From contig OZ253580.1 in NCBI GenBank assembly GCA_965263035.1, positions 32,001 through 96,000 of the forward strand: a stretch of 64,000 nt of DNA, read 5' to 3'. The position numbers and the translations under genes are program-made. How positions within the stretch are numbered: position 1 is the stretch's first letter; every line of letters begins with the position of its first letter. The notes beneath the pieces were generated by a model. The model made no database searches. It saw only the letters and a program-made list of their open reading frames with translations, and was not told the DNA's origin. The DNA is from Acidobacteriota bacterium. GTDB lineage: Bacteria; Acidobacteriota; UBA6911; RPQK01; JAJDTT01. Shown piece by piece: positions 1 through 64,000 of this stretch.

Positions 1-5
1 TGTTC

Positions 6-173
6 TTATCGTAGGCCCGTTGGAGTGAAGAACATGACGCTGTAGCAAAGCACGTCGAGCGGCTCCCAGCCGTGATCTTCGGCGAAGCGCTCCACGGCCT
101 CGACCATCTGGGGCGGGAACACCTCGTTTTCCGGGTCTACTTCAGGCGGGAAACCCCACACGGCCAAGAGCAT
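6..173 (-). CDS. small hypothetical protein (55 aa, MLLAVWGFPPEVDPENE...)
   Basis: Hand-translated; AGGGAG RBS-like motif upstream of the ATG at 173; no recognisable family. Confidence 0.3.
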   Translation of the reverse strand: MLLAVWGFPPEVDPENEVFPPQMVEAVERFAEDHGWEPLDVLCYSVMFFTPTGLR

Positions 174-497
174 CCTGTAACTCCCTATCGTTCGCTTTGT
201 TGAGCGTGTCCCGATTCGTCATGTCCTTCCCCCCCAGACCCCCTCTTCCATCCCAAAACCAACTCCAAATGCGGACCGAAGACGGACCAACCCACTCCCC
301 ATCCACAGGGGATCCATCCAGGGCCTACCCCCCCCCGTGGAAAATCAGAGATTTCCCACCGGGTGCTACGGCGCGCTTCATAGGCCAACGAGAACCGAAG
401 ACCAACAAATTAAACTCTCCAAGAGAAAGAAAGTCCGGACCCGAGCACTGTCAAAAGTTTGGACGATTTCAGCCCAAAAACCGGCCCGGCCCCAGGA

Positions 498-1271
498 CTA
501 ACCTGTGTAGTTCATGTAACACCCCGAAAGAGCGGAGCGTCCCGGTGGACAATATGGTGGACGGATCACCCTGACACCCCGTGCAGGCGAGCCAGAGAGC
601 GTATCGAGGCTCCGCTTAGCCAAGCCTGGACGGGGGATGGCCTGGTCGCGATCCTGCGTCCGCTTACGGCGGGTCTGGCCGCTTCTAATGCCCCGCTCCC
701 GGCCCCAGTTCGTCCGCTCCGCATCACCCGGGGCCCCGAACTGACCCCGCTTGATCCACTTGCGCCGGTAGCGCTCTACCGATCGCGAGATCCCGGCGAC
801 TTCCGGCGGGTCCAGAGGGACCAGAAAGGCGTCATTGATCCGGTGGGCCTCGTTAAAGACCGGCAGGCCGAGGTTCGTTGGGGAACCAGCCCACTTCATG
901 CAGTGGCAGAAGACGTCGCAGTTCCGGCCCGCCGCCGTGCGGCTCACCTTTGGCCTGCGCCAGCGGAAAGGGATGTAATCACCCAGCTCGCCCAGGGTGT
1001 ACGGCTTCCGGCGGAGCCAATGCGTCTTGAAGCCCCGGAGCTGGGCGTCCTCCATGGGATTGTGTGTCAGGACGCCCGTATAACCCGCGTCGGCTCCCAA
1101 CACGGCGGCGTGATACTCGGAGATGCGGGCCCAGCGCCGCAAAGACGATACCCGCGCATCATCACCACTGTGGACCGGAGTCGCCAGCGTCCAGACCCCA
1201 TGAATCCCGCCCGCCGCCCAGTAGACTGCGCACACCTTCCACAGCGGGCCGGGACTTTTGCACGCATAAAC
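498..1271 (-). pseudogene. truncated plasmid replicase (ColE2-type Replicase + PriCT-like), cut by IS3 element
   Basis: Motifs HGVWTLATPVH...GADAGYTGVLTHNP and GRNCDVF resemble the Replicase/PriCT family; N-terminus missing at the IS3 left end. Confidence 0.6.
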
Positions 1272-3055
1272 TGGAGTTGACCCGCTTTCGTGGACACATC
1301 CAAAGTAGGGGAGTAAGGAGGGATCCACGATGGCAAGAAAGCAGAGACGGTATCCGCCGGAGTTCCGGCGGGAGATCGTAGGGCTGGTGCGCTCGGGGCG
1401 ATCGCCGGAGGCACTGGCGGGGGAGTTCGAGCCCTCGGCTTCGGCGATCCGGAAGTGGGTCAAGCAGGCCGATCTGGACGAGGGGCACCGGAGCGACGGG
1501 TTGACGACGTTCGAGCGCCAGGAGTTGCGTCAGGCGAGGCGGGAGATCAAGCGCCTGCGGATGGAGCGGGACATCCTAAAAAAAGCCGCGGCTTGGTTCG
1601 CCCGGGAGAGCGACTCGATCCCAGGAAAGGATTCGAGTTCGTAAAGGCGCACCGGGCCCAGTTTCCGATTCGGGTGATGTGCCGCGTGTTGGGTCTCTCC
1701 CCCAGTGGGTACTACGCCTGGTTGAAACGTCTGCCCTCGAATCGAGCTCGCCAGGACCAGGCGCTTCGGGAAAAGATCGTGCAGATCTGGAACGAGAACC
1801 GGAGAGTTTACGGTCGGCCTCGTCTGCATGCCGAACTGAGAGCTCGAGGGGAACGGACGAGCCCGAAGCGTGTCGGTCGATTGATGCGGGAAGCCGGGAT
1901 TCAGGGGGCGAGCCGGAGACACCGGAAGGCCGGGCTCACCCGGAGGGACCGGGAGGCCCGTCCAGCACCGGACTTGGTGAACCGGAACTTCGCGGCTGAG
2001 GGACCGGATCAGCTCTGGGTGGCGGACCTGACGTATGTCCGCACGAAGGCGGGCTGGTTGTATGTGGCCGTGGTCCTGGACGCTTGGAGCCGCTTGGTCG
2101 TGGGCTGGGCGATGGAGACCCATCTGCGGTCCGAACTGGTCGAGAAGGCGCTCGCCATGGCGGTGATACGGCGGCAGCCGAAGCAGGTGATCCACCACTC
2201 GGACCAAGGGGCGCAGTACACCTCGACTGCCTTCGGGAAGAGATGCCGGGAGGCCGGGGTGCGGCCGTCGATGGGCTCGGTGGGGGACGCTTACGACAAC
2301 GCCATGTGCGAGAGCTTCTTCGCGACGCTGGAGTGCGAGTTGCTGGACCGTCACCAGTTCCGGAATCCGAATCAGGCGAGGCGGGCCGTCTTCGACTTCA
2401 TTGAGGGATTCTACAACCGGCGCCGCCGACACTCGGCGCTGGGCTACGAGTCGCCGGTCCGCTACGAGCAGCAGGCAGCGTAGGACCCACGGCGTCGTCG
2501 AAACTCGATCCGGACGACGAGATCCTCGATTCGTGCTCTCGCCGAGTGCAGTGATGACCTGCTGGGGTCGTCTTTCCTGCCTCCAATGCCGGTCCTGCGG
2601 GCCGGGAGGCTCAGAAGGACTGACGCCGCCTCACGAACCGGTTCGTTTTCGCGCTGCTCGACCACGAAGCCAGCACCATCACCGTCGCACCAAGCGTCGC
2701 GCGCGACACGATTGAAGAGGGCAGGGGGGCGCTGCCCCCCTGAGACCCCCGGATGCAAAGAGATACACACCACTCTTAAATCCCTGGAAAGAGAGCGCCG
2801 AGGCCCCCTCGTTACGCGGTATCCCATTGTGGAAAATCAGAGATTTCCCACAACGTGAGCCCTTTTGCTGACGCCTCCATCAGTCCCCCCCCAAAGAAGA
2901 AAGAACGCTCTGTCAATGGTCAACACCCTGACATTTTCTATGGCCATTGACATTCAGCGGGAGGAAGTCTTGCTCCCCAACGACAGAAGGAGTATTACAA
3001 CCTAGACCAACGTAAACCGCACTAATAAATCGTCCACGAAAACGGGACACCTTCA
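1272..3055 (+). mobile_element. IS3-family insertion sequence, 1784 bp, with an unusually long 3' non-coding end
   Basis: TIRs TGGAGTTGACCCGCTTTCGTGGAC (1272) and rc TGAAGGTGTCCCGTTTTCGTGGAC (3055), 20/24 match; AAAC duplicated at 1268-1271 and 3056-3059. Confidence 0.88.
1330..2483 (+). CDS. IS3-family transposase OrfA (1330-1644) / OrfB, -1 programmed frameshift
   Basis: OrfA HTH (RRYPPEFRREIV); A7G slippery site at 1578-1585; OrfB DDE core WVADLTY, HHSDQGAQY, DNAMCESFF. Confidence 0.93.
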
Positions 3056-3157
3056 AAACACCCTCACACTCTTTAAGACAGGAAGTTAGTTACAAGAAGT
3101 AATCCCGGCGGGCTGTGGAAACCGAAGGAGGGGGAACGGTGGCTAATGGACCCCTAG

Positions 3158-3266
3158 GAGGCTGTCCGAGAACTCGAAAAATCATAGTCTTTAAAAACTT
3201 AAACCTTTATAAATCAATAGTTTACAAACAAGACTGTTTGAAAAAAGTCTATTCTCGGACAGCCTC
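3158..3266. mobile_element. MITE, 109 bp
   Basis: TIR GAGGCTGTCCGAGAA / TTCTCGGACAGCCTC, CTAG on both flanks, AT-rich core; sister copy at 63175-63281. Confidence 0.8.
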
Positions 3267-3379
3267 CTAGGGCCGTGCTACTGGCCGAAAGGGACGCGGC
3301 AAGGCGGGATTCCAGACTCCGGGCGCGGTTCCTGAGCTACCGATTGAACGCTCCGGCAAGGGACGAATCCGCCGTCTTG

Positions 3380-3895
3380 TTACAGGTTGCGGACTGGAAA
3401 CGGACTCTCGTCCGTACTCTCCCGGAACGTGACGGCGCTCCGGCCGTCCTCCTGGTCGTTGGTCAGGGTGCCCAGGTGCCATTTCCCGAAGTGCCCCGTC
3501 GTGTAGCCTCTCTGCTTCAGCATTTCCGCGAGAGTGACTTCCTGGTCGCGGATGTGACCGGTGTTGGCAAACGGGATCCCGTACCGGTAGGGATGGCGCC
3601 CGGTCAGCGCGCTGCCTCGGGTCGGCGAACACACCGGTGCTGCCGAATAGAACCGGTCGAAGCGAAGTCCGGCCGCGCTCATCCCATCGAGGTTCGGCGT
3701 CTTGAGGAACGGATGGAACGGATGCCCGTTGTAGCCGGTGTCGCCCCATCCCTGGTCGTCGGACATGCACAGGATCACGTTCGGCGTCGTGGGCGGTTCT
3801 CCGGGGCCGGTGGCCGACACGCACCCCGCAAGGGGAACTGCGGCGACGGCCAGCGAGCCGTGCAGGAACTCCCGGCGGCTCGGTCTGTCTGCCAT
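3380..3895 (-). pseudogene. C-terminally truncated Tat-exported arylsulfatase
   Basis: SRREFL Tat signal, [23 protein letters not shown] (CxPxR) and GKWHLG, but stops at 171 aa. Confidence 0.8.
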
Positions 3896-3946
3896 CCCGG
3901 TTCCCTCTTCCTACCGTCTCGGCGACTCGAATGGAGATCGCGGCGG

Positions 3947-5410
3947 TCAGCGGTGGACGGCCGGAGCGTCGGCCGAACTCTCATCAATCGACGCGATCCC
4001 TGTGGACGCGCCGAAGCAATAGAGCCGGCTTGTCGTTCGAATGAGGAGACACCCGCCGGCAATCGCCGGCGTCGCGTACACGTCCTCGTTCAAGTCGTTC
4101 GTCTGCAGCACCTTCCAGTCCGGACCGGGCTCGAGCACGACGGCTTTTCCGGCGTCGCTCACCATGTAGATCTTGCCGTCTCCAGCCACGGGCGAGGCGT
4201 AGAAGCCGTCGAGCGCATCCTGCAGCCTGCCCTGCTTGAGAACCTTTCCGCTGGCCGGATCCAACGCCGTCACGATGCCGCCGTTGCGCACCAGGTAGAG
4301 CACGCCGCGATAGAGGATCGGCGAAGCCACATCGGGGAGCGACTTCTGATGGCGCCAGATCAGGTGAGACTTGGTCACGTTCCCCCGGCCACCGAGGCGG
4401 ATTGCCATGCAGCCGTTCTCGGAGACCCGGCGGGCCCGGTAGTGCTCCCAATCCCGTGCGTTCATGGTGCCGTTCTTGTTCCGGTCGTGCATCTCCCAAC
4501 TGCCGGGCAGCCATTCTGCGGGGATCTCCTGCTTGGTCAGTTCCGAATCGCCGTTCGTGTCGAACCGGTCGCGCATCTCCTCGAACGGCAGCAACTCTAG
4601 GCGAGCCGTCGGCTCTCCCCCGGGAGCCCACCCATTGAAATAGAGCCGGTCCCCGTCAACAACAGGTACGGACTTGACCTGGTAGGTCAGTCCGTCGAGC
4701 CGCCAGAGTTCGCGGCCGTCTGCGGCGTAGCCGGTCATACGGTACGAGCCCGGCACGATGATCTCGGGGCTTCCCTGTCCCCGGTCGTGGACGACGGGCG
4801 TGGAGAAGCTGTGCACGACGTCGGGGCGCGCCTGCTTCCAGAGAATTTCGCCGTCGGCCGGGTCCACGGCGATGACGAAGGCGTCGAGGTCCTGGTCGCA
4901 GACTTGGACGAGCTTGCCGTCGACCAGGATCGGGGACGCCCCCATGCCGTGGAAATTGGTGAACGGTCCCAGCGGCCGCGTCCAGAGCTCGGTTCCGTCC
5001 GCGCCGTAGGCGACGAGACCGTACCCGCCGAAGAACGCGTAGACGTTCGTCCCGTCGGTGACCGGAGTCGGCGCGGCCTCGTCGTTCAGACGGTGCATTT
5101 TCTCGGTTCTTGTGGAGGGCGCGGCCCGGCGCCAGATCTCCTTGCCGGTCGAGCGGTCGAGGGCCATGGTGAGAAGCTTTCCGTCGTGGTGTGCCGTCAG
5201 GAAGATTCTGGTTTCCGTAACGATCGGTGAGGACTTGCCCGGAGGCAGACTCGTTTCCCAGATCACGTTGGAGCCGGGTCCGAAGACCGCGGGCAGCGGG
5301 CCCTCTTCAGCGACGCCGGTTCCGTTCGGCCCGCGGAACCGCGTCCAGTCCGACGCGATTGCGACGCAGGTGAAAACCAGCAAAGACAGGACTGACTTGG
5401 CCAACGGCAT
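3947..5410 (-). CDS. PQQ-binding-like beta-propeller protein (BamB-like), secreted
   Basis: Signal peptide, DWTRFRGPNGTG, repeated SSP/TP..W blades, EF-hand-like DTNGDSEL insert. Confidence 0.85.
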   Translation of the reverse strand: MPLAKSVLSLLVFTCVAIASDWTRFRGPNGTGVAEEGPLPAVFGPGSNVIWETSLPPGKSSPIVTETRIFLTAHHDGKLLTMALDRSTGKEIWRRAAPSTRTEKMHRLNDEAAPTPVTDGTNVYAFFGGYGLVAYGADGTELWTRPLGPFTNFHGMGASPILVDGKLVQVCDQDLDAFVIAVDPADGEILWKQARPDVVHSFSTPVVHDRGQGSPEIIVPGSYRMTGYAADGRELWRLDGLTYQVKSVPVVDGDRLYFNGWAPGGEPTARLELLPFEEMRDRFDTNGDSELTKQEIPAEWLPGSWEMHDRNKNGTMNARDWEHYRARRVSENGCMAIRLGGRGNVTKSHLIWRHQKSLPDVASPILYRGVLYLVRNGGIVTALDPASGKVLKQGRLQDALDGFYASPVAGDGKIYMVSDAGKAVVLEPGPDWKVLQTNDLNEDVYATPAIAGGCLLIRTTSRLYCFGASTGIASIDESSADAPAVHR

Positions 5411-5450
5411 GGCTAAAGACTACCCGATTTCGACAGACCATGGTCCGGAA

Positions 5451-5527
5451 GGAGGGGCGATTTCCAATCGCCCATTCCCCGCTTACCCAACTCTCCTCCG
5501 GTGTTCGGCGGCTGGAAACCGCCGCTC
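5451..5527. repeat. REP-like composite palindrome forming the intron 5' exon
   Basis: GGAGGGGCGATTTCCAATCGCCC and CGGCGGCTGGAAACCGCCG hairpins; homologues at 41695-41810 and (rc) near 58088-58115. Confidence 0.7.
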
Positions 5528-6157
5528 GTGCGCCCGACATGGGCTGTATCTAAGGGATGAAAGATCCCAAGGGAGGTGATGGGACCAACCCTAGCCGAAC
5601 CGCAAGGCGTAGCCGCGAGGTGAAGCTGAAGGAAGCGGAAGGCAAACCCACGACCGCAGGAACACGAACCGGCAGTGAGGCCGGGTGCGGGCGGTGAGCT
5701 GGCGAGCAACAGCGAAACCCGAACCCCATCCAGACGCATCAGGTAGAGCCGGGCGGCCCGGGGGGAAAGATGCAGCACCTTACTCGGGGAGATCTCAAGG
5801 GTGAGAGCCCTTGAGAAGTCAGCAGAGGTCGTAGTAGCGAAGAAGCTGGGTAATGCCGGTGGAGCGAAGGACCGAAGGAGTCGGACTGGCCCTATGGTGG
5901 ACTCGTCAGCGGGATCGCAACTACCTCCGAAAACGGGCCGTGGGGAGGCCCCTCGGACCCGGCATGGAAGGCCCACGGGTGGAGCCCGGCAAGCCGGAAG
6001 GGCGGAGATCAAGTCTCAGCGGCGGCGGAAACCGGAAAGAAAGGCCCTGTACGAGGCTCGAAAGAGCCTCGGGTGACTCCAACCGCCGGATACTGAAAAC
6101 GGTATGTCCGGTGGTGTGGGAGGGTGCAGGGGCGCAATCCCCTGCACTCGACCCGAT
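5528..6157 (+). ncRNA. group IIC intron ribozyme, ORF-less (630 nt)
   Basis: 5' GTGCGCCCG; short domain V with CGC triad (AACCGCCGGATACTGAAAACGGTATGTCCGGTGG); DVI ends CCCGAT; inserted right after a hairpin; no RT ORF. Confidence 0.9.
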
Positions 6158-6419
6158 CGGCTCGGCGGTTGGAAATCGTTGCTCCAATCCTTGGAGAACA
6201 CCGACGGGCCGGCAGCGCATTGACAGCGTCATCGCGGTGTACGGCCGGACCTGCATCCCGGCGGACTTCATAGCTCCCCGGTCACATACGGGCTAGAATG
6301 CTCCCTTGGCGCATTTGGTCCGGCGAGCCGGGTCCCGGTTACGGGGGACGGTCACCACGGAAGGATTCCGAGGCGGGATTGCCGAAGCCAAAGGCTCAAC
6401 GATCTGCGGAGGATCCGTG

Positions 6420-8927
6420 ATGATGACGAATACCCGTTGGCTTGTGGCCCCGATCTTGGTCTGCCTGTGCCTGTCACAGAATGTGCGTTCCCAGGACTCG
6501 CCCACTCCGGTGGATCTGACTCCCTATCTCGTGCAGCCGAAAGCACAGGAATCGGGTCCGTCCGGATTCCAGTTGGCGTTCGCCGGCGAGGCCAGTCACC
6601 GGCTCCAGTTCCAGTATGGAGCCGAGGAGGCCGTCGAGCTGCAGGTGTCGGTGGGGTACCCGGCGGGAGGAGCTCGAACCCTGCGTCAGCTTCTGGACCC
6701 GGGTGCGGAAGGCCGTGAGGTCGGTTTCGATCTGGGGCCCCTGCTGGCCCACGGACCCTATCGTCCGATCCCCGCCTACACTCGCAAGGGTCCCCAGGCG
6801 AAGACTTGGCGTCCCTTGCGCACCGGCTGGTGGGTCGATACCCAGGATCCGGGCAAATATCTCGTGACCGTCATGGGAAGACGGGTGCGGGACGGCCAGA
6901 CCCTGTTTACGACCGACCTTCGGATCCCGGTCCAGAACTGGGTGGGGGCAGATCTGGACCGCTTGGCCTACATCGACGACAACGCGGCCGAGGCGGAGCT
7001 CTGGCTGGAGAAAGGCGCACCCGTCACGGAGCTGCCGGTCGAAGTGGATCTCGTGGAAGCCCGGACCGGCAGCCGGCGATCCTCCTCCACTCCGGTCCGC
7101 CTGACCCGGGACAAGATCCGGGTGGCCTTCGACCTGAGGGACCTGGAGTCAGCGACCTATCACGTTCGGGTCCGGCCTCGTATCGACGGCCGTCTCTGGG
7201 ACGACGGTGTCCGCCGGGCTCTCTACGTGTTCCGGAACGGGCCGCCGCCAAAACCGGAGCCACCTATCGAGATTCCGGTGGCTCCCCAGTTGTTCCTGGA
7301 CGACTTCCTGATCGATGAGCAGCGGAATCTCCAGAGGGTCTTCCATCCGGCTCGCAAGCTGGATGCTCAACCGATTGTCCGGGCGGACCGGCCCTGGGAG
7401 GGGCACGCGGTCATGGTGCCCAAGGGCTCGAGATACGAATTCAACGAGAAGCAGAACCGTTACGAACTGGAATACATTAGCCTGAGCCGCTATCGGTTGC
7501 TGGCCGTCTCCAGTGACGGAGTGCGTTGGACCAAGCCGGATCTGGGCCTGGTGGAGTTCGAGGGATCCCGGGCCAACAACATTCTGGAGATCGTTCCCCG
7601 CGGGAGCAACGTGGAAGCGGACGGCCGCTTCGGGGGACTGTGGGATTACAGGACTCGCGGGGTGCCTGATCTCCGGACCGCCAGCATGGTCTACACCCCC
7701 AAGACCGAAGACATGTTCTTCCTCCGGGGGACGTACCTGGTGGTCCGGGACTCGGACGGTGTCCGGTATCTCACCACGGAACGGCCCTTCATGCGGCATC
7801 ACTCGCAGTTGGAGTCGTTGGACAACCCCAACGACAACCTGGGGCCCATGTTCTACGACGAGCGGACGGGTGAGCTGGTGCTGTACTTCGCGCCGCATCC
7901 TCCGGCCAAGGGGCGGGGACTGGTGCGTTACGACAACAAGTGGGCGGTCTCGCGGAACCTGGGACGCATGACCACGCGAGACGGCGTGAACTGGCACCGG
8001 AGCTACATCTGGGCGCCGCCGCGGGAACATCCGAAGCACCAGAGTTACGGAATGCAGCGGGTGAAGCAGATCGGCGACCTGTACGTGGCGTTCTTTCCTC
8101 TCTACGACTGCGGGACGCAGCAGATGGACGTCCATATCTGGGTGAGCCGGAACGGGATTCACTGGGAGGATGTTGGAGGGGACCAAGCCTGGATCCCCAA
8201 CGGACCCGACGGCAGCTTCGATCATGGGATCGTCTACAGCCTCATCGACGGGCCGGTGGAGGGGGACCGGTCCGAGGCCTTCTACCACGGGACGAACACC
8301 CTGCACTTCAACGCCTGGATCCTGAGCCGGTTGAGGGGGGGATTGGATGATCCTCCAGTGCCAGCCTCCAAGATCTTCGACGAGAAGACCTACAACGGGC
8401 GGCCTTATCTGTCGCCGCCGGCGCCGGTGGGGCCGGGGTGGGCCATGTACGACTGCATCTGGAGTTGGCGGCGGCCTCGCTGCAGCCAGACCATGGAGGA
8501 AGTACGGGAAGCCTTCTGGGCCGAGGTGGAGGCGAACACGGGGCAGAATCGAAGCAACCACGTGGAGAAGAGCCGTGAGTACGAGATCGTGCCGTTCCGG
8601 GTGGAGTTTCGCACCAATGGGTTCGCGTCGAGACGGGCCGGGGAGCAGGAGGGCGTGTTGACGACCCATCCCTTGATCTTCCAAGGGAGCCGTCTGACGG
8701 TGAATGCCGCGGCAAGTGTGGGTCGAGTGGCTGTAGAGGTCTTGGACGAATGGGGTAGTCCCCTGCCCGGTTACGGCCGAAAGGAGTGCCGGCTCGAGGC
8801 CTTCGACAGCATTCAGCAGGAGGTCACATGGCGCGGACAATCGACTCTGGATACATTACGAGGCCACCCGGTTCGTCTCCGATTCTACGTTCACAAAGCT
8901 GACATTTACGGATTTCAAATACATTGA
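6420..8927 (+). CDS. secreted protein with a five-bladed beta-propeller glycoside-hydrolase-like domain
   Basis: GGAGG RBS, signal peptide, QLFLDD, S.DG..W Asp-box-like repeats, C-terminal LRFY..ADIYGF; paralogue of 49128-50693. Confidence 0.7.
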   Translation: MMTNTRWLVAPILVCLCLSQNVRSQDSPTPVDLTPYLVQPKAQESGPSGFQLAFAGEASHRLQFQYGAEEAVELQVSVGYPAGGARTLRQLLDPGAEGREVGFDLGPLLAHGPYRPIPAYTRKGPQAKTWRPLRTGWWVDTQDPGKYLVTVMGRRVRDGQTLFTTDLRIPVQNWVGADLDRLAYIDDNAAEAELWLEKGAPVTELPVEVDLVEARTGSRRSSSTPVRLTRDKIRVAFDLRDLESATYHVRVRPRIDGRLWDDGVRRALYVFRNGPPPKPEPPIEIPVAPQLFLDDFLIDEQRNLQRVFHPARKLDAQPIVRADRPWEGHAVMVPKGSRYEFNEKQNRYELEYISLSRYRLLAVSSDGVRWTKPDLGLVEFEGSRANNILEIVPRGSNVEADGRFGGLWDYRTRGVPDLRTASMVYTPKTEDMFFLRGTYLVVRDSDGVRYLTTERPFMRHHSQLESLDNPNDNLGPMFYDERTGELVLYFAPHPPAKGRGLVRYDNKWAVSRNLGRMTTRDGVNWHRSYIWAPPREHPKHQSYGMQRVKQIGDLYVAFFPLYDCGTQQMDVHIWVSRNGIHWEDVGGDQAWIPNGPDGSFDHGIVYSLIDGPVEGDRSEAFYHGTNTLHFNAWILSRLRGGLDDPPVPASKIFDEKTYNGRPYLSPPAPVGPGWAMYDCIWSWRRPRCSQTMEEVREAFWAEVEANTGQNRSNHVEKSREYEIVPFRVEFRTNGFASRRAGEQEGVLTTHPLIFQGSRLTVNAAASVGRVAVEVLDEWGSPLPGYGRKECRLEAFDSIQQEVTWRGQSTLDTLRGHPVRLRFYVHKADIYGFQIH

Positions 8928-9270
8928 CCAGCAGGGTTCATATGGAGCTTCGCCGATAGAGCAGAGGCCGGACCCTGAGGTGCCGCAGATGAGGGAGTGT
9001 CGGTGTGGATAGATTACATATTGTGCTGTGTCACGTCACCGCTTCTTGTATCCTTTTAACGATGGTATTAGACGGGTTGAACCAATCTCAGCAACGAAGA
9101 TCATTACCCTCTTCTAGACACTAGGTCCAACTGCCATTCGCAGGCCCGCATTATGGAACCCAATGCCCCCACATTCCCATCACGCAGAGTTCGAATCTTG
9201 GGAGTACTCACATCAACCATCGTCATCATCCTTGTATAGATACCACAAAATATCATTAAGGTAAGATTCA

Positions 9271-10442
9271 ATGTCTAGTTACACCTCCAATTTCGCCGTC
9301 CGTCTATTCTACAGTTATAGCCACAAAGACAGTCATTTTCGCGACTCTATGGAAGACTCGCTTTCATTGCTCAAACAACGTGGATTGCTCGATGACTGGT
9401 CAGATGTAAAGATTTTACCCGGAGGAAAGATCTCGAAAACCAACAGGAAGAAGATGGATAACGCTGACATCATGGTGTTTCTTCTCAGCCGGAACTTCAT
9501 TGCTTCGACCGAGTGCATGAAGGAATGGGAGTACGCAAAGCGTCGTACTAATGAAAAAGTGCTCGTCCGCATTCCAATAATTCTATCCGATTGTGCGTGG
9601 CTAGATTTGCTTGGGAGCGACGACATCAAAGCATTGCCGCGAGATGGCAAACCTATCATGCGATTTGCCGATGACGGTGGCGCCTGGCAACAGGTATATG
9701 AGGGCATTAAAGTCGTTGTAGACAACTTACGAACAACTTTCACTCCAAAACAGGAATTCTTGGAGATAATGGAGAAAACCGATTTCTTGTCCGTACAACA
9801 CATTAGACTACAGGACATTTTTATATTTTTAAGATTGTCCTGTTACGCACCTCATGCAAGGGGGGAACATCCACCAAAAGAACAGGTTGACACCATAGAG
9901 GAGCTATTAAAGAATAAATATACGATAGTCCACGGTGACGAGATGAGTGGCAAGACAGCTCTCGGGCGCTTTCTGTTTCTTTCTCTGACAAAGGAGTTGG
10001 AACCTGTTCTGCATATAGATTTGCAACATCTTCCTAGACGTCCCCTTCGAGAAGAAACCTTTCGCCATACATATCACCGGCAGTTTAATGGCGATTATTC
10101 TCTCTGGAAGCGACAGCCTTCAAAAACCCTTATATTGGACAACTTGCAGCCAACTCCTCAATTAGTTAAATTTATTGTACTCTCCAAGGATTATTTCGAT
10201 AAAATAATAGTTACTTTATCGTCTGATATATTCAACTCGTTTTTCAGGGACGAAGAGCGTCTGGCCGAATTCTATGAAATGGAAATTGAACCGCTTACTC
10301 ACCGACAGCAAGAGACGTTGATTAGAAATAGACTCCGATTGTCGGATCGTAGCGAAACAATCACCGACGGCGTCGTCGATCAAATAGAAAACCGAGTGAA
10401 TTCCATAATCATTTCTAACAGGATCGTACCACGGTATCCATT
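9271..10442 (+). pseudogene. TIR-domain + P-loop (STAND-like) NTPase, 5' part; split by the IS1595 cargo element
   Basis: TIR motifs LFYSYSHKD and FIASTECMKE (catalytic Glu); Walker A HGDEMSGKT; frame joins 19074-20387 across the TSD (IVPRYP|FYVLSILQ). Confidence 0.88.
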
Positions 10443-10493
10443 GGGGACTACACAGATGTCTAGGCACGCCCAAATGCGCCAAATCAGAGACTA

Positions 10494-10710
10494 TCAATCT
10501 CGCACGAAAGTGCTAGAATAGGAAGAGGGGAGCACAACAACCAAGGGCCACACCATCACAACTGCAAGGCCATCAGTCATCTTAAGGCTCCCCTGCCCCA
10601 TTGCCTACCGAATCAGGTAGAATGGCGGGGAGGGGAGCATAAAAACCAAGGCCGACACTAACACAATTAGATCAGCGGCATCAGTCATCTTAAGGCTCCC
10701 CTCCATCATT
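10494..10710. other. two paralogous stem-closed cassettes: ncRNA (+) and/or 27-28 aa hydrophobic peptides (-)
   Basis: AGGGGAGC...GCTCCCCT closing stems, shared CATCAGTCATCTTAAG, TAGAAT upstream of each; minus-strand ORFs 10494-10580 and 10605-10688 both begin MTD. Confidence 0.55.
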
Positions 10711-10716
10711 TCATTA

Positions 10717-10907
10717 TACTGCTTGCCTGTAAGATCAGACCCACGAAAGTGCTAGAATGGGATGGAGGCGGGTTGCCCGACTTTGGATGATGGGGCCTGT
10801 TTCAGAAACAGGTTGGTCCTTATGGCCACGGAGGTTCGAGTCCTCCACCCGCCTCCATCAGGGTTATTGTACTGCTTGCCTGTAAGATCAGACCCACGAA
10901 AGTGCTA
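10717..10907 (+). repeat. 38-bp perfect direct repeat flanking a tRNA-like gene
   Basis: TACTGCTTGCCTGTAAGATCAGACCCACGAAAGTGCTA at 10717-10754 and 10870-10907. Confidence 0.9.
10767..10857 (+). tRNA. tRNA-like gene, anticodon CAG (Leu), Ser-type long variable arm, U73, encoded CCA
   Basis: Acceptor GGCGGGT/ACCCGCC; anticodon arm CCTGT-TTCAGAA-ACAGG; T arm GGAGG-TTCGAGT-CCTCC. Confidence 0.85.
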
Positions 10908-11159
10908 CAAGCCCTGTCGGTGAGACCTTTCTTTTGGAGTCAATGCCCATTCGACACCTCTCGGTTGATGGACTTTCCCTTGGTCCCTTAACAGTTTGAG
11001 TTGTCCTGTAGTAATTGCATTGAACCCCTGCTCTGGCAAACCGAGCTTTTCAGTAATTGGACTTAACGACAACCCCTCCTCGTATTTCTCCAATAGATTC
11101 AAGATTCCAGCTTGGATCAAGCGTTCTCCCATCTCTGCAAGCATTCTAGCCTCTGCCAT
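10905..11159 (-). CDS. small winged-helix-like protein
   Basis: AGGAGG RBS; ILNLL...GLSLSPITEKLGL...LKLLRDQGKV pattern typical of wHTH. Confidence 0.6.
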   Translation of the reverse strand: MAEARMLAEMGERLIQAGILNLLEKYEEGLSLSPITEKLGLPEQGFNAITTGQLKLLRDQGKVHQPRGVEWALTPKERSHRQGL

Positions 11160-11185
11160 CTGCTTCCTCCTAAGTAAAATACATC

Positions 11186-11485
11186 ATGGAACTAGGATTC
11201 ACACTTCCACCCACCCGACCCCGCCCAAAGATCCCTCTACAGCAAACGTGTAAGAGGTGTGGGCAACCAGACAAGTTCGACTTCCACGTACCAGATCATC
11301 TTTGGAAGTCTATAGTCCCAAAGTCCCATCGGAACCTTGCTATGTGTCTGTATTGCTTCGATGAGGAGGCCGCCGCTAAAGGTATTCCCTACGCGTGGGC
11401 CATCACTGAGTTTTGTTTTGCAGGCCGCGGAGCCACATTTGGCTTCACGGTGTCACGATACGTTGAAAAGAGGCAACTGATCTAG
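11186..11485 (+). CDS. small Zn-finger-like protein
   Basis: CKRC...CLYC pairs. Confidence 0.55.
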   Translation: MELGFTLPPTRPRPKIPLQQTCKRCGQPDKFDFHVPDHLWKSIVPKSHRNLAMCLYCFDEEAAAKGIPYAWAITEFCFAGRGATFGFTVSRYVEKRQLI

Positions 11486-11649
11486 TCGTCACAGTCGCCG
11501 TCCTTTTCTTTGGCCTGGCACTGATTGCAAAGTTCCCCGCTGGTCGGCTTCGCGTTCCTGCTAACGTAGTCGTCCGTTGGCCAGTTGGAACAGTTGCGGC
11601 AATAGTGCCACGTATCGCTCGTTCTTCGCTTTCGGTATTGTCTCGCCAT
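11482..11649 (-). CDS. small Cys/His-rich protein (55 aa)
   Basis: WHYCRNCSNWP...ELCNQC; AGGGGGTG RBS. Confidence 0.65.
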   Translation of the reverse strand: MARQYRKRRTSDTWHYCRNCSNWPTDDYVSRNAKPTSGELCNQCQAKEKDGDCDD

Positions 11650-11766
11650 GCTTTTCACCCCCTTTCTGGCTAGTCGTGATCCCATTAAGGAAGGAATCAG
11701 AGGAGCTTGATAAGAGACTTCAAATATAGCTTGAGTGCACGCCCAAATGCGCCAAATCGGATATTC

Positions 11767-11979
11767 TCAATCGTCAATCTGAGAGGCAGCGAACTCCAAG
11801 ACTCGGGCTAGTTCTCGGGCTTGGTTAGTACTCATATATGAGTAAACATTACCGTTTTCAATCCTCAGTTCCAGTGGGTAAGTCTCTTTGCAATCTTCCT
11901 CGTGAGGGTATCGAAGGCGAACTTCCCTGGTGGGGTACGCGCTCAATGTGATCTCAAATTCTTTCTTACTGTCTATCAT
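11767..11979 (-). CDS. hypothetical protein (70 aa)
   Basis: GGAGGAGAGG RBS; lies directly downstream of a 36-aa ORF at 11992-12102 (MAIVIIVLQHL...). Confidence 0.55.
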   Translation of the reverse strand: MIDSKKEFEITLSAYPTREVRLRYPHEEDCKETYPLELRIENGNVYSYMSTNQARELARVLEFAASQIDD

Positions 11980-12548
11980 GGTCCTCTCCTCCTATAGTCC
12001 CAACATTCGAGCAAACTGCTCCTTGGTCATGCCGTCATAAATGCTGCGTTTCGGCCTGAAGAAGTTATTTAGATGTTGCAGTACAATAATGACAATTGCC
12101 ATTGGTTTACATCTCCATAGTTATTTCATTGGCAACGGCCAGGGGGTTTGGGAGTTCTTCCCCCTGGCCACTAACCTTCCTCAGATATCATACCACAGAA
12201 TCAGGAAAAGGGAACGGCGGGGAAGAGCGGAGGAGTCTGACGGCTCCGAAGCGACACACTACGCATCAGATCCGACACCCGGCTTTCCAGTGTGTCACAG
12301 GCTCCCTTGCGTGCGTGAGCAAGTAGGCAAGGAGTTCATCCTCCGCTCCTCTGTCCTCTTATTGTACTCCGTGTGCAATACGTGGAGGATTTAGGAGGCG
12401 GCGCGGCTCCAACATGGAGCAAAGGGTTTTGTGTAGCCAGTTCAGTTAGGCAAAAACGCGCCGCCCTGGTAAATGCCTACCATGATATTCGATGGAGTGC
12501 AACCTGTGATCTGGATTTCTTGTCACAGGTGGTCTACGATGCGGTGGA

Positions 12549-12652
12549 GGAGGGGTGGCAGAATTGGCATTGCACTCGAATTTAAACTCGTAGGTCAGTA
12601 GGCGTTGCACCACAGCGCACCTGTACGGGTTCAAATCCCGTCCCCTCCTCCA
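12549..12652 (+). tRNA. aberrant tRNA-like gene (104 nt): 8-nt anticodon loop ATTTAAAC, very long variable arm, U73, CCA
   Basis: Acceptor GGAGGGG/CCCCTCC; D arm GCAGAATTGGCATTGC; T arm ACGGG-TTCAAAT-CCCGT; anticodon ambiguous (TTA counting from the 5' side). Confidence 0.65.
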
Positions 12653-12662
12653 TTGTGATGTC

Positions 12663-12751
12663 GGGAGCGTGGCCGAGTTGGATTATGGCGCCCGGCTGAA
12701 AACCGGGTGGGTGTAACAGCCCCGCAGGTTCGACACCTGCCGCTCCCGCCA
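12663..12751 (+). tRNA. tRNA with a Ser-type body (G73, long variable arm) and anticodon GAA (Phe), encoded CCA
   Basis: Acceptor GGGAGCG/CGCTCCC-G-CCA; anticodon arm CCCGG-CTGAAAA-CCGGG; T arm GCAGG-TTCGACA-CCTGC. Confidence 0.88.
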
Positions 12752-12773
12752 TCAATTCATAATACTCGGAGCA

Positions 12774-13223
12774 TCAAAAAAGCCTTTGACTTCGTTGGAG
12801 CAGGCCATCGAGTCTTCCTTTCGGAAGTTTTCCAACAGATTCCCAAATCGTCTCTCCAAAAACCGCCTCATACGATCCTGATTCGATGAACTCAGTAGCG
12901 TTTAGCGAGAGGATGACCCCAACACAGTCCGCCAGTATCAGTGCGGCCAGCGCCTCACGTCGGACCATCCCTCCAAAACCATTACGGGCACCAAAATCAA
13001 TTAGGACTAGTCGATACCCTTTAAGTTCAGGAGAGCTAGACGCGATCGTTTTTATTACTGTAGTGCTGTACACCTCCAGGCTGTTAGGGTCTGTCAACTT
13101 CTGTTGAATCTGCTCGTTTAGACCCGGAACACTGCCGTCTGAACTCATGCAATTAGACCCACTCGACGGCGTACAATTGGCGGTCAGAAGCACAAGAAGC
13201 AAAACGGTGCAGGAGTTTTCCAT
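12774..13223 (-). CDS. putative lipoprotein
   Basis: Hydrophobic signal ending LTANC; DFGARNGFGGMVR motif. Confidence 0.6.
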   Translation of the reverse strand: MENSCTVLLLVLLTANCTPSSGSNCMSSDGSVPGLNEQIQQKLTDPNSLEVYSTTVIKTIASSSPELKGYRLVLIDFGARNGFGGMVRREALAALILADCVGVILSLNATEFIESGSYEAVFGETIWESVGKLPKGRLDGLLQRSQRLF

Positions 13224-13254
13224 AACTCAATCTTTAATTAGAATAGATGTAGAC

Positions 13255-13343
13255 GGCGGGTTGCCCGACTTTTGGATGATGGGGCCTGTTTCAGAAACAG
13301 GTTGGTCCTTGTGGCCACGGAGGTTCGAGTCCTCCACCCGCCG
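13255..13343 (+). tRNA. tRNA-like gene, anticodon CAG (Leu), Ser-type variable arm, G73, no encoded CCA
   Basis: Near-identical copy of 10767-10857 with the discriminator changed to G; TAGAAT at 13239-13244. Confidence 0.83.
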
Positions 13344-13477
13344 CCCTTGCAATGAAGGAGGATGAGAACCGAAACCGTGCCTTCCCTAACTTCACACTGC
13401 CGACTAGAGCAGCTTAAAAGAAGGCGAGTAACGAACCGAAAAGCTCATCCTCCTCCATCAATTTATAATACTTTGAC

Positions 13478-14755
13478 CTAAAGTCCTGGCACAGAACTGC
13501 ACTTCGATGGAACGATCACAGGATCATCCGATTCCTCAGACTCTCGGTACCTAATAGACCCTCTTTGCGACCAGGGGAGGTTAGGCACATCGGGCAGTTC
13601 AATCTCTGTTCTAGTACCGCCTACGAATCCCTTATCTGGCACCAGTACCCATTCACCACGCCTGTACCAGATGTGAGATCGTGCCCAGACCCGCGAGTAC
13701 CTAATATCGATCGGATCATCTTCGGACATACGTCGGTGGAAAGCGCCGATGTTTGGATTAGGTTTAGAGCTACTAGAAAAGGAACTCGTCCAACTCAGCT
13801 TTCCAGAGAAATTCAACCTGGCCGTAGCGACACATCGACCTGGTCTTTCTTCAAATACCTGGTGGATCTGGTATCCTTGTGCAGTATCAGGCAACTCATA
13901 TCCGCCATCAGAGGTACGGGTTCTACCACCTCCTGCAGGAACCACTGACATCCCATTCTCCAGAGCAGGAGGGATCCCTTGGTAGTCAGCACGTGCTGCC
14001 TTCCCATAGATGCCTTCTATTGTGGTGTCAAAAGCTCCCTTTTCCCGTATTACAATGTCTCTCCAGTCACCAGGGGGACAGTCACCTTCCGTCACGTCTG
14101 GAGGGCCTTCATACAATCGCTCCCACTGTGCTTCATGCCACCGGGCGTTTCCATACTCCGGAGCAAAAGACTCAACTACCATCAAGGTGTAATCGAGCCC
14201 TGTCCCTGACTCTGGGTCGTCCACTTTGACAAGCCAACGCTTGAACTCATCTACAACTCGCCGATTCATGTCGGAGTAGCTTTTGACTCCGACAATGTGC
14301 CCACGGAAGTACTCGGTCCCAGAGAACGAATCAGAGAGAACACGTATACATTCCTCTGTCTTGAGGACTTCATGGGCATCTTGAATGGGCGCTTCGGTGA
14401 GCTCCACTGATTCGCACTCGAGTTCGTCTTTGAATCTAAAGGAGTCTGTTGGGTCCTTGTCTCCATAGATGAGTACAAGAGGGTCGGGAAGAGGAACGAC
14501 CATTGCAGCAAAGAACTTCCCTGACTCGTACTCTGTGACTCTCCACTCATAGATGTGACCACAATGGATCGCATCAAAAAATTCTAGGTTGATGATCTGA
14601 CCGTCGTGGGGAGGCTCTGAAAGACTCACCTCAACGCGACAATCTGGACAGGCGTTAGGGATAAATCCGTATGGAGTGTCGAATCCCCACTTCTCCTCGG
14701 CTTGTACATTCGCCAGGAATGCAGCAAAGGCCATTAGCACAATTACTTTTCTCAT
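13478..14755 (-). CDS. secreted acidic, Cys-containing hypothetical protein
   Basis: AAGGAGG RBS; signal peptide MRKVIVLMAFAAFLANVQA. Confidence 0.75.
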   Translation of the reverse strand: MRKVIVLMAFAAFLANVQAEEKWGFDTPYGFIPNACPDCRVEVSLSEPPHDGQIINLEFFDAIHCGHIYEWRVTEYESGKFFAAMVVPLPDPLVLIYGDKDPTDSFRFKDELECESVELTEAPIQDAHEVLKTEECIRVLSDSFSGTEYFRGHIVGVKSYSDMNRRVVDEFKRWLVKVDDPESGTGLDYTLMVVESFAPEYGNARWHEAQWERLYEGPPDVTEGDCPPGDWRDIVIREKGAFDTTIEGIYGKAARADYQGIPPALENGMSVVPAGGGRTRTSDGGYELPDTAQGYQIHQVFEERPGRCVATARLNFSGKLSWTSSFSSSSKPNPNIGAFHRRMSEDDPIDIRYSRVWARSHIWYRRGEWVLVPDKGFVGGTRTEIELPDVPNLPWSQRGSIRYRESEESDDPVIVPSKCSSVPGL

Positions 14756-14783
14756 AGCGTACCTCCTTACTCTGTATTCAGAT

Positions 14784-15128
14784 TCAGAATCCCAATGCCT
14801 TGCGGGCGAACTTCTGGATCTGTTTCCACATAATGACCTGATCGAAGTGATGGTCAACGCCGTAATGGTCAGTGTGCGTTATACCATCCTTCAAAATCTC
14901 GCCTGCAATGGGGAGCACGGAGTCGGGAGTCCACCGAGTCAGAACGTCCGAAGGATCGTCCGTCCGGCACAGGTACATCTGTGCTGTAATAACGATCATG
15001 TAGTCGCCTGTGTCGGACGGAATCACGAACAGTGCGTTTGGAGGAGTCTCCACCTCCGTGTTCCAAGGGTGTCCCACACCAAACGCGACGGATAGAATTG
15101 TGATAGCGATTAGCAATGTGTTTCTCAT
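14784..15128 (-). CDS. secreted hypothetical protein (114 aa)
   Basis: AAGGAGG RBS; signal peptide; likely co-transcribed with 13478-14755. Confidence 0.7.
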   Translation of the reverse strand: MRNTLLIAITILSVAFGVGHPWNTEVETPPNALFVIPSDTGDYMIVITAQMYLCRTDDPSDVLTRWTPDSVLPIAGEILKDGITHTDHYGVDHHFDQVIMWKQIQKFARKALGF

Positions 15129-15349
15129 AATGCCTCCTTCTCGTACCTTGTGTACGACTTGTTGATTTATGACATCGGTGACCGACGCATTTAGTACACT
15201 ATTATATCACATTATAATAGATGCACAAAGCAAGACGACCAAGGAATTAAGGAAGTATTCGGAAGGGGCGGGACAATAACAAACCGCCCCTTCGAACATC
15301 GCTCCGGGGTCGGGTGAAAGTAGTAAAGCCCTCCCCCATGTGGGAGCGA

Positions 15350-15586
15350 TTACCGGGGTGGCCGAATCAAAGCTACACCTTCATCGTCGTACTGTCCGAC
15401 CCAATTATCGTGGGACAGACGATGTCGGGCGTGCGATCTCAACTGTGCCCGAGTTGCCGGGAGGAGCAGACCCATGAGGCGCGTCTGATCCTGAGCGAGG
15501 GGCAACAACGCTTCCCAGGTAATGCCTCCTGGCGCAGTCATCAAGTGATCGAGGTATCCGGCGTAGGTGCTGAAATTGCGGGGCAT
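15350..15586 (-). CDS. hypothetical protein (78 aa)
   Basis: AGGAGG RBS; preceded by a long structured leader. Confidence 0.5.
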   Translation of the reverse strand: MPRNFSTYAGYLDHLMTAPGGITWEALLPLAQDQTRLMGLLLPATRAQLRSHARHRLSHDNWVGQYDDEGVALIRPPR

Positions 15587-15991
15587 CGCGGGTCCCTCCT
15601 GGGGGAGGGTCCCGTATCAGAGGCGTAGCAAGCTGACAACGTATCGGGTAAACTGTCTGACAGGCTGACTTTCCTCCAACACAGGACCAGTTGGCTCAGA
15701 GTCCGTTGGGTGCTGATATCACCTGACGGACTCACCTTTTCAGAGTACTCGGCCTAGCTACAAGGAGCACTCGTTCCCTTGTAAGGGAGCCGGGTCTGAG
15801 TGCTCATCGAACAGCGATGCTGATGGAAGAGTTGCTTATTCACCCGGCGCGGTTCATGAGGCCACGCTTTACCAGGTTGTTTTATTCAGCAAGAGACCCG
15901 ACACAAGCGAATCACTGCCGAGAGCACTGAGGCGGGATTGTGCCGGATAAATAATTGGTAGTCAATAGAAGGGAGAAAATTATCTCAACTC

Positions 15992-16219
15992 TCAGCGGAG
16001 GGTGTCCACCACGGCATTCCGTACCGATTCCATCCAGGTCTCAATCTCCCGCTGGTGTTGGACCAGGGCCTTTACCTTGTCGTCCACAATCCGCAGCCGT
16101 CGGATAATGAGCAGGTGAGAGACGATGATGAGGAATAGGACCAGGAGCAAGGCGAAGGCGTACCAGTGTTGATCGACGATGGGAGGGATTCGGGAGAGTA
16201 ATGAGTTGAGCTGTTCCAT
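15992..16219 (-). CDS. small single-TM membrane protein
   Basis: One hydrophobic helix YAFALLLVLFLIIVSHLLII followed by a coiled-coil-like tail. Confidence 0.6.
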   Translation of the reverse strand: MEQLNSLLSRIPPIVDQHWYAFALLLVLFLIIVSHLLIIRRLRIVDDKVKALVQHQREIETWMESVRNAVVDTLR

Positions 16220-16272
16220 GCTTCAATCTTCCTGCTTTGCCGAAGTATAATACATACATGGCGGAGGGTTGA

Positions 16273-16348
16273 TGGACGCAGCGGGCTTCGGACCCGCGTC
16301 TCCCGGTTTTCAGCCGGGTGTGTTATCCGGGATAAACACTATGCGCCC
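16273..16348 (-). tRNA. tRNA with Ala identity elements (G3:U70, A73) and anticodon GAA (Phe)
   Basis: On the minus strand: acceptor GGGCGCA/TGCGTCC-A; anticodon arm CCCGG-CTGAAAA-CCGGG; T arm GCGGG-TCCGAAG-CCCGC. Confidence 0.82.
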
Positions 16349-16475
16349 TCGGTTTGCTTTTCCCTCCGCCATTCTAAACATCTTGCCAAGGTCAGGGGTC
16401 TTTGGTATTTTGGCCTCTCTCGCGCATGATTGTAGGCAATCAATATTATGTGTTATCATGTGTTCTTCAATGATG

Positions 16476-16551
16476 TGGAGCCGGTGCCAGGAATCGAACC
16501 TGGACACGAGGACTTGCTGGGCCCCGGCGTTTGCCATTCCGCCACACCGGC
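16476..16551 (-). tRNA. tRNA-like gene, anticodon AGC (Ala), no G3:U70, U73, CCA
   Basis: Acceptor GCCGGTG/CACCGGC-T-CCA; loop CCAGCAA; T arm CCAGG-TTCGATT-CCTGG. Confidence 0.8.
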
Positions 16552-16575
16552 TCCCTTCATTATAGACCGTCAGAG

Positions 16576-16651
16576 GGGAGCCGGTGCCAGGAATTGAACC
16601 TGGAAACAAGGAATTGCGAGTCCCCGACCTTGGCCACTCAGTCACACCGGC
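16576..16651 (-). tRNA. tRNA-like gene, anticodon CGC (Ala), no G3:U70, U73
   Basis: Second unit of a 100-bp tandem repeat; loop CTCGCAA; 3' end TCCC. Confidence 0.8.
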
Positions 16652-16675
16652 TCCCTTCATTATAGACCGTCAGAA

Positions 16676-16751
16676 GGGAGCCGGTGCCAGGAATCGAACC
16701 TGGAAACAAGGAATTGCCACTCCCCGACCTTGGCCACTCGGCCACACCGGC
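16676..16751 (-). tRNA. tRNA-like gene, anticodon GGC (Ala), no G3:U70, U73
   Basis: Third unit of the 100-bp tandem repeat; loop GTGGCAA; 3' end TCCC. Confidence 0.8.
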
Positions 16752-16871
16752 TCCCTTCATTTTAGCACAGGGGGACTATCGTGAAAAAACGACCTCGCAA
16801 GCCCGTGGACATCCTAGCCCTGGCAATGCGCCGGGCTTATGAGCAAACTAGGGGCGGAGAAGCCGAATCCC

Positions 16872-17843
16872 TCAATGAAGATCGTCCGCCTTGTCGGAAA
16901 CCAGATCGAGATACAGCAGACGACGACCGACCATCCCCGCCACGATGTGCTTCATCTGGTCAATAGTATCCAGTTCCCGGATGTTGTGACGCTTGACAAA
17001 CTCGTTGACGTAGCGGTGCAGGTGCTTCACGCTCAAGCTGTGGAACGTCCCCATGTAGCCCCGCTTCAACATCGACCAGAAGGATTCGATGCCATTTGTG
17101 TGTACTATGCCGTCAACGTACTGTTGAGCGCTGTGTCTCACAGACTTGCGATTTGAGCCCATCCAGGCGTAAGCCTGATTCTCGTCCGTGTACGACTTCA
17201 CTCCGAAAGTGGAGCTGTCCAAAATGAACCGGGCAAGAGTCTCCTTTGTCGTGTCCGGCACCACCCTGGCCCTGATTTGATTCGTAGGCCGGTCCTTCAT
17301 GCCTACCACTGCGGTCTTGCCTGAGGGTCCACGACCGGAAAACATCGCCCGTCGCTTCTTGCTCATGTTCCTCCGCTTGCCTCCCATATAAGTCTCGTCG
17401 ATTTCCACGGGACCGATCAGAGCTTCCAAATCGTCCTTGTCCAAGGACTCGCGGAGTCGGTGCAACATGAACCACGCCGTATTCTGCGTCACGTCGATGT
17501 CTCGATGGAGTTTCATCGAGGAGACTCCCTTGAGGTTCGTGACGTAGATGAAAATGGCGTAGGCCCATTTTCGGAGCGGAACCTTGGATCTTGTCAAGGC
17601 CGTGCCAGTGCGGACGCTGAAATACCTACGGCAGTCCGAACACCAGTACGGCTGCGGATATCGGTTTGGCGTCTCATTCGTCTTGACGCTGCCGCAATGA
17701 CCACAGCACCGTTCCTCGGGCCAGAGAACATCCTCAAACCATTTCGTCGCGGCTTCCTCCGTGGGGAACATCTCCGCGAGTTGGATCATTGAGATCCCTT
17801 GTCGGTAGAACTTTCCGGGGGCTTTCCCCTTGCACTTGTCCAT
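16872..17843 (-). CDS. IS1595-family (ISXO2-like) transposase, intact
   Basis: Zn ribbon CGHCGS/CSDC, AWFMLHRLR, VEIDETY, YTDE, HTNGIESFWS, YVNEF. Confidence 0.93.
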   Translation of the reverse strand: MDKCKGKAPGKFYRQGISMIQLAEMFPTEEAATKWFEDVLWPEERCCGHCGSVKTNETPNRYPQPYWCSDCRRYFSVRTGTALTRSKVPLRKWAYAIFIYVTNLKGVSSMKLHRDIDVTQNTAWFMLHRLRESLDKDDLEALIGPVEIDETYMGGKRRNMSKKRRAMFSGRGPSGKTAVVGMKDRPTNQIRARVVPDTTKETLARFILDSSTFGVKSYTDENQAYAWMGSNRKSVRHSAQQYVDGIVHTNGIESFWSMLKRGYMGTFHSLSVKHLHRYVNEFVKRHNIRELDTIDQMKHIVAGMVGRRLLYLDLVSDKADDLH

Positions 17844-18079
17844 GGTGGGCCTTTCGTGGTAGGATTCTCGGGACGCGGCTGAACCGAGGAACCCACGGCC
17901 TGGCAACCTCCGTTTGTAAGTGAGAGACCAGAGCGCAGGACCTGCTTCGAAACCGCGTCCAATTCAATTATATCACACCTTTATAGATGGTGTTTTTATC
18001 AGCCTTACTCTCCTTTAATTCCCTGTAATTATGCCATCGGACCCTGACATTTTTCTGTCATAAATCCTTTGTTTAGTTT

Positions 18080-18438
18080 AAGGTTACGAAGATTTAATTG
18101 ACCTTTTGTGTGATTGTGTGGTAAAATTATTGGGTTAATGTGAACAGGAGGCATGATGACTAAGAAGGAACTCAACGGATTCACAGAGGCAGTTCGAACG
18201 GTTGTCCGAGAGGAATTAAAGCCGATTGAGCAGCGTCTCGACAAACGCCTTGACGACTTGAAGAAGGAAATCCCTGGTCTAGTTGCGGACGTGATCGCAC
18301 AACGATTTCCAACCCTGTTCCCACACTCATAGGCTGCCAGATCAATTAGGAGGAAGGTTACGAAGATTTAATTGACCTTTTGTGTGATTGTGTGGTAAAA
18401 TTATTGGGTTAATGTGAACAGGAGGCATGATGACTAAG
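18080..18438 (+). promoter_or_regulatory. duplicated 85-bp promoter+RBS+start block
   Basis: Identical at 18080-18164 and 18354-18438: TTGACC-N18-TAAAAT with extended TG, AGGAGG, ATGATGACTAAG. Confidence 0.8.
18153..18332 (+). CDS. small coiled-coil protein (59 aa, MMTKKELNGFTEAVR...)
   Basis: Hand-translated; strong promoter and RBS; N-terminus paralogous to 18427-18705. Confidence 0.7.
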   Translation: MMTKKELNGFTEAVRTVVREELKPIEQRLDKRLDDLKKEIPGLVADVIAQRFPTLFPHS

Positions 18439-18705
18439 GAAGAACTCAACGGTTATGTCAACGCCGTCAGGCTCGTGGTCCAGGAGGAACTTGAGCCCGT
18501 CAAATCTCAGATTACAACCCTGACTCTTCGAATGGGAGATGTGGAACTGAGGTTGGGAGAGGTTGAAGCCAGAATGGGCACGTTGGAGTCTCGCATGGGA
18601 ACGGTCGAGGCCAGAATGGGGACATTGACTCAGAGAATGGGTGATGTTGAGACTAAGGTAGGGGCGTTGACTCAGAGAATGGGTGATGTTGAAGCCAAAT
18701 TGTAG
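18427..18705 (+). CDS. heptad-repeat coiled-coil protein (92 aa)
   Basis: 7-aa repeats such as RMGDVEL, RLGEVEA, RMGTLES. Confidence 0.75.
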   Translation: MMTKEELNGYVNAVRLVVQEELEPVKSQITTLTLRMGDVELRLGEVEARMGTLESRMGTVEARMGTLTQRMGDVETKVGALTQRMGDVEAKL

Positions 18706-19073
18706 GATGGGGTGATGGAGGAGAACGACTAGACGTAGTTGTAGGGGTAGGTGACTACTGCCCCTCCGGGGGGAGCGATGGAGTTAGTCAAACTACCACT
18801 CCCTCTGTCCCCTCCATCATTTAATTATACTCCCCACGAAAGTGTAGAATGGGATGATGGAGGAGGGAAACCAATCCTGCCGTCCCATGTATTAACACCA
18901 CAATCGGCAGGGCTACCGTTGAGGCACACCCCAAGGCGGTAGGCTGCTCAGCGATAGTGTGTCTTCCACTGGGTCCAGCCATCGCCCTCCTCCATCATGT
19001 GATTGTACTCCCCACGAATGTAAGGCCCAGTTCAATGACCCTGGAGGCGTGCCTAGACATCTGTGTAAGCCCC

Positions 19074-20387
19074 TATCCATTCTACGTACTCTCAATACTC
19101 CAAACCTACGAGGCCTTTATGCCTAGTGAGCTCTCTATTACTTCCTACGGTCACTGTTACTATGTCCTTATTATTGCCAACTTAGTTAAGGCAGGCATAC
19201 CTCGTAGCGACGATCAACTAAATACATGTTTTTACTTTGCAGAACGCTTAGCATTTGAAATTTATCGGATTGCAAGGAAATCCAACTCGGGGTCGTTGGA
19301 TTTTGACAAGTTTGTGGCGGACTACAGAAATCAATATATAATTTCGCGATCGGTCCTGAGTAGGTTGATGCATCCCGATTTTGGAATCATCAATACAGAA
19401 GGTCAATTCAAAACAGCGTACATGTACTACTTCTTTCTGGGCAGGTTCCTCTCGAAGAACCGCAGCACACACATATCCATAATTGAGAATATGTGTGAAA
19501 ATAGCCACGTGACTTCGAACCACCTGACGCTTCTTTTCGTTATTCATCATACTGATGATAGACAAATAATTGATGACATATTGCTTAGGACAATGTGCAC
19601 ACTGGACACTGTGCAACCCGCGGTTCTAGATCGAACGGAAACTCGGAGATTCAAGGATATCATTGCCGGGCTCCCCACAAATATACTCTCCAATGATAGT
19701 GTGGTGAAGGAAAGGAAAAGACAGAGGGATGGTCGCGACTTGACCGAGAAGCAAGACGGGTACGATGGTGATACGGATGGCATCGATCAACAAAGCCTGG
19801 TTAACGACATTTACAAAATCTTTAAAAATAACGAGATTATGGGGCAAATTCTACGAACCAAATACGGAACGTTAAAAAAAGAGACGATTGTGGAAATCAT
19901 CGAGACGATTGCGGACAGTGGGCTACGCCTTGTCAACTTTGTCCTCAAGGATGAAAAGGAAATAGCCGATACCGCCCACTACCTTCATGCGAAATATCCG
20001 AAGGATGATATAAAGAAGATAAAAAACTATCTTCAATTCTTTTCTTTTTTCTGGACGATAGTAAATGTTGAAAAAGTTGCTAGAGCCATAAATGTTCCAG
20101 AGATTATTGAAACGGTCGATTCAGTCGTTACGCGGAAGGGGTCGCCGGCGTACGATCTTATTGGATACTTCAGCCTGCTCGACAGTTCTCCGGAAATCTC
20201 AAGGAAAGTTAATAAACGACTAGGATACCTATTGAACACTCACAAGGACCTGTTTGTTAAGTGGGTGTTGTCAATTAGAACGCAATACTATATGAATACC
20301 CACGATAGTGGGGCATCGATGGAGCAATCGGTCTGTTCGTTGTTAGATATCAAGTATTCCTCAGCCCATCGTTCCTTACGACGGTAA
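19074..20387 (+). pseudogene. TIR-NTPase gene, 3' part (reconstituted protein about 825 aa)
   Basis: In frame with 9271-10442 once the element and one TSD copy are removed; same low-GC codon style. Confidence 0.88.
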
Positions 20388-20599
20388 GTGGTAGAGTCAT
20401 ACGCGCGTAAAGAAGAGAACTGTCCCCCTTCTCCCGGTAGTGCAACTCTTGGAACTGCCTAAATGGCTCCCTGCTCGCCAACAACGGCTGCCGGGCTACC
20501 TCCATCGCCTTTTTGATTCGGGCTTCAGCCGGTGCTTCCTCGCCGGCTCGAGTACGTATTTGTCGTGTTCCTCCTCCCACCACACCATTGACTCGTCAT

Positions 20600-22337
20600 C
20601 CCAGATTATTCATGGAACATGTTGATAAGAGCTTCCAACCCGGCGTTTTCGTGCGATCGGAGCCCGGTTTCTCTTGAACCTCTGTCGATTCGACTGAATC
20701 GGCTCGAAAACAGGACGATTGAACCAGTCATTAACCGTTTACCGGCCAGGGGGACCGTCACCCGCCGACAGGTTGACTTTCCGGTGAGAAATCCCCACCG
20801 TTTCGGTCCCTTCCACGGGCCCGTTTTCTCCTCCGTCCACTATCCCGGCGCCCAGGACACCCGCGCCAGTCTCTGCCACAACCGCTTCCAGTCCGTCGCC
20901 CCTTGACTGATGACGAAAATCAATCGCCTCCCCTGACGCAGCGCCCGACTCGCCACTCGCAACACCCGCTCGCGAAAACGACGCAGACTCCAGCCCCGAC
21001 GCGTCGCCTGCTCCATCAGCACCCGACCCAGGTGCAGGATCTCGTACCCCAGCAGATTCAGCAGGAACCGGACTTCGTTGTGGGGTCGAACGCCGGCCTC
21101 CGTCCTCGCTTCCGGCTTGGCTTCCGACTTCAGCGGTTGGCCCCGATAGTGCGTCTTGGGCCGGCTCGCGGAGGACAAGGCCGGATCGAGCACGTCCATG
21201 AACTCCCCCATGTGGCCTTCCGCCTTCCCCCGCTTTCGATACTGTGCCAGCAACTCCTGAGCCTCGTATCGTTTCCGGCTCAGGCTCGTCAGCAACCAGA
21301 AATGATCCGGATACAACTCCCCCGGTCGCTCCCGCACCACCAGCACCACCCGGAGCGTCAACTTCAGCGCCTTTTTCCCCAGGTAGCTGGCTCCCGGAAA
21401 AATCTCCCCGTCGATCAGGTCCCCCGTCTCGGCACAACTCGCCACCAACCCGTGGTACATCCGCTGGCGATAGTATCCGTTCCATTCGCTTCCCGGGGGA
21501 TGCCCATGGACCTCGACCGGGAGACCGTCCACGTCCAGGTACATCGTCTTTTTCCGTCTCTTCTTCCGTGGGGTCTTTTTCCCCCGTTTTCGCCGCTGGC
21601 CTTCGATCATCTCGATCCGACGGCACGCCAGCTCCGTCACCGCCTGGTGCAGGACCGGAAGGTTCTCCTCCCGGCTGAGCGTGTCCAGCAGTCGGGACAA
21701 GGTCGGCTGCGACGCCAGCCCCTGGCCCTCCTCCAAGGCCGCCGTGCCCCGACGAGTCCGGCTCGCCACCCGCAAGCTCGGATCCTGACGCAGGCGGTCG
21801 GCGTCGGACTGGTCGCGCCAGCCCTGACCCAGCAGCAGGAGTCGAGTCCGCAGCAGATCCGACAGCGGATAGCGGATCGAACTCGGGTGTCGCGGATCGT
21901 GCAACCGCCCGGTCAACCAGTCGATGAGGCCGCTGCGATCCATCAGCTCCCGCTGCACCAGGGCTCCCGTGTCCGCACTGAGCAACTCGGGGCGGGTCTC
22001 GAGGCGGAGGGATCGGTTGAATGAGGGCCGGATCTGCGGTATCGTCTCAGGCATGGCGTGCTCCGTTCTTTGTGGTTGTTTCTTAGCACTATAATCATAC
22101 CACAAATGACGGGCACGCCGTCTCTTTATGCCGCCCTTGGAGGGGACGAAAACCGTGGAAATGCTTGGGTTTCGGCCCCCCTTGAATCCTGGGGTTAAAC
22201 CGACGTTGAAAACAAATATAGCGTTTCACCCAGGTCGGATCCCATCCGTTTTCTGTGGGTATCCGGTAACCCTCTGATCCGACTCGACATGACGGGCACG
22301 CTTGCTCATTTTATGTTTGCGTGATGAATAATCTGGG
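20600..22337 (-). mobile_element. IS1380-family element; transposase (20840-22054) appears internally deleted
   Basis: TIR CCCAGATTATTCAT / ATGAATAATCTGGG; LASQPTLSR, YLDVD and YRKRGKAE motifs present, central catalytic segment missing. Confidence 0.8.
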
Positions 22338-22342
22338 ATTAA

Positions 22343-23686
22343 GGGGATTATCTACCAAACTATACAAATCCCCTATCACTTCGGCTTCTTATGGACACGA
22401 ATAGACGGGTCCGGTCGCTTGGCGTTGGCGAACATCCTACGGGCAACTTCCTCCGGTGTGGCATCCAATTTGATGATGCGGGTGACAGGGCGTCCACCTT
22501 TGTTCTTAGGTTTGGGTTTCTTCGCCATTCTCACGTTTCCCGAATGGACATATATCTCCGCTTTTTATTCTCTTTTCGCAAACCGATCAGTGTGTAGACG
22601 TTGGACTTGAGCCGGTTACACGGACCGCATCAATGGGCTGTGGACGGTTACTAGGCTCACGCAATCAAATCCCGGTAGTGTAGGAGCTTCCTGTCCATTC
22701 TCCGGACTATGAAGCCCATCTGTGTGTCCATTTCCCGGATGTTCTGTCTTCCAGCGAACTCCCGAACGTATTTGTGAGTGGGCTTGGACGAGAAGTGATG
22801 GAACGTCCCAACGTATCCCGGCTTGAGCATGCTCCACAGGGACTCGATGCCATTGGTATGAACTTGGCCCTTCACTTACTCTTGGGCGCTATGATTGACC
22901 GAATCGTGGGAGTATTCCTTCAGGCCGATGTAGGCGGGCGAGTCATCCGTGTAGACTTCCGACTCCGGGACCACAGTCTCACGTACGAACTTTACGAACT
23001 TCAGGAGGGTCTTTCCCTTGGGGTTCGGGACCACCTTGGGCGCCACCCGCTTGGTCTGCCGGTCTTTTATCCCGACGACAGCCGTCTTTCCCACGGCCCC
23101 ACGTCCTTCCATCTGGGCTCTCTTGGCCTTTGGCATGTTCTTCCGCTTCCCGCCCATGTAGTTTTCGTCCACTTCGACTGGACCCGGCATAACTGTTGGA
23201 TCACCGAAGAACTCCTCACGGATTCTCTGCATGAGATACCAGGCCGTCTTCTGCGTGATTCCCAGCCCCCTGTGGAGCTTCATCGAAGAGGTGCCCTTCA
23301 GTCCCGTAGTCATCATGTAGATGGCGAGGGCTCACTTCTGGAGGCCGATCTTGCTGGACTGCATGACCATGCCCTTGCGGACGCTGAAGTAACGTCGACA
23401 ATCCCGGCAGTGGTAAGGCATGGGTTTCCGGGACTTCACGGCCTTCGTATTGACTGAGCCGCAATCTGGGCAACATCTCTCGTTGCCCCAACGCTGCTCT
23501 TCAAACCACTTCTCGGCGGCCGTATCGTCGGGAAACATCCGAAGCAACTGGATGATGGTCAACCCTTCTCTATGGGCCTTTCCGGGGGCTTTCTTCGCTG
23601 TTCTCTTTGTTCCTTTCATGTGTAGTATTCGACCAGAATCCACTGACACTTTTCAACGGATTAGTGTAGTATGGTATATAATCTCC
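22343..23686 (-). mobile_element. second IS1595-family element, transposase pseudogene (22657-23619, fragmented)
   Basis: 29-bp imperfect TIRs (GGGGATTATCTACCAAACTA.. / rc GGAGATTATATACCATACTA..), ATTAA on both flanks; VEVDE, YTDD and HTNGIES motifs spread over three ORF pieces. Confidence 0.85.
22376..22528 (-). CDS. small basic passenger protein (50 aa, MAKKPKPKNKGGRP...DATPEEVAR)
   Basis: Hand-translated; lies inside the IS1595 TIRs, downstream of the transposase. Confidence 0.55.
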   Translation of the reverse strand: MAKKPKPKNKGGRPVTRIIKLDATPEEVARRMFANAKRPDPSIRVHKKPK

Positions 23687-23776
23687 CAAATTAAGGTAGG
23701 GAAAGTAGACTCCGAATGTTGAAATTGCACCCTCAAATCCATGACACATGGCTCCGCTGAGCGACGCCCGTTTGCA

Positions 23777-24917
23777 TGTCACCAGCACGTGAACTTGTCC
23801 GGTTTTATGACACGTGATCTGTCCGGTCGGTGAAAATGTGAACCCCCTCCTCGCGTCGCCTGGGGGCCGTCTGTGAGACTTCCGGTCAGACTTGGCCGGA
23901 AGCTTGACCCGACGCTTCCCAGGGCGCATCCGGCTCTCTGGAGTCCCGACTTCACGCCGCCTCCCTCCCTTGGTGCGCTTCCCCTGGGGTCCGCCCACCC
24001 AGCGCCGAGTGAGGCCGCTCCCCGTTGTAGAACTCCATCCACTCCCCGATCACCCGCTCGGCCTCGAATCCGTCCGCCAGTTCACGCAGGTAAACCGCTT
24101 CGTACTTCAGCTACCGCCAAACCCTTTGATGAACACGTTGTCCAGACAACGACCGCGACCGTCCATCGAGCACTGTGCCCCGGACGCCTGCACCCACTCG
24201 GTGAACGCCCGGCTCGTGAACTGCGCTCCCTGATCCGTGTTGAAGATCGTCGGTAGCCCTTGTGAGAGCGCCCTTTCCAGAGCCTCGACACAGAACTCGC
24301 TGTCCATCGTGTTGGACAACCGCCACGACAGCACGTACCGACTGCCCCAGTCCTTCACCGCCACCAAGTACAAATACCCCTTTTAGACAGGGATATACGT
24401 GATGTCAGGGCACCAGACCTGATGGGGCTCGTCGATCTTCAGGCCCCGGAGTAGGTAGGGGTAGACGCGGTGTTCCGATCGGGCAACGCTGGTTCTCGGC
24501 TTCGGGTAGATGGCCTCCAAACCCAGGAGCCGCATCAACCGACGAATCCGGTGCCGACCGACGAGGACCCCTTCGCGGCGCAGGTGGCGCCTCAGCTGCC
24601 GGCTGCCGTAGAACGGATACTGAAGAGACAACTCGTCCATGCGGCGCATCAGTGCGAAGTTCTCCGGGCCCTCCCCCTTCGGCGTGTAATACAGCGACGA
24701 TCGACTGATCCCCAAAGTAGAGAAGGTGACTGTCCCCTTCTCCTCCAGGAGGCTTTCATGACACGGTTCCCCCGGCGGCGAGAGATTCCGCAGGTCTTCG
24801 GTCGGCGCCCGGAAGGATCGCCTTGAAGAACTCGGCGTGGCGGCACATCCGATAGCTGTTGCCCCGGATGTTGACAATGTGGCAGCGGTGGAGCAACCGG
24901 GCCAAGAGCGCGGCGGC
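23777..24917 (-). pseudogene. nested IS debris: IS21-like end, frameshifted IS3 OrfB, IstB C-terminal fragment
   Basis: TGTC end with repeated ACGTGA..TGTCCGG motifs; YPFYGSR, FNTDQGAQFTS; rc RLLHRCHIVNIRGNSYR. Confidence 0.75.
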
Positions 24918-24971
24918 CATCACCTCCTTCGGGATCTTTCATCCCTTAGATACAGCCCATTTCGGGCACCC
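24918..24971 (-). pseudogene. 5' fragment of the group IIC intron
   Basis: Reverse complement matches the first ~54 nt of 5528; preceded by the same GGCGGCTGGAAA-type hairpin. Confidence 0.75.
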
Positions 24972-25019
24972 GAGGGGCGCCTTTCCAGCCGCCCGCCCGC
25001 ATCGGACTGGTTCAACTTA

Positions 25020-25290
25020 CGTCTCACGGCCGAAACGAGGGGTCCTTCCGGTCCATGAGCCGCACCAGACCTCGACCTCCAGTTGGCTAAGTTGGAGGCA
25101 TGCTGGCCGAATGCCTCCATTTGCTCCGCCGACCGCCTGACGACCAACTCGGAGGGGGCACCAAGTTCTGCCGATAGGCCATGGCGTCGACCTGGACTTG
25201 ACAGGCCCTCTCCAATCGGTAGATGTAGAGAAACGCCGCCGCGACGGTTCGCTCCACGGTCAACAGACCATGATTGCGCAGGATCATGGT
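25020..25290 (-). pseudogene. class II aldolase 3' fragment
   Basis: MILRNHGLLTV...YRLERACQVQ, paralogous to 40693-41475, frameshifted. Confidence 0.8.
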
Positions 25291-25303
25291 ATTTGCATCC
25301 TTT

Positions 25304-26377
25304 TCAAAAACTGCTGCGTCCTAGTAAATCGAGGGCAGTTTGCGGCCGTAATGGCTCGATATGGGCGAGTGCATTGCGCGCCTTGCGCAGCTGCCGGACG
25401 CCTCTGCGCAGGGCCCAAGTTCCTCCTCGCCGTACCACCGAATGTAGTTCCCCAATTTCCAAGTCATCAGGGTTCCTGGAGGCCATGCCATTTCGACGTA
25501 AGTGACGCCTAATCTCAGAAGCATTACGTCGCACGATCACACCGCGCCATGATTCAATTCGTGGAAGTAACACCGATGCTTGCGCACTCCATACCCGGCG
25601 GTTGATCTCACGCGGCGGTTCGTCGAGCGCGGCAAGGGCTGCGTGCACTTTACCCGATCCAGACGCGGTACCGAATCTCCACTCGGAAGGTGTTGCGATC
25701 GTCCAACCTCTATCGTGTGCAAACAAACGAAGTATCTCACACGGAGCCAGGATCGCGTTGATGTCCTCATCGACCAAGAGCTCGGCGGTTTCGAACTCCC
25801 AAGCCGCCACACGGGCGATTGTCATCGCCAACAAAACTGCTTCCGACTCAGCTATCCCCCGTCGCAAGAGACATTCATGCGCCCAGAACAGAATATCCAT
25901 TTCGCCAACTACGTTGTTCCAGTCGTGAACAGACATGCACACATCTGTATCCGGTGGATTCCCCAGCGGTGCACCCTCCAACGGCGCTACAAACAGAGTC
26001 CGTCCCAACGCCGATACGCTACGACAAGCGTGAGCGTACTTCGCGAGAAAGTCACGCCAGCAAAGCCAATTACTCGACGTCAAGTCGTCCAACCAGATTA
26101 GCCTTCCGCGGAATGCATCGTTTTCACAAATTACTGGCAAATCGTCGTCATGCATAGAAGAACCAGGCGCATACTGATTACATAATGACTCAAACGGAGA
26201 ATCGCCGGCGCTGAACCTGTTCATGACCAGAACATGATCCAATTTCGCCATCACGGAGTCGCAGAACCCATTCGGCATGGCGCCTGGGAACCTCGCAACT
26301 ACGTTGACTCCGTTGCGAAGAGATCGCTCCACCGCTTCCACGAATCGTACCGGACCTGGCAAGTCCCATAGTCTCAT
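25304..26377 (-). CDS. hypothetical protein with a C-terminal HEPN-like RxxxxH motif
   Basis: LRKARNALAH near the C-terminus; start overlaps the stop of the upstream ATPase (ATGA). Confidence 0.6.
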   Translation of the reverse strand: MRLWDLPGPVRFVEAVERSLRNGVNVVARFPGAMPNGFCDSVMAKLDHVLVMNRFSAGDSPFESLCNQYAPGSSMHDDDLPVICENDAFRGRLIWLDDLTSSNWLCWRDFLAKYAHACRSVSALGRTLFVAPLEGAPLGNPPDTDVCMSVHDWNNVVGEMDILFWAHECLLRRGIAESEAVLLAMTIARVAAWEFETAELLVDEDINAILAPCEILRLFAHDRGWTIATPSEWRFGTASGSGKVHAALAALDEPPREINRRVWSAQASVLLPRIESWRGVIVRRNASEIRRHLRRNGMASRNPDDLEIGELHSVVRRGGTWALRRGVRQLRKARNALAHIEPLRPQTALDLLGRSSF

Positions 26378-29300
26378 TTTGAGTTACGTTCTTTTAGAAG
26401 TCGCTTCAAAAGCGAATTGTAAGACCAATGGCCGTCGTCACGCCGCTCCAACAGATGTAGATGTTTCATCCAAGTAAAACGCCGCTTCAACGTGGTTTTT
26501 TCAAAAACGTTTTCGGAGGGACCGGCATCTTCGGCCAACTCCTGTGCAAGGGTGTTTGCTTGACTGATCGATTGGACGTTGTAGTCGACAAGTGTTTGTA
26601 CTTCGCGTTCAACCTGCTTCGAGTCAATTCCCAAGCGTTTCAGCCACTCTTCCCGATTATCGTTGACCATATTTTTGAGTGCATCCATGCGCGCCGGTCG
26701 CGAAAGTATTGACAGTTTATACTTCTCCACGACGGCTGACCAGCCACCAGAAACCTTCAACAACTCCTCCATCTCCTTGTTGTCTTGCAAATTATGGTCC
26801 GCACTCCACTGGCGTACAAAGGTTCGGTGCCACGGGCCCAATTCGGCCCACTCAACATTGTCAATACCCCGACAACCCTCGTCAATGTCGATAAGTGTTC
26901 TCCAGAGCGTATGCGGTTTTGCGACGAATACAACACGAATATAACGTCTATTCGTCATACGACGCCAAGCGTCCAGAGTTAGCTTTAACCACCGACAAGA
27001 CCACGGCGTGTCCAACGGAACCAGATAAATGTGTGTACCGCGTTTGGGATCCGGCCGGAGCTTCGTTATCTCCCGTTTGAATTGTTGCGCGTCTGCGTGG
27101 GGTGGCAACTTCCTGTACATCTCCGGATCAAACCGTCCCTTCAAGAAGATACTAATATGTTCGACCTTCGTTGCATCCACGCCCGACACAACCGTAACGC
27201 CGCCGCGCCGCTTCAGACGTCCCTCCTGTTCCGATGTCAGCGGACCACGTCTTCGTGACGAGTGATCACCATAGTAACGCCCATGAAACAATGCCGGCTC
27301 ATAGATCGCCGGCAGTTCACGATCTTCTCTGAGAAGCGTATCCGCAATAACGTTCTTGCTGCCCAGAAGCGCCCGAACATTCGGATTTCTAAGTGTGTAT
27401 CGTTTTTCGTCCCATTGACTCTTCTGGACTGCCCTCAATACACCCAAACCAACCATCTCATCAAGGAGTGCGCCGAACTCAGCGGCTGTTGAACTAAAGC
27501 CGGCGTCCCACCAACCTCGCGCCTCCTGCATGATCTCTGAACGATTCAACGCCTTCGCCAAGTTAGCACCATGACCTTCCAATTCCCGAGCAGTCTCGTG
27601 TGCAATCGCGTAGGCAATGACTTCATACCGCGGATCGAGTTTCAACGTTGCTAGAAATCGATCAAGAATATTCTGCCGTAGGTCATCCTTCCTGAATACG
27701 GTATAGACGTCATCCACCGTAATCTTGTACGGAAAACCTTTGTTCGAATCCCGCAAATACTCCACGAGCTTTGCTCCATAGAGTTGGATCAACGACGGGA
27801 AATAGTTTGTGCGAGCCAATATGTGGGTAACAATGTTTTCACGCTCGAAGCGGCAACCAATTACTGCCAACGGATCGCTGATCAGTTGTCTCGCCTCCTG
27901 CCATTCCCCGTTTGAAAGCAGCGGTCCGACACAAACAGGATTGCCGAGATGAATCAAAGGATGATTTGCCCTTTCTGTAGTACGCAGCACGTTGTGTAAT
28001 CCAGAGAACACCACCTTGAATTTTCGTTCAGTATCATCCATAAGACCCTTGAGGCGCGTGGACTCGGGAAAATCGTTCCTCGCATCAAGCTTGAGGAAGT
28101 TGTCTGCTTCGTCCAGAAGCAGCAGTAACTGCCTTTCATTGTCTTCGTTTATCCAATTCTTGACGGCTTGCATAAACTTCTCGATCACACTTGAATTGCT
28201 CCTAGGTGCTGTAGTGCCTTCGGGAAAAAGATCGTCACTAAGCTCGCGCCAAAGTAGGCGCCAGATATCCTCCGGTTGCTTATCCTCGCCGATCCCGCGC
28301 GATTTCAGATCGATCCATTTGGCGACTTTCCGTGCGCTGGGGTTGTGAAACTCCGCCTCGGCAGAACGGAGCAGCGCCGTCTTTCCAAGCTGACGGCCCC
28401 CGTATACAAAACAGCTGCCATAACGATCCTTTACCTTCTCGAGTTCCCTGCTGCGTCCAAAAAACATTTCAGGCGGCACCAAACTTGAGGTGGTCACGAA
28501 TGGTTCTGCCGCTGTAAACGGTGCGGCGCAACGGAATAACGTTGGTAAGCGTCCTGAGGGAATTACCGATAAGTACAGCACAAGCGTTTCATCTACTATC
28601 AACATGTGCCTCTGGGATTCCCTCGTTGCCCACTTGCGCAACAGCTCCCGATCCTCACCGAGACGGCCAAAGTGCAATACAATCGTTGGATGACTTCTTG
28701 CATCGCCGACCGACTGAATGATGGAGTCTCGGGCCGGCGTTCTCCAATTCAGCACAAACCTATATTTCCCATTTGCCGAGGAGCCATATATGTGCAACGG
28801 GCAAAGCGTTCGTTGTCGAAGGGGTTTTGTGGTCACCAATAATGATCCATCAGGCTTCTCTTCGACATCTTTCACGTCAAAACCCAGCATCTTCAAAAGC
28901 TTGACGATGGATTCATTGTGGACTCGGCCGCAGAGTGCTATCTCATACCACGTTGCCAAAATTTCTTCCGCTTGCTGTGCCTCATCCTCGGACATGGAGC
29001 TAAAGCTGATGCCTGCGATGTCGGTACGGCTTTCGGCTGCGCGAACAATATCGTCAGGTCCTGGACGTTCCGGACCGGCGAATAATTTCTCGATCCTGCC
29101 GGTTGCGGTCATGAATGAGTTGAAGTGATCAGGTTCGTGTCCGATGGCTGCGATGGGTTCACCGTCCCGCAATCGCCCCACCTGCTCAGCTACAGTCCTC
29201 CAGTCGCGGGACTCAATGGCTTCGCGAACCCGTTCCAGTTCTGCTTGGGAGAGATTCCGGTCCATCTCCTCCAAATCGTCCTCGTACTTCCTTTTAATCT

Positions 29301-32300
29301 CCCCGTGGCACTGGTTCAACCGATCACGGATTGCCTTGAACCTGCTTTCTATTTCCACGAGCGCGCCGCCGCGATCAGTGATTCTCCCATTTGGCGGCAA
29401 GGTCTCCACCATGTCATCCCGCTCAGTATCCGTGAGTGCATTGAAGTAGTAGCAGATTTCAATCTCTTCCGTTAGTTCGACCCACACCTTCCACAACTCA
29501 TGGAGTTTATTGCGTTCCACGCCGTTTAATGTTTCAATACATGAATCTTCATCGGGGTCCCCAACGACTCCCATTTCATCACACGCAAATGCAGCACCTG
29601 CCAGATCACCTCGTGCGAGTCGTGCATCGAAAGCCGCCTTCAATGTACTTGCGTGGTCATCGAAATTGGTCAAGAGTCGTAGCAATTCAGGGTTCCGTGC
29701 TACAGCCCCGGACTCCATGTCATAGTCTAAATCAGTTACGAACAAAAGATCTTTCGAAAGCAATAGCGCGGGTGTGTTGACGTGACGGAACGTCTCGACA
29801 ATTTCCCCTTCAAATACGTTGATCAGTGCCTTAATAGACGCCCGGCCTCTCACAAGAGCCGCCGATAATGGTAGTGAAGTCTCCAGCGTGTTCCCGGCGG
29901 CATCTATGGCATCTAGCGCACCTGAGCCGTGCCGTGCAAGGTCTTGTGCAAGATCCTTTACCTTACTCTCGATGAAGCCGTCCGGATTCGGTATTGTCTT
30001 CATAAGCCGGAGCCACTCTTTGGCCAATCCGATTATGGGCTCTACACTTCTTCCCAGCTGAGTTAGGGCCCGAGCCTCGATGTTGCTGCCGGTATTTCGC
30101 CCCAAGTCATTTCGGTCGGTATTGTGGACCAGTTCCTTGAATCTGCGCTCCTCCTCAAGTTCTTTTAGAATTTCACGGACTCTTGGGGCCGCAGCCTTGT
30201 CTCCCTTGCAGCAGCGTCCTGCCAGTTCATTCAGTATCCCTCGTCCACGCTGCCAAAAACGCCAGACCCGCTGTGCTGGACCAAATAAAACTCTTCTTGC
30301 AGAGGCCTCCTCACGCCAAGTCTCCACTCGATTCACAAGATCCTCGAGACTGGCCGTCCATGCAGTCTCATCAAGCGCACTTTGTAGCTCGCGAACCCCG
30401 AAGTGTGCAGTCTGTAACGGTTGTGCCCCCCGAACGATGGCATCGACGAAATCGGATACACGAGAGAATCTAGTGGATACGTCGAACCGACGTAGCATCG
30501 AGAGAGCTCCGGTCGCCGGCGCAAACAGCGTTGGGAACAATGCCGCCGGCAACAACATCAGGTTCAAAGCGTCCTGTAGATCCTCATCGTTCCGTTTAAG
30601 AGAATTCTCACCGACAGCCGACAAACACTTCGCGAGAGGCTGCAGCAAGTTACCTTCGTAATTGTTCACGGAATCTCCCATAGCCGCTGCCGCGATGAGA
30701 TCGGACGGGGGAATATCTGCGCCGTCAGTTGCATCTTCCTGCGCCAACAATGCGATATGGTACGCGATCCCGAGTCGATCCTGTGCGATTGCGCGCCATA
30801 AAGCAGTTGAGAATGAAACATAGGAAGAACCAGCTTGCTCCATCTGTTCAAGACGGGCTGCCCGCGGGAGTTCTTTGTCTGTCTCGTGGGTGTGCCGTTG
30901 TCCTATAGGCAGGCACTTGGACGCTAGCGGTATTGATGGGTCCGCGGGTCCAGGTTCCGAGCCTGTTGCAACAACCTCATTATCGTTTCCCTGTTCGTCG
31001 CGATTCTGAGCAGCTTCCTGTGTTTTCCTGGCTGAGTGTGGTATGATTTCTTCTTCGTCGGTCTCGGATGGCTCGCTCTGGTCTTGTGGCGTGACGTCGG
31101 GCTCGTGAACTGTTGGCGATGCAACCTTGAGCACTTTCGCCATGGCTCGGTCCTGTTGCGTCATCGCCTTGTGAAGACTACTGAAGAGTTTTGCAGTTCG
31201 TTTAACCGCCTTGATTCGATGCGTACGGTCTTGTGAAATAGACGCTTGCGCCTGGTCAGCCTCACACTCACGCTCCAATCGGGTTACTTCATTGGTAGCT
31301 TCAAACCAGCCGCTAATTGTTTCCGGCAGTTCAAGCTTCACCCGTTTGATGTCTGACTGGAGTTGGTCAATGTCGGCGGATTCGTGGGGATATGCTCGCT
31401 TCCACAATTCATGGATCTTATGGGACTCATCAAGTTCCTGCGCCAAGCTTGGCACATCCGATGTGCGCTCCTTGATCGTTTGTGCAACATCGTAGAGTAG
31501 ATCTTCAGCGCTCGGAGTGAGAAAGGCCAAGACCGGTTTACGTAAACGTAGCACGTCGTCGACTTGATTTGATAGATTGTTGAATAATATCGTAGCCACT
31601 GCTACTGACGATACTTCAACCAGCTTCGATGCTGTATCCGCAAGTTCGGAACATGCATCACGGAAATCGTCTGCGATTCGTTCCTGACTGCGGAGCGATT
31701 CGACAGGTTCGTCGGTATCTTCATCCTGTTCAGGCGATTGATTCAGGGCAAAGCTGAACTCATTCGCAAAGACATCGATCTTATTGGTTGCCTCTATTAT
31801 CAACCGGGCATCATCGAGTATCGTAGCCACGGCGAAGGCCACCAGTACTACTTGTTCTTGTCTTTCCGAATCCAGCTTCGCCCAATTCAAAATGTCGTTG
31901 CGGACGACTGGAAGTACGGCCAGGGCCGGACACTGCCAGTCAATCGATTTCGCAGCTGTATCGAAGAGATCCTGGCAGTCCAAGAGCGCATCTTCATCGA
32001 TTTCAGCATCAAGCAGATCCTCGTCGTATTCGACAATCACGCATTGCTCTAGTGACGGGATAACGCCCGGTCGAGCCTCCTGATCCCATATGAATCGCCA
32101 TAGATTCCGACGGCTGTCCGGCAAGCTGTAGAAAGTCGTAAGATCAAGCCTCATGCGATCTGCCGTTCGAAGACGGCCGCGCGGTCTGTGGCCTGATCTC
32201 CTGAGGTCACGTTTGATGTCTTGTTGGTTGGAGATACGCTGTCTATCGGCTCGGGTCCTGATTCCCAAAACCTTGCACAGTCGATCAAAACCTTCTTGAC

Positions 32301-32355
32301 TAGACGCCAAGCAGGCGGGTAGGCCCTTCGGCACTGGAAATTCCGATTTTGTCAT
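26374..32355 (-). CDS. very large STAND/AAA-like ATPase (1993 aa)
   Basis: Walker A YGGRQLGKT, Walker B LLLLDEAD, long helical N-terminal region; visibly lower GC than the flanking host genes. Confidence 0.8.
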   Translation of the reverse strand: MTKSEFPVPKGLPACLASSQEGFDRLCKVLGIRTRADRQRISNQQDIKRDLRRSGHRPRGRLRTADRMRLDLTTFYSLPDSRRNLWRFIWDQEARPGVIPSLEQCVIVEYDEDLLDAEIDEDALLDCQDLFDTAAKSIDWQCPALAVLPVVRNDILNWAKLDSERQEQVVLVAFAVATILDDARLIIEATNKIDVFANEFSFALNQSPEQDEDTDEPVESLRSQERIADDFRDACSELADTASKLVEVSSVAVATILFNNLSNQVDDVLRLRKPVLAFLTPSAEDLLYDVAQTIKERTSDVPSLAQELDESHKIHELWKRAYPHESADIDQLQSDIKRVKLELPETISGWFEATNEVTRLERECEADQAQASISQDRTHRIKAVKRTAKLFSSLHKAMTQQDRAMAKVLKVASPTVHEPDVTPQDQSEPSETDEEEIIPHSARKTQEAAQNRDEQGNDNEVVATGSEPGPADPSIPLASKCLPIGQRHTHETDKELPRAARLEQMEQAGSSYVSFSTALWRAIAQDRLGIAYHIALLAQEDATDGADIPPSDLIAAAAMGDSVNNYEGNLLQPLAKCLSAVGENSLKRNDEDLQDALNLMLLPAALFPTLFAPATGALSMLRRFDVSTRFSRVSDFVDAIVRGAQPLQTAHFGVRELQSALDETAWTASLEDLVNRVETWREEASARRVLFGPAQRVWRFWQRGRGILNELAGRCCKGDKAAAPRVREILKELEEERRFKELVHNTDRNDLGRNTGSNIEARALTQLGRSVEPIIGLAKEWLRLMKTIPNPDGFIESKVKDLAQDLARHGSGALDAIDAAGNTLETSLPLSAALVRGRASIKALINVFEGEIVETFRHVNTPALLLSKDLLFVTDLDYDMESGAVARNPELLRLLTNFDDHASTLKAAFDARLARGDLAGAAFACDEMGVVGDPDEDSCIETLNGVERNKLHELWKVWVELTEEIEICYYFNALTDTERDDMVETLPPNGRITDRGGALVEIESRFKAIRDRLNQCHGEIKRKYEDDLEEMDRNLSQAELERVREAIESRDWRTVAEQVGRLRDGEPIAAIGHEPDHFNSFMTATGRIEKLFAGPERPGPDDIVRAAESRTDIAGISFSSMSEDEAQQAEEILATWYEIALCGRVHNESIVKLLKMLGFDVKDVEEKPDGSLLVTTKPLRQRTLCPLHIYGSSANGKYRFVLNWRTPARDSIIQSVGDARSHPTIVLHFGRLGEDRELLRKWATRESQRHMLIVDETLVLYLSVIPSGRLPTLFRCAAPFTAAEPFVTTSSLVPPEMFFGRSRELEKVKDRYGSCFVYGGRQLGKTALLRSAEAEFHNPSARKVAKWIDLKSRGIGEDKQPEDIWRLLWRELSDDLFPEGTTAPRSNSSVIEKFMQAVKNWINEDNERQLLLLLDEADNFLKLDARNDFPESTRLKGLMDDTERKFKVVFSGLHNVLRTTERANHPLIHLGNPVCVGPLLSNGEWQEARQLISDPLAVIGCRFERENIVTHILARTNYFPSLIQLYGAKLVEYLRDSNKGFPYKITVDDVYTVFRKDDLRQNILDRFLATLKLDPRYEVIAYAIAHETARELEGHGANLAKALNRSEIMQEARGWWDAGFSSTAAEFGALLDEMVGLGVLRAVQKSQWDEKRYTLRNPNVRALLGSKNVIADTLLREDRELPAIYEPALFHGRYYGDHSSRRRGPLTSEQEGRLKRRGGVTVVSGVDATKVEHISIFLKGRFDPEMYRKLPPHADAQQFKREITKLRPDPKRGTHIYLVPLDTPWSCRWLKLTLDAWRRMTNRRYIRVVFVAKPHTLWRTLIDIDEGCRGIDNVEWAELGPWHRTFVRQWSADHNLQDNKEMEELLKVSGGWSAVVEKYKLSILSRPARMDALKNMVNDNREEWLKRLGIDSKQVEREVQTLVDYNVQSISQANTLAQELAEDAGPSENVFEKTTLKRRFTWMKHLHLLERRDDGHWSYNSLLKRLLKERNSK

Positions 32356-32743
32356 CTTGCCCTCTCACGTCGGTTGGGGTACGGGGGCGAAAACTCGCTG
32401 ATGAGAGCGTTTCCTGTCATTCTCAGTCAACACCAGCCAGTACGCGACGCCCGATTACGGCTACACCCATCGTGCGTCCGGCAGTTCACTGGCCCATTCC
32501 GATGTGCGAGTGAACTGCACATCTTGCAACCCCCGCGCCACCAAGTGACTTAAAGTCAGGTTACCATGAGTACACGTAGATCAAATATAGCTGAGCGGGA
32601 AACTACAATCGACACTGATAGACGCATCGACAGCCTAACGAGAGTTGGTCGCCGCGGGGATTGCAGTGTTGGGTGAAATCCCCCCGGTTGTCCAAACGCG
32701 ACAATGCGATTGGGTTCCGATCACTGGAGAAACGAGGGCTCTT

Positions 32744-33605
32744 TCAGTCCATGAGCCGCACCAGAGCATCGAACTCGATTTCGCCCGAGGCGGCAGCCTG
32801 CGAAATCAGGCATTTGGCCGCGGACTGCCAAGACAAACTCAGACGGTCTGAAAGCAGACTACGGAATCCCCGGACGGGCAGACGAATCAGCCGCCGTTCA
32901 ACATTCAATCGGCGGTCGATCCGGTCCCACTGGTAGCCGAGCCCCGTCCCCCGCAGCGTCGACGTTCGTATCCTTTCCTGCTCCAGCTTGAAGAAACCAG
33001 GGTGGACTGCCCGCTCCGTCTCGCTGCTGGCGGGAAAGAACTGGCGGCTGTTGGAATCTACGCCCCGAATGGTCTGCAGCCGGCCCGCCAGGCCGGCCGA
33101 CTGGAGCAGAGCGATGCCCGGGTTCGTCAAATCCTGAACTGCGAATGGAGCGCCGGCGGCACCGGCCCGGGGGGCCAGCACAAGCTCGGTCGACTGGCAC
33201 TTGCAGGTCTTCAGGGCCAAGCCGCTGTAGCCCAATTCCAGCGCCAGTTCCAGATCCTCCAGAGAACTCAGGGCATCGTCCAAGATGACCGGCTTGACTT
33301 CCCGCAATTCTGCCATGTCCAGCATTCGTTTTCGCAGGTCCCGTTCGCACGTTTGTTCCACGTAGAGTAACGAGTCGAACGCCGCCCGATTTTCCTCCCG
33401 CAACCGGACCAGCAGCTCCACCATGTACTGGGGCGTGTCGCACATCTCGTTGGTATCCGCCGTGAGCCACAGTTCATCGATGCCTAGGCGGCGTTGCTCT
33501 GCATGGGCCAACCGGTAGACTTCCAGCAGCCGAGCCAGATCCCACTCCAGGTCGGTCCCCACCAACTTGACCTTCAGGCAACCGAGCGCCTCGTACCGAA
33601 TCCAT
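32744..33605 (-). pseudogene. degraded duplicate of the enolase-superfamily 3' half fused to an aldolase 3' end
   Basis: Highly similar to 41833-42545; ends EFDALVRLMD, like the aldolase. Confidence 0.8.
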
Positions 33606-34184
33606 CAGTTGCCGGATTCCGGAATTCAAGGTAGAATTTTTCCAGTTTATTGCCGTTGCAGAACCTATTCTGTTCACGCGAGCCATAGCGGGCAGACTCT
33701 GGAAGGTGTTTTCAGGTGAGCCCCTGTCGACGAGACGCTTCCCACCCCACCTTGCGCAATATCGCGGCCACACTGGGCCTCATATTGCTCACTGGTAGTG
33801 CTCTTCCAGGAGTCCGGTCCATCACCGAACAGACCGAGTTCTTCGAGTCCAAAGTCAGGCCCCTTCTGGCACGAAATTGCTACCAGTGCCACAGCGAACA
33901 GGCCAAGATCCTGTATTCCAACTTGCGGGTGGACGACCGAGCCGCCTTGCTGAATGGAGGCAACCGGGGCCCTGCGATCGTCCCCGGCGCCCCGAGCTCA
34001 AGCCAGCTGATTCAGGCAGTCCGTTACGAGAACCTTGAAATGCCTCCGGCCGGAAGGTTATCGGAGGATCAGATCGAGGCGCTGGTCAAATGGGTCGAGA
34101 TGGGTGCACCCTGGCCGGATCTGGAGGTGGCCGGTGGCGTCAAGACCTCCAAAGGGCAAGGCACCCTGGCCGCCAGTCCTAGCC

Positions 34185-36649
34185 CTGCCCTATACCCACA
34201 AATAGTGCTGGACAAACAAGAATGCCTGTCGTAGTCTTCACGACATGGTAGTTCAGAACCAGATCAAGCGCACCTTGAGCCGAGAGTTGGATCGTTTGCA
34301 CGCCGTGATGAGGCGGGAGAAGTTCGCCCACCGGACGGCGCTGGCGGACCGGGTCTGCTCGGAGTTTGGATTTCACGATGCCCGAGGGCGGGCGCAACGG
34401 AGCGGCTGCCTGAAGGCGCTCCGGGAGCTGGAGGCGGGCGGACGGATTCGTCTGCCGACGCCGCGACGGCGGGTGAACCATTGCGGGCCCCGAGGACTGG
34501 GCCGTGCGGTGCCGGAGCCGGTCGGGGTGCCCGAGACGGTGGACGGCGTGCGGGAGCTGGAGTTGATTCTGGTGGAGACGGGTCCGCAACGAGCGCTCTG
34601 GAACGAGTTGATGGCGCGAGAGCATCCACGGGGCGCGGGGCCGTTGGTGGGTGCTCAACTACGCTATCTGGTGGGCTCGGCCCACGGCTGGCTGGGGGGC
34701 TTGGGGTTCGGGGCGGCGGCGTTGCGGTTGCGGGACCGGGACCGCTGGATCGGATGGGATGAGGAACAACGCCGGGCGCACCTGCACCGGGTGGTGGGGC
34801 TGAGCCGGTTTCTGATCCGTCCGTCAGTGAGGTGTCGTAATCTGGCCTCCCGGGTGCTGGGGGAGGTGTTGCGGCGGCTGGGTCCGGAGTTCCAGGCGCG
34901 CTACGGCTACCGTCCCTGGCTGGTGGAGACCTTCGTGGAGACGGCTCGCCACGATGGGGCCAGTTTGCGCGCCACGAACTGGAGGGTTCTGGGGCAGACG
35001 CAGGGTCGAGGCCGGCAAGATCGGGCGCACCGGGGTGCGGAGACGAGCAAGGCGATCTATGGGTATGAGTTGTGCCGGGATTGGCGTCGGCGGTTGGGGG
35101 TGGGACCGGCGCCGAGGCGGGGAGTGGAACCGATGTCGGAGGGCGAGGGACTGGAGGGAGAGGGCTGGGCTCAGCAGGAGTTGGGCGGGGCGCCGCTGGG
35201 AGACCGGCGCTTGAGTCGGCGACTGGTGGAGAGTGCGCACCGTCAGGCGCAGGAGCCGGGGCGGGCGTTCACGGGAGTGGCGCGGGGCGATCCGGCGGCG
35301 GTCAAGGGATACTACCGGCTGATCGACCAGCCGGAAGCCTCGGCGGTGACGGTGTCCAACATCCTGGCCCCGCACCGGGAGCGGACCCGGCAGCGGATGC
35401 AGGGGCAGCGGACGGTGCTGTGCATCCAGGACGGGAGCGATCTGAACTTCACGCGGCACGGCCGGTGTGAGGGACTGGGGGTGATCGGGCGCAACCAGAC
35501 GGGAGCGACGGCGCGGGGACTGCATCTGCACGCGACGCTGGTGGTGAGTGAGACGGGGCTGCCGCTGGGGGTGTTGCGGGCGAAGCTGGACGCGCCGAAG
35601 CCGGGACCGGTGGCCACGCGGAAAAAGAAGAAGACGTATCGCTGGATCGAGGGACTTCGGGACTGCGCCGAGGTGTCGCGGTCCCTCGACGGGGTGCGGG
35701 TGGTCAGCGTGGTGGACCGGGAGGCGGATTTTTTCGCACTGTTCGCCGAGCAACGAGCGTCTCCGGAGGTGGAGTTGCTGGTGCGTGCGAAGCAGGATCG
35801 GGTGCTGAAGAGGAAGACCCCGGCGAAGGCGGCCGGGAAAAGCGCGGATCCGGACCCGGAGCAGAAGCGGAAGCTGTTCGGGCGCCTGCGATCGGCGCCG
35901 GTGCGGGCCCGGATGCTGCTGGAGGTGAAGCGTCAGAGTGCGCGGATCAAGGCCAGCAAGCAGGCGGCCCGCCCGGGGCGGCTGGCGCGGGTGGCACGGA
36001 TGGAACTGCGCTACGAGACCCTGACGATTCCGGCGCCGCGCGGGAACCCAAGCGGCATCCCGTCGCTGAGACTGTCGGTGGTGCACGCGCGGGAGGTCGC
36101 GCCGCCGGCGCAGGGGAAGCGCCTGGAATGGTTCCTGCTCACCACCCTGCCGGTGACCGATGCCGAGACGGCGCAGCAACTGCTGAGATGGTATGCCCTG
36201 CGCTGGCGGGTGGAGGATTATTTCCGGGTGCTCAAGACCGGATGCCGGGTGCAACAGCTCCAGCACCAAACCGCCGAACGTCTGAAACGGGCCATCGCCA
36301 TGCACGCCGTCATCGCCTGGCGGATCATGCTGATGACGCTGCTGGGGCGAGAGGACCCGGACCTGCCGGCGCAATTGTTGTTCTCGGATCTGGAAATCCG
36401 GGTCCTGGGGGCGTTTGCCGCGTCGCGACGATACCCACCGCCGGAAGACCTGGGGGCGGCCGTGCTCGTGCTGGCCCGCCTGGGAGGATATCTGGCTCGT
36501 AAACACGACCCCCCACCCGGGCATCAACTGATGTGGCAGGGCTACGTCACGCTCTACGGCATGTGTCTGGGCTTCGCTTTACGAGAAGAAACATGAATGA
36601 AACCGGACCCAGGCTAATGTGCCCTGTGCAATATGTGGGTAAAGGGCAG
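34185..36649 (+). mobile_element. IS4-family element, 2465 bp
   Basis: TIRs CTGCCCTATACCCACA / TGTGGGTAAAGGGCAG; 8-bp TSD TCCTAGCC at 34177-34184 and 36650-36657. Confidence 0.9.
34245..36596 (+). CDS. IS4 (Tn5-like) transposase fused to an N-terminal DUF4338-like domain
   Basis: N-terminal GAQLRYL, RFLIRP, NLASRVL, LVETFV; C-terminal LGDRRL, IQDGSDL, DREAD, YALRWRVEDYFRVLK (YREK). Confidence 0.88.
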   Translation: MVVQNQIKRTLSRELDRLHAVMRREKFAHRTALADRVCSEFGFHDARGRAQRSGCLKALRELEAGGRIRLPTPRRRVNHCGPRGLGRAVPEPVGVPETVDGVRELELILVETGPQRALWNELMAREHPRGAGPLVGAQLRYLVGSAHGWLGGLGFGAAALRLRDRDRWIGWDEEQRRAHLHRVVGLSRFLIRPSVRCRNLASRVLGEVLRRLGPEFQARYGYRPWLVETFVETARHDGASLRATNWRVLGQTQGRGRQDRAHRGAETSKAIYGYELCRDWRRRLGVGPAPRRGVEPMSEGEGLEGEGWAQQELGGAPLGDRRLSRRLVESAHRQAQEPGRAFTGVARGDPAAVKGYYRLIDQPEASAVTVSNILAPHRERTRQRMQGQRTVLCIQDGSDLNFTRHGRCEGLGVIGRNQTGATARGLHLHATLVVSETGLPLGVLRAKLDAPKPGPVATRKKKKTYRWIEGLRDCAEVSRSLDGVRVVSVVDREADFFALFAEQRASPEVELLVRAKQDRVLKRKTPAKAAGKSADPDPEQKRKLFGRLRSAPVRARMLLEVKRQSARIKASKQAARPGRLARVARMELRYETLTIPAPRGNPSGIPSLRLSVVHAREVAPPAQGKRLEWFLLTTLPVTDAETAQQLLRWYALRWRVEDYFRVLKTGCRVQQLQHQTAERLKRAIAMHAVIAWRIMLMTLLGREDPDLPAQLLFSDLEIRVLGAFAASRRYPPPEDLGAAVLVLARLGGYLARKHDPPPGHQLMWQGYVTLYGMCLGFALREET

Positions 36650-38765
36650 TCCTAGCCACTGGGCCTGGAAGCCGGTGAAAAAGGGCTCCCCGCCTCCGGT
36701 CCGGGACAATACCTGGCCCGCCCATCCCATAGACAACTTCATTCTGACGAGGCTGGAGGCCGAGGGTCTGAACCCGTCCTCCGAGGCTGACCGTTACACG
36801 CTGTTGCGACGGATTTACTTCGATCTCACCGGTCTTCCCCCGGAGCCCGAAGACATCGAGTCGTTTGTCGGAGACGATTCCGAACTCGCCTTCGAGAAGG
36901 TCGTTGAGCGGATTCTGAGATCTCCAGGATTCGGCGAGCGCTGGGGACGGCACTGGCTCGATTTGACGAGCTATGCCGACAGTCTGGGCCAGGGTCGCCG
37001 CATTCCGGCAAGGGAGGCCTGGAGATATCGCGACTACGTCATCAATGCGTTCAATTCCGACAAGCCCTACGACCGCTTTGTTCAGGAGCAGGTCTCGGGA
37101 GACGTCCTGCCCTGGAAAACCGACGACCAGCGTCGTGAGCAGATCGTGGCCACAGGCTTCCTGGCGATCGGGCCCTGGGCGGTCGTGGATGCCGACAAAG
37201 AGAAGCTCCGCATGGATGTCGTGGATCACCAGCTCGATACCCTGGGCCGGGCCCTTCAGGGACTGACTCTCGGTTGCGCGCGCTGCCACGACCACAAGTT
37301 CGATCCCATCCCCACCCGCGATTACTATGCATTGGCGGGAATATTCCGAAGCACTCGAACGCTCAACGGCCGCATGAGCGGCGGCTTCAGCGACGTCAAC
37401 CGGGTGTTGCTGCCGGAGACCCCATCCGAACTGAGGAAGCGTGCCCTGGCCACGGAGGACTATCAGGAGGCCCTGCACAAGGCCCTGAGTGAGTATGAAG
37501 CCGTCGAATCTGAAAAGAAGCGCTTGACCGACCAGCAGAAGGCGCTCGAAGAGGCCGGAACCGAATCCAAGGAGGATCTCGAGAAGGAAATCAAGGAAAT
37601 CGAGAAGAAGGTCAAGAAAGCGAAGGACCGGATCAGACTGCGGGAGTTCCGCAGACCGGGTCCGGCAATGGCGATCGCCGTCCAGGATCGGGCGGTCCCC
37701 GAAGACTGTCGCGTCAACATCAGCGGGGACCCGCACAATCTCGGTGAAGAAGTTCCGAGGGGATTTCCTTCAGTGGCTTCGCCCTCGCCGGCTGGTCGAA
37801 TCGACAGCCATCGAAATCTGAAAGGGCTGTATGAGGGTTTCCAGAAATCAAGCGGCCGACTGGAGCTGGCCGAGTGGCTCATCGACCCGCAGAATCGCCT
37901 GTTGGCCAGAGTCATGGTCAACCGGATCTGGCATCATCTCTTCGGCGCCGGCCTGGTCCGTACGGTCGACAATTTTGGTGCGGGAGGAGAGCCTCCCAGC
38001 CATCCGGAACTGCTCGACCACCTCGCCTCCCGTTTTGTCGAACTGGGATGGTCCGTCAAGGGGATGATCCGGGAGATCGCTCTCACGCGAACCTACCGCC
38101 AGGCCAGCCGTCACAAGCTGAAAGGGCACGAGGTCGACCCGGACAACCGCCTGCTGTGGCGGACCAATCGCCGCCGCCTGGAGGCGGAATCTTTTCGCGA
38201 TTCCGTGCTGGCCATCAGTGGAGCCCTGGACCGCACCCGGGGAGGCCCCACCCTGCCCCTGGACATCCCCGAGAGCATCGAGTTGGGTTTTCCCACGGCT
38301 CTGAGGCAGGATGCCAAAGTGAACGAACAATTCCTGTATCGGCGAACGGTTTACCTGCCGTCCGTGCGCAAGAATCAGCTCCCGCAGCTCGACATGCTGA
38401 ACCTTTTCGATTTCCCCGATACCGATCAGACGATCGGAGCCCGGTCGGTCACCACTGTCCCCACGCAGAGCCTCTATCTGATGAATTCTTCTTTTCTGCG
38501 CGAGCAGTCTCTGCTGACGGCCCGCACCCTCTTGGAGACCGGGGAGCTGGACGACAAAAGGCGTATCTCTGATTTTCACCTGCAAGCCTTGAACCGGACC
38601 GCCACGAAGCAGGAAGTGAACCGGGCGCTGGATTTCATCGCGAGTTTCGAAGGGAAGCTGGGCCGTTTGTCCGAGGCGTCTGAAAATCCGCGCCTGACAG
38701 CCTGGGCGCGCTACTGTCATTCCGTGTTTGCGTCAAACGAATTCCTTTTCCGAGGATAGTTCCCT

Positions 38766-40193
38766 ATGACCCTCCCGCCTCACCGAGACGTGACGCGCCG
38801 CCGTTTCTTGCGATCCTCCGCTTGCGGCTTCGGTTCCGTGGCGCTGGCCGCCATGTGCACCGAGCAGGCTGCGGTCGCCGCCGGACCCCTGGCGCCGAAG
38901 GTTCCGCATATTCCTCCCCGCGTTAAGCGCGTGATTTTCATGTGGATGGCGGGCGGCCCATCCCAGATCGACATGTTCGACTACAAGCCACGGCTGGCGA
39001 AAGAGAGTGGAGAGGCCATTCCCTACGAGATTCCCGATGGGGTTGGAATGGATTTGAGCCGCCTGTTGGGACCGATCTCTCCGATGCGGCCCCAGGGACA
39101 ATCCGGGTTGATGATGACCGATTGGCTGCCCCACCTGGGGAAGCACGCCGATGAGCTGTGTCTGCTCCGTGCCATGCAGGCGGACAGCGAAGCCCATGCT
39201 CCTGCGGCCAGGCAACTCCACACCGGTGACCCCCGCCTGATTCGTCCGTCAATGGGATCTTGGGTCGGGTACGGGCTGGGAACCGAGAACCAGAACCTGC
39301 CCGGCTTCGTCACCATCTGCCCACTTATTTTTCATGACACGGGCAGCGTCCAGTTTTTCGGGAATTCGTTCCTCCCCGCCATCTACCAGGGAACGGCACT
39401 GGGAAGTCGGTCCACTGGTGCTGAGAAAGCCGTGTTTCACTATCTCGAGGATCCGAGCCTGCCGGCCGAGCTGCAGCGCGATCAGGTGGATTTCATTCAG
39501 CAGATGAATCGAGCACATCTGAGTCAAGTTCGAGCCGACCGCCAGATGGAGGGACTCATCCAATCCTTTGAGCTGGCGTTTCGGATGCAGTCGGAGGCTC
39601 CGGACCTCATCGACCTGTCTTCCGAGTCAAAGGCCACGCTCGATCTCTATGGCATCGGCGAGAAAGAGACCGACGAGTTCGGACGCCAGTGCCTGCTGGC
39701 CCGCCGCTTTGCTGAAGCCGGCGTCCGCTTCATCCAGGTCACCTCAAGTGGCTGGGACCATCACGAAGCGATTGGTAAGGGTCTTCCCAAGAAATGCGTC
39801 TCCATAGACAAGCCGACAGCCGGCCTGATCACGGACCTCAAAGCCAGGGGACTGTTCGACGACACGCTCCTGGTCTGGTCGGGTGAGTTTGGGCGAACCC
39901 CCCACTTCGAGGATTTTTCCTTCGGAGACAAATCCCAATACGGCCGGGGCCACAACCCCGAAGGCTTCTGTGCCTGGATGGCCGGAGGTGGTGTGCGTGG
40001 AGGCATGGTCCACGGCGTCACCGACGAGTACGGCCTCCGGGCCGTCGACCAGAAGGTGCATATCCATGACTTGCACGCCACCATGCTCCATCTGTTGGGC
40101 CTCGACCATGAGAAGTTGACCTATCGCTACAGCGGTCGCGACTTCCGCCTCACGGACGTCTACGGGCGGGTGGTGAAAGAAATCCTGGCTTGA
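38766..40193 (+). CDS. DUF1501 family protein (Tat signal)
   Basis: TRRRFL, GGPSQIDMFDYKP, GWDHH, GEFGRTP, HIHDLHAT. Confidence 0.9.
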   Translation: MTLPPHRDVTRRRFLRSSACGFGSVALAAMCTEQAAVAAGPLAPKVPHIPPRVKRVIFMWMAGGPSQIDMFDYKPRLAKESGEAIPYEIPDGVGMDLSRLLGPISPMRPQGQSGLMMTDWLPHLGKHADELCLLRAMQADSEAHAPAARQLHTGDPRLIRPSMGSWVGYGLGTENQNLPGFVTICPLIFHDTGSVQFFGNSFLPAIYQGTALGSRSTGAEKAVFHYLEDPSLPAELQRDQVDFIQQMNRAHLSQVRADRQMEGLIQSFELAFRMQSEAPDLIDLSSESKATLDLYGIGEKETDEFGRQCLLARRFAEAGVRFIQVTSSGWDHHEAIGKGLPKKCVSIDKPTAGLITDLKARGLFDDTLLVWSGEFGRTPHFEDFSFGDKSQYGRGHNPEGFCAWMAGGGVRGGMVHGVTDEYGLRAVDQKVHIHDLHATMLHLLGLDHEKLTYRYSGRDFRLTDVYGRVVKEILA

Positions 40194-40275
40194 CGACAGG
40201 TGGGGGCAGGTCCTGAGGGGCGGGCGGTTGGATCGGTGCCCGGCGAACGCTGGTCCGTTACGAACGCGTCAGGCG

Positions 40276-40629
40276 TCACGCGTCAACTTTCGTCGTCGTT
40301 ATCCACCGGCCAAGGATAAAGACTACCAACGGGATCATATAGATCATGATTCCCCCCAGATGGCTCACCTGATAGGAGAACAGGAACTCGTAGACCCAAA
40401 CTGCGGCCGCGGTGAACGCACTGGCTCCGACAAAGGCCGAGTCCCGCCGGGTCCAGACCCGCTTTTTCTTGGGAAGAAGGACGAGGTAGATGACCACCCC
40501 GGTGACCAAAAAGCCCAGGAAGTGCAGTGGCCGGTACAGTGAAGGACCGACGTACTGATCCAGGGACGCCAATCTTTCATATAGGAAGACTGACAGGACT
40601 ACGGCAATAATGAGCCGCAGGATCCTCAT
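40276..40629 (-). CDS. small multi-TM membrane protein
   Basis: Four hydrophobic segments. Confidence 0.65.
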   Translation of the reverse strand: MRILRLIIAVVLSVFLYERLASLDQYVGPSLYRPLHFLGFLVTGVVIYLVLLPKKKRVWTRRDSAFVGASAFTAAAVWVYEFLFSYQVSHLGGIMIYMIPLVVFILGRWITTTKVDA

Positions 40630-40692
40630 CGCTCAGCTGCCTTTAGGGAGCCTTCGGACTCGCCCGCTCGAATCGATCCAGAGAAGCCGGAA

Positions 40693-41475
40693 TCAGTTGC
40701 GGAACGAGGGGTCCCTCTGGTCCATGAGCCGAACCAGGGCTGCGAACTCCAGTTGGCCCAGGTCTGCGGCGCACTTGGCAAAATCATCCATCTGGTCCGC
40801 CGAGCGCTTGATGACCGATTCAGGCGGGATCACCAGGTTCTGCCGGCAGGCCATGGCGTCGAGCTGGACCTGGCAGGCCCGCTCCAGGCGGTAGATGTGC
40901 AGGAACGCCTCGGGAACGGTCCGTCCGACGCTCAGCAGACCATGGTTGCGCAGGATCATGGCGTTCGCCGTTCCCAGGTCCTGGGCCAGTTTCTTGCGCT
41001 CCTCCAGAAAGAGCTGAGAGCCTTCGTATTCGTGGTAGGCGACGTTGTTGTAGAAACTGGTGGCGTTCATGCTGATGTTCAGGAGACCGCATTCCAGCGC
41101 CGCCACGGCCATTCCGGCCCGGGTATGGGTGTGGATCACGCAGTGGGCATCGTCCCGGTGTTCGTGGATTGCGCTGTGGATGACGAACCCGGCCGGGTTG
41201 AAGGGATAGTCGGAGGGCTCGACGAGATTCCCGTCCAGGTCGATCTTCACCAGGCTGGAAGCCGTGATCTCGTCGTAACGCAGTCCGTAGGGGTTGATCA
41301 GAAAGTGGTGTTCGGGGCCGGGCACGCGTAGCGAGATATGCCCGTAGATCAGCTCGCACCAGCCGAAGTAGTCCACAATCCGGTAGCAGGCCGCGAGCTG
41401 GACCCGGAGATCCCGTTCGACGGCATCTATTTCCCGAGGAATCTCGGAGACTACGGTTGTCTGTATCGTCGCCAT
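40693..41475 (-). CDS. class II aldolase/adducin family protein
   Basis: GHISLR, GFVIHSAIH, CVIHTHT, LRNHG. Confidence 0.92.
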   Translation of the reverse strand: MATIQTTVVSEIPREIDAVERDLRVQLAACYRIVDYFGWCELIYGHISLRVPGPEHHFLINPYGLRYDEITASSLVKIDLDGNLVEPSDYPFNPAGFVIHSAIHEHRDDAHCVIHTHTRAGMAVAALECGLLNISMNATSFYNNVAYHEYEGSQLFLEERKKLAQDLGTANAMILRNHGLLSVGRTVPEAFLHIYRLERACQVQLDAMACRQNLVIPPESVIKRSADQMDDFAKCAADLGQLEFAALVRLMDQRDPSFRN

Positions 41476-41532
41476 GGCTGATCCTCCTTAATCAGTTGAG
41501 AAACATGTCCGGGTGCCCTTGTGGGGGTCTAG

Positions 41533-41691
41533 GAGCCTGCGCCACAGAAATTGATCTACTGCGAAAGCGGTAGAATCGGTCCATATTTCCTCGATTTCTC
41601 GGCGAATAGAACAACTATGCACCTCAAAATCGAGAAAATCTGGCCTCGATTCCCCACTTTCTCGCTACGATCATTTCTACCGCGCAGACTC
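41533..41691. mobile_element. MITE-like element with CTAG flanks
   Basis: CTAG-GAGCCTGCG...CGCAGACTC-CTAG; internal palindrome TTTCCTCGATTT/AAATCGAGAAA. Confidence 0.55.
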
Positions 41692-41694
41692 CTA

Positions 41695-41810
41695 GGAGGG
41701 GCGATTTCCCAGTCGCCCATTCCTCCATTCGCCCGTTCCCCCCTTGTTACGTAGGAGTTCGGCGGCTAGAAACCGCCGTTCCTGTTCGGCGGTTGGAAAC
41801 CGCGGCTCCT
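41695..41810. repeat. REP-like composite repeat; intron-free homologue of the intron target site
   Basis: Matches 5451-5527 joined to 6158-6186 without the intron. Confidence 0.75.
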
Positions 41811-41832
41811 TTGAAATCAGATTACCACGACG

Positions 41833-43212
41833 TCAGGACGATTCAAATCGGCGGTCGATCCGGTCCCACTGGTAGCCGAGGCCCGTCCCCCGGAGTGTCG
41901 ACGTGCGGATCCTTCCCTGCTCCAGCTTGAAGAAACCAGGGTGGACCGCCCGCTCCGGCTCGCTGCTGGCGGGAAAGAACTGACGGCTGTTGGACTCGAC
42001 GCCGCGAATAGTCTGCAGCCGGCCCGCCAAGCCGGCCGACTGGAGCAGAGCGATGCCCGGATTCGTCAGATCCTGCACCGCGAATGGAACGCCGGCCGCG
42101 GCGGCCCGGGATGCCAGCACCAGCTCGGCCGACTGGCACTTGCAGGTCTTCAAAGCCAGACCGCTGTACCCCAGTTCCAGCGCCAGCTCCAGATCCTCCA
42201 GCGAACTCAGAGCCTCATCCACGATGACGGGCTTGATCTGCCGCAATTCCGTCATGTCCAGCATTCGTTTTCGTAGGTCCCGTTCGCACGGCTGTTCCAC
42301 GTAGAGCAGAGAGTCGAAGGCGGACCGGTTCTCTTCCTTCAACCGGACCAGCAGCTCCACCATGTACTGGGGTGTGTCGCACATCTCGTTCGTGTCAGCC
42401 GTGAGCCATAGTTCATCGATATTCAGGCGTCGTTGCTCGGTACGAGCCAGCCGGTAGACTTCCAGGAGCCGGTTGAGATCCCACTCCAGGTCGGTGCCCA
42501 GCAGTTTGACCTTGAGACACCGGAGGGCCTCGTAACGGATCCATTGGTCCAGGGAAACGGGCAGGCCGTCGTCGGGATCGTCTTCCGCGACTTCGGCTTC
42601 CGAGAGCTTGTCCATTCCCCCCACCAAGTGGAAGGCATCCACCTGTTCCGGCAGGGGATGGAGAAAATCCGCCACGTAGCGTCCCGTATAGGAAGACCCC
42701 AGCCAGCGGGAGAGGTCGTGATCCATGTGCTCAGGGCCGTAGCCCAGGTAGGTGTCGATGCCTGCCGCGTTCCCGAAGGCGTCGTGAATGGCGGCGTCGG
42801 CGGCGGAGGCGCAGATGAGGGCGTTGAGGCGAGGCATCTCCTCGGCGGCGTCCGCGTCCCGGCAGAGGTTGTGTGTCAGGGACTCCAGTTCCGGCTCCAG
42901 TTCCCAGAAGAGGTCAATGGGATGCGCGAAGGTCCGCACCTCCCCCAGACGTCGGCACCAAGCCGTCACCAGCTGGACCATCAGCTCCTCCCGCTGCGGG
43001 TGGTCCACTAGGCTCGAAGGCCAGCCCCAGACGTCGGAGAGAAAGATGGCGCCCCAACCTTCTCCTCTCTGTCCCTGCCGATTCTCCACTAGCACACGGA
43101 CGTGGCAGAGCCAGGCCGAGTCCATGACCACACCGCCGAACTTCAGGGGCGTCCGGGACTGCTCCCGGGTGAAATACGGCTGAATCTCCAGGATCCGAAC
43201 GTCGGTCTCCAT
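41833..43212 (-). CDS. mandelate racemase/enolase superfamily protein
   Basis: LKVKL, ADTNE, YVEQP, VDEA metal-ligand pattern. Confidence 0.85.
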   Translation of the reverse strand: METDVRILEIQPYFTREQSRTPLKFGGVVMDSAWLCHVRVLVENRQGQRGEGWGAIFLSDVWGWPSSLVDHPQREELMVQLVTAWCRRLGEVRTFAHPIDLFWELEPELESLTHNLCRDADAAEEMPRLNALICASAADAAIHDAFGNAAGIDTYLGYGPEHMDHDLSRWLGSSYTGRYVADFLHPLPEQVDAFHLVGGMDKLSEAEVAEDDPDDGLPVSLDQWIRYEALRCLKVKLLGTDLEWDLNRLLEVYRLARTEQRRLNIDELWLTADTNEMCDTPQYMVELLVRLKEENRSAFDSLLYVEQPCERDLRKRMLDMTELRQIKPVIVDEALSSLEDLELALELGYSGLALKTCKCQSAELVLASRAAAAGVPFAVQDLTNPGIALLQSAGLAGRLQTIRGVESNSRQFFPASSEPERAVHPGFFKLEQGRIRTSTLRGTGLGYQWDRIDRRFESS

Positions 43213-43222
43213 ATCCGATTCC

Positions 43223-44500
43223 CTACCCTTGCAACAGGCTTTCCACCATCGGCACCACTCTGAGGGCCGTCATGCCGGCGATTCCCAACAGCACCGCCGC
43301 TCCCAGAACGACGAAGGCCCGTTCCGGAGTAGAGAACGGACGCTGTGCCATGGCGTCGCGGTCGAAGAAGGCCAGCAACGTCGCCAGCACCCCCAGGGGC
43401 ACTGCCAACAGGGTCAGGGCCTGGGCCAGGGCGAGAGCCCGGATCTCCAACTGGCTCTTGGCGGCAGCACCCGCCGCGGCCGCGGGATCCGCAGGCGCCT
43501 CGGATTGGAGGATGGCGACGGCGGTGGCCAAGCCGATGAGCAGGATGACCGTGGCGAAGAGCTTGGTGGACGAAGAGTTCACCTTCCCGCCCAATCCCAG
43601 CCCGTCGCTGACCAGGACCCCGCCGATCAGGGCGTTGGTCACGAAGCTGGAGAAGGCGGCGGTACCGAATCCGACGCAGAAGATGATGCGAGCATATGCC
43701 CCGAAGACACCCTCCAGTTGCATCGCCATGCCGGCGGCGCTGTCCACCGACCCGCCGGGATACAGCACGGCGGCCGCCGTCATCATGATCACGCAACCAA
43801 TTGCCGTGTAGAGGATGGACGCCAGCACCGTGTCCGTGACGCCGCTGGAAAAGTCCTCCTCCTTCCAGCCCTTGGCCCGGACCAGATAGGCCTGAAAGAA
43901 GGCTGCCACCATCACGAAGGTGGTGGCGACCAGGCCTCCCAACGTGAGCCAGTCGGCGCCTTCCGGAACCCGCGGGATGAACGCCCCCTTCAGCGCGGCT
44001 GACCAGTCCGGTCCGGCCCACAACAGATTGACCAAGAAAGCCAGGATCATGAAGACGAGGAAGAAGGTCATCAACCGCTCCAGCAGCAAATAGATGTTCC
44101 GGAAGCCCAGGAGGAAGACGATGGAAAGCAGTGTGAAGCCCACGGGCCAGACCAGCTTGGGGACGTCAGCCCAGAGCGTGGTCATGGCGGCGGTGACGCC
44201 CAGATTGTTGCCGAACTGGAAGGTGGCGTTCACCGATGCCAGCGAGAGGCCGCAGACCACGGCGAACCAGGGTCCCAGCTTGCGGGAGGCCACGCCCAGG
44301 AAAGTCTCTTGGGAGTAAAGGCCAAAGCGAAGGAAGAGGGCGAGAAACCCCGCCATAAGGGCGCCGGCGAGAATGGCCAGCCAGAGCATGGAGTAGCCGT
44401 AGGCAGCGCCGGTGCGCGACATCAGGGTGACGCTGCCCGGTCCGATGATGCAGGCCCCCACGATGAAGGCGGGTCCGATTCGTTTCAGTCCAACGGCCAT
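43223..44500 (-). CDS. NRAMP/MntH-like (APC superfamily) transporter
   Basis: IGPAFIVGACIIGPGSVT, FQFGNN, multiple TM helices. Confidence 0.82.
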   Translation of the reverse strand: MAVGLKRIGPAFIVGACIIGPGSVTLMSRTGAAYGYSMLWLAILAGALMAGFLALFLRFGLYSQETFLGVASRKLGPWFAVVCGLSLASVNATFQFGNNLGVTAAMTTLWADVPKLVWPVGFTLLSIVFLLGFRNIYLLLERLMTFFLVFMILAFLVNLLWAGPDWSAALKGAFIPRVPEGADWLTLGGLVATTFVMVAAFFQAYLVRAKGWKEEDFSSGVTDTVLASILYTAIGCVIMMTAAAVLYPGGSVDSAAGMAMQLEGVFGAYARIIFCVGFGTAAFSSFVTNALIGGVLVSDGLGLGGKVNSSSTKLFATVILLIGLATAVAILQSEAPADPAAAAGAAAKSQLEIRALALAQALTLLAVPLGVLATLLAFFDRDAMAQRPFSTPERAFVVLGAAVLLGIAGMTALRVVPMVESLLQG

Positions 44501-45006
44501 GATCGATACCTTCTTGCCGTTCTCTCCGGCACCCAGTGTACAGGGCACCGAAAGGAGCGGCGACTTCTAGTCGCAGAAGAGGAGTATCCATGTTGCAAGT
44601 GGTGGGTGCTAATCGGTGTTTCCATCCCGTGTCGTTAGTACGTGATCTGTCCGGTCCAAGAGGCACAGGGTTAGGAGGAGCGTTCTTCCGCCGGAGGTGA
44701 GGCGGAGATCGAACTGGATCCGCCGGGCGCCGTGCAGGGGGCGATGAGTGGACCGATCAACTGGATCGAGGGGCCTGAGATCGTCGATGTCGGTCCTCCG
44801 GGAGGTCCGGATACGCCCTGGGGAGCGCCGGGTCAAGCCTCCGGCTCCTCCGCTTCGCTGCGCCCCTTCGGGTGACCCGACGCTCCCCAGGGCGTGAAGA
44901 GCTTTCATGGCCGTAAGCAAGCTTCCGGCCAGACTTGACCGGAAGTTCGACAGACGGCCATCAGGGGTCCACACGCTCCCTTTCCTCACGGGGTCTCTCC
45001 GTGGCC

Positions 45007-45954
45007 TCAGAAGGTCGCTCGGGGCGCTACGGGCAACCAGGTGCGGTCCTGCCGGACGAGGGTGTTGGCCAGGACGATAAGCTTGCGCATGACGGCGACG
45101 AGGGCCACCTTGCCGGGCTTGCCGCGCTCGCTCAGCCTCCGGTACACCTCGGCCAAGTCGGGGTTCCAGCGCAGGGCGGCCACCGCCGGCATGTACAGGA
45201 GCCGTCGCGCCCGCGCCCGTCCGCCCCGGATGAAGGCCCGGCCCTGCCAAGCCCCCGACTCGCGCGGAACGGCGGCCAACCCGGCCAGACTGGCGGCGGC
45301 CTTGCCGCTAAGGGCGCCCAGCTCGGGCATCTCGGCCAGCAGACCGGCGGCGGTGGTGGCCGCGATCCCGGGGATGGAGGTGAGGATCTCCAACTTGCGG
45401 GCCCGCGCCTCGTCGGCCGCAATCAGCTGCTGCATTTTGCGGTCGATGGCGCGCAGGTGGCGCTCGAACATGTTGATCTGGATCTGGTTCTGCTGTTTGA
45501 GCAGGGGTTCGCGGAGCTGTCGGCGGCGGTTGAGCGCGGCCGTGCGCTGGCGCATCAGCGCGTCCCGGGACGTCTGCAGATCCTGGAGCCGGCGTTGCGT
45601 TTTGGACGGCACCTGGGTCCGGCGCGGCTCCAGCGTGGCGGCCAGCTGGGCCAGTTTCCGAGCGTCTACGGCGTCGGTCTTGGCGCGGCTCCCGGTCGCC
45701 TCGGCGAAGCGCCGCGCCTGCCAGGGGTTCACCTTGGCCAGCGGCAGCTTCGCTTTGGACAGCGCCTCCTCGAGGTCCCGGTGGTAGGGGCCGGTGGCCT
45801 CGTAGGCGATGCACTCGACCGGAGTTCCGATCCAATCGATCAGCGCCCGGAAGCCGGCCGGGTCATTGTCGAACTGGGCGGAATGGCCGTCGGCCAGCCG
45901 GTGCGCGTCCAGGTGCGCTTTCGAGATGTCGATGCCTACGGTATGCTGTTTCAT
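45007..45954 (-). CDS. IS110-family transposase
   Basis: GIDISK, YEATG, AKTDAVDA, SIPGI, RESG, GGRARARRLLY. Confidence 0.93.
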   Translation of the reverse strand: MKQHTVGIDISKAHLDAHRLADGHSAQFDNDPAGFRALIDWIGTPVECIAYEATGPYHRDLEEALSKAKLPLAKVNPWQARRFAEATGSRAKTDAVDARKLAQLAATLEPRRTQVPSKTQRRLQDLQTSRDALMRQRTAALNRRRQLREPLLKQQNQIQINMFERHLRAIDRKMQQLIAADEARARKLEILTSIPGIAATTAAGLLAEMPELGALSGKAAASLAGLAAVPRESGAWQGRAFIRGGRARARRLLYMPAVAALRWNPDLAEVYRRLSERGKPGKVALVAVMRKLIVLANTLVRQDRTWLPVAPRATF

Positions 45955-46150
45955 CTTTCCTGTCTCCTGTGCTTGTCATTCGGGCCTTGATGCCCTCGTA
46001 TCCATTCAGGACATCGGGAAAGACGGTGGCCGACCTGACTCCTTTTCGGTTCGCAAAAGTCCGCGGCGGTACGGTCCAGCCACCGCCGTCCGGGTCGCTC
46101 ATGAGCGACCCGGACGGCCCCATTTAAACAGACAAGCGGCGGTTTCCTAG

Positions 46151-48227
46151 CCCGAGTTTACTGTGTTCGCGTCAGCATAGCACTGGCCTAGCGCATGGGC
46201 AGACCGATTTCTCAAATTCAAGTTATTGATAAGGAAGAGTTTATCCACCCAGCCCGACCGAGGCCACTGCGCCCGTGACCTCGACTTTTGTATGACCTAA
46301 TTCCTGTTGGACTGTTCTAGGTTAATCCCGGAAGTATCTATCTGATTTCGCAGGATAAATTTTTGATTTCAGGCGAGGACCTTTGACAATCGACCTCTCG
46401 ATACGCTAGTGTATGACCTAATATATGGCCAGCATCGTCAAGAAGATCATCCGCGGCCGCCCCTACTACTACGCCCGCGTCTGCAAACGCGTCCACGGCA
46501 AGCCCAAGATCGTTTCCCAGACCTATCTCGGCCGCGCCGACAAAATCATCGAGAAGCTTCGGGCCGCCCCCGTGCTGGCCCAACCACTGGAGGCGGTCGT
46601 GCGCGAATTCGGCGCCTCCACCGCCCTGCTCGCCCTCGCCCGCCGCTTGCAGCTCGTCGAGCACATCGACCGCCATGTCCCCAAGCGCGGCTCCGGCCCC
46701 TCCGTCGGCACCTACCTGCTCGCCGCCGTCCTCAACCGCTGCCTCGCCCCCGGCTCCAAGGCCAGCCTCGCCCGCTGGTTCGACTCCACCGCCCTCGGCC
46801 GCCTCCTCCCCCTGCGCTCCAGCCAGCTCACCAGCCAGCGCTTCTGGGACCACATGCACCGCGTCCCCGTCTCAGCCATCCCCGCCATCGAACGCGACAT
46901 CGTGACCGCCATGACCCGTGAGTTCGGCCTCGACCTGCGCCAAGTGCTGTTTGACGCCACCAACGTCTTCACCTACATCGATTCTTTCAACGAGCGCTCC
47001 CAGCTGGCCCAGCGCGGCCACAGCAAGGAGGGCCGCAGGTCGTTGCGCATCATCGGCGTGGCGCTGCTGGTCACGGCCGACTTCCGCCTGCCCCTGCTGC
47101 ATCGCACCTATCCCGGCAACCGGCCCGACGCGCCGCTGTTCCAGAGCCTCTCCGCCGACTTGGCCCGGCGCTACCATGAGATCGCGGCCGGCGCCGAGAC
47201 GGTCACCCTGGTCTTCGACAAGGGCAACAACTCGCGCGAGAACCTGGACTGGGTCGAGCGCGGCCCCTTCCACTTCATCGGCTCGCTGGTGCCGACCCAA
47301 CACCCGGACCTGCTGGCCGTGCCGGCGGACCAGTTGCGCTCGCTGGAGGCCGACGGGTTGCCCGGCGTGCACGCCTACCGCACCCACTACGAAGTGTTCG
47401 GCGTCGAGCGCACGGTGCTGGTGATTTGGAACCAAGCGCTGTTCGACGCCCAGTGCCGGACGCTGCTGCGTGAGATCGCGAAGCGGCGCCAGCACCTGCG
47501 CGCGCTGCAGCGGCAGCTTCGCCGCTGGCGCGACGGCAAGATCCGTGGGGGGCGCAAGCCGGGCGTGGCCACCACGCGCAAGAAGGTTGACGGCTGGCTG
47601 CGGGCCCGGCACATGCGGGACCTGTTCGACGTCCAGGTGCGTGAGGAGGACGGCTTGCCGAAGGTGAATTACCGCTTCCAGCGGCGCGCCTGGGAGCAGC
47701 TGCAGCGCAGGTTGCTGGGCAAGACCCTGCTGTTCACCGACCAAGCGGGCTGGAGCGACGCCGAGTTGGTGCGCGGCTACCGCGCCCAGCATCATGTCGA
47801 GAGCGCCTTCCGGCAACTCAAGGACAGCAACTGCATCGCGATCCGGCCGCAATACCACTGGACGGATCAGAAGATCGCGGTGCATGTGTTCTGCTGCGTG
47901 CTGGCGCTGATGCTGTGCGGACTGCTGCAGCGGGAACTGAGCCGCCACGGCGTGTCGGGCTCGATCCCCGCACTGCTCGACGCACTGGGTGGGATCCGCG
48001 AAGTCGACGTACTCTATCCCGCACAGGAGGAGGGCGGCAATCCCGAACTCAGGACGACGCTCTCGCAGATGACGGACGAACAGCGCAGGATGTACGAAAT
48101 CCTAGACCTACAAAGCCAGACGATCTAACCTCTGATGCGGCTCCGTAGGTCATACGGGAGGGCTGACCTATGTCTCTGCAAAAAAAGAACTTATCTTTAT
48201 CTTTTTGTCCAACACGGTAAACTCGGG
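46151..48227 (+). mobile_element. IS1634-family element (or an IS1634 nested in a MITE)
   Basis: 17-bp IR CCCGAGTTTACTGTGTT / AACACGGTAAACTCGGG, CTAG on both flanks; internal GTATGACCTA repeats. Confidence 0.7.
46425..48128 (+). CDS. IS1634-family transposase
   Basis: LFDATN, GHSKEGR, VFDKG, YRAQHHVESAFRQLK, HVFCCVLAL. Confidence 0.9.
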   Translation: MASIVKKIIRGRPYYYARVCKRVHGKPKIVSQTYLGRADKIIEKLRAAPVLAQPLEAVVREFGASTALLALARRLQLVEHIDRHVPKRGSGPSVGTYLLAAVLNRCLAPGSKASLARWFDSTALGRLLPLRSSQLTSQRFWDHMHRVPVSAIPAIERDIVTAMTREFGLDLRQVLFDATNVFTYIDSFNERSQLAQRGHSKEGRRSLRIIGVALLVTADFRLPLLHRTYPGNRPDAPLFQSLSADLARRYHEIAAGAETVTLVFDKGNNSRENLDWVERGPFHFIGSLVPTQHPDLLAVPADQLRSLEADGLPGVHAYRTHYEVFGVERTVLVIWNQALFDAQCRTLLREIAKRRQHLRALQRQLRRWRDGKIRGGRKPGVATTRKKVDGWLRARHMRDLFDVQVREEDGLPKVNYRFQRRAWEQLQRRLLGKTLLFTDQAGWSDAELVRGYRAQHHVESAFRQLKDSNCIAIRPQYHWTDQKIAVHVFCCVLALMLCGLLQRELSRHGVSGSIPALLDALGGIREVDVLYPAQEEGGNPELRTTLSQMTDEQRRMYEILDLQSQTI

Positions 48228-48325
48228 CTAGAGCAAAGCCGTGTCTTTGATTCAGGGCCATGGTGGACGGCACAAGAGAGAAAATCACGCATTGAAACAC
48301 GTACCTTTTGGTACGGAGATAGACT

Positions 48326-48532
48326 ATGACTGGAGTCGAGTTCATCCGCCGTGCGAGTCGCTATGCGAAACGGACCGGTCAGGATTTCCGATTGGAGCCC
48401 AGCCGCGGCAAGGGCAGCCACGCACGTTTATGGATCGGCCGGCGATTTACCACAGTAAAGCGGAGTGAGTTGCAGCGGGGGACCTTTTTTGGGATGTTGA
48501 AACAGTTGAACATCAGCACGGAGGACTTCTGA
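48326..48532 (+). CDS. hicA: HicA-family toxin
   Basis: GKGSH motif, 68 aa, directly upstream of hicB. Confidence 0.85.
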   Translation: MTGVEFIRRASRYAKRTGQDFRLEPSRGKGSHARLWIGRRFTTVKRSELQRGTFFGMLKQLNISTEDF

Positions 48533-48534
48533 CG

Positions 48535-48963
48535 ATGCGATACGTTTACCCCTGCGTCCTGGCACCGGAACAGGAGGGCGGATTCTCTGTCACGTTTCCA
48601 GACGTTCCCGAGGCGCTGACTTGTGGAAACGACAGGGTTGAAGCCTTGGCGATGGCCGAGGACGCACTCGCGACAGCATTGGCTGGATACGTTCAGGAAC
48701 GTTGGGACATCCCAATTCCGGCCATACCTACCAGTGGTCAAGAACTGATCGCCGTTCCGCCTGTCGTTGCCTCCAAGCTGGCCCTCTACAGATGCATGCG
48801 CAAGCAGGGCATCACCAAGGTCGCTCTTGCCAAGCGCTTGGGCCTGAGCGAAGGCGCTGTCCGAAAACTTCTGAAACTGGATCATCGGTCGCATATCAAC
48901 CAGGTCGAGAGAGCGCTTCGGGTGGTAGGGCGCTACTTGGTCGTCGAGGACAGAGTCGCCTGA
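48535..48963 (+). CDS. hicB: HicB-family antitoxin with C-terminal HTH
   Basis: YPCVL..GGFSVTFPDVPEALTCG...EALAMAEDAL plus HTH. Confidence 0.9.
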   Translation: MRYVYPCVLAPEQEGGFSVTFPDVPEALTCGNDRVEALAMAEDALATALAGYVQERWDIPIPAIPTSGQELIAVPPVVASKLALYRCMRKQGITKVALAKRLGLSEGAVRKLLKLDHRSHINQVERALRVVGRYLVVEDRVA

Positions 48964-49127
48964 AGTCGAGTTGAAGTCCCGCTTCGGTTCTCGGCCGAGC
49001 CGCAAGCTCAGAGGAAAACCCGTAGACCGTCTCACGTATCGGATGTGAACAGCCAACACCGGTGTGGTACCTTTCGGTCTTCCCGGACGAGAATGTCAAC
49101 CCTTTCAACCCCAGCCGAGAGGAGCCC

Positions 49128-50693
49128 ATGAAATCCCACTTCTGGACACGAACGCTATCCCTGCTCGTACTGTCCACCATCACTGCCGCCGCTTCCGACG
49201 TGCCAAGCCTGGTGGAGATCGGCAATCGCAAGCAGTTGTTCATCGACGACTACATGATCCAGAGCCTCACCGACGCCAAACAGGTGCTCAACACCGCGGT
49301 CAAGGAGCCCAGCAACCCGGTGATCCGCCCGGACCGGCCCTGGGAGGGACATTTCTCTCCTGTGGCCAAGGTCCTCTACGACCCGGAGGAGAAGCTCTTC
49401 AAGATGTGGTACTCCACCAGCGGCGACTGGCGCGCGGAACCGGGAGGGCAGCTCGTGGAATTCCACTGGACCGACACCGGCGCCACTCGGAAAAGAGTCG
49501 ATGCTCCCTACCGATACGTGGGGATCTACGGCAACTACAACTACCGGCTCTGCTACGCCACCTCCAAGGACGGAGTCCATTGGGAAAAACCGAATCTGGG
49601 CAAGGTGGAGTTCAACGGCAGCCGCAACAACAACCTGCTGCCGGCCGGCGGCCGGGCGCCGACCTTCGAGGACCCCAACGAGACCGATCCCGCCAAGCGG
49701 TACAAGTCGATTGCCATGACGCGGACCAAGAATCCGCCCGGCATGCAGTTGCACGTCTACTATTCCCCGGACGGATTCAACTGGACTCCCGAGCCGACCA
49801 ACCCGGTGATGGACACGACGCCGGAGCCCGGTCGCTGGGGCCCCACCCACTACATGGGATGGGACCCGATCCGGAAAGTCTACGCCGCCCACATCGAAAA
49901 CTGCCTTCACCGCGCCTGCCCCACCGGCAAGAGGATCGTGGGGCGGGCCGAGAGCCCCGATTTCAGGAATTGGAGTCTCCCCCAGAACATCCTCCTTCCG
50001 GACGCTGAGGACTACCCGGACGCCGAGTTCTACCTCTTTCCGGTGGTGGCGTACGAGGGCACCTACATTGCCCTGCCCTGGATCTTTCGAACCACCCGGA
50101 CCCTCCACTACCCGACCCTGGCCTTCAGCCGTGACGGAGTGAACTACGAACGGAAGTTCCGGGAGCCCCTGGTCCGACCCGGCGCCGAGGGGAGCTTCGA
50201 TTCGGTCAGCGTCTACGTCCACGCACCCATCATGCAGGGAGGGAAGATCCGGATCTACTACACGGGCGCCAACTGGCGGGGGCCCGAACAGCTCTATCTC
50301 AGGCAGGAGGCCGAGGGAGAATCGCCGCTGAGGGCACCCGGTCTGGCGACCCTGCCGGAGGACGGGTTCGTCTCCATCGACGCGGGCAAGCTCAAGCCCG
50401 GGATCCTGCTCACCCAGACCTTCAGCTTCGATGGCTCGGGCCTTTACGTCAACATGGAGGCCGCCCGGAACAACGACGGCTCCGGGATTCCCCAGATCAA
50501 GGTGGAGATCCTGGATCACCAGACCAAGCCGCTGCCCGGCTTCTCGTTGAAGGAGTCGGATCCTCTGGCTGCCCGGGGATCTGCCCAGGCAAGTTGGCAG
50601 GGCAATAGCGACGTAAGTTCATTGGAGGGGCGCCCTGTCCAGCTTCGCTTCTGGATCCGGAACGCGAGCCTTTTTTCGTTTCAGTTCAAGTAG
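49128..50693 (+). CDS. secreted five-bladed beta-propeller glycoside-hydrolase-like protein
   Basis: Signal peptide, KQLFIDD, SKDGVHW/SPDGFNW/SRDGVN repeats. Confidence 0.75.
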   Translation: MKSHFWTRTLSLLVLSTITAAASDVPSLVEIGNRKQLFIDDYMIQSLTDAKQVLNTAVKEPSNPVIRPDRPWEGHFSPVAKVLYDPEEKLFKMWYSTSGDWRAEPGGQLVEFHWTDTGATRKRVDAPYRYVGIYGNYNYRLCYATSKDGVHWEKPNLGKVEFNGSRNNNLLPAGGRAPTFEDPNETDPAKRYKSIAMTRTKNPPGMQLHVYYSPDGFNWTPEPTNPVMDTTPEPGRWGPTHYMGWDPIRKVYAAHIENCLHRACPTGKRIVGRAESPDFRNWSLPQNILLPDAEDYPDAEFYLFPVVAYEGTYIALPWIFRTTRTLHYPTLAFSRDGVNYERKFREPLVRPGAEGSFDSVSVYVHAPIMQGGKIRIYYTGANWRGPEQLYLRQEAEGESPLRAPGLATLPEDGFVSIDAGKLKPGILLTQTFSFDGSGLYVNMEAARNNDGSGIPQIKVEILDHQTKPLPGFSLKESDPLAARGSAQASWQGNSDVSSLEGRPVQLRFWIRNASLFSFQFK

Positions 50694-50737
50694 ATCGTGA
50701 TGAAGAGGGGGACTGCAAGTCCCCCCTCCCAGGGTGC

Positions 50738-51625
50738 TCAGGCTTCGGGCATCAGTTCATGGAACCGGTTCCAGACGCGGTCTCCCTGCTCCCGAGTCAA
50801 CGGAATGCCGGGTGGGCGCGGGACGCCGCAGTCGATTCCGAGACGCCTGCCCATTAGTTCCTTGAGGACGGCGACGTAGGGACCATATTCCCCATCGAAG
50901 AGGCCGAAGATCTCAGTCGCCTTGTCCTGGGCCTTCCGGGCCCGCGTCCAATCCCCTTCCTGATAGGCGTCCCAGACTCGGAGGAAGGGTTCGGGAGCCA
51001 CGCCGGGCGGTCCGTCCACACACCCCACGGCGCCCTCGACCAGGGCCGGCAGCATCAGGCAGCTGAAACCCTTCAAGCAGGCCAGTCCCATTTGGGCGAA
51101 GATCCAGACGTTCCTGAAGTTGACCGCCGAATGCTTGAGACCGGTCAACTGAGGCACCTCATTCTGGAGCTTCTTCATCAGCTCGGGGGTGAACTCCAGG
51201 CCCGTGGCGTCGGGCAGGTTGTAGACGAACAGGGGCAGCCCGGCGGCCTTGCCGATGGCCTGGTAGTAGCCGATCGCCTCGTCCTCGCCCGCACCGTAGA
51301 AGGAACCGGGCAAGGCGCAGACGGCGTCGACGCCGGCCCGGGCGGCCCGCTCCGCCATCCCGGCGGCAGCCGACGTGGTCGGCGCGCCCACGTGCATGAT
51401 GATCCGGGCCCGGCCCCGGCACTGATCCACGGCGACCTCGGCGACCCGCCGATTCTCCTCCGGCTGGAGCAGCACGCTCTCGCCGCTGCCGCCGGCCACC
51501 CAGAACCCGTGGACTCCGGCCTGGACGTTGAATTCCAAGACCTGCCGAAAGGCCTCCTCGTTGAGCCGATCCTCTCGGTCCATGGGAGTGATGACGGCCG
51601 GATAAAGCCCTCTGAAACTGGTCAT
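50738..51625 (-). CDS. DapA/NanA-family class I aldolase
   Basis: GLYPAVITP, GGSGE, VYNLP, GLKHS (Schiff-base Lys). Confidence 0.88.
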   Translation of the reverse strand: MTSFRGLYPAVITPMDREDRLNEEAFRQVLEFNVQAGVHGFWVAGGSGESVLLQPEENRRVAEVAVDQCRGRARIIMHVGAPTTSAAAGMAERAARAGVDAVCALPGSFYGAGEDEAIGYYQAIGKAAGLPLFVYNLPDATGLEFTPELMKKLQNEVPQLTGLKHSAVNFRNVWIFAQMGLACLKGFSCLMLPALVEGAVGCVDGPPGVAPEPFLRVWDAYQEGDWTRARKAQDKATEIFGLFDGEYGPYVAVLKELMGRRLGIDCGVPRPPGIPLTREQGDRVWNRFHELMPEA

Positions 51626-51692
51626 TGGGGTCCTTTCGTTGTTCGAAGAGTGTTCGGTGACGATCGGCGCGGCGGGCTGCACCGCTGGAGAT

Positions 51693-53123
51693 TCAGGCCA
51701 TGATGTCCATGATCACGTTGCCGTGGATATCGGTGAGGCGAAAATCCCTTCCCGCGTAGCGATAGGTGAGCTGGGTATGGTCCAGGCCCATGAGGTGCAG
51801 AATGGTGGCGTGCAGATCGTGGATGTGCACCTTGTTCTCCGTGGAGTAGTAGCCGTAGTCGTCGGTGGCGCCGTAGGAAAAGCCGGGCTTCACTCCGCCG
51901 CCGGCCATCCACATGGTGAATCCCTGGGGATTGTGGTCCCGTCCGTCGGACCCCTGTGCCACCGGGGTGCGTCCGAACTCGCCCCCCCAAAGGACCAGCG
52001 TGTCCTGCAACAGGCCCCTCCCCTTGAGGTCCCGGAGCAGACCGGCGATGGGCCTGTCCACTTCCCGGGCGTTCTGGGTGTGATCGCGGCGCAGCCGCCG
52101 GTGCTGATCCCACTTGTAGCTGTGACTCACCTGCACGAAGCGGACCCCCGCCTCGGCCAGACGCCTCGCCATCAGGCACTGGCGGCCGAAATCCTCGGTC
52201 ATCCGGTCGTCCAGGCCGTAGAGCTTCCGGGTGGCGTCGGACTCCAGGGAGAGGTCCTGCAAGCCGGGAGCCTGAGCCTGCATCCGGAAGGCCAGTTCGA
52301 AGGCTTGGATTCGCCCTTCCAGACTTCGGTCGGGTCCGGTCCGGGTCAGTTGCTGCTGGTTCATCTCCCGAATGAAGTCCAAGTGCTTACGCTGGATGTC
52401 TCGCGGGACCTGGTCGTTGGTGATGAACGGGATCCTGGCGTCCTTCGCCTGGATTCGGCTGGTGCCGATGGCGGTGCCGGCGTAGGGAGCGGGGAGGAAC
52501 GCCGAACCGTAGTTGTTGGCTCCACCGTGCCCCTGAGTGGGACAGACGGTGATAAATCCCGGCATGTCCTGATTCTCGCTTCCCAGACCATAGGTGAGCC
52601 AGGAACCGATGCTGGGCCGGACGAAGGTGTCACTGCCGGTGTGCAGTTCCAGCAGGGCCGCTCCGTGACGGGAGTTGGAGGCATGCATGGACTTGATGAA
52701 GCAGAGGTCATCCACGAATTCGGCCACGTGGGGGAAAAGCTCGCTGACCCATTGCCCGCTCTCGCCATACTGCTTGAATGCCCAGGGGGATTTGAGCAGG
52801 TTGAAGGTCTCGCTGGAGACCACCCGTGGACGCTCGTAGGGGAACGGCTTGCCGTGGTCCCGCTGGAGCAGCGGTTTGTAGTCGAAGGTATCGACCTGTG
52901 AGGGACCGCCGTGCATGAAGAGAAAGATGATCCGCTTGGCCCGGGACGGAAAATGGGGCGCTTTCTGGGCCAGAGGGTTGTCGAAATCCCCGGGAACCCG
53001 TGCCTTGGCCTCGTCTGCCAACAGGCCCGCCAGCGCCAGAGAACCGAACCCGCAGCTGCTGGCCTGAAGCATCTCCCGGCGTGAGATCCGGGTCCCCGAC
53101 AGGCTGTTCCAATGTGAGTCCAT
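51693..53123 (-). CDS. DUF1501 family protein
   Basis: SRREML, GGPSQVDTFDYKP, GGEFGRTP, GRDHNP. Confidence 0.9.
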   Translation of the reverse strand: MDSHWNSLSGTRISRREMLQASSCGFGSLALAGLLADEAKARVPGDFDNPLAQKAPHFPSRAKRIIFLFMHGGPSQVDTFDYKPLLQRDHGKPFPYERPRVVSSETFNLLKSPWAFKQYGESGQWVSELFPHVAEFVDDLCFIKSMHASNSRHGAALLELHTGSDTFVRPSIGSWLTYGLGSENQDMPGFITVCPTQGHGGANNYGSAFLPAPYAGTAIGTSRIQAKDARIPFITNDQVPRDIQRKHLDFIREMNQQQLTRTGPDRSLEGRIQAFELAFRMQAQAPGLQDLSLESDATRKLYGLDDRMTEDFGRQCLMARRLAEAGVRFVQVSHSYKWDQHRRLRRDHTQNAREVDRPIAGLLRDLKGRGLLQDTLVLWGGEFGRTPVAQGSDGRDHNPQGFTMWMAGGGVKPGFSYGATDDYGYYSTENKVHIHDLHATILHLMGLDHTQLTYRYAGRDFRLTDIHGNVIMDIMA

Positions 53124-53134
53124 GATTCGAACCT

Positions 53135-56100
53135 CTAATTCAGATACACGAATTCACTCGAGGCCATCAATGCCTGGCAGAATCCCTGCCAGGATCGGAG
53201 GCGGCGTTCGCCGGGCTCTTCCACCCGTTCCCCCCAGCTTGCATCGATGCGGGCCACGAACTCCAGGGCCTGCCGGGATTCCTTCTCGTCGGGCAATCGG
53301 CCCAGGGCGCGTTCGTAGGCCACGCGGATCCGCCCGGTTTCGTCCAGGTCTTCCCGGGCCAGGAGCTGCGACGCCATCCGGCGCGAGTTCTGCAGCACGA
53401 GAGTATCGTTCATGATGAACAGGGCCTGGGGAGCCACCACGCTGGCGCCACGATCCCCATCCGTCACCGACGGGTCGGCAAAATCGAACGCCCGCAGGAA
53501 ATCGTACATGGAACTGCGTACCACCGGAAGATAGACCGACCGTCGATTCCAGTCGTAACGGATCCCGGGACGGATGTAAGACCGGCCGTTTTGGCCCAAC
53601 AACGATCCTCCCGGCTCCAGGTCCAGGTTGGCGGAAACGGCCAGGATGGAGTCGCGAAGCGCCTCGGCTTCCAACCGGCGCCGGTTCATCCGCCAAAGCA
53701 AGCGATTCTCAGGATCCTTTCCGGATCCCTCCGGGGAATAGCGGCTGCTCATCCGATACGTGGCCGAAAGCATGATCAGACGGTGCATCCGCTTCAGGGA
53801 CCAGTTCCCCTCCACGAACCGGATCGCCAGCCAGTCGAGCAAATCGGAGTGAGTGGGTGTGTCGCCCAATCGGCCGAAGTTGTCGGTGGAGGCGACGAGG
53901 CCCCGTCCCATGTGCCAGCGCCAGATCCGGTTGACCATGACCCGAGAAGCCAGGGGGTTGTCCTCGCGGGTCATCCAATCCGCCAACTCCAGACGTCCGC
54001 TGAGTGCCGGATCCCGCAGCTGTTCCGCCGATTTGCGACCCAGACCCGGAAAGCCGCGGGGCACCTTCTCTCCCAGGTCCCAGTGGCTGCCGCGCAGATG
54101 GATGGCCAGATCGTCGATCTGCTTGCCCTCGGTGACTCCCATGGCGCTGGGAAGCTCGGGCAGGCCCTCCTCCAACTTCGTCCGCCCCTCTTCCAGGGCC
54201 TCCAGGTCCCGTCGAGCGGCCTCGGGAAAGTACTCGGTGGTCTCCTGGGGCGGCCGAAAGGGCCCCCACTTCTCGTAGAGGATCGCCCTCATGGCTTCCA
54301 GAGCCGGATCCTCCAGCTTGGTCTCTTCGGTCTCGTCGTCGGTCCGAACCGTGCTGAATTTCCTGCCGACGATTTCCCGTTCTCCCACCAACGCCTGCCA
54401 GGCCTCCTCGGCCCGCCGGAACTGCTCCTGGTAGTGGCCGGCCAGCTCCGTCAGGCCGGCCGCCTCAAGATCCTCGAAGAGTCTGGCCGCCGGCGACTGC
54501 CACCCCTCCCACGATTTCTCCTGGGCCAGAGCGTGCCAGGCGTACAGCACCGAATAGGGCGCCCCGTGGCTCCGGCGCAGGCGGTCGATCCACTGCTGCA
54601 GGAAGACCGGATTCAGATCGTCCCGATGGGCCACCTGGATCAGGGTTCTGGGGATGGGAGCTCCGTCCGGAAAGGGATTGGGGGCGAACAGCAGCTTCTC
54701 GAAATAGGGATAGCGGTTCTGGTGCTCCAGTCGGAGTGTGTTGTGTCCGGCGTTCAGGTCGAAGATCCCGGCCACCAGCCAACCGCCCGCATCGGGCGAG
54801 GCCGTCCGGTTTTCGATGGCCTCGATCCCGCGCTTGACCAGGGTGCCGTTGAGGTGGATATCGGCGGTTCCGGCACCCGTCTCGGCTTCCAGAAACTCCA
54901 ACTGGTAGGGGCCGGCGGCGGGGACCTGGACGTCATATTCGGCGAAATAGGCGTCGGGAGGCGCGTCGGAACTCCCGGCGTCGGGGACATTCGTCTTTCC
55001 CTTCTTCAGCTGCCGCTCGACGTTTCCCCGGTCCCAGCTCCCCGCCTCCCGTACGGTGAGGGATTCGGGTTCGGGATTCCGTCCTTCGAACACGCTCCTG
55101 AGCCGGATCTTTTCGTAACCGGCCAACTCCTGCGCGGCCAGCAGATAGGCCCCCACCCGGGTGCGGCCCTCCTGCGCCAGCTTCCGGTTCTCCCGCTTGG
55201 TGATGGCTTCGATGGCCTTGGTCTTGGCCTCGATCTTCTCCCGCTGCTGCTGCAACCGGAGGCGGTCGTCCGCCGGAGCCAGGACGTGCTCATGCCACTC
55301 GGCCACCACCGTGTGGTGTTCCATGGTCTTGGAGCTCCTGAAGATTCCAGCCAGGGAGTAGTAGTCCCGAATCGAGATGGGATCGAACTTGTGGTCGTGA
55401 CAACGGGCGCAGCCCATGGTCAGCCCCAGGAAAGCCCGAAAGCTGGTGTCCAGCTGTTCGTCGATGATGTCCATCCGCATCTTCACGGGGTCGTCTTCCG
55501 CCAGCATCTTGGGACCCAGGGAGAGGAATCCGGTGGCCGTCCAGTGCTCCAGCGTGGTCTCCAGATCACCCGAATCGGGCAGGAGATCTCCCGCCAGTTG
55601 CTCCCGCACGAACAGATCGTAGGGCTTGTCCCGGTTGAAGGCCTGGACCACGTAATCCCGATAGCGGAAGGCAGTCGTATACGCCATGTTCTCGTCCAGC
55701 CCGTTGGAATCGGCGTAGCGGGCCACGTCCAACCAGTGGCGGCCCCAGCGCTCTCCATAGCGGGGCGAGGCCAGGAGACGTTCGATCAGCCGGGAGTAGG
55801 CTCCCGGCGACCGGTCCTGGAGGAAGTCCCGGATCTCTTCGATGGTGGGGGGAAGACCGGTCAAATCGAAGGTGGCCCGCCGAATCAGGGTCCGCCGGTC
55901 GGCGGCCGGGGCCGGCTCCAGCCCCTCGGCTTCCAAGCGGGCCAGTATGAATCGGTCGATGGGAGAACGAACCCAGTCGGCTCGACGGACCGTCGGCCGG
56001 GTGGGTTCCACCGGAGGCTCGAACGCCCAGAAGCTTTCCGTCCCGGAGGTCGTTGGGTCCGGATCGGCAGCCACGCCCCAGGGGGCGCCCATCCGGACCC

Positions 56101-56452
56101 AATCGGTGAGCAGGGCGATTTCCTCATCCGGAAGCCGGCCCGCAAGGGGCATGCGCAGCTTCTCGTCCCGATGGGTGACGGCACGAATCAGCAGACTCGA
56201 CTCGGGGTCGCCGGCGACGACGGGGGACCCGCGGCTGCCTCCCTTCCGGAAGCTCTCTTCCTGGTCCAGGATCAGCCCGCCCATGACCGGCTGGCTGGAG
56301 CTGGAGTGACACGCATAGCAGTGCCGGGCCAGGAGCGGACGGATCTTTTTCTCGAAATACTCGCCGGCGTCCGCCGGACCGGCAATGAGCGGCTGGGAAA
56401 GCAGCACCGCAAGCAGCCACAGCGCAGGAAATCTCCGGTTTCCCAAATCCAT
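53135..56452 (-). CDS. planctomycete cytochrome c / DUF1549 / DUF1553 protein
   Basis: CYACH, GERWGRHWLD, CARCHDHKFD, RRLEAEALRD. Confidence 0.9.
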   Translation of the reverse strand: MDLGNRRFPALWLLAVLLSQPLIAGPADAGEYFEKKIRPLLARHCYACHSSSSQPVMGGLILDQEESFRKGGSRGSPVVAGDPESSLLIRAVTHRDEKLRMPLAGRLPDEEIALLTDWVRMGAPWGVAADPDPTTSGTESFWAFEPPVEPTRPTVRRADWVRSPIDRFILARLEAEGLEPAPAADRRTLIRRATFDLTGLPPTIEEIRDFLQDRSPGAYSRLIERLLASPRYGERWGRHWLDVARYADSNGLDENMAYTTAFRYRDYVVQAFNRDKPYDLFVREQLAGDLLPDSGDLETTLEHWTATGFLSLGPKMLAEDDPVKMRMDIIDEQLDTSFRAFLGLTMGCARCHDHKFDPISIRDYYSLAGIFRSSKTMEHHTVVAEWHEHVLAPADDRLRLQQQREKIEAKTKAIEAITKRENRKLAQEGRTRVGAYLLAAQELAGYEKIRLRSVFEGRNPEPESLTVREAGSWDRGNVERQLKKGKTNVPDAGSSDAPPDAYFAEYDVQVPAAGPYQLEFLEAETGAGTADIHLNGTLVKRGIEAIENRTASPDAGGWLVAGIFDLNAGHNTLRLEHQNRYPYFEKLLFAPNPFPDGAPIPRTLIQVAHRDDLNPVFLQQWIDRLRRSHGAPYSVLYAWHALAQEKSWEGWQSPAARLFEDLEAAGLTELAGHYQEQFRRAEEAWQALVGEREIVGRKFSTVRTDDETEETKLEDPALEAMRAILYEKWGPFRPPQETTEYFPEAARRDLEALEEGRTKLEEGLPELPSAMGVTEGKQIDDLAIHLRGSHWDLGEKVPRGFPGLGRKSAEQLRDPALSGRLELADWMTREDNPLASRVMVNRIWRWHMGRGLVASTDNFGRLGDTPTHSDLLDWLAIRFVEGNWSLKRMHRLIMLSATYRMSSRYSPEGSGKDPENRLLWRMNRRRLEAEALRDSILAVSANLDLEPGGSLLGQNGRSYIRPGIRYDWNRRSVYLPVVRSSMYDFLRAFDFADPSVTDGDRGASVVAPQALFIMNDTLVLQNSRRMASQLLAREDLDETGRIRVAYERALGRLPDEKESRQALEFVARIDASWGERVEEPGERRLRSWQGFCQALMASSEFVYLN

Positions 56453-56694
56453 CGAGTCCTCCCCGGACGTGAGGGTATACGCTACCTGATTTTAACATTG
56501 AGAGTCTGAGAAATTCAGCCGCCAAGCCAAGTCCGGACTTTCCCCACAGGAGGGGGGACATCCCTGTCCCCCATTGGCGACTTTCTTGTCGCCTGTTCTT
56601 CTAAGTTCCCATGCGATTCGGTGGCCGGAAAGTGTAGAGTGGGGACTCCGTCCCCCCTAGACCCCCCTAATCGGCGGCAAGAAAGCCGCCGCTC

Positions 56695-57324
56695 GTGCGC
56701 CCGACATGGGCTGTATCTAAGGGATGAAAGATCCCAAGGGAGGTGATGGGACCAACCCTAGCCGAACCGCAAGGCGTAGCCGCGAGGTGAAGCTGAAGGA
56801 AGCGGAAGGCAAACCCACGACCGCAGGAACACGAACCGGCAGTGAGGCCGGGTGCGGGCGGTGATCTGGCGAGCAACAGCGAAACCCGAACCCCATCCAG
56901 ACGTACCAGGTAGAGCCGGGCAGCCCGGGGGGAAAGATGCAGCACCTTACTCGGGGAGATCTCAAGGGTGAGAGCCTTTGAGAAGTCAGCAGAGGTCATA
57001 GTAGCGAAGAAGCCGGATAATGCCGGTGGAGCGAAGGACCGAAGGAGTCGGACTGGCCCTATGGTGGACTCGTCAGCGGGATCGCAACTACCTCCGGAAA
57101 CGGGGCGGGGGGAGGCCCCTCGGACCCGGCACGGAAGGCCCAAGGGTGGAACCCGTCAAGCCGGAAGGGCGGAGATCAAGTCCCAGCGGCGGCGAAAACC
57201 GGAAAGAAAGGCCCTTTACGAGGCTCGAAAGAGCCTCGAGTGACTCCAACCGCCGGATACTGAAAACGGTACGTCCGGTGGTGTGGGAGGGTGCAGGGGC
57301 GCAATCCCCTGCACTCGACCCGAT
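56695..57324 (+). ncRNA. group IIC intron ribozyme, ORF-less (630 nt), second copy
   Basis: Near-identical to 5528-6157; inserted after the CGGCGGCAAGAAAGCCGCCG hairpin. Confidence 0.9.
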
Positions 57325-57404
57325 CTTTAGAGACCTTTTATTATCAATGGCAAAAAATGGGGTCACAATTTGCTATTGATAGCAAAATTTGCATGAAGGA
57401 AGAG

Positions 57405-57925
57405 TGGGGGACAAGAATGTCCCCCACTTCTGAGAGGTCCTTTTCTGGAAAAGGAGGGGACCGTATTAGGAGGGGACTGTCCCCACTTTACGTGTCCCGT
57501 GTCCATCCATCCGACCGCCGCGCGAGCGGTCAGCGCCCAGGAATCCGGAGCCGGAAGGAGGGAGGCATGAGGGGACCAGGTCCGGCCGCGGGAGCCCCCG
57601 TGGCGGTCGCTCCGCTCCCTTCACGGGGGCTCCCGCGATGTGTGCAATTTTCAGTGGCCATTGACATGTCCTTTATTACGGACTGTCCCCAATTTAGAAG
57701 GAGCACCCACTTTAGGAGGAGTAAGAGCGTATGTAGGAGGGGACTGTCCCTACCTCTATGCGCCCGGGAGGGGACAGTCTGGATCGCGACGAAGCAGTCC
57801 CATTCCCGTGCTCCGGCCTAACCGGAGCGACGTAGGGGCACCCCTTGTGGGTGCCCGCTGTCGTCCCTTACTGAGCGGCCCGGGGACGGCGACCACACGT
57901 AAGGAGGGGACTGTCCCCACTTTAG
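57405..57925. repeat. cluster of GGGGAC..GTCCCC palindromes (REP-like)
   Basis: AGGGGACTGTCCC variants near 57470, 57680, 57735 and 57905; related copies near 56550 and 56641. Confidence 0.65.
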
Positions 57926-58209
57926 TAGAGAGTTGGGGGTTAAAAACGCTCGCTCCTAGGGACTATTTTTGCTATCAATAGCAAAAACTCGTTCATTTTT
58001 CGCCATTAATAGCAAATTCTGGCGAACACGCTGAGGTTGGACCGGCAGTGGTGGCTTCCCTGCCACCGAATTTTCAATGGAGCTTGGGGGAATGGGCGAC
58101 TGGAAAGTCGCCCCTACTGAGAGGGCCCTTCCTGGAAAAGCGTCTCCGAATCGGGTAAGAATGAAGCCGCTTCCCGGGGACGCGCGCCGTCTCCCCCTCC
58201 GGACTCTCT

Positions 58210-59967
58210 ATGCGATCACGAAAGAGCAGGAAGAAGCCCTCTCTCACCACCGTCCGCTACGCCTTCAAGAAGATCATCTGGCCGCGCCGCAAGCTGCTCC
58301 TGTTGGGATTGGCCCTGATCCTTCTGAACCGCATGGCGGGACTCGCCCTGCCCGCCGCCAGCAAATTCCTCGTCGACGACGTGATCGGAGAGGGGAATAT
58401 CGAGCTGCTCCGGACTCTGCTGGCCGGCGTGACGGTGGCCATCGCGATTCAGTCTTTCAGCTCCTTCTTTCTGACCAAGCTGCTGAGCGTAGAGGCGCAG
58501 CACCTGATTTCCATGCTCCGGGCGCAGGTCCAGCGCCACATCATCAATCTGCCCATCCGGTTCTTCGACAACACCAAGTCGGGCGAGTTGGTCTCCCGGA
58601 TCATGACCGACGTGGAGGGCGTCCGGAACCTGGTCGGCACGGGCCTCGTCCACCTCTGCGGCGGAGTCCTGACCGCCATCGGCTCCCTCTTTTTCCTCTT
58701 CAGAATCAGCGTTCTGATGACGCTCTACACCCTGGTTCCCCTCACCGTCCTCGGGCTGATCTCGCTCAAGGCCTTCGGCCACATCCGGCCCATCTTCCGC
58801 GAAAGGGGCAAGATCACCGCCGACGTCACCGGACGCCTCGCCGAATCCCTGGGCGGCATCCGGGTCATCAAGGGGTTCAGCGCCGAGCGGCAGGAGATCA
58901 GCGTCTTCGAAAAGGGGGTGGCGAGAATCTTCGACAACGTCCGGAAGTCCCTCACCGCCACCAGCCTGGTCACCAGCGCGTCGACCCTGCTTCTGGGCCT
59001 GGCCAGCGTGGGGATCATGGGTCTGGGGAGCTCCATGATCCTGGAAGGCGAGATGACGGTGGGAGACTTCGTCTCCTTCACCCTCTTCCTGGGATTCCTC
59101 ATCACTCCCATCGTGCAGATGGGCAACATCGGCAGCCAGATCACCGAGGCGTTCGCCGGCCTCGACCGGAGCGAAGAGATCCTGACGACGGCTCGGGAGG
59201 ACGACGACCCGGGCCGGACCGTGGTCCTGCCGGACGTGGAAGGCCACATCGTCTTCCAAGACGTGACCTTCTCCTACGAGCCGGGAAACCCGGTGTTGAC
59301 GGAGGTGAGCTTCGACGCTCCGGCCGGGAGCGTGACGGCCCTTGTGGGAAGCTCCGGATCCGGAAAGACCACCCTGGCCGGCCTGGCGGCCTCCTTCCTG
59401 AAGCCGGACCGGGGCCGGGTCCTGGTCGACGGCCGCGACCTGTCCACCGTGACCCTGGAATCGTACCGCTCGCGGCTGGGGGTCGTGCTGCAGGACGACT
59501 TCCTGTACGAGGGGACCATCCGCGAGAACATCCTCTTCGGCCGTCCCCAGGCCAGCGACGAGGAGCTTCTGGAAGCGGTGCGGGCTTCCCACGTCAAGGA
59601 GTTCACCGACCACTTCGACGCGGGACTCGAGACCCTCATCGGAGAGCGGGGCGTGAAGCTCTCGGGAGGCCAGCGCCAGCGGGTCTCCATCGCCCGCGCC
59701 CTGTTGGCCGATCCCAGGATCCTGATCCTGGACGAGGCCACCTCCAACCTGGACACGGAGAGCGAGCTCTACATCCAGCAGAGCCTGACCGGGCTGATGC
59801 AGGGACGCACCACCTTCGTCATCGCCCATCGACTCAGCACCATTCGCCAGGCTCATCAGATCCTGGTGGTGGAGGCGGGCGAGATCGTGGAACGGGGAGA
59901 TCACGAGGAACTGATCCGGCGACAGGGACGCTACTACCAGCTTTACACTTACCAGGCGCGAATCTGA
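58210..59967 (+). CDS. ABC exporter, fused permease/ATP-binding (MsbA-like)
   Basis: TM domain, GSSGSGKT, LSGGQRQR, ILILDEATS. Confidence 0.93.
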   Translation: MRSRKSRKKPSLTTVRYAFKKIIWPRRKLLLLGLALILLNRMAGLALPAASKFLVDDVIGEGNIELLRTLLAGVTVAIAIQSFSSFFLTKLLSVEAQHLISMLRAQVQRHIINLPIRFFDNTKSGELVSRIMTDVEGVRNLVGTGLVHLCGGVLTAIGSLFFLFRISVLMTLYTLVPLTVLGLISLKAFGHIRPIFRERGKITADVTGRLAESLGGIRVIKGFSAERQEISVFEKGVARIFDNVRKSLTATSLVTSASTLLLGLASVGIMGLGSSMILEGEMTVGDFVSFTLFLGFLITPIVQMGNIGSQITEAFAGLDRSEEILTTAREDDDPGRTVVLPDVEGHIVFQDVTFSYEPGNPVLTEVSFDAPAGSVTALVGSSGSGKTTLAGLAASFLKPDRGRVLVDGRDLSTVTLESYRSRLGVVLQDDFLYEGTIRENILFGRPQASDEELLEAVRASHVKEFTDHFDAGLETLIGERGVKLSGGQRQRVSIARALLADPRILILDEATSNLDTESELYIQQSLTGLMQGRTTFVIAHRLSTIRQAHQILVVEAGEIVERGDHEELIRRQGRYYQLYTYQARI

Positions 59968-59985
59968 TGGGTACTATGGGCGTTC

Positions 59986-60357
59986 ATGCCTGCAATCGTG
60001 GCACTTTCAGGCACCCTCATGGCCGTACTGGGAGTCCTGGGACTGGTGCGCCCCGCCGTCCTGATCGAGGTGACGGACCCTTTCCGAAAGGCTCACTCAA
60101 GCCTCTACCTGGCCGCCGGGATCCGGCTGCTGGTCGGCATCGCCTTGATCCAGGCCGCTCCCGAATCCCGCTTTCCCCAGGCACTCCGGATCTTGGGTTG
60201 GCTGCTGCTGGGGATCGCCGTCCTCATCCTTCTCTTGGGGTCGGGGCGTCTCAGTCGTCTCGCCGACTGGTGGATGGCGGCCTCGGAGCGGATCATCCGG
60301 GTCTGGTCGCTGGTGACCGCGCTCCTGGGAGTACTGCTCCTCTACTCGGTTTCGTGA
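59986..60357 (+). CDS. small membrane protein
   Basis: Four TM segments, within an apparent operon. Confidence 0.7.
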   Translation: MPAIVALSGTLMAVLGVLGLVRPAVLIEVTDPFRKAHSSLYLAAGIRLLVGIALIQAAPESRFPQALRILGWLLLGIAVLILLLGSGRLSRLADWWMAASERIIRVWSLVTALLGVLLLYSVS

Positions 60358-60365
60358 GCTGAGCG

Positions 60366-61613
60366 ATGCAGTTGGGCGATGCCAGAGCAGGCACTCCGCG
60401 AATCGGTCTGGTCTTCGGCGTCGCCTTGGCCAACTACCTGGCCCACGCGCTCATTCGCTACAGCACTCCCTTGTACTTCAGCGCCCTCGACTATCCGAAG
60501 GACGCTTACGAAACGTTCAGCTTCTATTGGCTGGTCGCCTTCATCGTAGGCTCGACCTTCTCGGGACTGCTGGCGTCCCGATTCGACGAGCGCAACGTCT
60601 GGTCCGGCGGGGTCGCCGGGTTCGCCGGGCTGGGTCTGCTGCTGATCTTCATTCCCGGCTACTGGGTGGTTCCTTTTGCGGGGCTGCTCTACGGGATCAC
60701 GGCCGCCGCACAATGGGTCGGGGCCATGGCCCTGGTCCAGACCGCGGCGCCGGGCAAACGAGGACGGGCCAACGCCCTGCTGATGATCGCACTCGGAGGC
60801 GGCAGCTTCATAGGAGCTCCACTGGGCGCGGCGCTTCTGAACTGGACCTCCAGCGGGGATCCAACACCCGGCGACTTCGTGCTCCTGTTATGGTTCCACA
60901 CCGCCCTCTGCCTTGCGGCAGCCCTGCTGATCCGGACCGTGGCGAGACACCGGGGGCCGGTTCGCCGCCAGCGGGTCAAGGAGAGCTGGAAGACCAACTT
61001 CTCGCTGTTGCGAATGCCCCGTTACCTGGCCATGGTGATCCCGTTGAGCCTGATGGGCGGTCCGGTCTTCCAGACCGTCAACATCTACCTGCCGTACCGG
61101 GCGGAGGCTCCGGAGATCGCACTGAAGGTGGGCGCCATGGACCAGGGGTGGTCCATGCTCCTCACCGCCGGCTACGGCATGCAGTTCCTGGGCGGTCTCT
61201 TCATCATGCTCATCGCCGGGAAGAGGGCCGGCGCCCTCATGGCAGCGGCGGTGCTGGGAGGTTACGCCGTCTGTAGTCTGGGCATCGGACTGTCAGACTA
61301 CGTCTACGGCGTGGTGATTTTCACCGCGTTGTTCGAATTCCTGAGGCAACTCATGCGCTGGTCCCAGACCGGCTACATCACCGAGCACATGCCCATCGGG
61401 TTGCGAGGTCCCGCCATCGGGTTCTCCACCACTCTGAGCGGCCTCAGTTCCACTCTGTTCGCCATCTTGATGAGGAATCTGCAGTCACCGGACAGCCCCG
61501 ACTTCTCCTCTTCCCTGCCCTTCCTTGTGGGCGGGTCCATTGGCCTGACCGGGGCCGTGCTGCTGTTGCTTGCTCACTACACCATATTGAAGCCAAAGGA
61601 GAACCATCGCTGA
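60366..61613 (+). CDS. MFS transporter
   Basis: About 12 TM helices; GLLASRFDER and KRGRAN motifs. Confidence 0.8.
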   Translation: MQLGDARAGTPRIGLVFGVALANYLAHALIRYSTPLYFSALDYPKDAYETFSFYWLVAFIVGSTFSGLLASRFDERNVWSGGVAGFAGLGLLLIFIPGYWVVPFAGLLYGITAAAQWVGAMALVQTAAPGKRGRANALLMIALGGGSFIGAPLGAALLNWTSSGDPTPGDFVLLLWFHTALCLAAALLIRTVARHRGPVRRQRVKESWKTNFSLLRMPRYLAMVIPLSLMGGPVFQTVNIYLPYRAEAPEIALKVGAMDQGWSMLLTAGYGMQFLGGLFIMLIAGKRAGALMAAAVLGGYAVCSLGIGLSDYVYGVVIFTALFEFLRQLMRWSQTGYITEHMPIGLRGPAIGFSTTLSGLSSTLFAILMRNLQSPDSPDFSSSLPFLVGGSIGLTGAVLLLLAHYTILKPKENHR

Positions 61614-62926
61614 TGTCCATGGCCGACAGCCGCTGGCAACGTATCGCAACCTTGTGCGGCCTCTACGCCGCCCAGGGACTTCCCTGGGGCTTCATGACCA
61701 TCGCTCTGATTTCGTACCTCACGGCCAAAGGCGTCAACGAGAGTCAGGCCGGTGAACTGGCCGCCATCGTCCTGGTCCCCTGGACCTTCAAGCTGGTCTG
61801 GGCGCCCCTGATCGACACCATGACCATCCGCTCCATGGGCCGGCGGCGGCCCTGGATCATCGGGGCGGAACTGATGATGGGCATCACCCTGCTGGGGCTT
61901 CTCCTCATGGGCAACCTGGAGGGCGATCTGAAGTTCCTGGGTTGGATGTTCTTTCTGCACAACTGCTTCGCCTCGCTGCAGGACGTCTCCACCGACGCCT
62001 TGGCGGTGGATATCCTGCCCCGTAGCGAATACGGGCAGGTCAACGGCTTGATGTGGGGCTCCAAGCTGGTCGGCAAGGGGATCGGCGCCGGTCTCATGGC
62101 CGTGGTGATGAACCACTGGGGGATCCCGGCTGCGGTTCTGGTGCAGTTCGCCATCATGGTGTTAATCATGCTGATTCCTCTGCTGCTGCTGGAGAGGTCC
62201 GGGGAGAAGCGCTTTCCCTGGAGCCGGGGCCGGGCATCCGACGAGGTGAAGGCCCCCAGCGTCCGCAGTCCCTGGGAGGTGCTGCGGGACATGCGTCGCG
62301 GCTTCGCCCTGAGCTCCATGTACATCTTCGCCATTGTCGGAACCATCAAGACCATCGGCTACGGCGTGACGGAGATCGTTAACAAGACCCTCTACACCCA
62401 ACGCCTGGGTTGGAGTTCCGTAGACTACTCTGTCGTGTCGGCTTACGCCGTGGTTCCCGAGCTCGTGGGAGCCATCGGGGCCGGGTTCCTGGCCGACCGC
62501 TTCGGCCGCCGCCGGGTCATGGGCGTCAGCCTGGGAGCATCGGCCCTCCTGGCTCTGCTCTTCGGCGCATTGCCCGAACTCTGGTCCGCCACTTGGTTCA
62601 CCACGCTCTACCTGGTGCTGGCGCCGGCCCTGTGGGCCGTCGTTGGCGTCAGTTTCCTTTCGTTCTCCATGCGAATCACCTGGACGCGTTCCGCGGCCAC
62701 CATCTTCACTACCTACATGACCCTCTCCAACGTGGGTCATGTCATCGGGAACTGGATGGCCGGACCCGTCCGCGAGGCCTTCTCCTTTGAGCACTCGTTC
62801 ATGGTCTCGGGTCTGATGATCATCGTGCCCATCCTGCTGCTCCCGCTGGTTCGGCCCGCCCAGGTCGACCGGGCCCGGAAGCTGGACACAACGACCGCGC
62901 AGACTTCCTATGAACCTGGGAAATAG
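61613..62926 (+). CDS. AmpG-like MFS transporter
   Basis: LYAAQGLP, PWTFKLVWAPLID, GRRRPW, QDVSTDALAV. Confidence 0.85.
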   Translation: MSMADSRWQRIATLCGLYAAQGLPWGFMTIALISYLTAKGVNESQAGELAAIVLVPWTFKLVWAPLIDTMTIRSMGRRRPWIIGAELMMGITLLGLLLMGNLEGDLKFLGWMFFLHNCFASLQDVSTDALAVDILPRSEYGQVNGLMWGSKLVGKGIGAGLMAVVMNHWGIPAAVLVQFAIMVLIMLIPLLLLERSGEKRFPWSRGRASDEVKAPSVRSPWEVLRDMRRGFALSSMYIFAIVGTIKTIGYGVTEIVNKTLYTQRLGWSSVDYSVVSAYAVVPELVGAIGAGFLADRFGRRRVMGVSLGASALLALLFGALPELWSATWFTTLYLVLAPALWAVVGVSFLSFSMRITWTRSAATIFTTYMTLSNVGHVIGNWMAGPVREAFSFEHSFMVSGLMIIVPILLLPLVRPAQVDRARKLDTTTAQTSYEPGK

Positions 62927-63174
62927 AGCCGAAGTCTGAGAAGAATTCCAGAATTTCGCAGGAGAGTATTGTGGTTCAAAGACACCAGCGATGCGCACGA
63001 CGGACGCGGTGCGGAGGCTTGCGGGCACTTTGGGCTCGAATGACTCGCCGGGTCGCCTAGTGCGTGACGAAAGAGATTTTATCTTCCGTCACTTTCTGAC
63101 CGTATGGCGACATCTCCCGCGTACAAGCTGCGCTCGGCGAATCCGCTTTGCATGAAAACTTTCAACGTTTCCAG

Positions 63175-63281
63175 GAGGCTGTCCGAGAACTCGAAAAATC
63201 ACAGTCCAAAAAAAATATCCCCTTATAATTCAATAACTTAAAGATATCGATTTGGAAAAAACCGAATTCTCGGACAGCCTC
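63175..63281. mobile_element. MITE, 107 bp (same family as 3158-3266)
   Basis: Same GAGGCTGTCCGAGAA TIRs; right flank CTAG. Confidence 0.8.
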
Positions 63282-63607
63282 CTAGTGTAGTGTCCCGTTA
63301 GTTCGTGTATAATAATAGGCGGTTCCTCATTCAGAAAGGAGACTGCCTATCCTGCATTTCTCATCAGTAGAACAATAAACGGAAGTTGAACCGTCGTCTG
63401 GGTGATTCTTTATCCATACGAGTTCAAGAGGCAGTTTTCGTGCTCGAACGTGCCGACCAACGGCCAGATGCAGCGCTTCTCCAGAGCCTTTTGACGCCCA
63501 TCCTGCGCTTCTGAGCGACGACTCTCGACCCGGTGCCCACTCCGGGGCGCAGTCCATCCTGGGGACTCCCAAGTCGCCATCGTCCAAAGAGTTCTTTCCA
63601 TCCGTTG

Positions 63608-64000
63608 CTAACAGCGAAGCGGGAGGGCTTGCACTTGCGTCAGAGCCGTCCTCAACAGCGCCGCATACGGATAGCTCTCGGAAAAGGACAACCAGACCTT
63701 GCGGCTGGTGATCCGGACCTGTGCCCCGATCTTCAGCAATCTCACCCGCAGGGTCCAGCTCTGCGCCCGCGCCAGCTTCGTCCCCGCCAGCCCCACCCGT
63801 CGCAACGTCTCCATCATCACGTAGGCGAATGCCGAGAAATACAACCGCAGTTGATTCCCCGCCAGCTTCCGGGTCGACGTGCGGTCCGCAAACAGACCCA
63901 TCTGCTGTTCCTTTATCCGATTCTCCATGTCTCCCCGCGCGCAGTAGACCTCCTCGTACAATCTTCGCCCATCGCATTCCTGGACCGGGACCGAAGTCAC
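63608..64000 (-). CDS. IS1380-family transposase, C-terminal part (runs off the window)
   Basis: YCARGDMENRIKEQ, NQLRLYFS, TLRVRLLKIGA. Confidence 0.88.
   Translation of the reverse strand: MTSVPVQECDGRRLYEEVYCARGDMENRIKEQQMGLFADRTSTRKLAGNQLRLYFSAFAYVMMETLRRVGLAGTKLARAQSWTLRVRLLKIGAQVRITSRKVWLSFSESYPYAALLRTALTQVQALPLRC

Follow-up and report, generated by a model that had tools for sequence, protein, structure and literature searches.

The window, that is, the whole 64,000-nucleotide stretch of acidobacterial DNA analyzed here, contains eight tRNA genes (designated A to H), all of which lie inside an IS1595-family transposon at 10443-19073. The transposon was delimited by its inverted ends, its target duplication and the host gene that it splits, as follows:

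10443..19073 (no strand), IS1595-family transposon, 8,631 bp
10435..10442 (+), left target-site duplication TATCCATT, 8 bp, read from the sequence
10443..10470 (+), left terminal inverted repeat, 28 bp, with only two copies in the window, the other having 2 mismatches
16872..17906 (-), IS1595-family DDE transposase, 344 aa (Pfam DDE_Tnp_IS1595, 1.8e-34)
19046..19073 (-), right terminal inverted repeat, with 26/28 bases the same as in the left one
19074..19081 (+), right target-site duplication TATCCATT, 8 bp, read from the sequence
9271..10442 (+), N-terminal part of a TIR-STAND defense gene (PADLOC ThsB-like 1.9e-29, PDC-S60)
19082..20387 (+), C-terminal part of the same defense gene (PADLOC PDC-S60, 2.3e-24)

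The transposase scored 175 bits against the NCBIfam model NF033547 (cut-off, 75), and a DDE transposase, inverted repeats and an 8-bp target duplication were all present in the element, 8 bp being the length of target duplications in the IS1595 family. This transposase presumably acts on these inverted ends. Since the ends are intact and the target duplication is perfect, the transposon appears to be recent. The insertion split the TIR-STAND defense gene at one codon: the N-terminal part aligned to residues 1-390 and the C-terminal part to residues 392-820 of one 823-aa homologue. In this insertion, by chance or otherwise, a transposon disabled a defense system. Besides the transposase, the open reading frames of the element gave only weak coiled-coil or HTH hints in Pfam, PHROGs, PADLOC and NCBIfam, an 84-aa HTH-like protein at 10905-11159 (-) being a candidate repressor of the CACGAAAGTG-TAGAAT boxes, and the same searches revealed neither a synthetase, a tRNA or modification enzyme, a toxin-antitoxin pair nor a clear regulator. 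The transposon, the split defense gene and six other odd tRNAs had been absent from the first-pass annotation of this DNA, which had drawn attention to the gene designated here as tRNA C:

12663..12751 (+), tRNA C, of class II with 7/5 geometry, whose anticodon is GAA, with G73 and an encoded CCA
12691..12707 (+), its anticodon arm CCCGG-CUGAAAA-CCGGG, identical in tRNA E (17-mer count)

ARAGORN called tRNA C at 12663-12751 (+) with anticodon GAA, and the Rfam model RF00005 matched 12663-12748 with 52.9 bits (gathering score, 29; E = 1.6e-8), which places it among the elongator tRNAs, with the conserved D-loop and T-loop bases present. Its acceptor stem has 7 bp (GGGAGCG/CGCUCCC) and is followed by U8 and by the D-stem pairs G10:C25, C11:G24, C12:G23 and G13:U22; A14, G15, G18, G19 and A21 are found in the D region. 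The anticodon stem has 5 bp (CCCGG/CCGGG) and carries the loop C32 U33 G34 A35 A36 A37 A38, the variable region of 16 nt consists of a 4-bp stem (GGGU/GCCC) and then a lone C48, and the T arm is GCAGG-UUCGACA-CCUGC. All stems pair, the anticodon loop is of the standard 7 nt with A36-A37-A38, and the invariant bases U8, A14, G18, G19, A21, U33, G53, U54, U55, C56, A58 and C61 are intact. The cloverleaf was also the minimum-energy fold, with z = -1.86 and 8 of 200 shuffles folding equally well; this energy is unexceptional, and therefore significance rests on the covariance-model score. ARAGORN, Rfam and the reading of the structure thus bore out the class II cloverleaf with G73, encoded CCA and a CU-GAA-AA loop that had been proposed at first pass, and the 4-bp variable stem with its single C48 agreed with the long variable arm running directly into C48.

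According to passages of PMC9976931, serine identity in bacteria is set by a long variable arm, G73, G1:C72 and G2:C71, G73 being an antideterminant against LeuRS and TyrRS, and E. coli SerRS recognizes tertiary shape; the strictly conserved elements of phenylalanine identity are four, A73, G34, A35 and A36. tRNA C has the long variable arm, G73, G1:C72 and G2:C71, and also a G15:C48 pair. Its 16-nt variable region lies at the short end when compared with the 19-24 nt of 31 fetched tRNA-Ser genes. Its anticodon GAA is not a serine anticodon (NGA or GCU) and supplies the phenylalanine elements G34, A35 and A36. The first-pass claim of a mismatch with tRNA-Phe was correct in that the conserved determinant A73 is missing; in place of A73 and of the short class I variable loop, tRNA C has G73 and the 16-nt arm.

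The first-pass proposal of a Phe-to-Ser missense tRNA with a serine-type body was supported in part. In bacterial tRNA-Ser, G18G19 is typically preceded by three bases and followed by a stretch that contains a G. In the D loop of tRNA C, G18G19 follows four bases (AGUUGG), which matches the leucine references, and the stretch after G19 is AUU, without G; this loop is not typical of tRNA-Ser. Surrogate isotype covariance models were built from 7 tRNA-Ser(CGA) and 4 tRNA-Leu sequences, all from other phyla, and these narrow models did not separate the two identities for tRNA C (58.1 bits as serine vs. 61.9 bits as leucine). The lack of a higher serine score, the atypical D loop and the variable stem of only four pairs count against the proposal, while the serine rules quoted above and the relatives of the gene count for it. 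Eleven phage records matched tRNA C, nine of them with a tRNA annotated under the match, and in 9/9 cases this was a tRNA-Ser. Of the sequences found, tRNA-Ser(gga) genes in phages of Microbacterium, Streptomyces and Erwinia come closest to tRNA C (75-79% identity) and share its G73, but they have the anticodon GGA and a different anticodon stem (CACGC/GCGUG in the best match). The best relative, annotated as tRNA-Ser(gga) and 77% identical, matches tRNA C in the whole 16-nt variable region, including its loop GUAACA. By the quoted identity rules and by similarity, the body of tRNA C is of the tRNA-Ser kind, and the gene could be of Ser(GGA) type with a single G35A change. Since E. coli SerRS recognizes tertiary shape, serylation of tRNA C could be poor, its D loop being off and its variable stem having 4 pairs.

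The anticodon arm of tRNA C is found again in tRNA E. As had been claimed, the arms are identical: the window contains two copies of the 17-mer CCCGGCTGAAAACCGGG, one at 12691-12707 (+) and the other at 16302-16318 (-), and two matches were obtained in 0/100 shuffles. A genome scan with this arm plus a T-loop motif yielded at least 118 loci, with 282 tRNA calls in them; the source genome was not among the 118 loci listed. Among the 118 loci listed, the same arm is native to ordinary tRNA-Phe at at least 92 loci and, with GGA, to ordinary tRNA-Ser(GGA) at at least 16 loci from other phyla; the arm of tRNA C is one base away from that of these at least 16 tRNA-Ser(GGA) genes. Because the arm is native to both kinds of tRNA, its sharing need not mean shuffling, and the arm shuffling considered at first pass is not required. 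No class II gene with GAA was present among the 282 tRNA calls of the 118 loci listed, which is not evidence of absence, and one locus in a Dehalococcoidia genome (L018) had a class II fragment, cut off at its 3' end but carrying the GAA arm of tRNA C, that no tool called as a tRNA. In blastn searches, the plasmid collection gave no match to 10500-17000 or to tRNA C alone; the phage records gave no match to tRNAs A and E, and one 27-nt match to tRNA H in an unannotated record.

Two alternative accounts of the GAA anticodon can be judged from these data. The first is a sequencing or assembly error in a true tRNA-Ser(GGA) gene, for which a single base, that at position 35, would suffice; since the identical 17-nt GAA arm is found in a second gene 3.6 kb away and the neighboring tRNAs are likewise mismatched, we give this account practically no weight. 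The second is that PheRS charges tRNA C through its GAA, in which case it would be an unusual long-armed tRNA-Phe that causes no mistranslation. Because GAA is the major determinant for PheRS, some charging with phenylalanine is possible, and according to a passage of PMC9976931 a yeast tRNA-Tyr with the GAA anticodon is mischarged by PheRS, G34, A35 and A36 being phenylalanine identity elements. Against this, G73 takes the place of A73, and the tRNA-Phe genes carrying this arm among the 118 loci listed are class I in 92 of 92 cases. A long variable arm, moreover, probably clashes with the structure of PheRS. We regard charging with phenylalanine as very unlikely to be the true account.

The other tRNA genes of the transposon, together with a candidate promoter element, are the following:

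10767..10857 (+), tRNA A, of class II, whose D arm is Ser-like, with CAG as anticodon (Leu codon CUG) and with U73 and CCA (ARAGORN, alignment)
12535..12540 (+), TACGAT, a hexamer resembling a -10 box that lies 8 nt 5' of tRNA B, read by eye
12549..12652 (+), tRNA B, irregular, with U73 and CCA (Rfam, 39.4 bits)
13255..13345 (+), tRNA D, which duplicates A and has G73 and the anticodon CAG (ARAGORN; repeat D2, 97%)
16273..16348 (-), tRNA E, of class I, whose anticodon is GAA, with A73 and G3:U70 (Rfam, 50.6 bits)
16476..16751 (-), tRNAs F, G and H, a tandem of three units of 100 bp each (ARAGORN, Rfam, repeat D1)

The D arm of tRNAs A and D is Ser-like (13-15/18 identities vs. 6-7/18 for Leu and Tyr), and the surrogate models gave 58.2 bits as serine vs. 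54.4 as leucine for A, and 55.9 vs. 48.1 for D. The possibility that A and D are tRNA-Sec was rejected, their Rfam scores being 36.8 and 34 bits vs. a threshold of 47. In tRNA B the anticodon loop has 8 nt (AUUUAAAC), a U bulges from the anticodon stem and the variable arm is 31 nt long; the constrained cloverleaf of this tRNA (-34.7 kcal/mol) lies close to the free minimum (-35.3 kcal/mol). tRNA E has an odd T loop (UCCGAAG, with C55) and a 12-nt D loop, and sits inside an 11-bp leader/trailer helix; folded with its flanks it gave z = -4.08. The first-pass annotation had taken it for an Ala-body gene. It reads better as a tRNA-Phe-like gene with G3:U70, since in an alignment its arm and the bases after it agree at 29/31 positions with the tRNA-Phe found in a planctomycete array of tRNA genes. 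tRNAs F, G and H have the anticodons AGC, CGC and GGC (Ala codon box) and the acceptor/T helix GCCGGUG...CACCGGC with U73 in common; none has G3:U70, and C33 is found in F. As supporting context, tRNA C is thus accompanied by two Ser-like class II CAG genes (one with G73), a GAA gene with G3:U70 and three U73 Ala-box genes. Structure is kept up in this cargo: in F, G and H, 60/60 cells were paired and 3 pairs were changed on both sides (0 in all slid controls), and the four differences between A and D all fall at unpaired positions.

Hexamers resembling a -10 box end 7-10 nt 5' of A, B, D, F, G and H, those of D and H being flagged by the formal scan. tRNA C has no promoter of its own and starts 10 nt after the CCA of tRNA B. 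The TACGAT hexamer, which the formal sigma-70 scan did not flag upstream of tRNA B, is likely the promoter of a B-C dicistron. The base preceding position 1 pairs with base 73 in 7/8 cargo tRNAs, while the background was 70/248 and 11/34 (about 30%); in five of these seven, GGA pairs with U73-C74-C75, and the leader UGAUGUC of tRNA C pairs with GCCAUCA at 6/7 positions. Such leader pairing could be an obstacle to normal maturation or the sign of a different role.

Five further structured small-RNA cassettes (X1-X5) lie beside the cargo tRNAs, together with a trailer that follows tRNA C:

10520..10712 (+), X1 and X2, two non-tRNA cassettes, both having a TAGAAT box and closed by a long stem (repeats D7, D8)
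12746..12766 (+), conserved AU-rich trailer CCGCCATCAATTCATAATACT (repeat family D4, motif count)
13355..13458 (+), X3, a structured RNA with a closing stem and then the conserved trailer (z = -4.49, 0/200 shuffles)
18710..19002 (+), X4 and X5, multi-branched RNAs with 12-14-bp closing stems (z = -4.83 and -4.38, 0/200 shuffles each)

The 3' end of X2 is ...GCUCCCC-U-CCA-UCA, and X5 is preceded by a CACGAAAGTG-TAGAAT box. Fold z values were -4.45 for X2 and -0.58 for X1; those of X2 to X5 lie between -4.4 and -4.8, with 0/200 shuffles folding as well. Rfam at a permissive threshold, applied to 8500-34000, gave no name to any X RNA. Related copies of the trailer CCGCCATCAATTCATAATACT follow X2 (10700) and X3 (13452), and its core is found again at 18814. 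The format of promoter, closing stem and trailer is common to the cargo tRNAs and the five non-tRNA RNAs.

This shared format leads to a further alternative, in which the cargo RNAs, and tRNA C with them, belong to the transposon as structured small RNAs and take no part in decoding; they might be uncharged A-site mimics that signal starvation, decoys for tRNA-targeting enzymes, or part of the element's own biology. It would account for the cassettes of the five non-tRNAs, among which X2-X5 fold strongly, for the leader/trailer pairing of 7/8 tRNAs against a background of about 30%, for the 11-bp helix enclosing tRNA E, and for the features that are irregular for tRNAs (the 8-nt loop of B, C55 of E and C33 of F). 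In addition, irregular tRNAs that E. coli enzymes failed to aminoacylate are described in a passage of Mukai et al. (PMC7609411). It fits poorly, however, with tRNA C itself, which has every invariant base, a 7-nt anticodon loop and an encoded CCA, and with a coherent set of anticodons (the whole Ala box plus the top Leu and Phe codons), which points to codon reading. Nor would the pairing need to prevent maturation, as RNase P action is not blocked by leader pairing in known cases. On balance, we consider a purely non-decoding cargo unlikely.

The codons that the cargo would read are frequent in the host: CUG accounts for 5.5% (the top codon), GCC for 5.1% and UUC for 3.1%, and TTY, CTG and GCN together for 18.7% of 7,696 host codons vs. 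11.7% of 1,488 element codons. The cargo anticodons thus match the commonest host codons. As the set addresses about 19% of host codons, its activity is probably low-level or regulated. Mis-decoding of 19% of codons should be very harmful, and we counted this against the reading that we favor below, together with the leader pairing, the lack of an intact relative of tRNA C among the 118 loci listed, the lack of any recognized synthetase or clear regulator in the element, and the fact that the cassette format also holds non-tRNA RNAs.

It is also conceivable that tRNA C is a neutral or decaying passenger, namely a captured tRNA-Ser(GGA)-type gene with the G35A change that is silent or tolerated and has no selected function. 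The single base that separates its arm from those of at least 16 tRNA-Ser(GGA) genes agrees with this, as do the truncated class II fragment with the same GAA arm at L018, the lack of an intact relative among the 118 loci listed and the lack of a promoter of its own. A passenger would not, though, be expected to retain all stems and invariant bases, as tRNA C does; seven other tRNAs of the element are mismatched or irregular, which is hard to explain by independent accidents, and F, G and H show compensated changes in a transposon that is recent, with intact ends and a perfect target duplication. We therefore hold a passenger status to be improbable.

The reading that we favor, tentatively and with slightly less than even confidence, is that tRNA C is a Phe-to-Ser missense suppressor carried as transposon cargo. 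What was observed directly is the anatomy of the gene, its relatives of tRNA-Ser type, the transposon and the accompanying odd tRNAs; from these we infer its transcription, maturation, serylation, decoding and biological role as follows. tRNA C is an intact, canonical elongator-type gene of the tRNA-Ser(GGA) kind with anticodon GAA and would be co-transcribed with tRNA B from the -10-like box. The transcript would be matured by RNase P and then by 3' trimming to the encoded CCA, and host SerRS, blind to the anticodon, would charge it with serine. The resulting Ser-tRNA C would compete with Phe-tRNA-Phe at UUC and UUU and give rise to Phe-to-Ser substitutions. The cargo set as a whole may then be a mistranslation module of a mobile element, serving a stress response, addiction or host manipulation.

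To our knowledge, natural tRNAs that join one identity to the anticodon of another are known from a few systems only, and their purpose is still debated. According to passages of two papers (Mukai et al. 2017, PMC5389517; PMC7609411), allo-tRNAs and polycistrons of irregular tRNAs occur in Acidobacteria and other phyla, tRNAs of Ser or Ala identity with non-matching anticodons decode according to identity in E. coli, and such mismatched genes adjoin toxin-antitoxin and transposon genes. Like the cargo described here, the allo-tRNAs of these passages combine Ser or Ala identity with non-matching anticodons (sense or stop) and are grouped, several odd tRNAs together, in clusters linked with transposon-related genes; on one occasion a member that reads Phe codons was reported. 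tRNA C resembles them in having serine identity elements and a non-serine anticodon near mobile genes, but their 12-bp acceptor/T branch is arranged as 8/4 or 9/3, whereas that of tRNA C is 7/5, which sets it outside the class. Also unlike allo-tRNAs, the cargo has a planctomycete-like host and lies inside a delimited IS1595 transposon in units each with its own -10 box, and no toxin-antitoxin genes were recognized in the element. The tRNAProX/ProRSx system of Streptomyces and Kitasatospora (PMC10404621) is likewise a natural bacterial mismatch of identity and anticodon, with proteome-wide mistranslation; it combines Pro identity with an adjoining dedicated synthetase isoform, and no synthetase was found in the present element. 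According to PMC12993449 and PMC11415595, the human tRNA-Ser-AGA-2-3 G35A variant has the same change at the same position and inserts Ser at Phe codons, but it occurs as a variant in a eukaryotic population, has the anticodon AAA and is not mobile cargo. Long tRNA gene arrays are found on mobile DNA (PMC8421152), and three planctomycete arrays were present among the 118 loci listed (L043 with 23 tRNAs, L071 with 8 and L103 with 3). These are clusters of extra tRNAs whose tRNA-Phe carry the same anticodon arm as tRNAs C and E, but the sets look ordinary and their discriminator bases are largely standard. We rejected the view that the element is a fragment of such an array, since its promoter, trailer and end motifs do not occur in L043, L071 and L103. 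Searches of the open literature turned up no paper describing mismatched tRNAs carried by transposons in Planctomycetes, and none describing a bacterial Ser-type tRNA of 7/5 form that has GAA.

A more speculative proposal, which we rate as distinctly unlikely, is that the transposon carries an RNA-only weapon or addiction module made of deliberately mis-identified tRNAs with their own promoters and directed against CUG, GCN and UUC. If so, the de-repressed set would poison or reprogram the proteome or, were the tRNAs uncharged, imitate starvation in the A site of the ribosome; in both cases the element would acquire a way to hold, arrest or exploit its host, and the shared cassette format would define a new class of small RNAs carried by DDE transposons. 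tRNA C offers a tractable case, with a standard-shaped tRNA, seven other odd tRNAs, a cleanly delimited recent transposon and short self-contained genes. If the set is expressed and charged as predicted, mistranslation would be a mobile, horizontally transferable trait.

The window looks like planctomycete DNA, since the PSCyt1, PSCyt2, PSD1 and DUF1501 families are found at 33.7-40.2 kb; its G+C content is about 0.6-0.68 in the flanks and lower, 0.46-0.60, from 8 to 34 kb. The ORF at 9271-10521 codes for a ThsB-like TIR protein (PADLOC) that also matches residues 187-288 of the 906-position PDC-S60 model, and a second match to this model, over residues 438-889, comes from the ORF at 18957-20387 (PADLOC). 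Full-length relatives of this split gene, taken from the best 120 of 619, are each one protein of 795-864 aa. Over its residues 1-390 the left ORF aligns with residues 1-390 of an 823-aa relative, ending ...IVPRYP, and the right part aligns to that relative from residue 392 (YVLSILQ...) through 820, so that the gene is split at a single codon (halves 9271-10442 and 19082-20387). The intervening DNA is bounded by 28-bp inverted repeats (10443-10470 and 19046-19073; 26/28 identical; the only two copies in the window), carries the perfect 8-bp direct repeat TATCCATT on both flanks, and encodes an IS1595-family DDE transposase (Pfam, 1.8e-34; NCBIfam, 175 bits, cut-off 75). These results indicated that an 8,631-bp transposon (10443-19073) was recently inserted into a TIR-STAND defence gene. 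Family searches of its ORFs recognised neither a synthetase nor a tRNA enzyme or toxin-antitoxin pair. Within the left end, its inner part is where a 36-nt direct repeat (89% identical) starts (10464-10499); the second copy lies 1.3 kb inside (11737-11772), and the pair may have been left by nested or stepwise assembly.

Other mobile and defence-like features were observed in the window. Two near-identical group II intron D1-D4 segments lie at 5609-5872 and 56776-57039 (Rfam RF02001, RF01998), and the ORF following the first gave no recognisable reverse-transcriptase family. An ORF at 34245-36596 has a Druantia DruA-like region together with Tn5-type transposase domains. A 1,993-aa protein (26374-32355, - strand), whose only matches are weak ones to AAA/STAND-type ATPases, is encoded in a low-GC stretch amid transposase genes (1455-2483, 20840-22105 and 24383-24877).

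All eight tRNA genes of the window (A to H) lie within the transposon. ARAGORN called six of them, including tRNA C, and Rfam added two (12549-12649, + strand; 16273-16348, - strand). The small-RNA cargo is as follows:

X1-X5, cassettes at 10520-10712, 13355-13458 and 18710-19002: non-tRNA RNAs
tRNA A, 10767-10857, + strand: class II, Ser-like D arm, anticodon CAG (Leu codon CUG), U73
tRNA B, 12549-12652, + strand: irregular, 8-nt anticodon loop AUUUAAAC, bulged U in the stem, 31-nt variable arm
tRNA C, 12663-12751, + strand: Ser-type body, anticodon GAA
tRNA D, 13255-13345, + strand: copy of A, but with G73
tRNA E, 16273-16348, - strand: GAA, A73, G3:U70, T loop UCCGAAG, 12-nt D loop
tRNAs F, G and H, 16476-16751, - strand: 100-bp tandem units, anticodons AGC, CGC and GGC

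We tentatively interpret tRNA C, at somewhat less than even confidence, as a natural missense suppressor that would insert Ser at UUC/UUU, within a transposon-borne set of mis-identified tRNAs. The class II cloverleaf described by the first-pass annotation was seen on reading, and ARAGORN and Rfam agree with it (52.9 bits, threshold 29, E = 1.6e-8). It comprises a 7-bp acceptor stem; U8; a D stem of G13:U22 and three Watson-Crick pairs, with A14, G15, G18, G19 and A21; a 5-bp anticodon stem with the loop CU-GAA-AA; a 16-nt variable region with a 4-bp stem running directly into C48; a standard T arm (G53, U54, U55, C56, A58, C61); and G73 with encoded CCA. The minimum-energy fold is this cloverleaf, although its energy is by itself unremarkable (z = -1.86).

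According to PMC9976931, bacterial Ser identity resides in the long variable arm with conserved G1:C72 and G2:C71, G73 aids it while working against LeuRS and TyrRS, and the anticodon has no role. tRNA C has all of these elements and also G15:C48. The same text gives G34, A35, A36 and A73 as required for Phe identity; tRNA C has the anticodon bases but G73, and we regard it as very unlikely to be a Phe-charged oddity. Its relatives also bear out the proposed Ser-type body: among 11 phage records matching it, nine have an annotated tRNA beneath the match, and all nine are tRNA-Ser (the other two being an unannotated record and a "hypothetical protein" at the same place). The top match, an annotated tRNA-Ser(gga), has the 16-nt variable region with loop GUAACA in common with tRNA C and differs in the anticodon stem. 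On two small covariance models, both narrow (seven Armatimonadota tRNA-Ser(CGA), picked as not sharing the anticodon arm of tRNA C by construction, and four tRNA-Leu), tRNA C scored 58.1 bits as Ser and 61.9 as Leu; on these narrow models Ser exceeded Leu for tRNA A (58.2 vs 54.4) and tRNA D (55.9 vs 48.1). The D loop of tRNA C has four bases ahead of G18G19, like the Leu references, with no G following G19; the variable stem of tRNA C is short. Since LeuRS requires A73, charging with Leu is unlikely; efficient serylation cannot be taken for granted. That tRNA C is a neutral or decaying passenger we consider improbable.

The 17-nt anticodon arm of tRNA C recurs exactly in tRNA E, as the first-pass annotation had noted (two copies in 0/100 shuffles), and a base-call error as the source of GAA is scarcely credible. 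The annotation had also suggested selection on Phe codons or arm shuffling. A genome scan that combined the arm, carrying either GAA or GGA, with a T-loop motif gave at least 118 loci. ARAGORN placed the arm in at least 92 ordinary class I tRNA-Phe(GAA), mainly of Aquificota, Thermoflexus and Bipolaricaulota, and in at least 16 ordinary tRNA-Ser(GGA) from Armatimonadota and Fervidibacter; among the matches listed, 10 places had no ARAGORN tRNA and one was a reverse-strand artefact. The arm is therefore native to both families, with position 35 as the sole difference. Judged from sequence, a G35A change in a Ser(GGA)-type gene could account for tRNA C, and tRNA E could have kept a native Phe arm, in which case no arm exchange is needed. 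Exchange inside the transposon is nevertheless possible, because the closest body relative of tRNA C carries another stem and because tRNAs F, G and H show re-use of modules. No intact class II tRNA with GAA was found in 282 tRNA calls among the scan matches listed. The same GAA arm is present in a class II tRNA fragment from a Dehalococcoidia genome (L018, 7869-7954, - strand), which is truncated at its 3' side within the T loop; after it, its variable-arm sequence is repeated, and this looks like an integration-site remnant.

All three Planctomycetota matches listed were dense tRNA arrays: L043 (1-5000, 23 genes), L071 (6300-7900, 8 genes) and L103 (1-600, 3 genes). The motifs of the transposon are absent from these arrays. 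Odd array members include class I-sized genes with Leu anticodons (UAG, CAG) and tRNA-Phe genes with an unusual T arm, GGGUUCGAGCACC. G3:U70 is the AlaRS determinant, and tRNA E had been given an Ala body. Since its arm and the next bases match an array tRNA-Phe at 29/31 positions and it aligns with three array tRNA-Phe genes, it is better read as a Phe-type gene with G3:U70.

The remaining tRNAs are likewise irregular or mismatched. A and D differ at four positions, all unpaired; against the Rfam tRNA-Sec model they score 36.8 and 34 bits (10766-10854 and 13255-13342), below the threshold of 47. The in-register anticodons of F, G and H cover the Ala box; the three have a common acceptor/T helix, U73 and no G3:U70, and by the rules are therefore not alanine tRNAs. 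Their cloverleaf is paired in 60/60 cells, with three pairs changed on both sides; six slid controls gave no both-side changes, and 35/500 shuffles reached the observed values. One base out of register (positions 35-37), all three have GCA, the Cys anticodon. The D arm of F is like that of tRNA-Leu, and those of G and H are like the Ser or Cys type. tRNA F has C33; U33 is sometimes missing from natural mistranslating tRNAs, and its absence may weaken decoding (PMC11415595). From its sequence, tRNA B could have UUA, UAA or a four-base anticodon, and so could read UAA, UUA/UUG or four bases.

On reading, a -10-like hexamer (TAGAAT, TATAAT, TAAAAT or TACGAT) precedes seven tRNAs, ending 7-10 nt 5' of A, B, D, F, G and H and 22 nt 5' of E; a formal sigma-70 scan flagged D and H only. 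tRNA C starts 10 nt after tRNA B, and its transcription and maturation are presumed. The box CACGAAAGTG and the trailer CCATCAnTTnA each occur four times, all within the transposon. X1-X5 have the same build, promoter box and trailer, with long closed stems (10-14 bp). X2 to X5 gave fold z-scores of -4.45, -4.49, -4.83 and -4.38, respectively (0/200 shuffles folding as well in each case), and X1 gave -0.58. None matched an Rfam family; X1 and X2 have a variable centre between common conserved flanks. Base 73 could pair with the base immediately 5' of position 1 in 7/8 cargo tRNAs, compared with about 30% elsewhere (70/248 tRNAs in other loci, 11/34 in the planctomycete arrays). A leader GGA (10764-10766 in A, 12546-12548 in B, 3 nt 5' of F, G and H) pairs with U73-C74-C75 in these five and would make a 10-bp helix; the tRNA C leader UGAUGUC pairs with GCCAUCA at 6/7 positions, and an 11-bp helix encloses tRNA E. 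Such pairing might serve processing, stability or some function other than translation. That the cargo, tRNA C included, consists of structured RNAs with no decoding role is an alternative that we judge unlikely, and we retain missense suppression as the preferred reading.

Among described systems, the finding comes closest to the allo-tRNAs and irregular tRNA polycistrons of Mukai et al., which decode by identity in E. coli and adjoin transposon and toxin-antitoxin genes (PMC5389517, PMC7609411). Those allo-tRNAs have an 8/4 or 9/3 branch; tRNA C has no such branch and was ruled out as a member of that family. tRNAProX has its own synthetase (PMC10404621), unlike this transposon, in which none was recognised. 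A human Ser tRNA G35A variant carries the same change as tRNA C (PMC12993449, PMC11415595). In the part of the literature covered, no cargo of this kind was described for a DDE transposon or for Planctomycetes. Host codon usage was sampled from 15 long ORFs outside 8-34 kb (7,696 codons), where CUG is the commonest codon (5.5%), with GCC at 5.1% and UUC at 3.1%; codons matching the cargo anticodons (TTY, CTG, GCN) make up 18.7% there and 11.7% in ten ORFs of the transposon (1,488 codons). From these host shares, the cargo addresses the most used codons of the host, among which tRNA C, if it is the missense suppressor tentatively proposed here, would place Ser at UUC.

Follow-up and report, generated by a model that had tools for sequence, protein, structure and literature searches.

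What does a tRNA gene specify when its anticodon is that of alanine and the rest of the molecule is not? The question is raised by the window analysed here (a stretch of 64,000 nucleotides from an Acidobacteriota bacterium), on whose minus strand ARAGORN recognizes three intact tRNA genes lying head to tail, with the anticodons GGC, CGC and AGC (16676-16752, 16576-16652 and 16476-16551, respectively). The three genes reach 50.9-52.7 bits against the Rfam tRNA model, for which the gathering score is 29. Unit A (GGC; 16679..16751, 51.9 bits) has the anticodon loop GUGGCAA, with G32, carries U73 at 16679 and ends in the trailer CCC without an encoded CCA; unit B (CGC; 16579..16651, 52.7 bits) has the loop CUCGCAA, U73 and, again, the trailer CCC; unit C (AGC; 16476..16551, 50.9 bits) has the loop CCAGCAA, with C33, and U73, and is the only one of the three to encode CCA (16476-16478). 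A repeat search places the starts of the units 100 and 100 nucleotides apart, and Tandem Repeats Finder reports, for 16477-16765, a period of 100, a copy number of 2.9 and 89% matches, so that the exact 100-bp tandem described in the first-pass annotation is confirmed, with ARAGORN and Rfam in agreement. The array is not an assembly artefact, given that contigs of two independent studies tile all three units without differences; a contig of a third study contains a relative of unit A, with 2 differences in 83 nucleotides, followed by a similar spacer.

All three units share the acceptor stem GCCGGUG/CACCGGC, with C3-G70, followed by U73, exactly as originally read, together with a 7-bp acceptor stem, a 5-bp T stem and a 5-nt variable loop, according to the Rfam alignment and the covariation count. 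With a GGGA leader paired to the UCCC trailer, the terminal stem has 11 bp or more in two of the units, GGC and CGC (14 bp in the former), and 10 bp in the AGC unit, which agrees with the terminal inverted repeat of 11 bp, or 10 bp in the CCA-bearing unit, reported earlier. Between the leader and the discriminator plus trailer there are 7, 4 and 3 further consecutive pairs, compared with a mean of 1.4 and a maximum of 4 among 56 housekeeping tRNAs, and the extended stem is present in the minimum-energy folds. The anticodon triplets themselves differ at the wobble position only, as had been claimed, but the loops also vary at positions 32 and 33, and the bodies differ pairwise at 5, 12 and 13 positions, none of which breaks a base pair. 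U33 is universal in tRNAs; the AGC unit has C33 in its place.

The NGC anticodons and the tRNA-Ala label assigned by ARAGORN would suit ordinary extra tRNA-Ala genes charged by AlaRS, but the anticodon is the only mark of tRNA-Ala found in the array, G3:U70 and A73 both being absent. No acceptor stem in the array contains a G:U pair and, with C3-G70 and U73 in every unit, none of them bears the AlaRS mark G3:U70, whereas G3:U70 and A73 occur in each of the three true tRNA-Ala genes of the host (GGC, UGC and CGC). The proposal that these tRNAs lack the alanine determinant is therefore sustained, and we regard charging by AlaRS as extremely unlikely. Since the host set of tRNA-Ala is complete and canonical, the array would be redundant in that capacity. 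The AGC anticodon is otherwise absent from the host genome, where the only other tRNA with A34 is Arg-ACG. By a rough count, the host uses GCU, GCC and GCG for 13%, 49% and 29% of its alanine codons, of which the array anticodons could read about 91%.

Homologues were sought with a pattern in which any anticodon was allowed. The resulting family comprises seven genes, spread over four genomes and a single metagenome contig, all with an NGC anticodon, A37 and U73; the relatives of the array are single AGC genes in three other Acidobacteriota genomes and a single UGC gene on a soil contig. The soil-contig gene adjoins a DUF6932 and HTH pair. A sample of 401 genomes of the phylum contained family members in 3, and a set of 76 genomes of the order in 4. 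When the array was compared by BLAST with the genomes of 61 relatives, it recovered one true homologue (in genome G055); a stricter, narrow pattern built from both known sequences returned, on genome contigs, one record beside the genome itself; and the plasmid and phage collections gave no match. In all seven genes G1:C72, G35, C36, A37, U48 and U73 are invariant without being forced by the pattern, while position 34 is occupied by A, A, A, A, G, C and U. Thus, the triplet GCA stands at positions 35-37 throughout the family, and is missing from positions 34-36, its place in tRNA-Cys. The retention of G35-C36-A37 and U73 in 7 of 7 genes means that the anticodons are conserved and not random, so that the one outcome among homologues that had been proposed to overturn the earlier reading, random anticodons, did not materialize. 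The accompanying idea of a selected coverage of the alanine codon box fared less well, as, among the loci that could be read, the coverage of three codons is peculiar to this genome and the relatives are single genes.

The family alignment has 93.2% of its stem cells paired and 14 of 21 pairs changed on both sides, values that were both beyond the reach of 500 shuffles, and the positions involved in the tertiary fold (U8, A14, G18-G19, U54-U55-C56 and A58) are kept. If the genes were functionless relics, duplicated tRNA-like DNA in decay that insertion sequences carry with them, this would explain why the copies are located among IS fragments and why, in G055, two pairs of the anticodon stem and one pair of the acceptor stem are mismatched; the strong covariation, the absence of any broken pair among the differences within the array and the 97.3% identity of the tRNA between two families (genomes G010 and G021), compared with 65.2% for the adjoining transposase gene, all speak against decay, which we hold to be very unlikely. 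That adjoining gene encodes an IS1-like transposase with matches in 25 of the 76 genomes of the order. We considered the tRNA as a part of the IS1-like element and rejected this, the tRNA being present beside only those two among the 30 loci examined; homology to other copies of the element begins just 3' of the tRNA in G010 and G021, and no terminal repeats enclosing the tRNA were found there.

Metagenome and viral contigs, when searched with an anticodon-free pattern derived from the D and T arms of the array genes, gave at least 153 matching stretches. Among the matches listed, 121 pass a cloverleaf filter and 96 are tRNA-Cys with GCA and U73; the 99 cloverleafs with U73 among them consist of these 96, one UGC gene (the family member), one CUA and one UCC. 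Within the host genome the best match is tRNA-Cys for two of the three units, weakly (49-50 of 73 positions identical). A G13-A22 mismatch is found in all seven family genes, and their D arm is of the Cys type, with an AGUGGYNA-type D loop. On these features the body of the array tRNAs is best described as tRNA-Cys-like, and the family appears to be a small acidobacterial group that combines such a body with the lack of an AlaRS determinant and an invariant G35-C36-A37.

The identity could nevertheless be Thr rather than Cys, because the acceptor stem with U73-CCA is a single compensated base pair away from that of the U73-bearing host tRNA-Thr(CGU). Missense suppressors charged by ThrRS or by bacterial GlyRS, replacing Ala with Thr or with Gly, would accommodate several of the marks: for ThrRS, G1:C72, C2:G71 and G35 are present and only U36 is changed to C, position 36 being the sole difference between NGC and the Thr anticodon NGU; for GlyRS, U73, G1:C72, C2:G71 and C36 are present, and bacterial tRNA-Gly is described as carrying U73 (10.1101/322289, PMC3990555). 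However, C2:G71 is limited to the three genes of the window, the other four family members having G2:C71, so the family as a whole does not conserve the acceptor marks of Thr and Gly; its D arm is of neither the Thr nor the Gly type; and in the available part of PMC5389517 an irregular tRNA with U73 is left uncharged by the GlyRS and ThrRS of E. coli. Taken together, this makes a Thr or Gly identity quite unlikely.

Each unit had been credited with its own -10 box. Boxes of sequence TATAAT, TATAAT and TGCTAAAAT do end 7 nt ahead of the +1 of each unit, but in a consensus scan only unit A has a -35-like partner. The candidate site ahead of unit A (16759..16787, minus strand) consists of TTTTCA, a 17-nt spacer and TAAAAT with the TG of an extended -10, and gives 9 of 12 consensus matches; the identical TATAAT boxes before unit B (16659..16664) and unit C (16559-16564), on the same strand, are without such a partner. 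Downstream of the array, on the minus strand, lies a nested tRNA-like RNA (16260..16372; Rfam tRNA, 50.6 bits), in which an inner cloverleaf (16273-16348) with a GAA (Phe) anticodon, G3:U70 and A73 is held inside an 11-bp outer stem, with a fold of -55.8 kcal/mol and a z of -4.5. The next open reading frame downstream on the same strand (15992..16219) encodes 75 amino acids with one hydrophobic helix, is preceded by a Shine-Dalgarno-like AGGAAG and has no family match in Pfam, NCBIfam or PADLOC.

The array is passenger cargo of an IS1595-family transposon that interrupts a TIR-STAND defence gene, a setting that was absent from the earlier reading. The whole element, of 8,631 bp (10443..19073), is bounded by inverted repeats of 28 bp that match at 26 positions (IRL, 10443-10470; IRR, 19046-19073), and is flanked by the 8-bp target duplication TATCCATT (10435-10442 and 19074-19081), a length typical of the IS1595 family. 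It is present as a single copy in the host genome, according to a script check. The only transposase gene found within it (16872..17906, minus strand) lies directly upstream of the array and encodes a 344-aa protein of the IS1595 family (Pfam DDE_Tnp_IS1595, 1.8e-34; Zn_ribbon_IS1595, 6.4e-05). The N-terminal part of the interrupted gene (9271..10442, plus strand; Pfam TIR_2; PADLOC ThsB-like, 1.9e-29), whose open frame continues into the element as far as 10521, aligns with residues 18-407 of an intact homologue of 838 aa, and the C-terminal part (19074..20387, plus strand; PADLOC PDC-S60, 2.3e-24) aligns from residue 402 of the same protein, so that, in comparison with the intact homologue, the split gene reads through across the target duplication. 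Among the matches listed for the C-terminal part there are 87 longer homologues, of 834-994 aa and mostly with an N-terminal TIR domain; the same half has no match in 16 relatives.

Between 10.7 and 16.8 kb the tRNA model finds eight matches. On the plus strand these include a tRNA with a long variable arm, a CAG (Leu) anticodon, U73, an encoded CCA and a 6-nt leader that pairs with the trailer (10767..10857; ARAGORN; Rfam, 44.4 bits), a 101-nt tRNA-like gene with an irregular middle, U73 and an encoded CCA (12549..12649; Rfam, 39.4 bits), a long-arm tRNA with a GAA (Phe) anticodon, G73, an encoded CCA and Ser-type features (12663..12751; ARAGORN; Rfam, 52.9 bits) and a second long-arm CAG tRNA with G73, recognized by ARAGORN and by the repeat families, that is 97% identical to the copy at 10767..10857 (13255..13345). 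Beyond the array, the element thus carries five irregular tRNAs, in which Leu or Phe anticodons are combined with Ser-type bodies and, in one case, a Phe anticodon with a G3:U70 body. Apart from one coiled-coil ORF, the cargo ORFs of the transposon have no match in Pfam, NCBIfam, PADLOC or the ESM Atlas, and none of the tested ORFs inside it contains a synthetase domain according to Pfam and NCBIfam.

How might such genes work? Transcription, charging identity, decoding, and benefit or toxicity of the array we infer as follows. Our tentative preference, at somewhat less than an even chance, is for missense-suppressor tRNAs that would be charged by a synthetase other than AlaRS, most likely CysRS. 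The three units are intact class-I tRNA genes held in shape by selection, and the array arose by tandem duplication of a 100-bp module composed of a -10 box and a tRNA. Transcription could start from the extended -10 ahead of unit A, with the TATAAT boxes of units B and C as possible further start signals, and the transcripts would be matured to 7/5 tRNAs that AlaRS would ignore and another synthetase would charge. CysRS, the best guess, would read U73 and the Cys triplet GCA shifted by one place to 35-37. A point against this is that the enzyme is described as depending strongly on G34-C35-A36 in its normal register (PMC5389517), recognition in the shifted register being suggested here by analogy. 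On the ribosome, A34 would pair with GCU, C34 with GCG and G34 with GCC and GCU, placing Cys at alanine codons. Two further points weigh against the reading: an efficient replacement of Ala by Cys at about 91% of the alanine codons would be very toxic, and the nearest precedent, the His-type tRNA with GGU, is charged without decoding in E. coli (PMC5389517). A dedicated second CysRS was considered as the charging enzyme and rejected, the genome search giving one strong CysRS match only.

Alternatively, the RNAs may be made, and perhaps charged, without decoding. They would then serve the mobile element in regulation, as decoys or for addiction, for example by titrating a synthetase or an enzyme that cuts tRNAs, or as the RNA component of a toxin-antitoxin-like module through which the transposon is stabilized. 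The C33 of the AGC unit and the G32 of the GGC unit, both unusual for decoding tRNAs, would be compatible with this, as would the small membrane ORF just downstream of the array, the DUF6932 and HTH pair beside the soil-contig relative and the additional leader-trailer pairs, which could block processing or charging. There are also precedents in the available part of PMC5389517, where His-type irregular tRNAs are charged without decoding and most allo-tRNA(UAU) are inactive in translation. On the other hand, the positions of the tertiary fold are all kept and the cloverleaf covaries, anticodon positions 35-36 do not vary, which is what a role in codon reading would predict, and no partner protein was recognized with Pfam, NCBIfam, PADLOC or the ESM Atlas. 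We therefore see a non-decoding role as possible, if somewhat unlikely.

The missense-suppressor reading can be extended to the whole element, although the extension is an unlikely one. The IS1595-family transposon might then be a mobile mistranslation kit, in which charging identity (Ser, Ala, Cys) is uncoupled from the anticodon (Leu, Phe, Ala). SerRS and AlaRS ignore the anticodon, which could simply have been swapped; CysRS reads it, and the triplet would have slid to 35-37, such that the enzyme would see GCA and the ribosome NGC. The same slide may explain a published His-type tRNA with GUG at 35-37. Triplication would have widened the target from the rare GCU to about 91% of the alanine codons, and the ensemble might scramble the proteome in a switchable manner, perhaps serving the element as a toxin, in abortive infection or under stress.

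Few natural tRNAs are known to misplace an amino acid at a sense codon, the examples being Candida CUG, the tRNAProX family of Streptomyces and the acidobacterial allo-tRNAs. The array adds to them a new combination, a Cys-like body on alanine anticodons, on which our literature searches found no paper, and, within the literature searched, it is the first known case of arrayed wobble variants that cover most of a codon box. It resides in a cleanly bounded transposon that would move eight irregular tRNA genes together. If the tRNAs are active, ambiguity of the code could spread horizontally as a cassette, and shifting the triplet by one would be a testable rule for fooling anticodon-dependent synthetases, useful for genetic code engineering; if they are inactive in decoding, they would be tRNA-shaped RNAs of a new class, linked to mobile DNA.

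Several described systems invite comparison. IS1595-family insertion sequences with passenger genes are known (Siguier et al. 2009, as cited in PMC3129680), and, going by that citing account, these transporter insertion sequences resemble the present element in the DDE transposase with a zinc ribbon, the terminal inverted repeats, the 8-bp target duplication and passengers unrelated to transposition; here, by contrast, the passengers are eight tRNA or tRNA-like genes and small ORFs of unknown nature, and our literature searches found no description of tRNA cargo in elements of this family. By its features, the array belongs with the irregular tRNAs that Mukai et al. 2017 (PMC5389517) described from Acidobacteria, which occur in polycistrons near transposons and toxin-antitoxin genes. 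According to the available text of that paper, the two share the phylum, the rows of odd tRNAs, the disagreement between body and anticodon, the transposon or toxin-antitoxin neighbourhood, the long-arm tRNAs with G73 or U73 that bear Leu or Phe anticodons and a G3:U70 tRNA whose anticodon is not that of Ala, as well as the position of the presumed synthetase triplet at 35-37, GUG in the His-type tRNAs and GCA here. Those His-type tRNAs, with the anticodon GGU, are charged by HisRS, possibly via GUG at 35-37, and do not decode in E. coli, while Ser- and Ala-type allo-tRNAs mistranslate there (PMC5389517). The allo-tRNAs have 8/4 or 9/3 shapes with a long variable arm, whereas the array tRNAs are ordinary 7/5 cloverleafs with a 5-nt variable loop; and PMC5389517, as far as its descriptions could be compared, mentions neither a Cys-like body with Ala anticodons, nor an exact tandem array of wobble variants, nor a transposon delimited by terminal repeats and a target duplication.

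The selC* tRNA-Cys (PMC5389517, PMC11415595, as far as these are available) is likewise a Cys-type tRNA with U73 and a non-Cys anticodon that may still be charged by a form of CysRS. Unlike the array tRNAs, it resembles tRNA-Sec in its 8/4 shape and long variable arm and decodes UGA, and in some bacteria it is partnered with a CysRS without the anticodon-binding domain, whereas the present genome has one ordinary CysRS match. The tRNAProA and tRNAProX of Streptomyces and Kitasatospora (PMC10404621, PMC11415595), as described in the available parts of these papers, also place the rare AGC anticodon on a non-Ala body, are labelled tRNA-Ala by software and come from soil bacteria, and tRNAProX, too, combines A34 with a non-U33, which is A33 there and C33 in one unit here. 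Their body, however, is Pro-type with C1:G72 (PMC10404621), whereas that of the array is Cys-like with U73 and has the G1:C72 common to all seven family members; tRNAProX has its own synthetase, ProRSx, whereas no synthetase-like gene was recognized near the array with Pfam and NCBIfam; and, unlike tRNAProX, the gene described here is triplicated, with G34 and C34 variants, inside a transposon.

Three minus-strand tRNA genes make up the array, each called by ARAGORN and recognised by the Rfam tRNA model (gathering score 29): unit A, anticodon GGC, at 16676-16752 (51.9 bits); unit B, CGC, at 16576-16652 (52.7 bits); and unit C, AGC, at 16476-16551 (50.9 bits). Tandem Repeats Finder reports a period of 100 with 2.9 copies and 89% matches at 16477-16765, and a repeat search places the units exactly 100 and 100 apart, as described in the first-pass annotation. 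The three units are tiled without difference by contigs of two independent studies, in which a 32-nt word common to two spacers appears at twice the depth. On the minus strand, all units show the acceptor stem GCCGGUG/CACCGGC, hence C3-G70, together with a U73 discriminator, a 5-nt variable loop and a normal T loop; CCA is encoded in the last, AGC unit only. The leader GGGA is complementary to U73 plus trailer, and 7, 4 and 3 consecutive pairs extend the 7-bp acceptor stem in the GGC, CGC and AGC units, respectively, compared with a mean of 1.4 and a maximum of 4 in 56 of the genome's housekeeping tRNAs; the extended stems are present in minimum-energy folds. Each unit has its own -10 box (TATAAT, TATAAT, TGCTAAAAT) ending 7 nt before +1, in agreement with the earlier reading, and a consensus promoter scan lists only the box before unit A, with a TTTTCA -35 and TG. 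Unit pairs differ in the body at 5, 12 and 13 positions, 2, 5 and 6 of them in stems, with no broken pair. The anticodons had been noted to differ at the wobble position only; across the loops (GUGGCAA, CUCGCAA, CCAGCAA) positions 32-34 all vary, giving the AGC unit C33.

In the 6.2-Mb genome (63 ARAGORN calls), the host tRNA-Ala genes (GGC, UGC, CGC) all possess G3:U70 and A73, whereas the array has U73 and acceptor stems without any G:U pair, which confirms the missing alanine determinant; Arg-ACG is the sole further A34 tRNA in the ARAGORN set. Judged by these identity marks, the array genes are not tRNA-Ala, and true alanine identity can be given almost no credence. A search pattern made of the D and T arms of the three units, leaving acceptor stem, discriminator and anticodon free, matched at least 120 stretches in metagenome contigs and 33 in viral contigs. 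From 153 listed stretches, two running off a contig end and 30 failing the pairing filter (at least 6/7, 4/5 and 4/5 pairs) were dropped; among the matches listed, 96 of the 121 kept are ordinary tRNA-Cys with GCA and U73, and the 99 with U73 comprise GCA 96, UGC 1, CUA 1 and UCC 1. The nearest housekeeping tRNA of the genome itself is, weakly, tRNA-Cys for two of the three units (49-50/73 identical). By these comparisons the array body is tRNA-Cys-like. Threonine or glycine identity is unlikely; in favour of threonine, the acceptor stem is one compensated pair away from that of host tRNA-Thr(CGU), which also has U73. Among metagenome and viral contigs, tRNAs that combine a Cys-like body with an amber anticodon, CUA, occur on L079 (two, 5837-5910 and 6184-6256, minus strand), L115, L124, L144 and L151; with G73, U73 or A73, they are candidate natural amber suppressors.

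In a sample of 401 genomes from across the phylum the pattern matches 3; in the order, with one mismatch allowed, it matches 5 of 76. These tallies include one unpublished genome (G016, no match), which enters no other result. As the match in G030 is another kind of tRNA, the family has members in four of the 76: three genes in the window's genome, with further holders in G010 (same family) and in G021 and G055 (other families of the order). A stricter pattern run on the genome-contig collection found only the G055 record beyond the genome itself. A member with UGC, a variant that the first-pass annotation had proposed to look for, is present on a soil contig, L038, adjoining a DUF6932 and HTH pair. 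The seven genes compared have A34 in four cases and G34, C34 and U34 in one case each, while G1:C72, G35, C36, A37, U48 and U73 are invariant without being forced by the pattern, and 13:22 is G-A throughout. In the family cloverleaf 93.2% of cells are paired and both sides change in 14 of 21 pairs, values reached by none of 500 shuffles; partners slid by 1-3 columns are at most 59% paired. Alongside such pairing, it is very unlikely that the genes are relics. Since the family keeps NGC, its anticodons are not random, and the earlier proposal of a non-Ala tRNA on conserved Ala anticodons stands. The idea of selected coverage of the whole Ala codon box applies to this genome only: no homologous arrays were found, relatives being single genes against three here, and the only hint of a second one is a third-study contig on which a unit-A relative is followed by a similar spacer.

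The AGC genes of G010, G021 and G055 abut an IS1-like transposase, unlike the IS1595 type of the window; the fragment in G055 shares 72% identity with its G010 counterpart, and of the 30 loci examined in this transposase family only 2, those of G010 and G021, have the tRNA beside them. Between G010 and G021, identity is 97.3% in the tRNA, 95.0% in the 121-nt spacer behind it and 65.2% in the adjacent transposase gene, and the sequence suggests that this tRNA lies just outside the IS1-like element. At these two loci (L019 1369-1722 and L176 1369-1722, minus strand), non-coding DNA around the tRNA is 85-95% identical, compared with 65% for the adjoining transposase gene, and about 170-180 nt upstream of the tRNA is a stretch complementary to its anticodon arm or 3' flank.

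The array itself is carried by a transposon. At about 8-33 kb of the window G+C is 46-60%, compared with about 59-69% in the flanks. ORF 9271-10521 encodes a TIR domain together with the beginning of a STAND NTPase (PADLOC ThsB-like), and ORF 18957-20387 corresponds to the C-terminal half of the PADLOC candidate PDC-S60, a half that has 87 longer homologues (listed lengths 834-994 aa), most with an N-terminal TIR. Against an intact 838-aa homologue, the first ORF aligns to residue 407 and the second from residue 402, the halves meeting at VPRYPF. The break points carry an 8-bp direct repeat, TATCCATT (10435-10442 and 19074-19081), inside which lie 28-bp terminal inverted repeats with 26/28 matching (10443-10470 and 19046-19073). 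A predicted TIR-STAND anti-phage gene is thus cut in two by an 8.6-kb transposon (8,631 bp, one copy in the genome), whose only detected transposase gene, of the IS1595 family (16872-17906, minus strand), lies immediately upstream of the array. IS1595 elements that carry passenger genes are known (as cited in PMC3129680), and this one fits. The low-GC island also encodes, on the minus strand, a 1,993-aa protein (26374-32355) whose core is a STAND/AAA ATPase and, adjoining it, a 357-aa ORF (25304-26377); the two matched no PADLOC model and may be an undescribed defence pair. Two plus-strand copies of a group II intron (5609-5872 and 56776-57039; Rfam D1-D4 models, 85.5 and 76 bits) are also present, the first followed by a long ORF (6306-8927).

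All eight Rfam tRNA matches of the region fall within the element. Besides the array, they include plus-strand long-arm tRNAs with anticodons CAG (Leu; two copies 97% alike, 10767-10857 with U73 and 13255-13345 with G73) and GAA (Phe; 12663-12751, G73), a 101-nt tRNA-like gene, and a minus-strand tRNA-like gene with anticodon GAA (Phe; 16260-16372) that bears the alanine marks G3:U70 and A73 in an 11-bp outer stem. This nested gene has abnormal D and T loops and exactly the same anticodon arm, CCCGG-CUGAAAA-CCGGG, as the long-arm GAA tRNA. By published rules (PMC5389517), a long arm with G73 or U73 is indicative of SerRS and G3:U70 of AlaRS; the long-arm tRNAs are accordingly candidates for serine insertion at Leu and Phe codons. 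The element's tRNA genes share a recurring extended -10 module (GTGCTAGAAT or GTGCTAAAAT) and leaders complementary to the discriminator-CCA trailer, with a recurring CCAUCA trailer. Around its small RNAs are a promoter-like module, CACGAAAGTG(C)TAGAAT (10503-10523, 10742-10762, 10895-10910, 18836-18852), and a 3' module, CCTCCATCA...TTATACT (10697-10720, 12743-12766, 13449-13472, 18808-18831); at 10618-10710 the two enclose a plain hairpin instead of a tRNA. Next after the tRNAs, on their strand, comes a 75-aa ORF that has a single membrane helix, and the remaining ORFs belong to no family recognisable in Pfam, NCBIfam, PADLOC or the ESM Atlas, none being synthetase-like. A 99-nt direct repeat (18080-18178 and 18354-18452, 98% identical) contains a -10-like box and start codon, and three 42-nt repeats (18554-18669) lie within a coiled-coil ORF of 92 aa close to the transposon's right end.

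IS1595-type transposases occur in 31 of the 76 genomes of the order (E 1e-40 or better). The closest, 79% identical, is from G004, of the same genus, within an element of about 4.8 kb that has related terminal repeats and carries a long-arm GAA tRNA, a third tRNA-like gene and, directly downstream of the transposase, an irregular G73 tRNA whose TATAAT stands 8 nt ahead of +1 and whose loop, AUCGCA, has 6 nt. The Ala array is absent from this sister element, so cargo varies. Also in G004 (L193 3004-3076, minus strand), some 0.7 kb before an IS1-like transposase on its upstream side, is a 73-nt short-arm tRNA with anticodon GCU (Ser), C73, an abnormal T loop (GUCAAUA) and the CCCGG/CCGGG anticodon stem of the window's GAA tRNAs.

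As far as sequence comparison can establish, the array genes are intact and mobile, are under selection, have a Cys-like body and are unsuited to AlaRS. We infer that they would be transcribed from the promoter before unit A, perhaps also from the inner boxes, and after processing would be charged by some synthetase that is not AlaRS. CysRS is favoured because U73 is its main recognition mark and all seven family genes hold the Cys triplet GCA at positions 35-37, one place downstream of normal. To our knowledge, G35-C36-A37 is also present in every normal tRNA-Ala, and by itself it cannot distinguish retention for CysRS from retention for GCN reading. Acidobacterial His-type tRNAs with anticodon GGU offer a precedent: they are charged well by E. 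coli HisRS, and GUG at 35-37 was suggested as the triplet read (Mukai et al., PMC5389517). If charged and used, the array would decode GCU, GCG and GCC/GCU. Roughly counted over 2,070 long ORFs, GCU, GCG and GCC make up 13%, 29% and 49% of host Ala codons, and Ala 8.6% of all codons. The single AGC genes of relatives would touch rare GCU only. The favoured but tentative reading is that the array may be a missense suppressor of cysteine identity. Against this reading, C33 and G32 are odd for tRNAs that decode, replacing Ala broadly by Cys would be toxic, and a search of the genome itself found one CysRS and no partner enzyme. Further, CysRS is described as strongly dependent on the normal anticodon register, and the His-type precedent, as reported, did not decode in E. 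coli (PMC5389517). That the array is instead a non-decoding RNA of the mobile element is less likely, though a sizeable possibility.

The feature is real and unusual, and its mobile-element context is a larger finding than the array itself. In the literature searched, and bearing in mind that the supplementary sequences of PMC5389517 may include relatives, three aspects appear new: a Cys-like body with Ala anticodons, a wobble-diversified tandem tRNA array, and an IS1595 transposon that has clear-cut ends and carries eight passengers of tRNA type. Acidobacterial irregular-tRNA polycistrons and allo-tRNAs (PMC5389517) and Streptomyces tRNAProA (PMC10404621, PMC11415595) come closest in working principle. 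The 7/5 cloverleaf and short variable loop rule out an allo-tRNA, and G1:C72, U73 and the absence of ProRSx within the element rule out tRNAProX.
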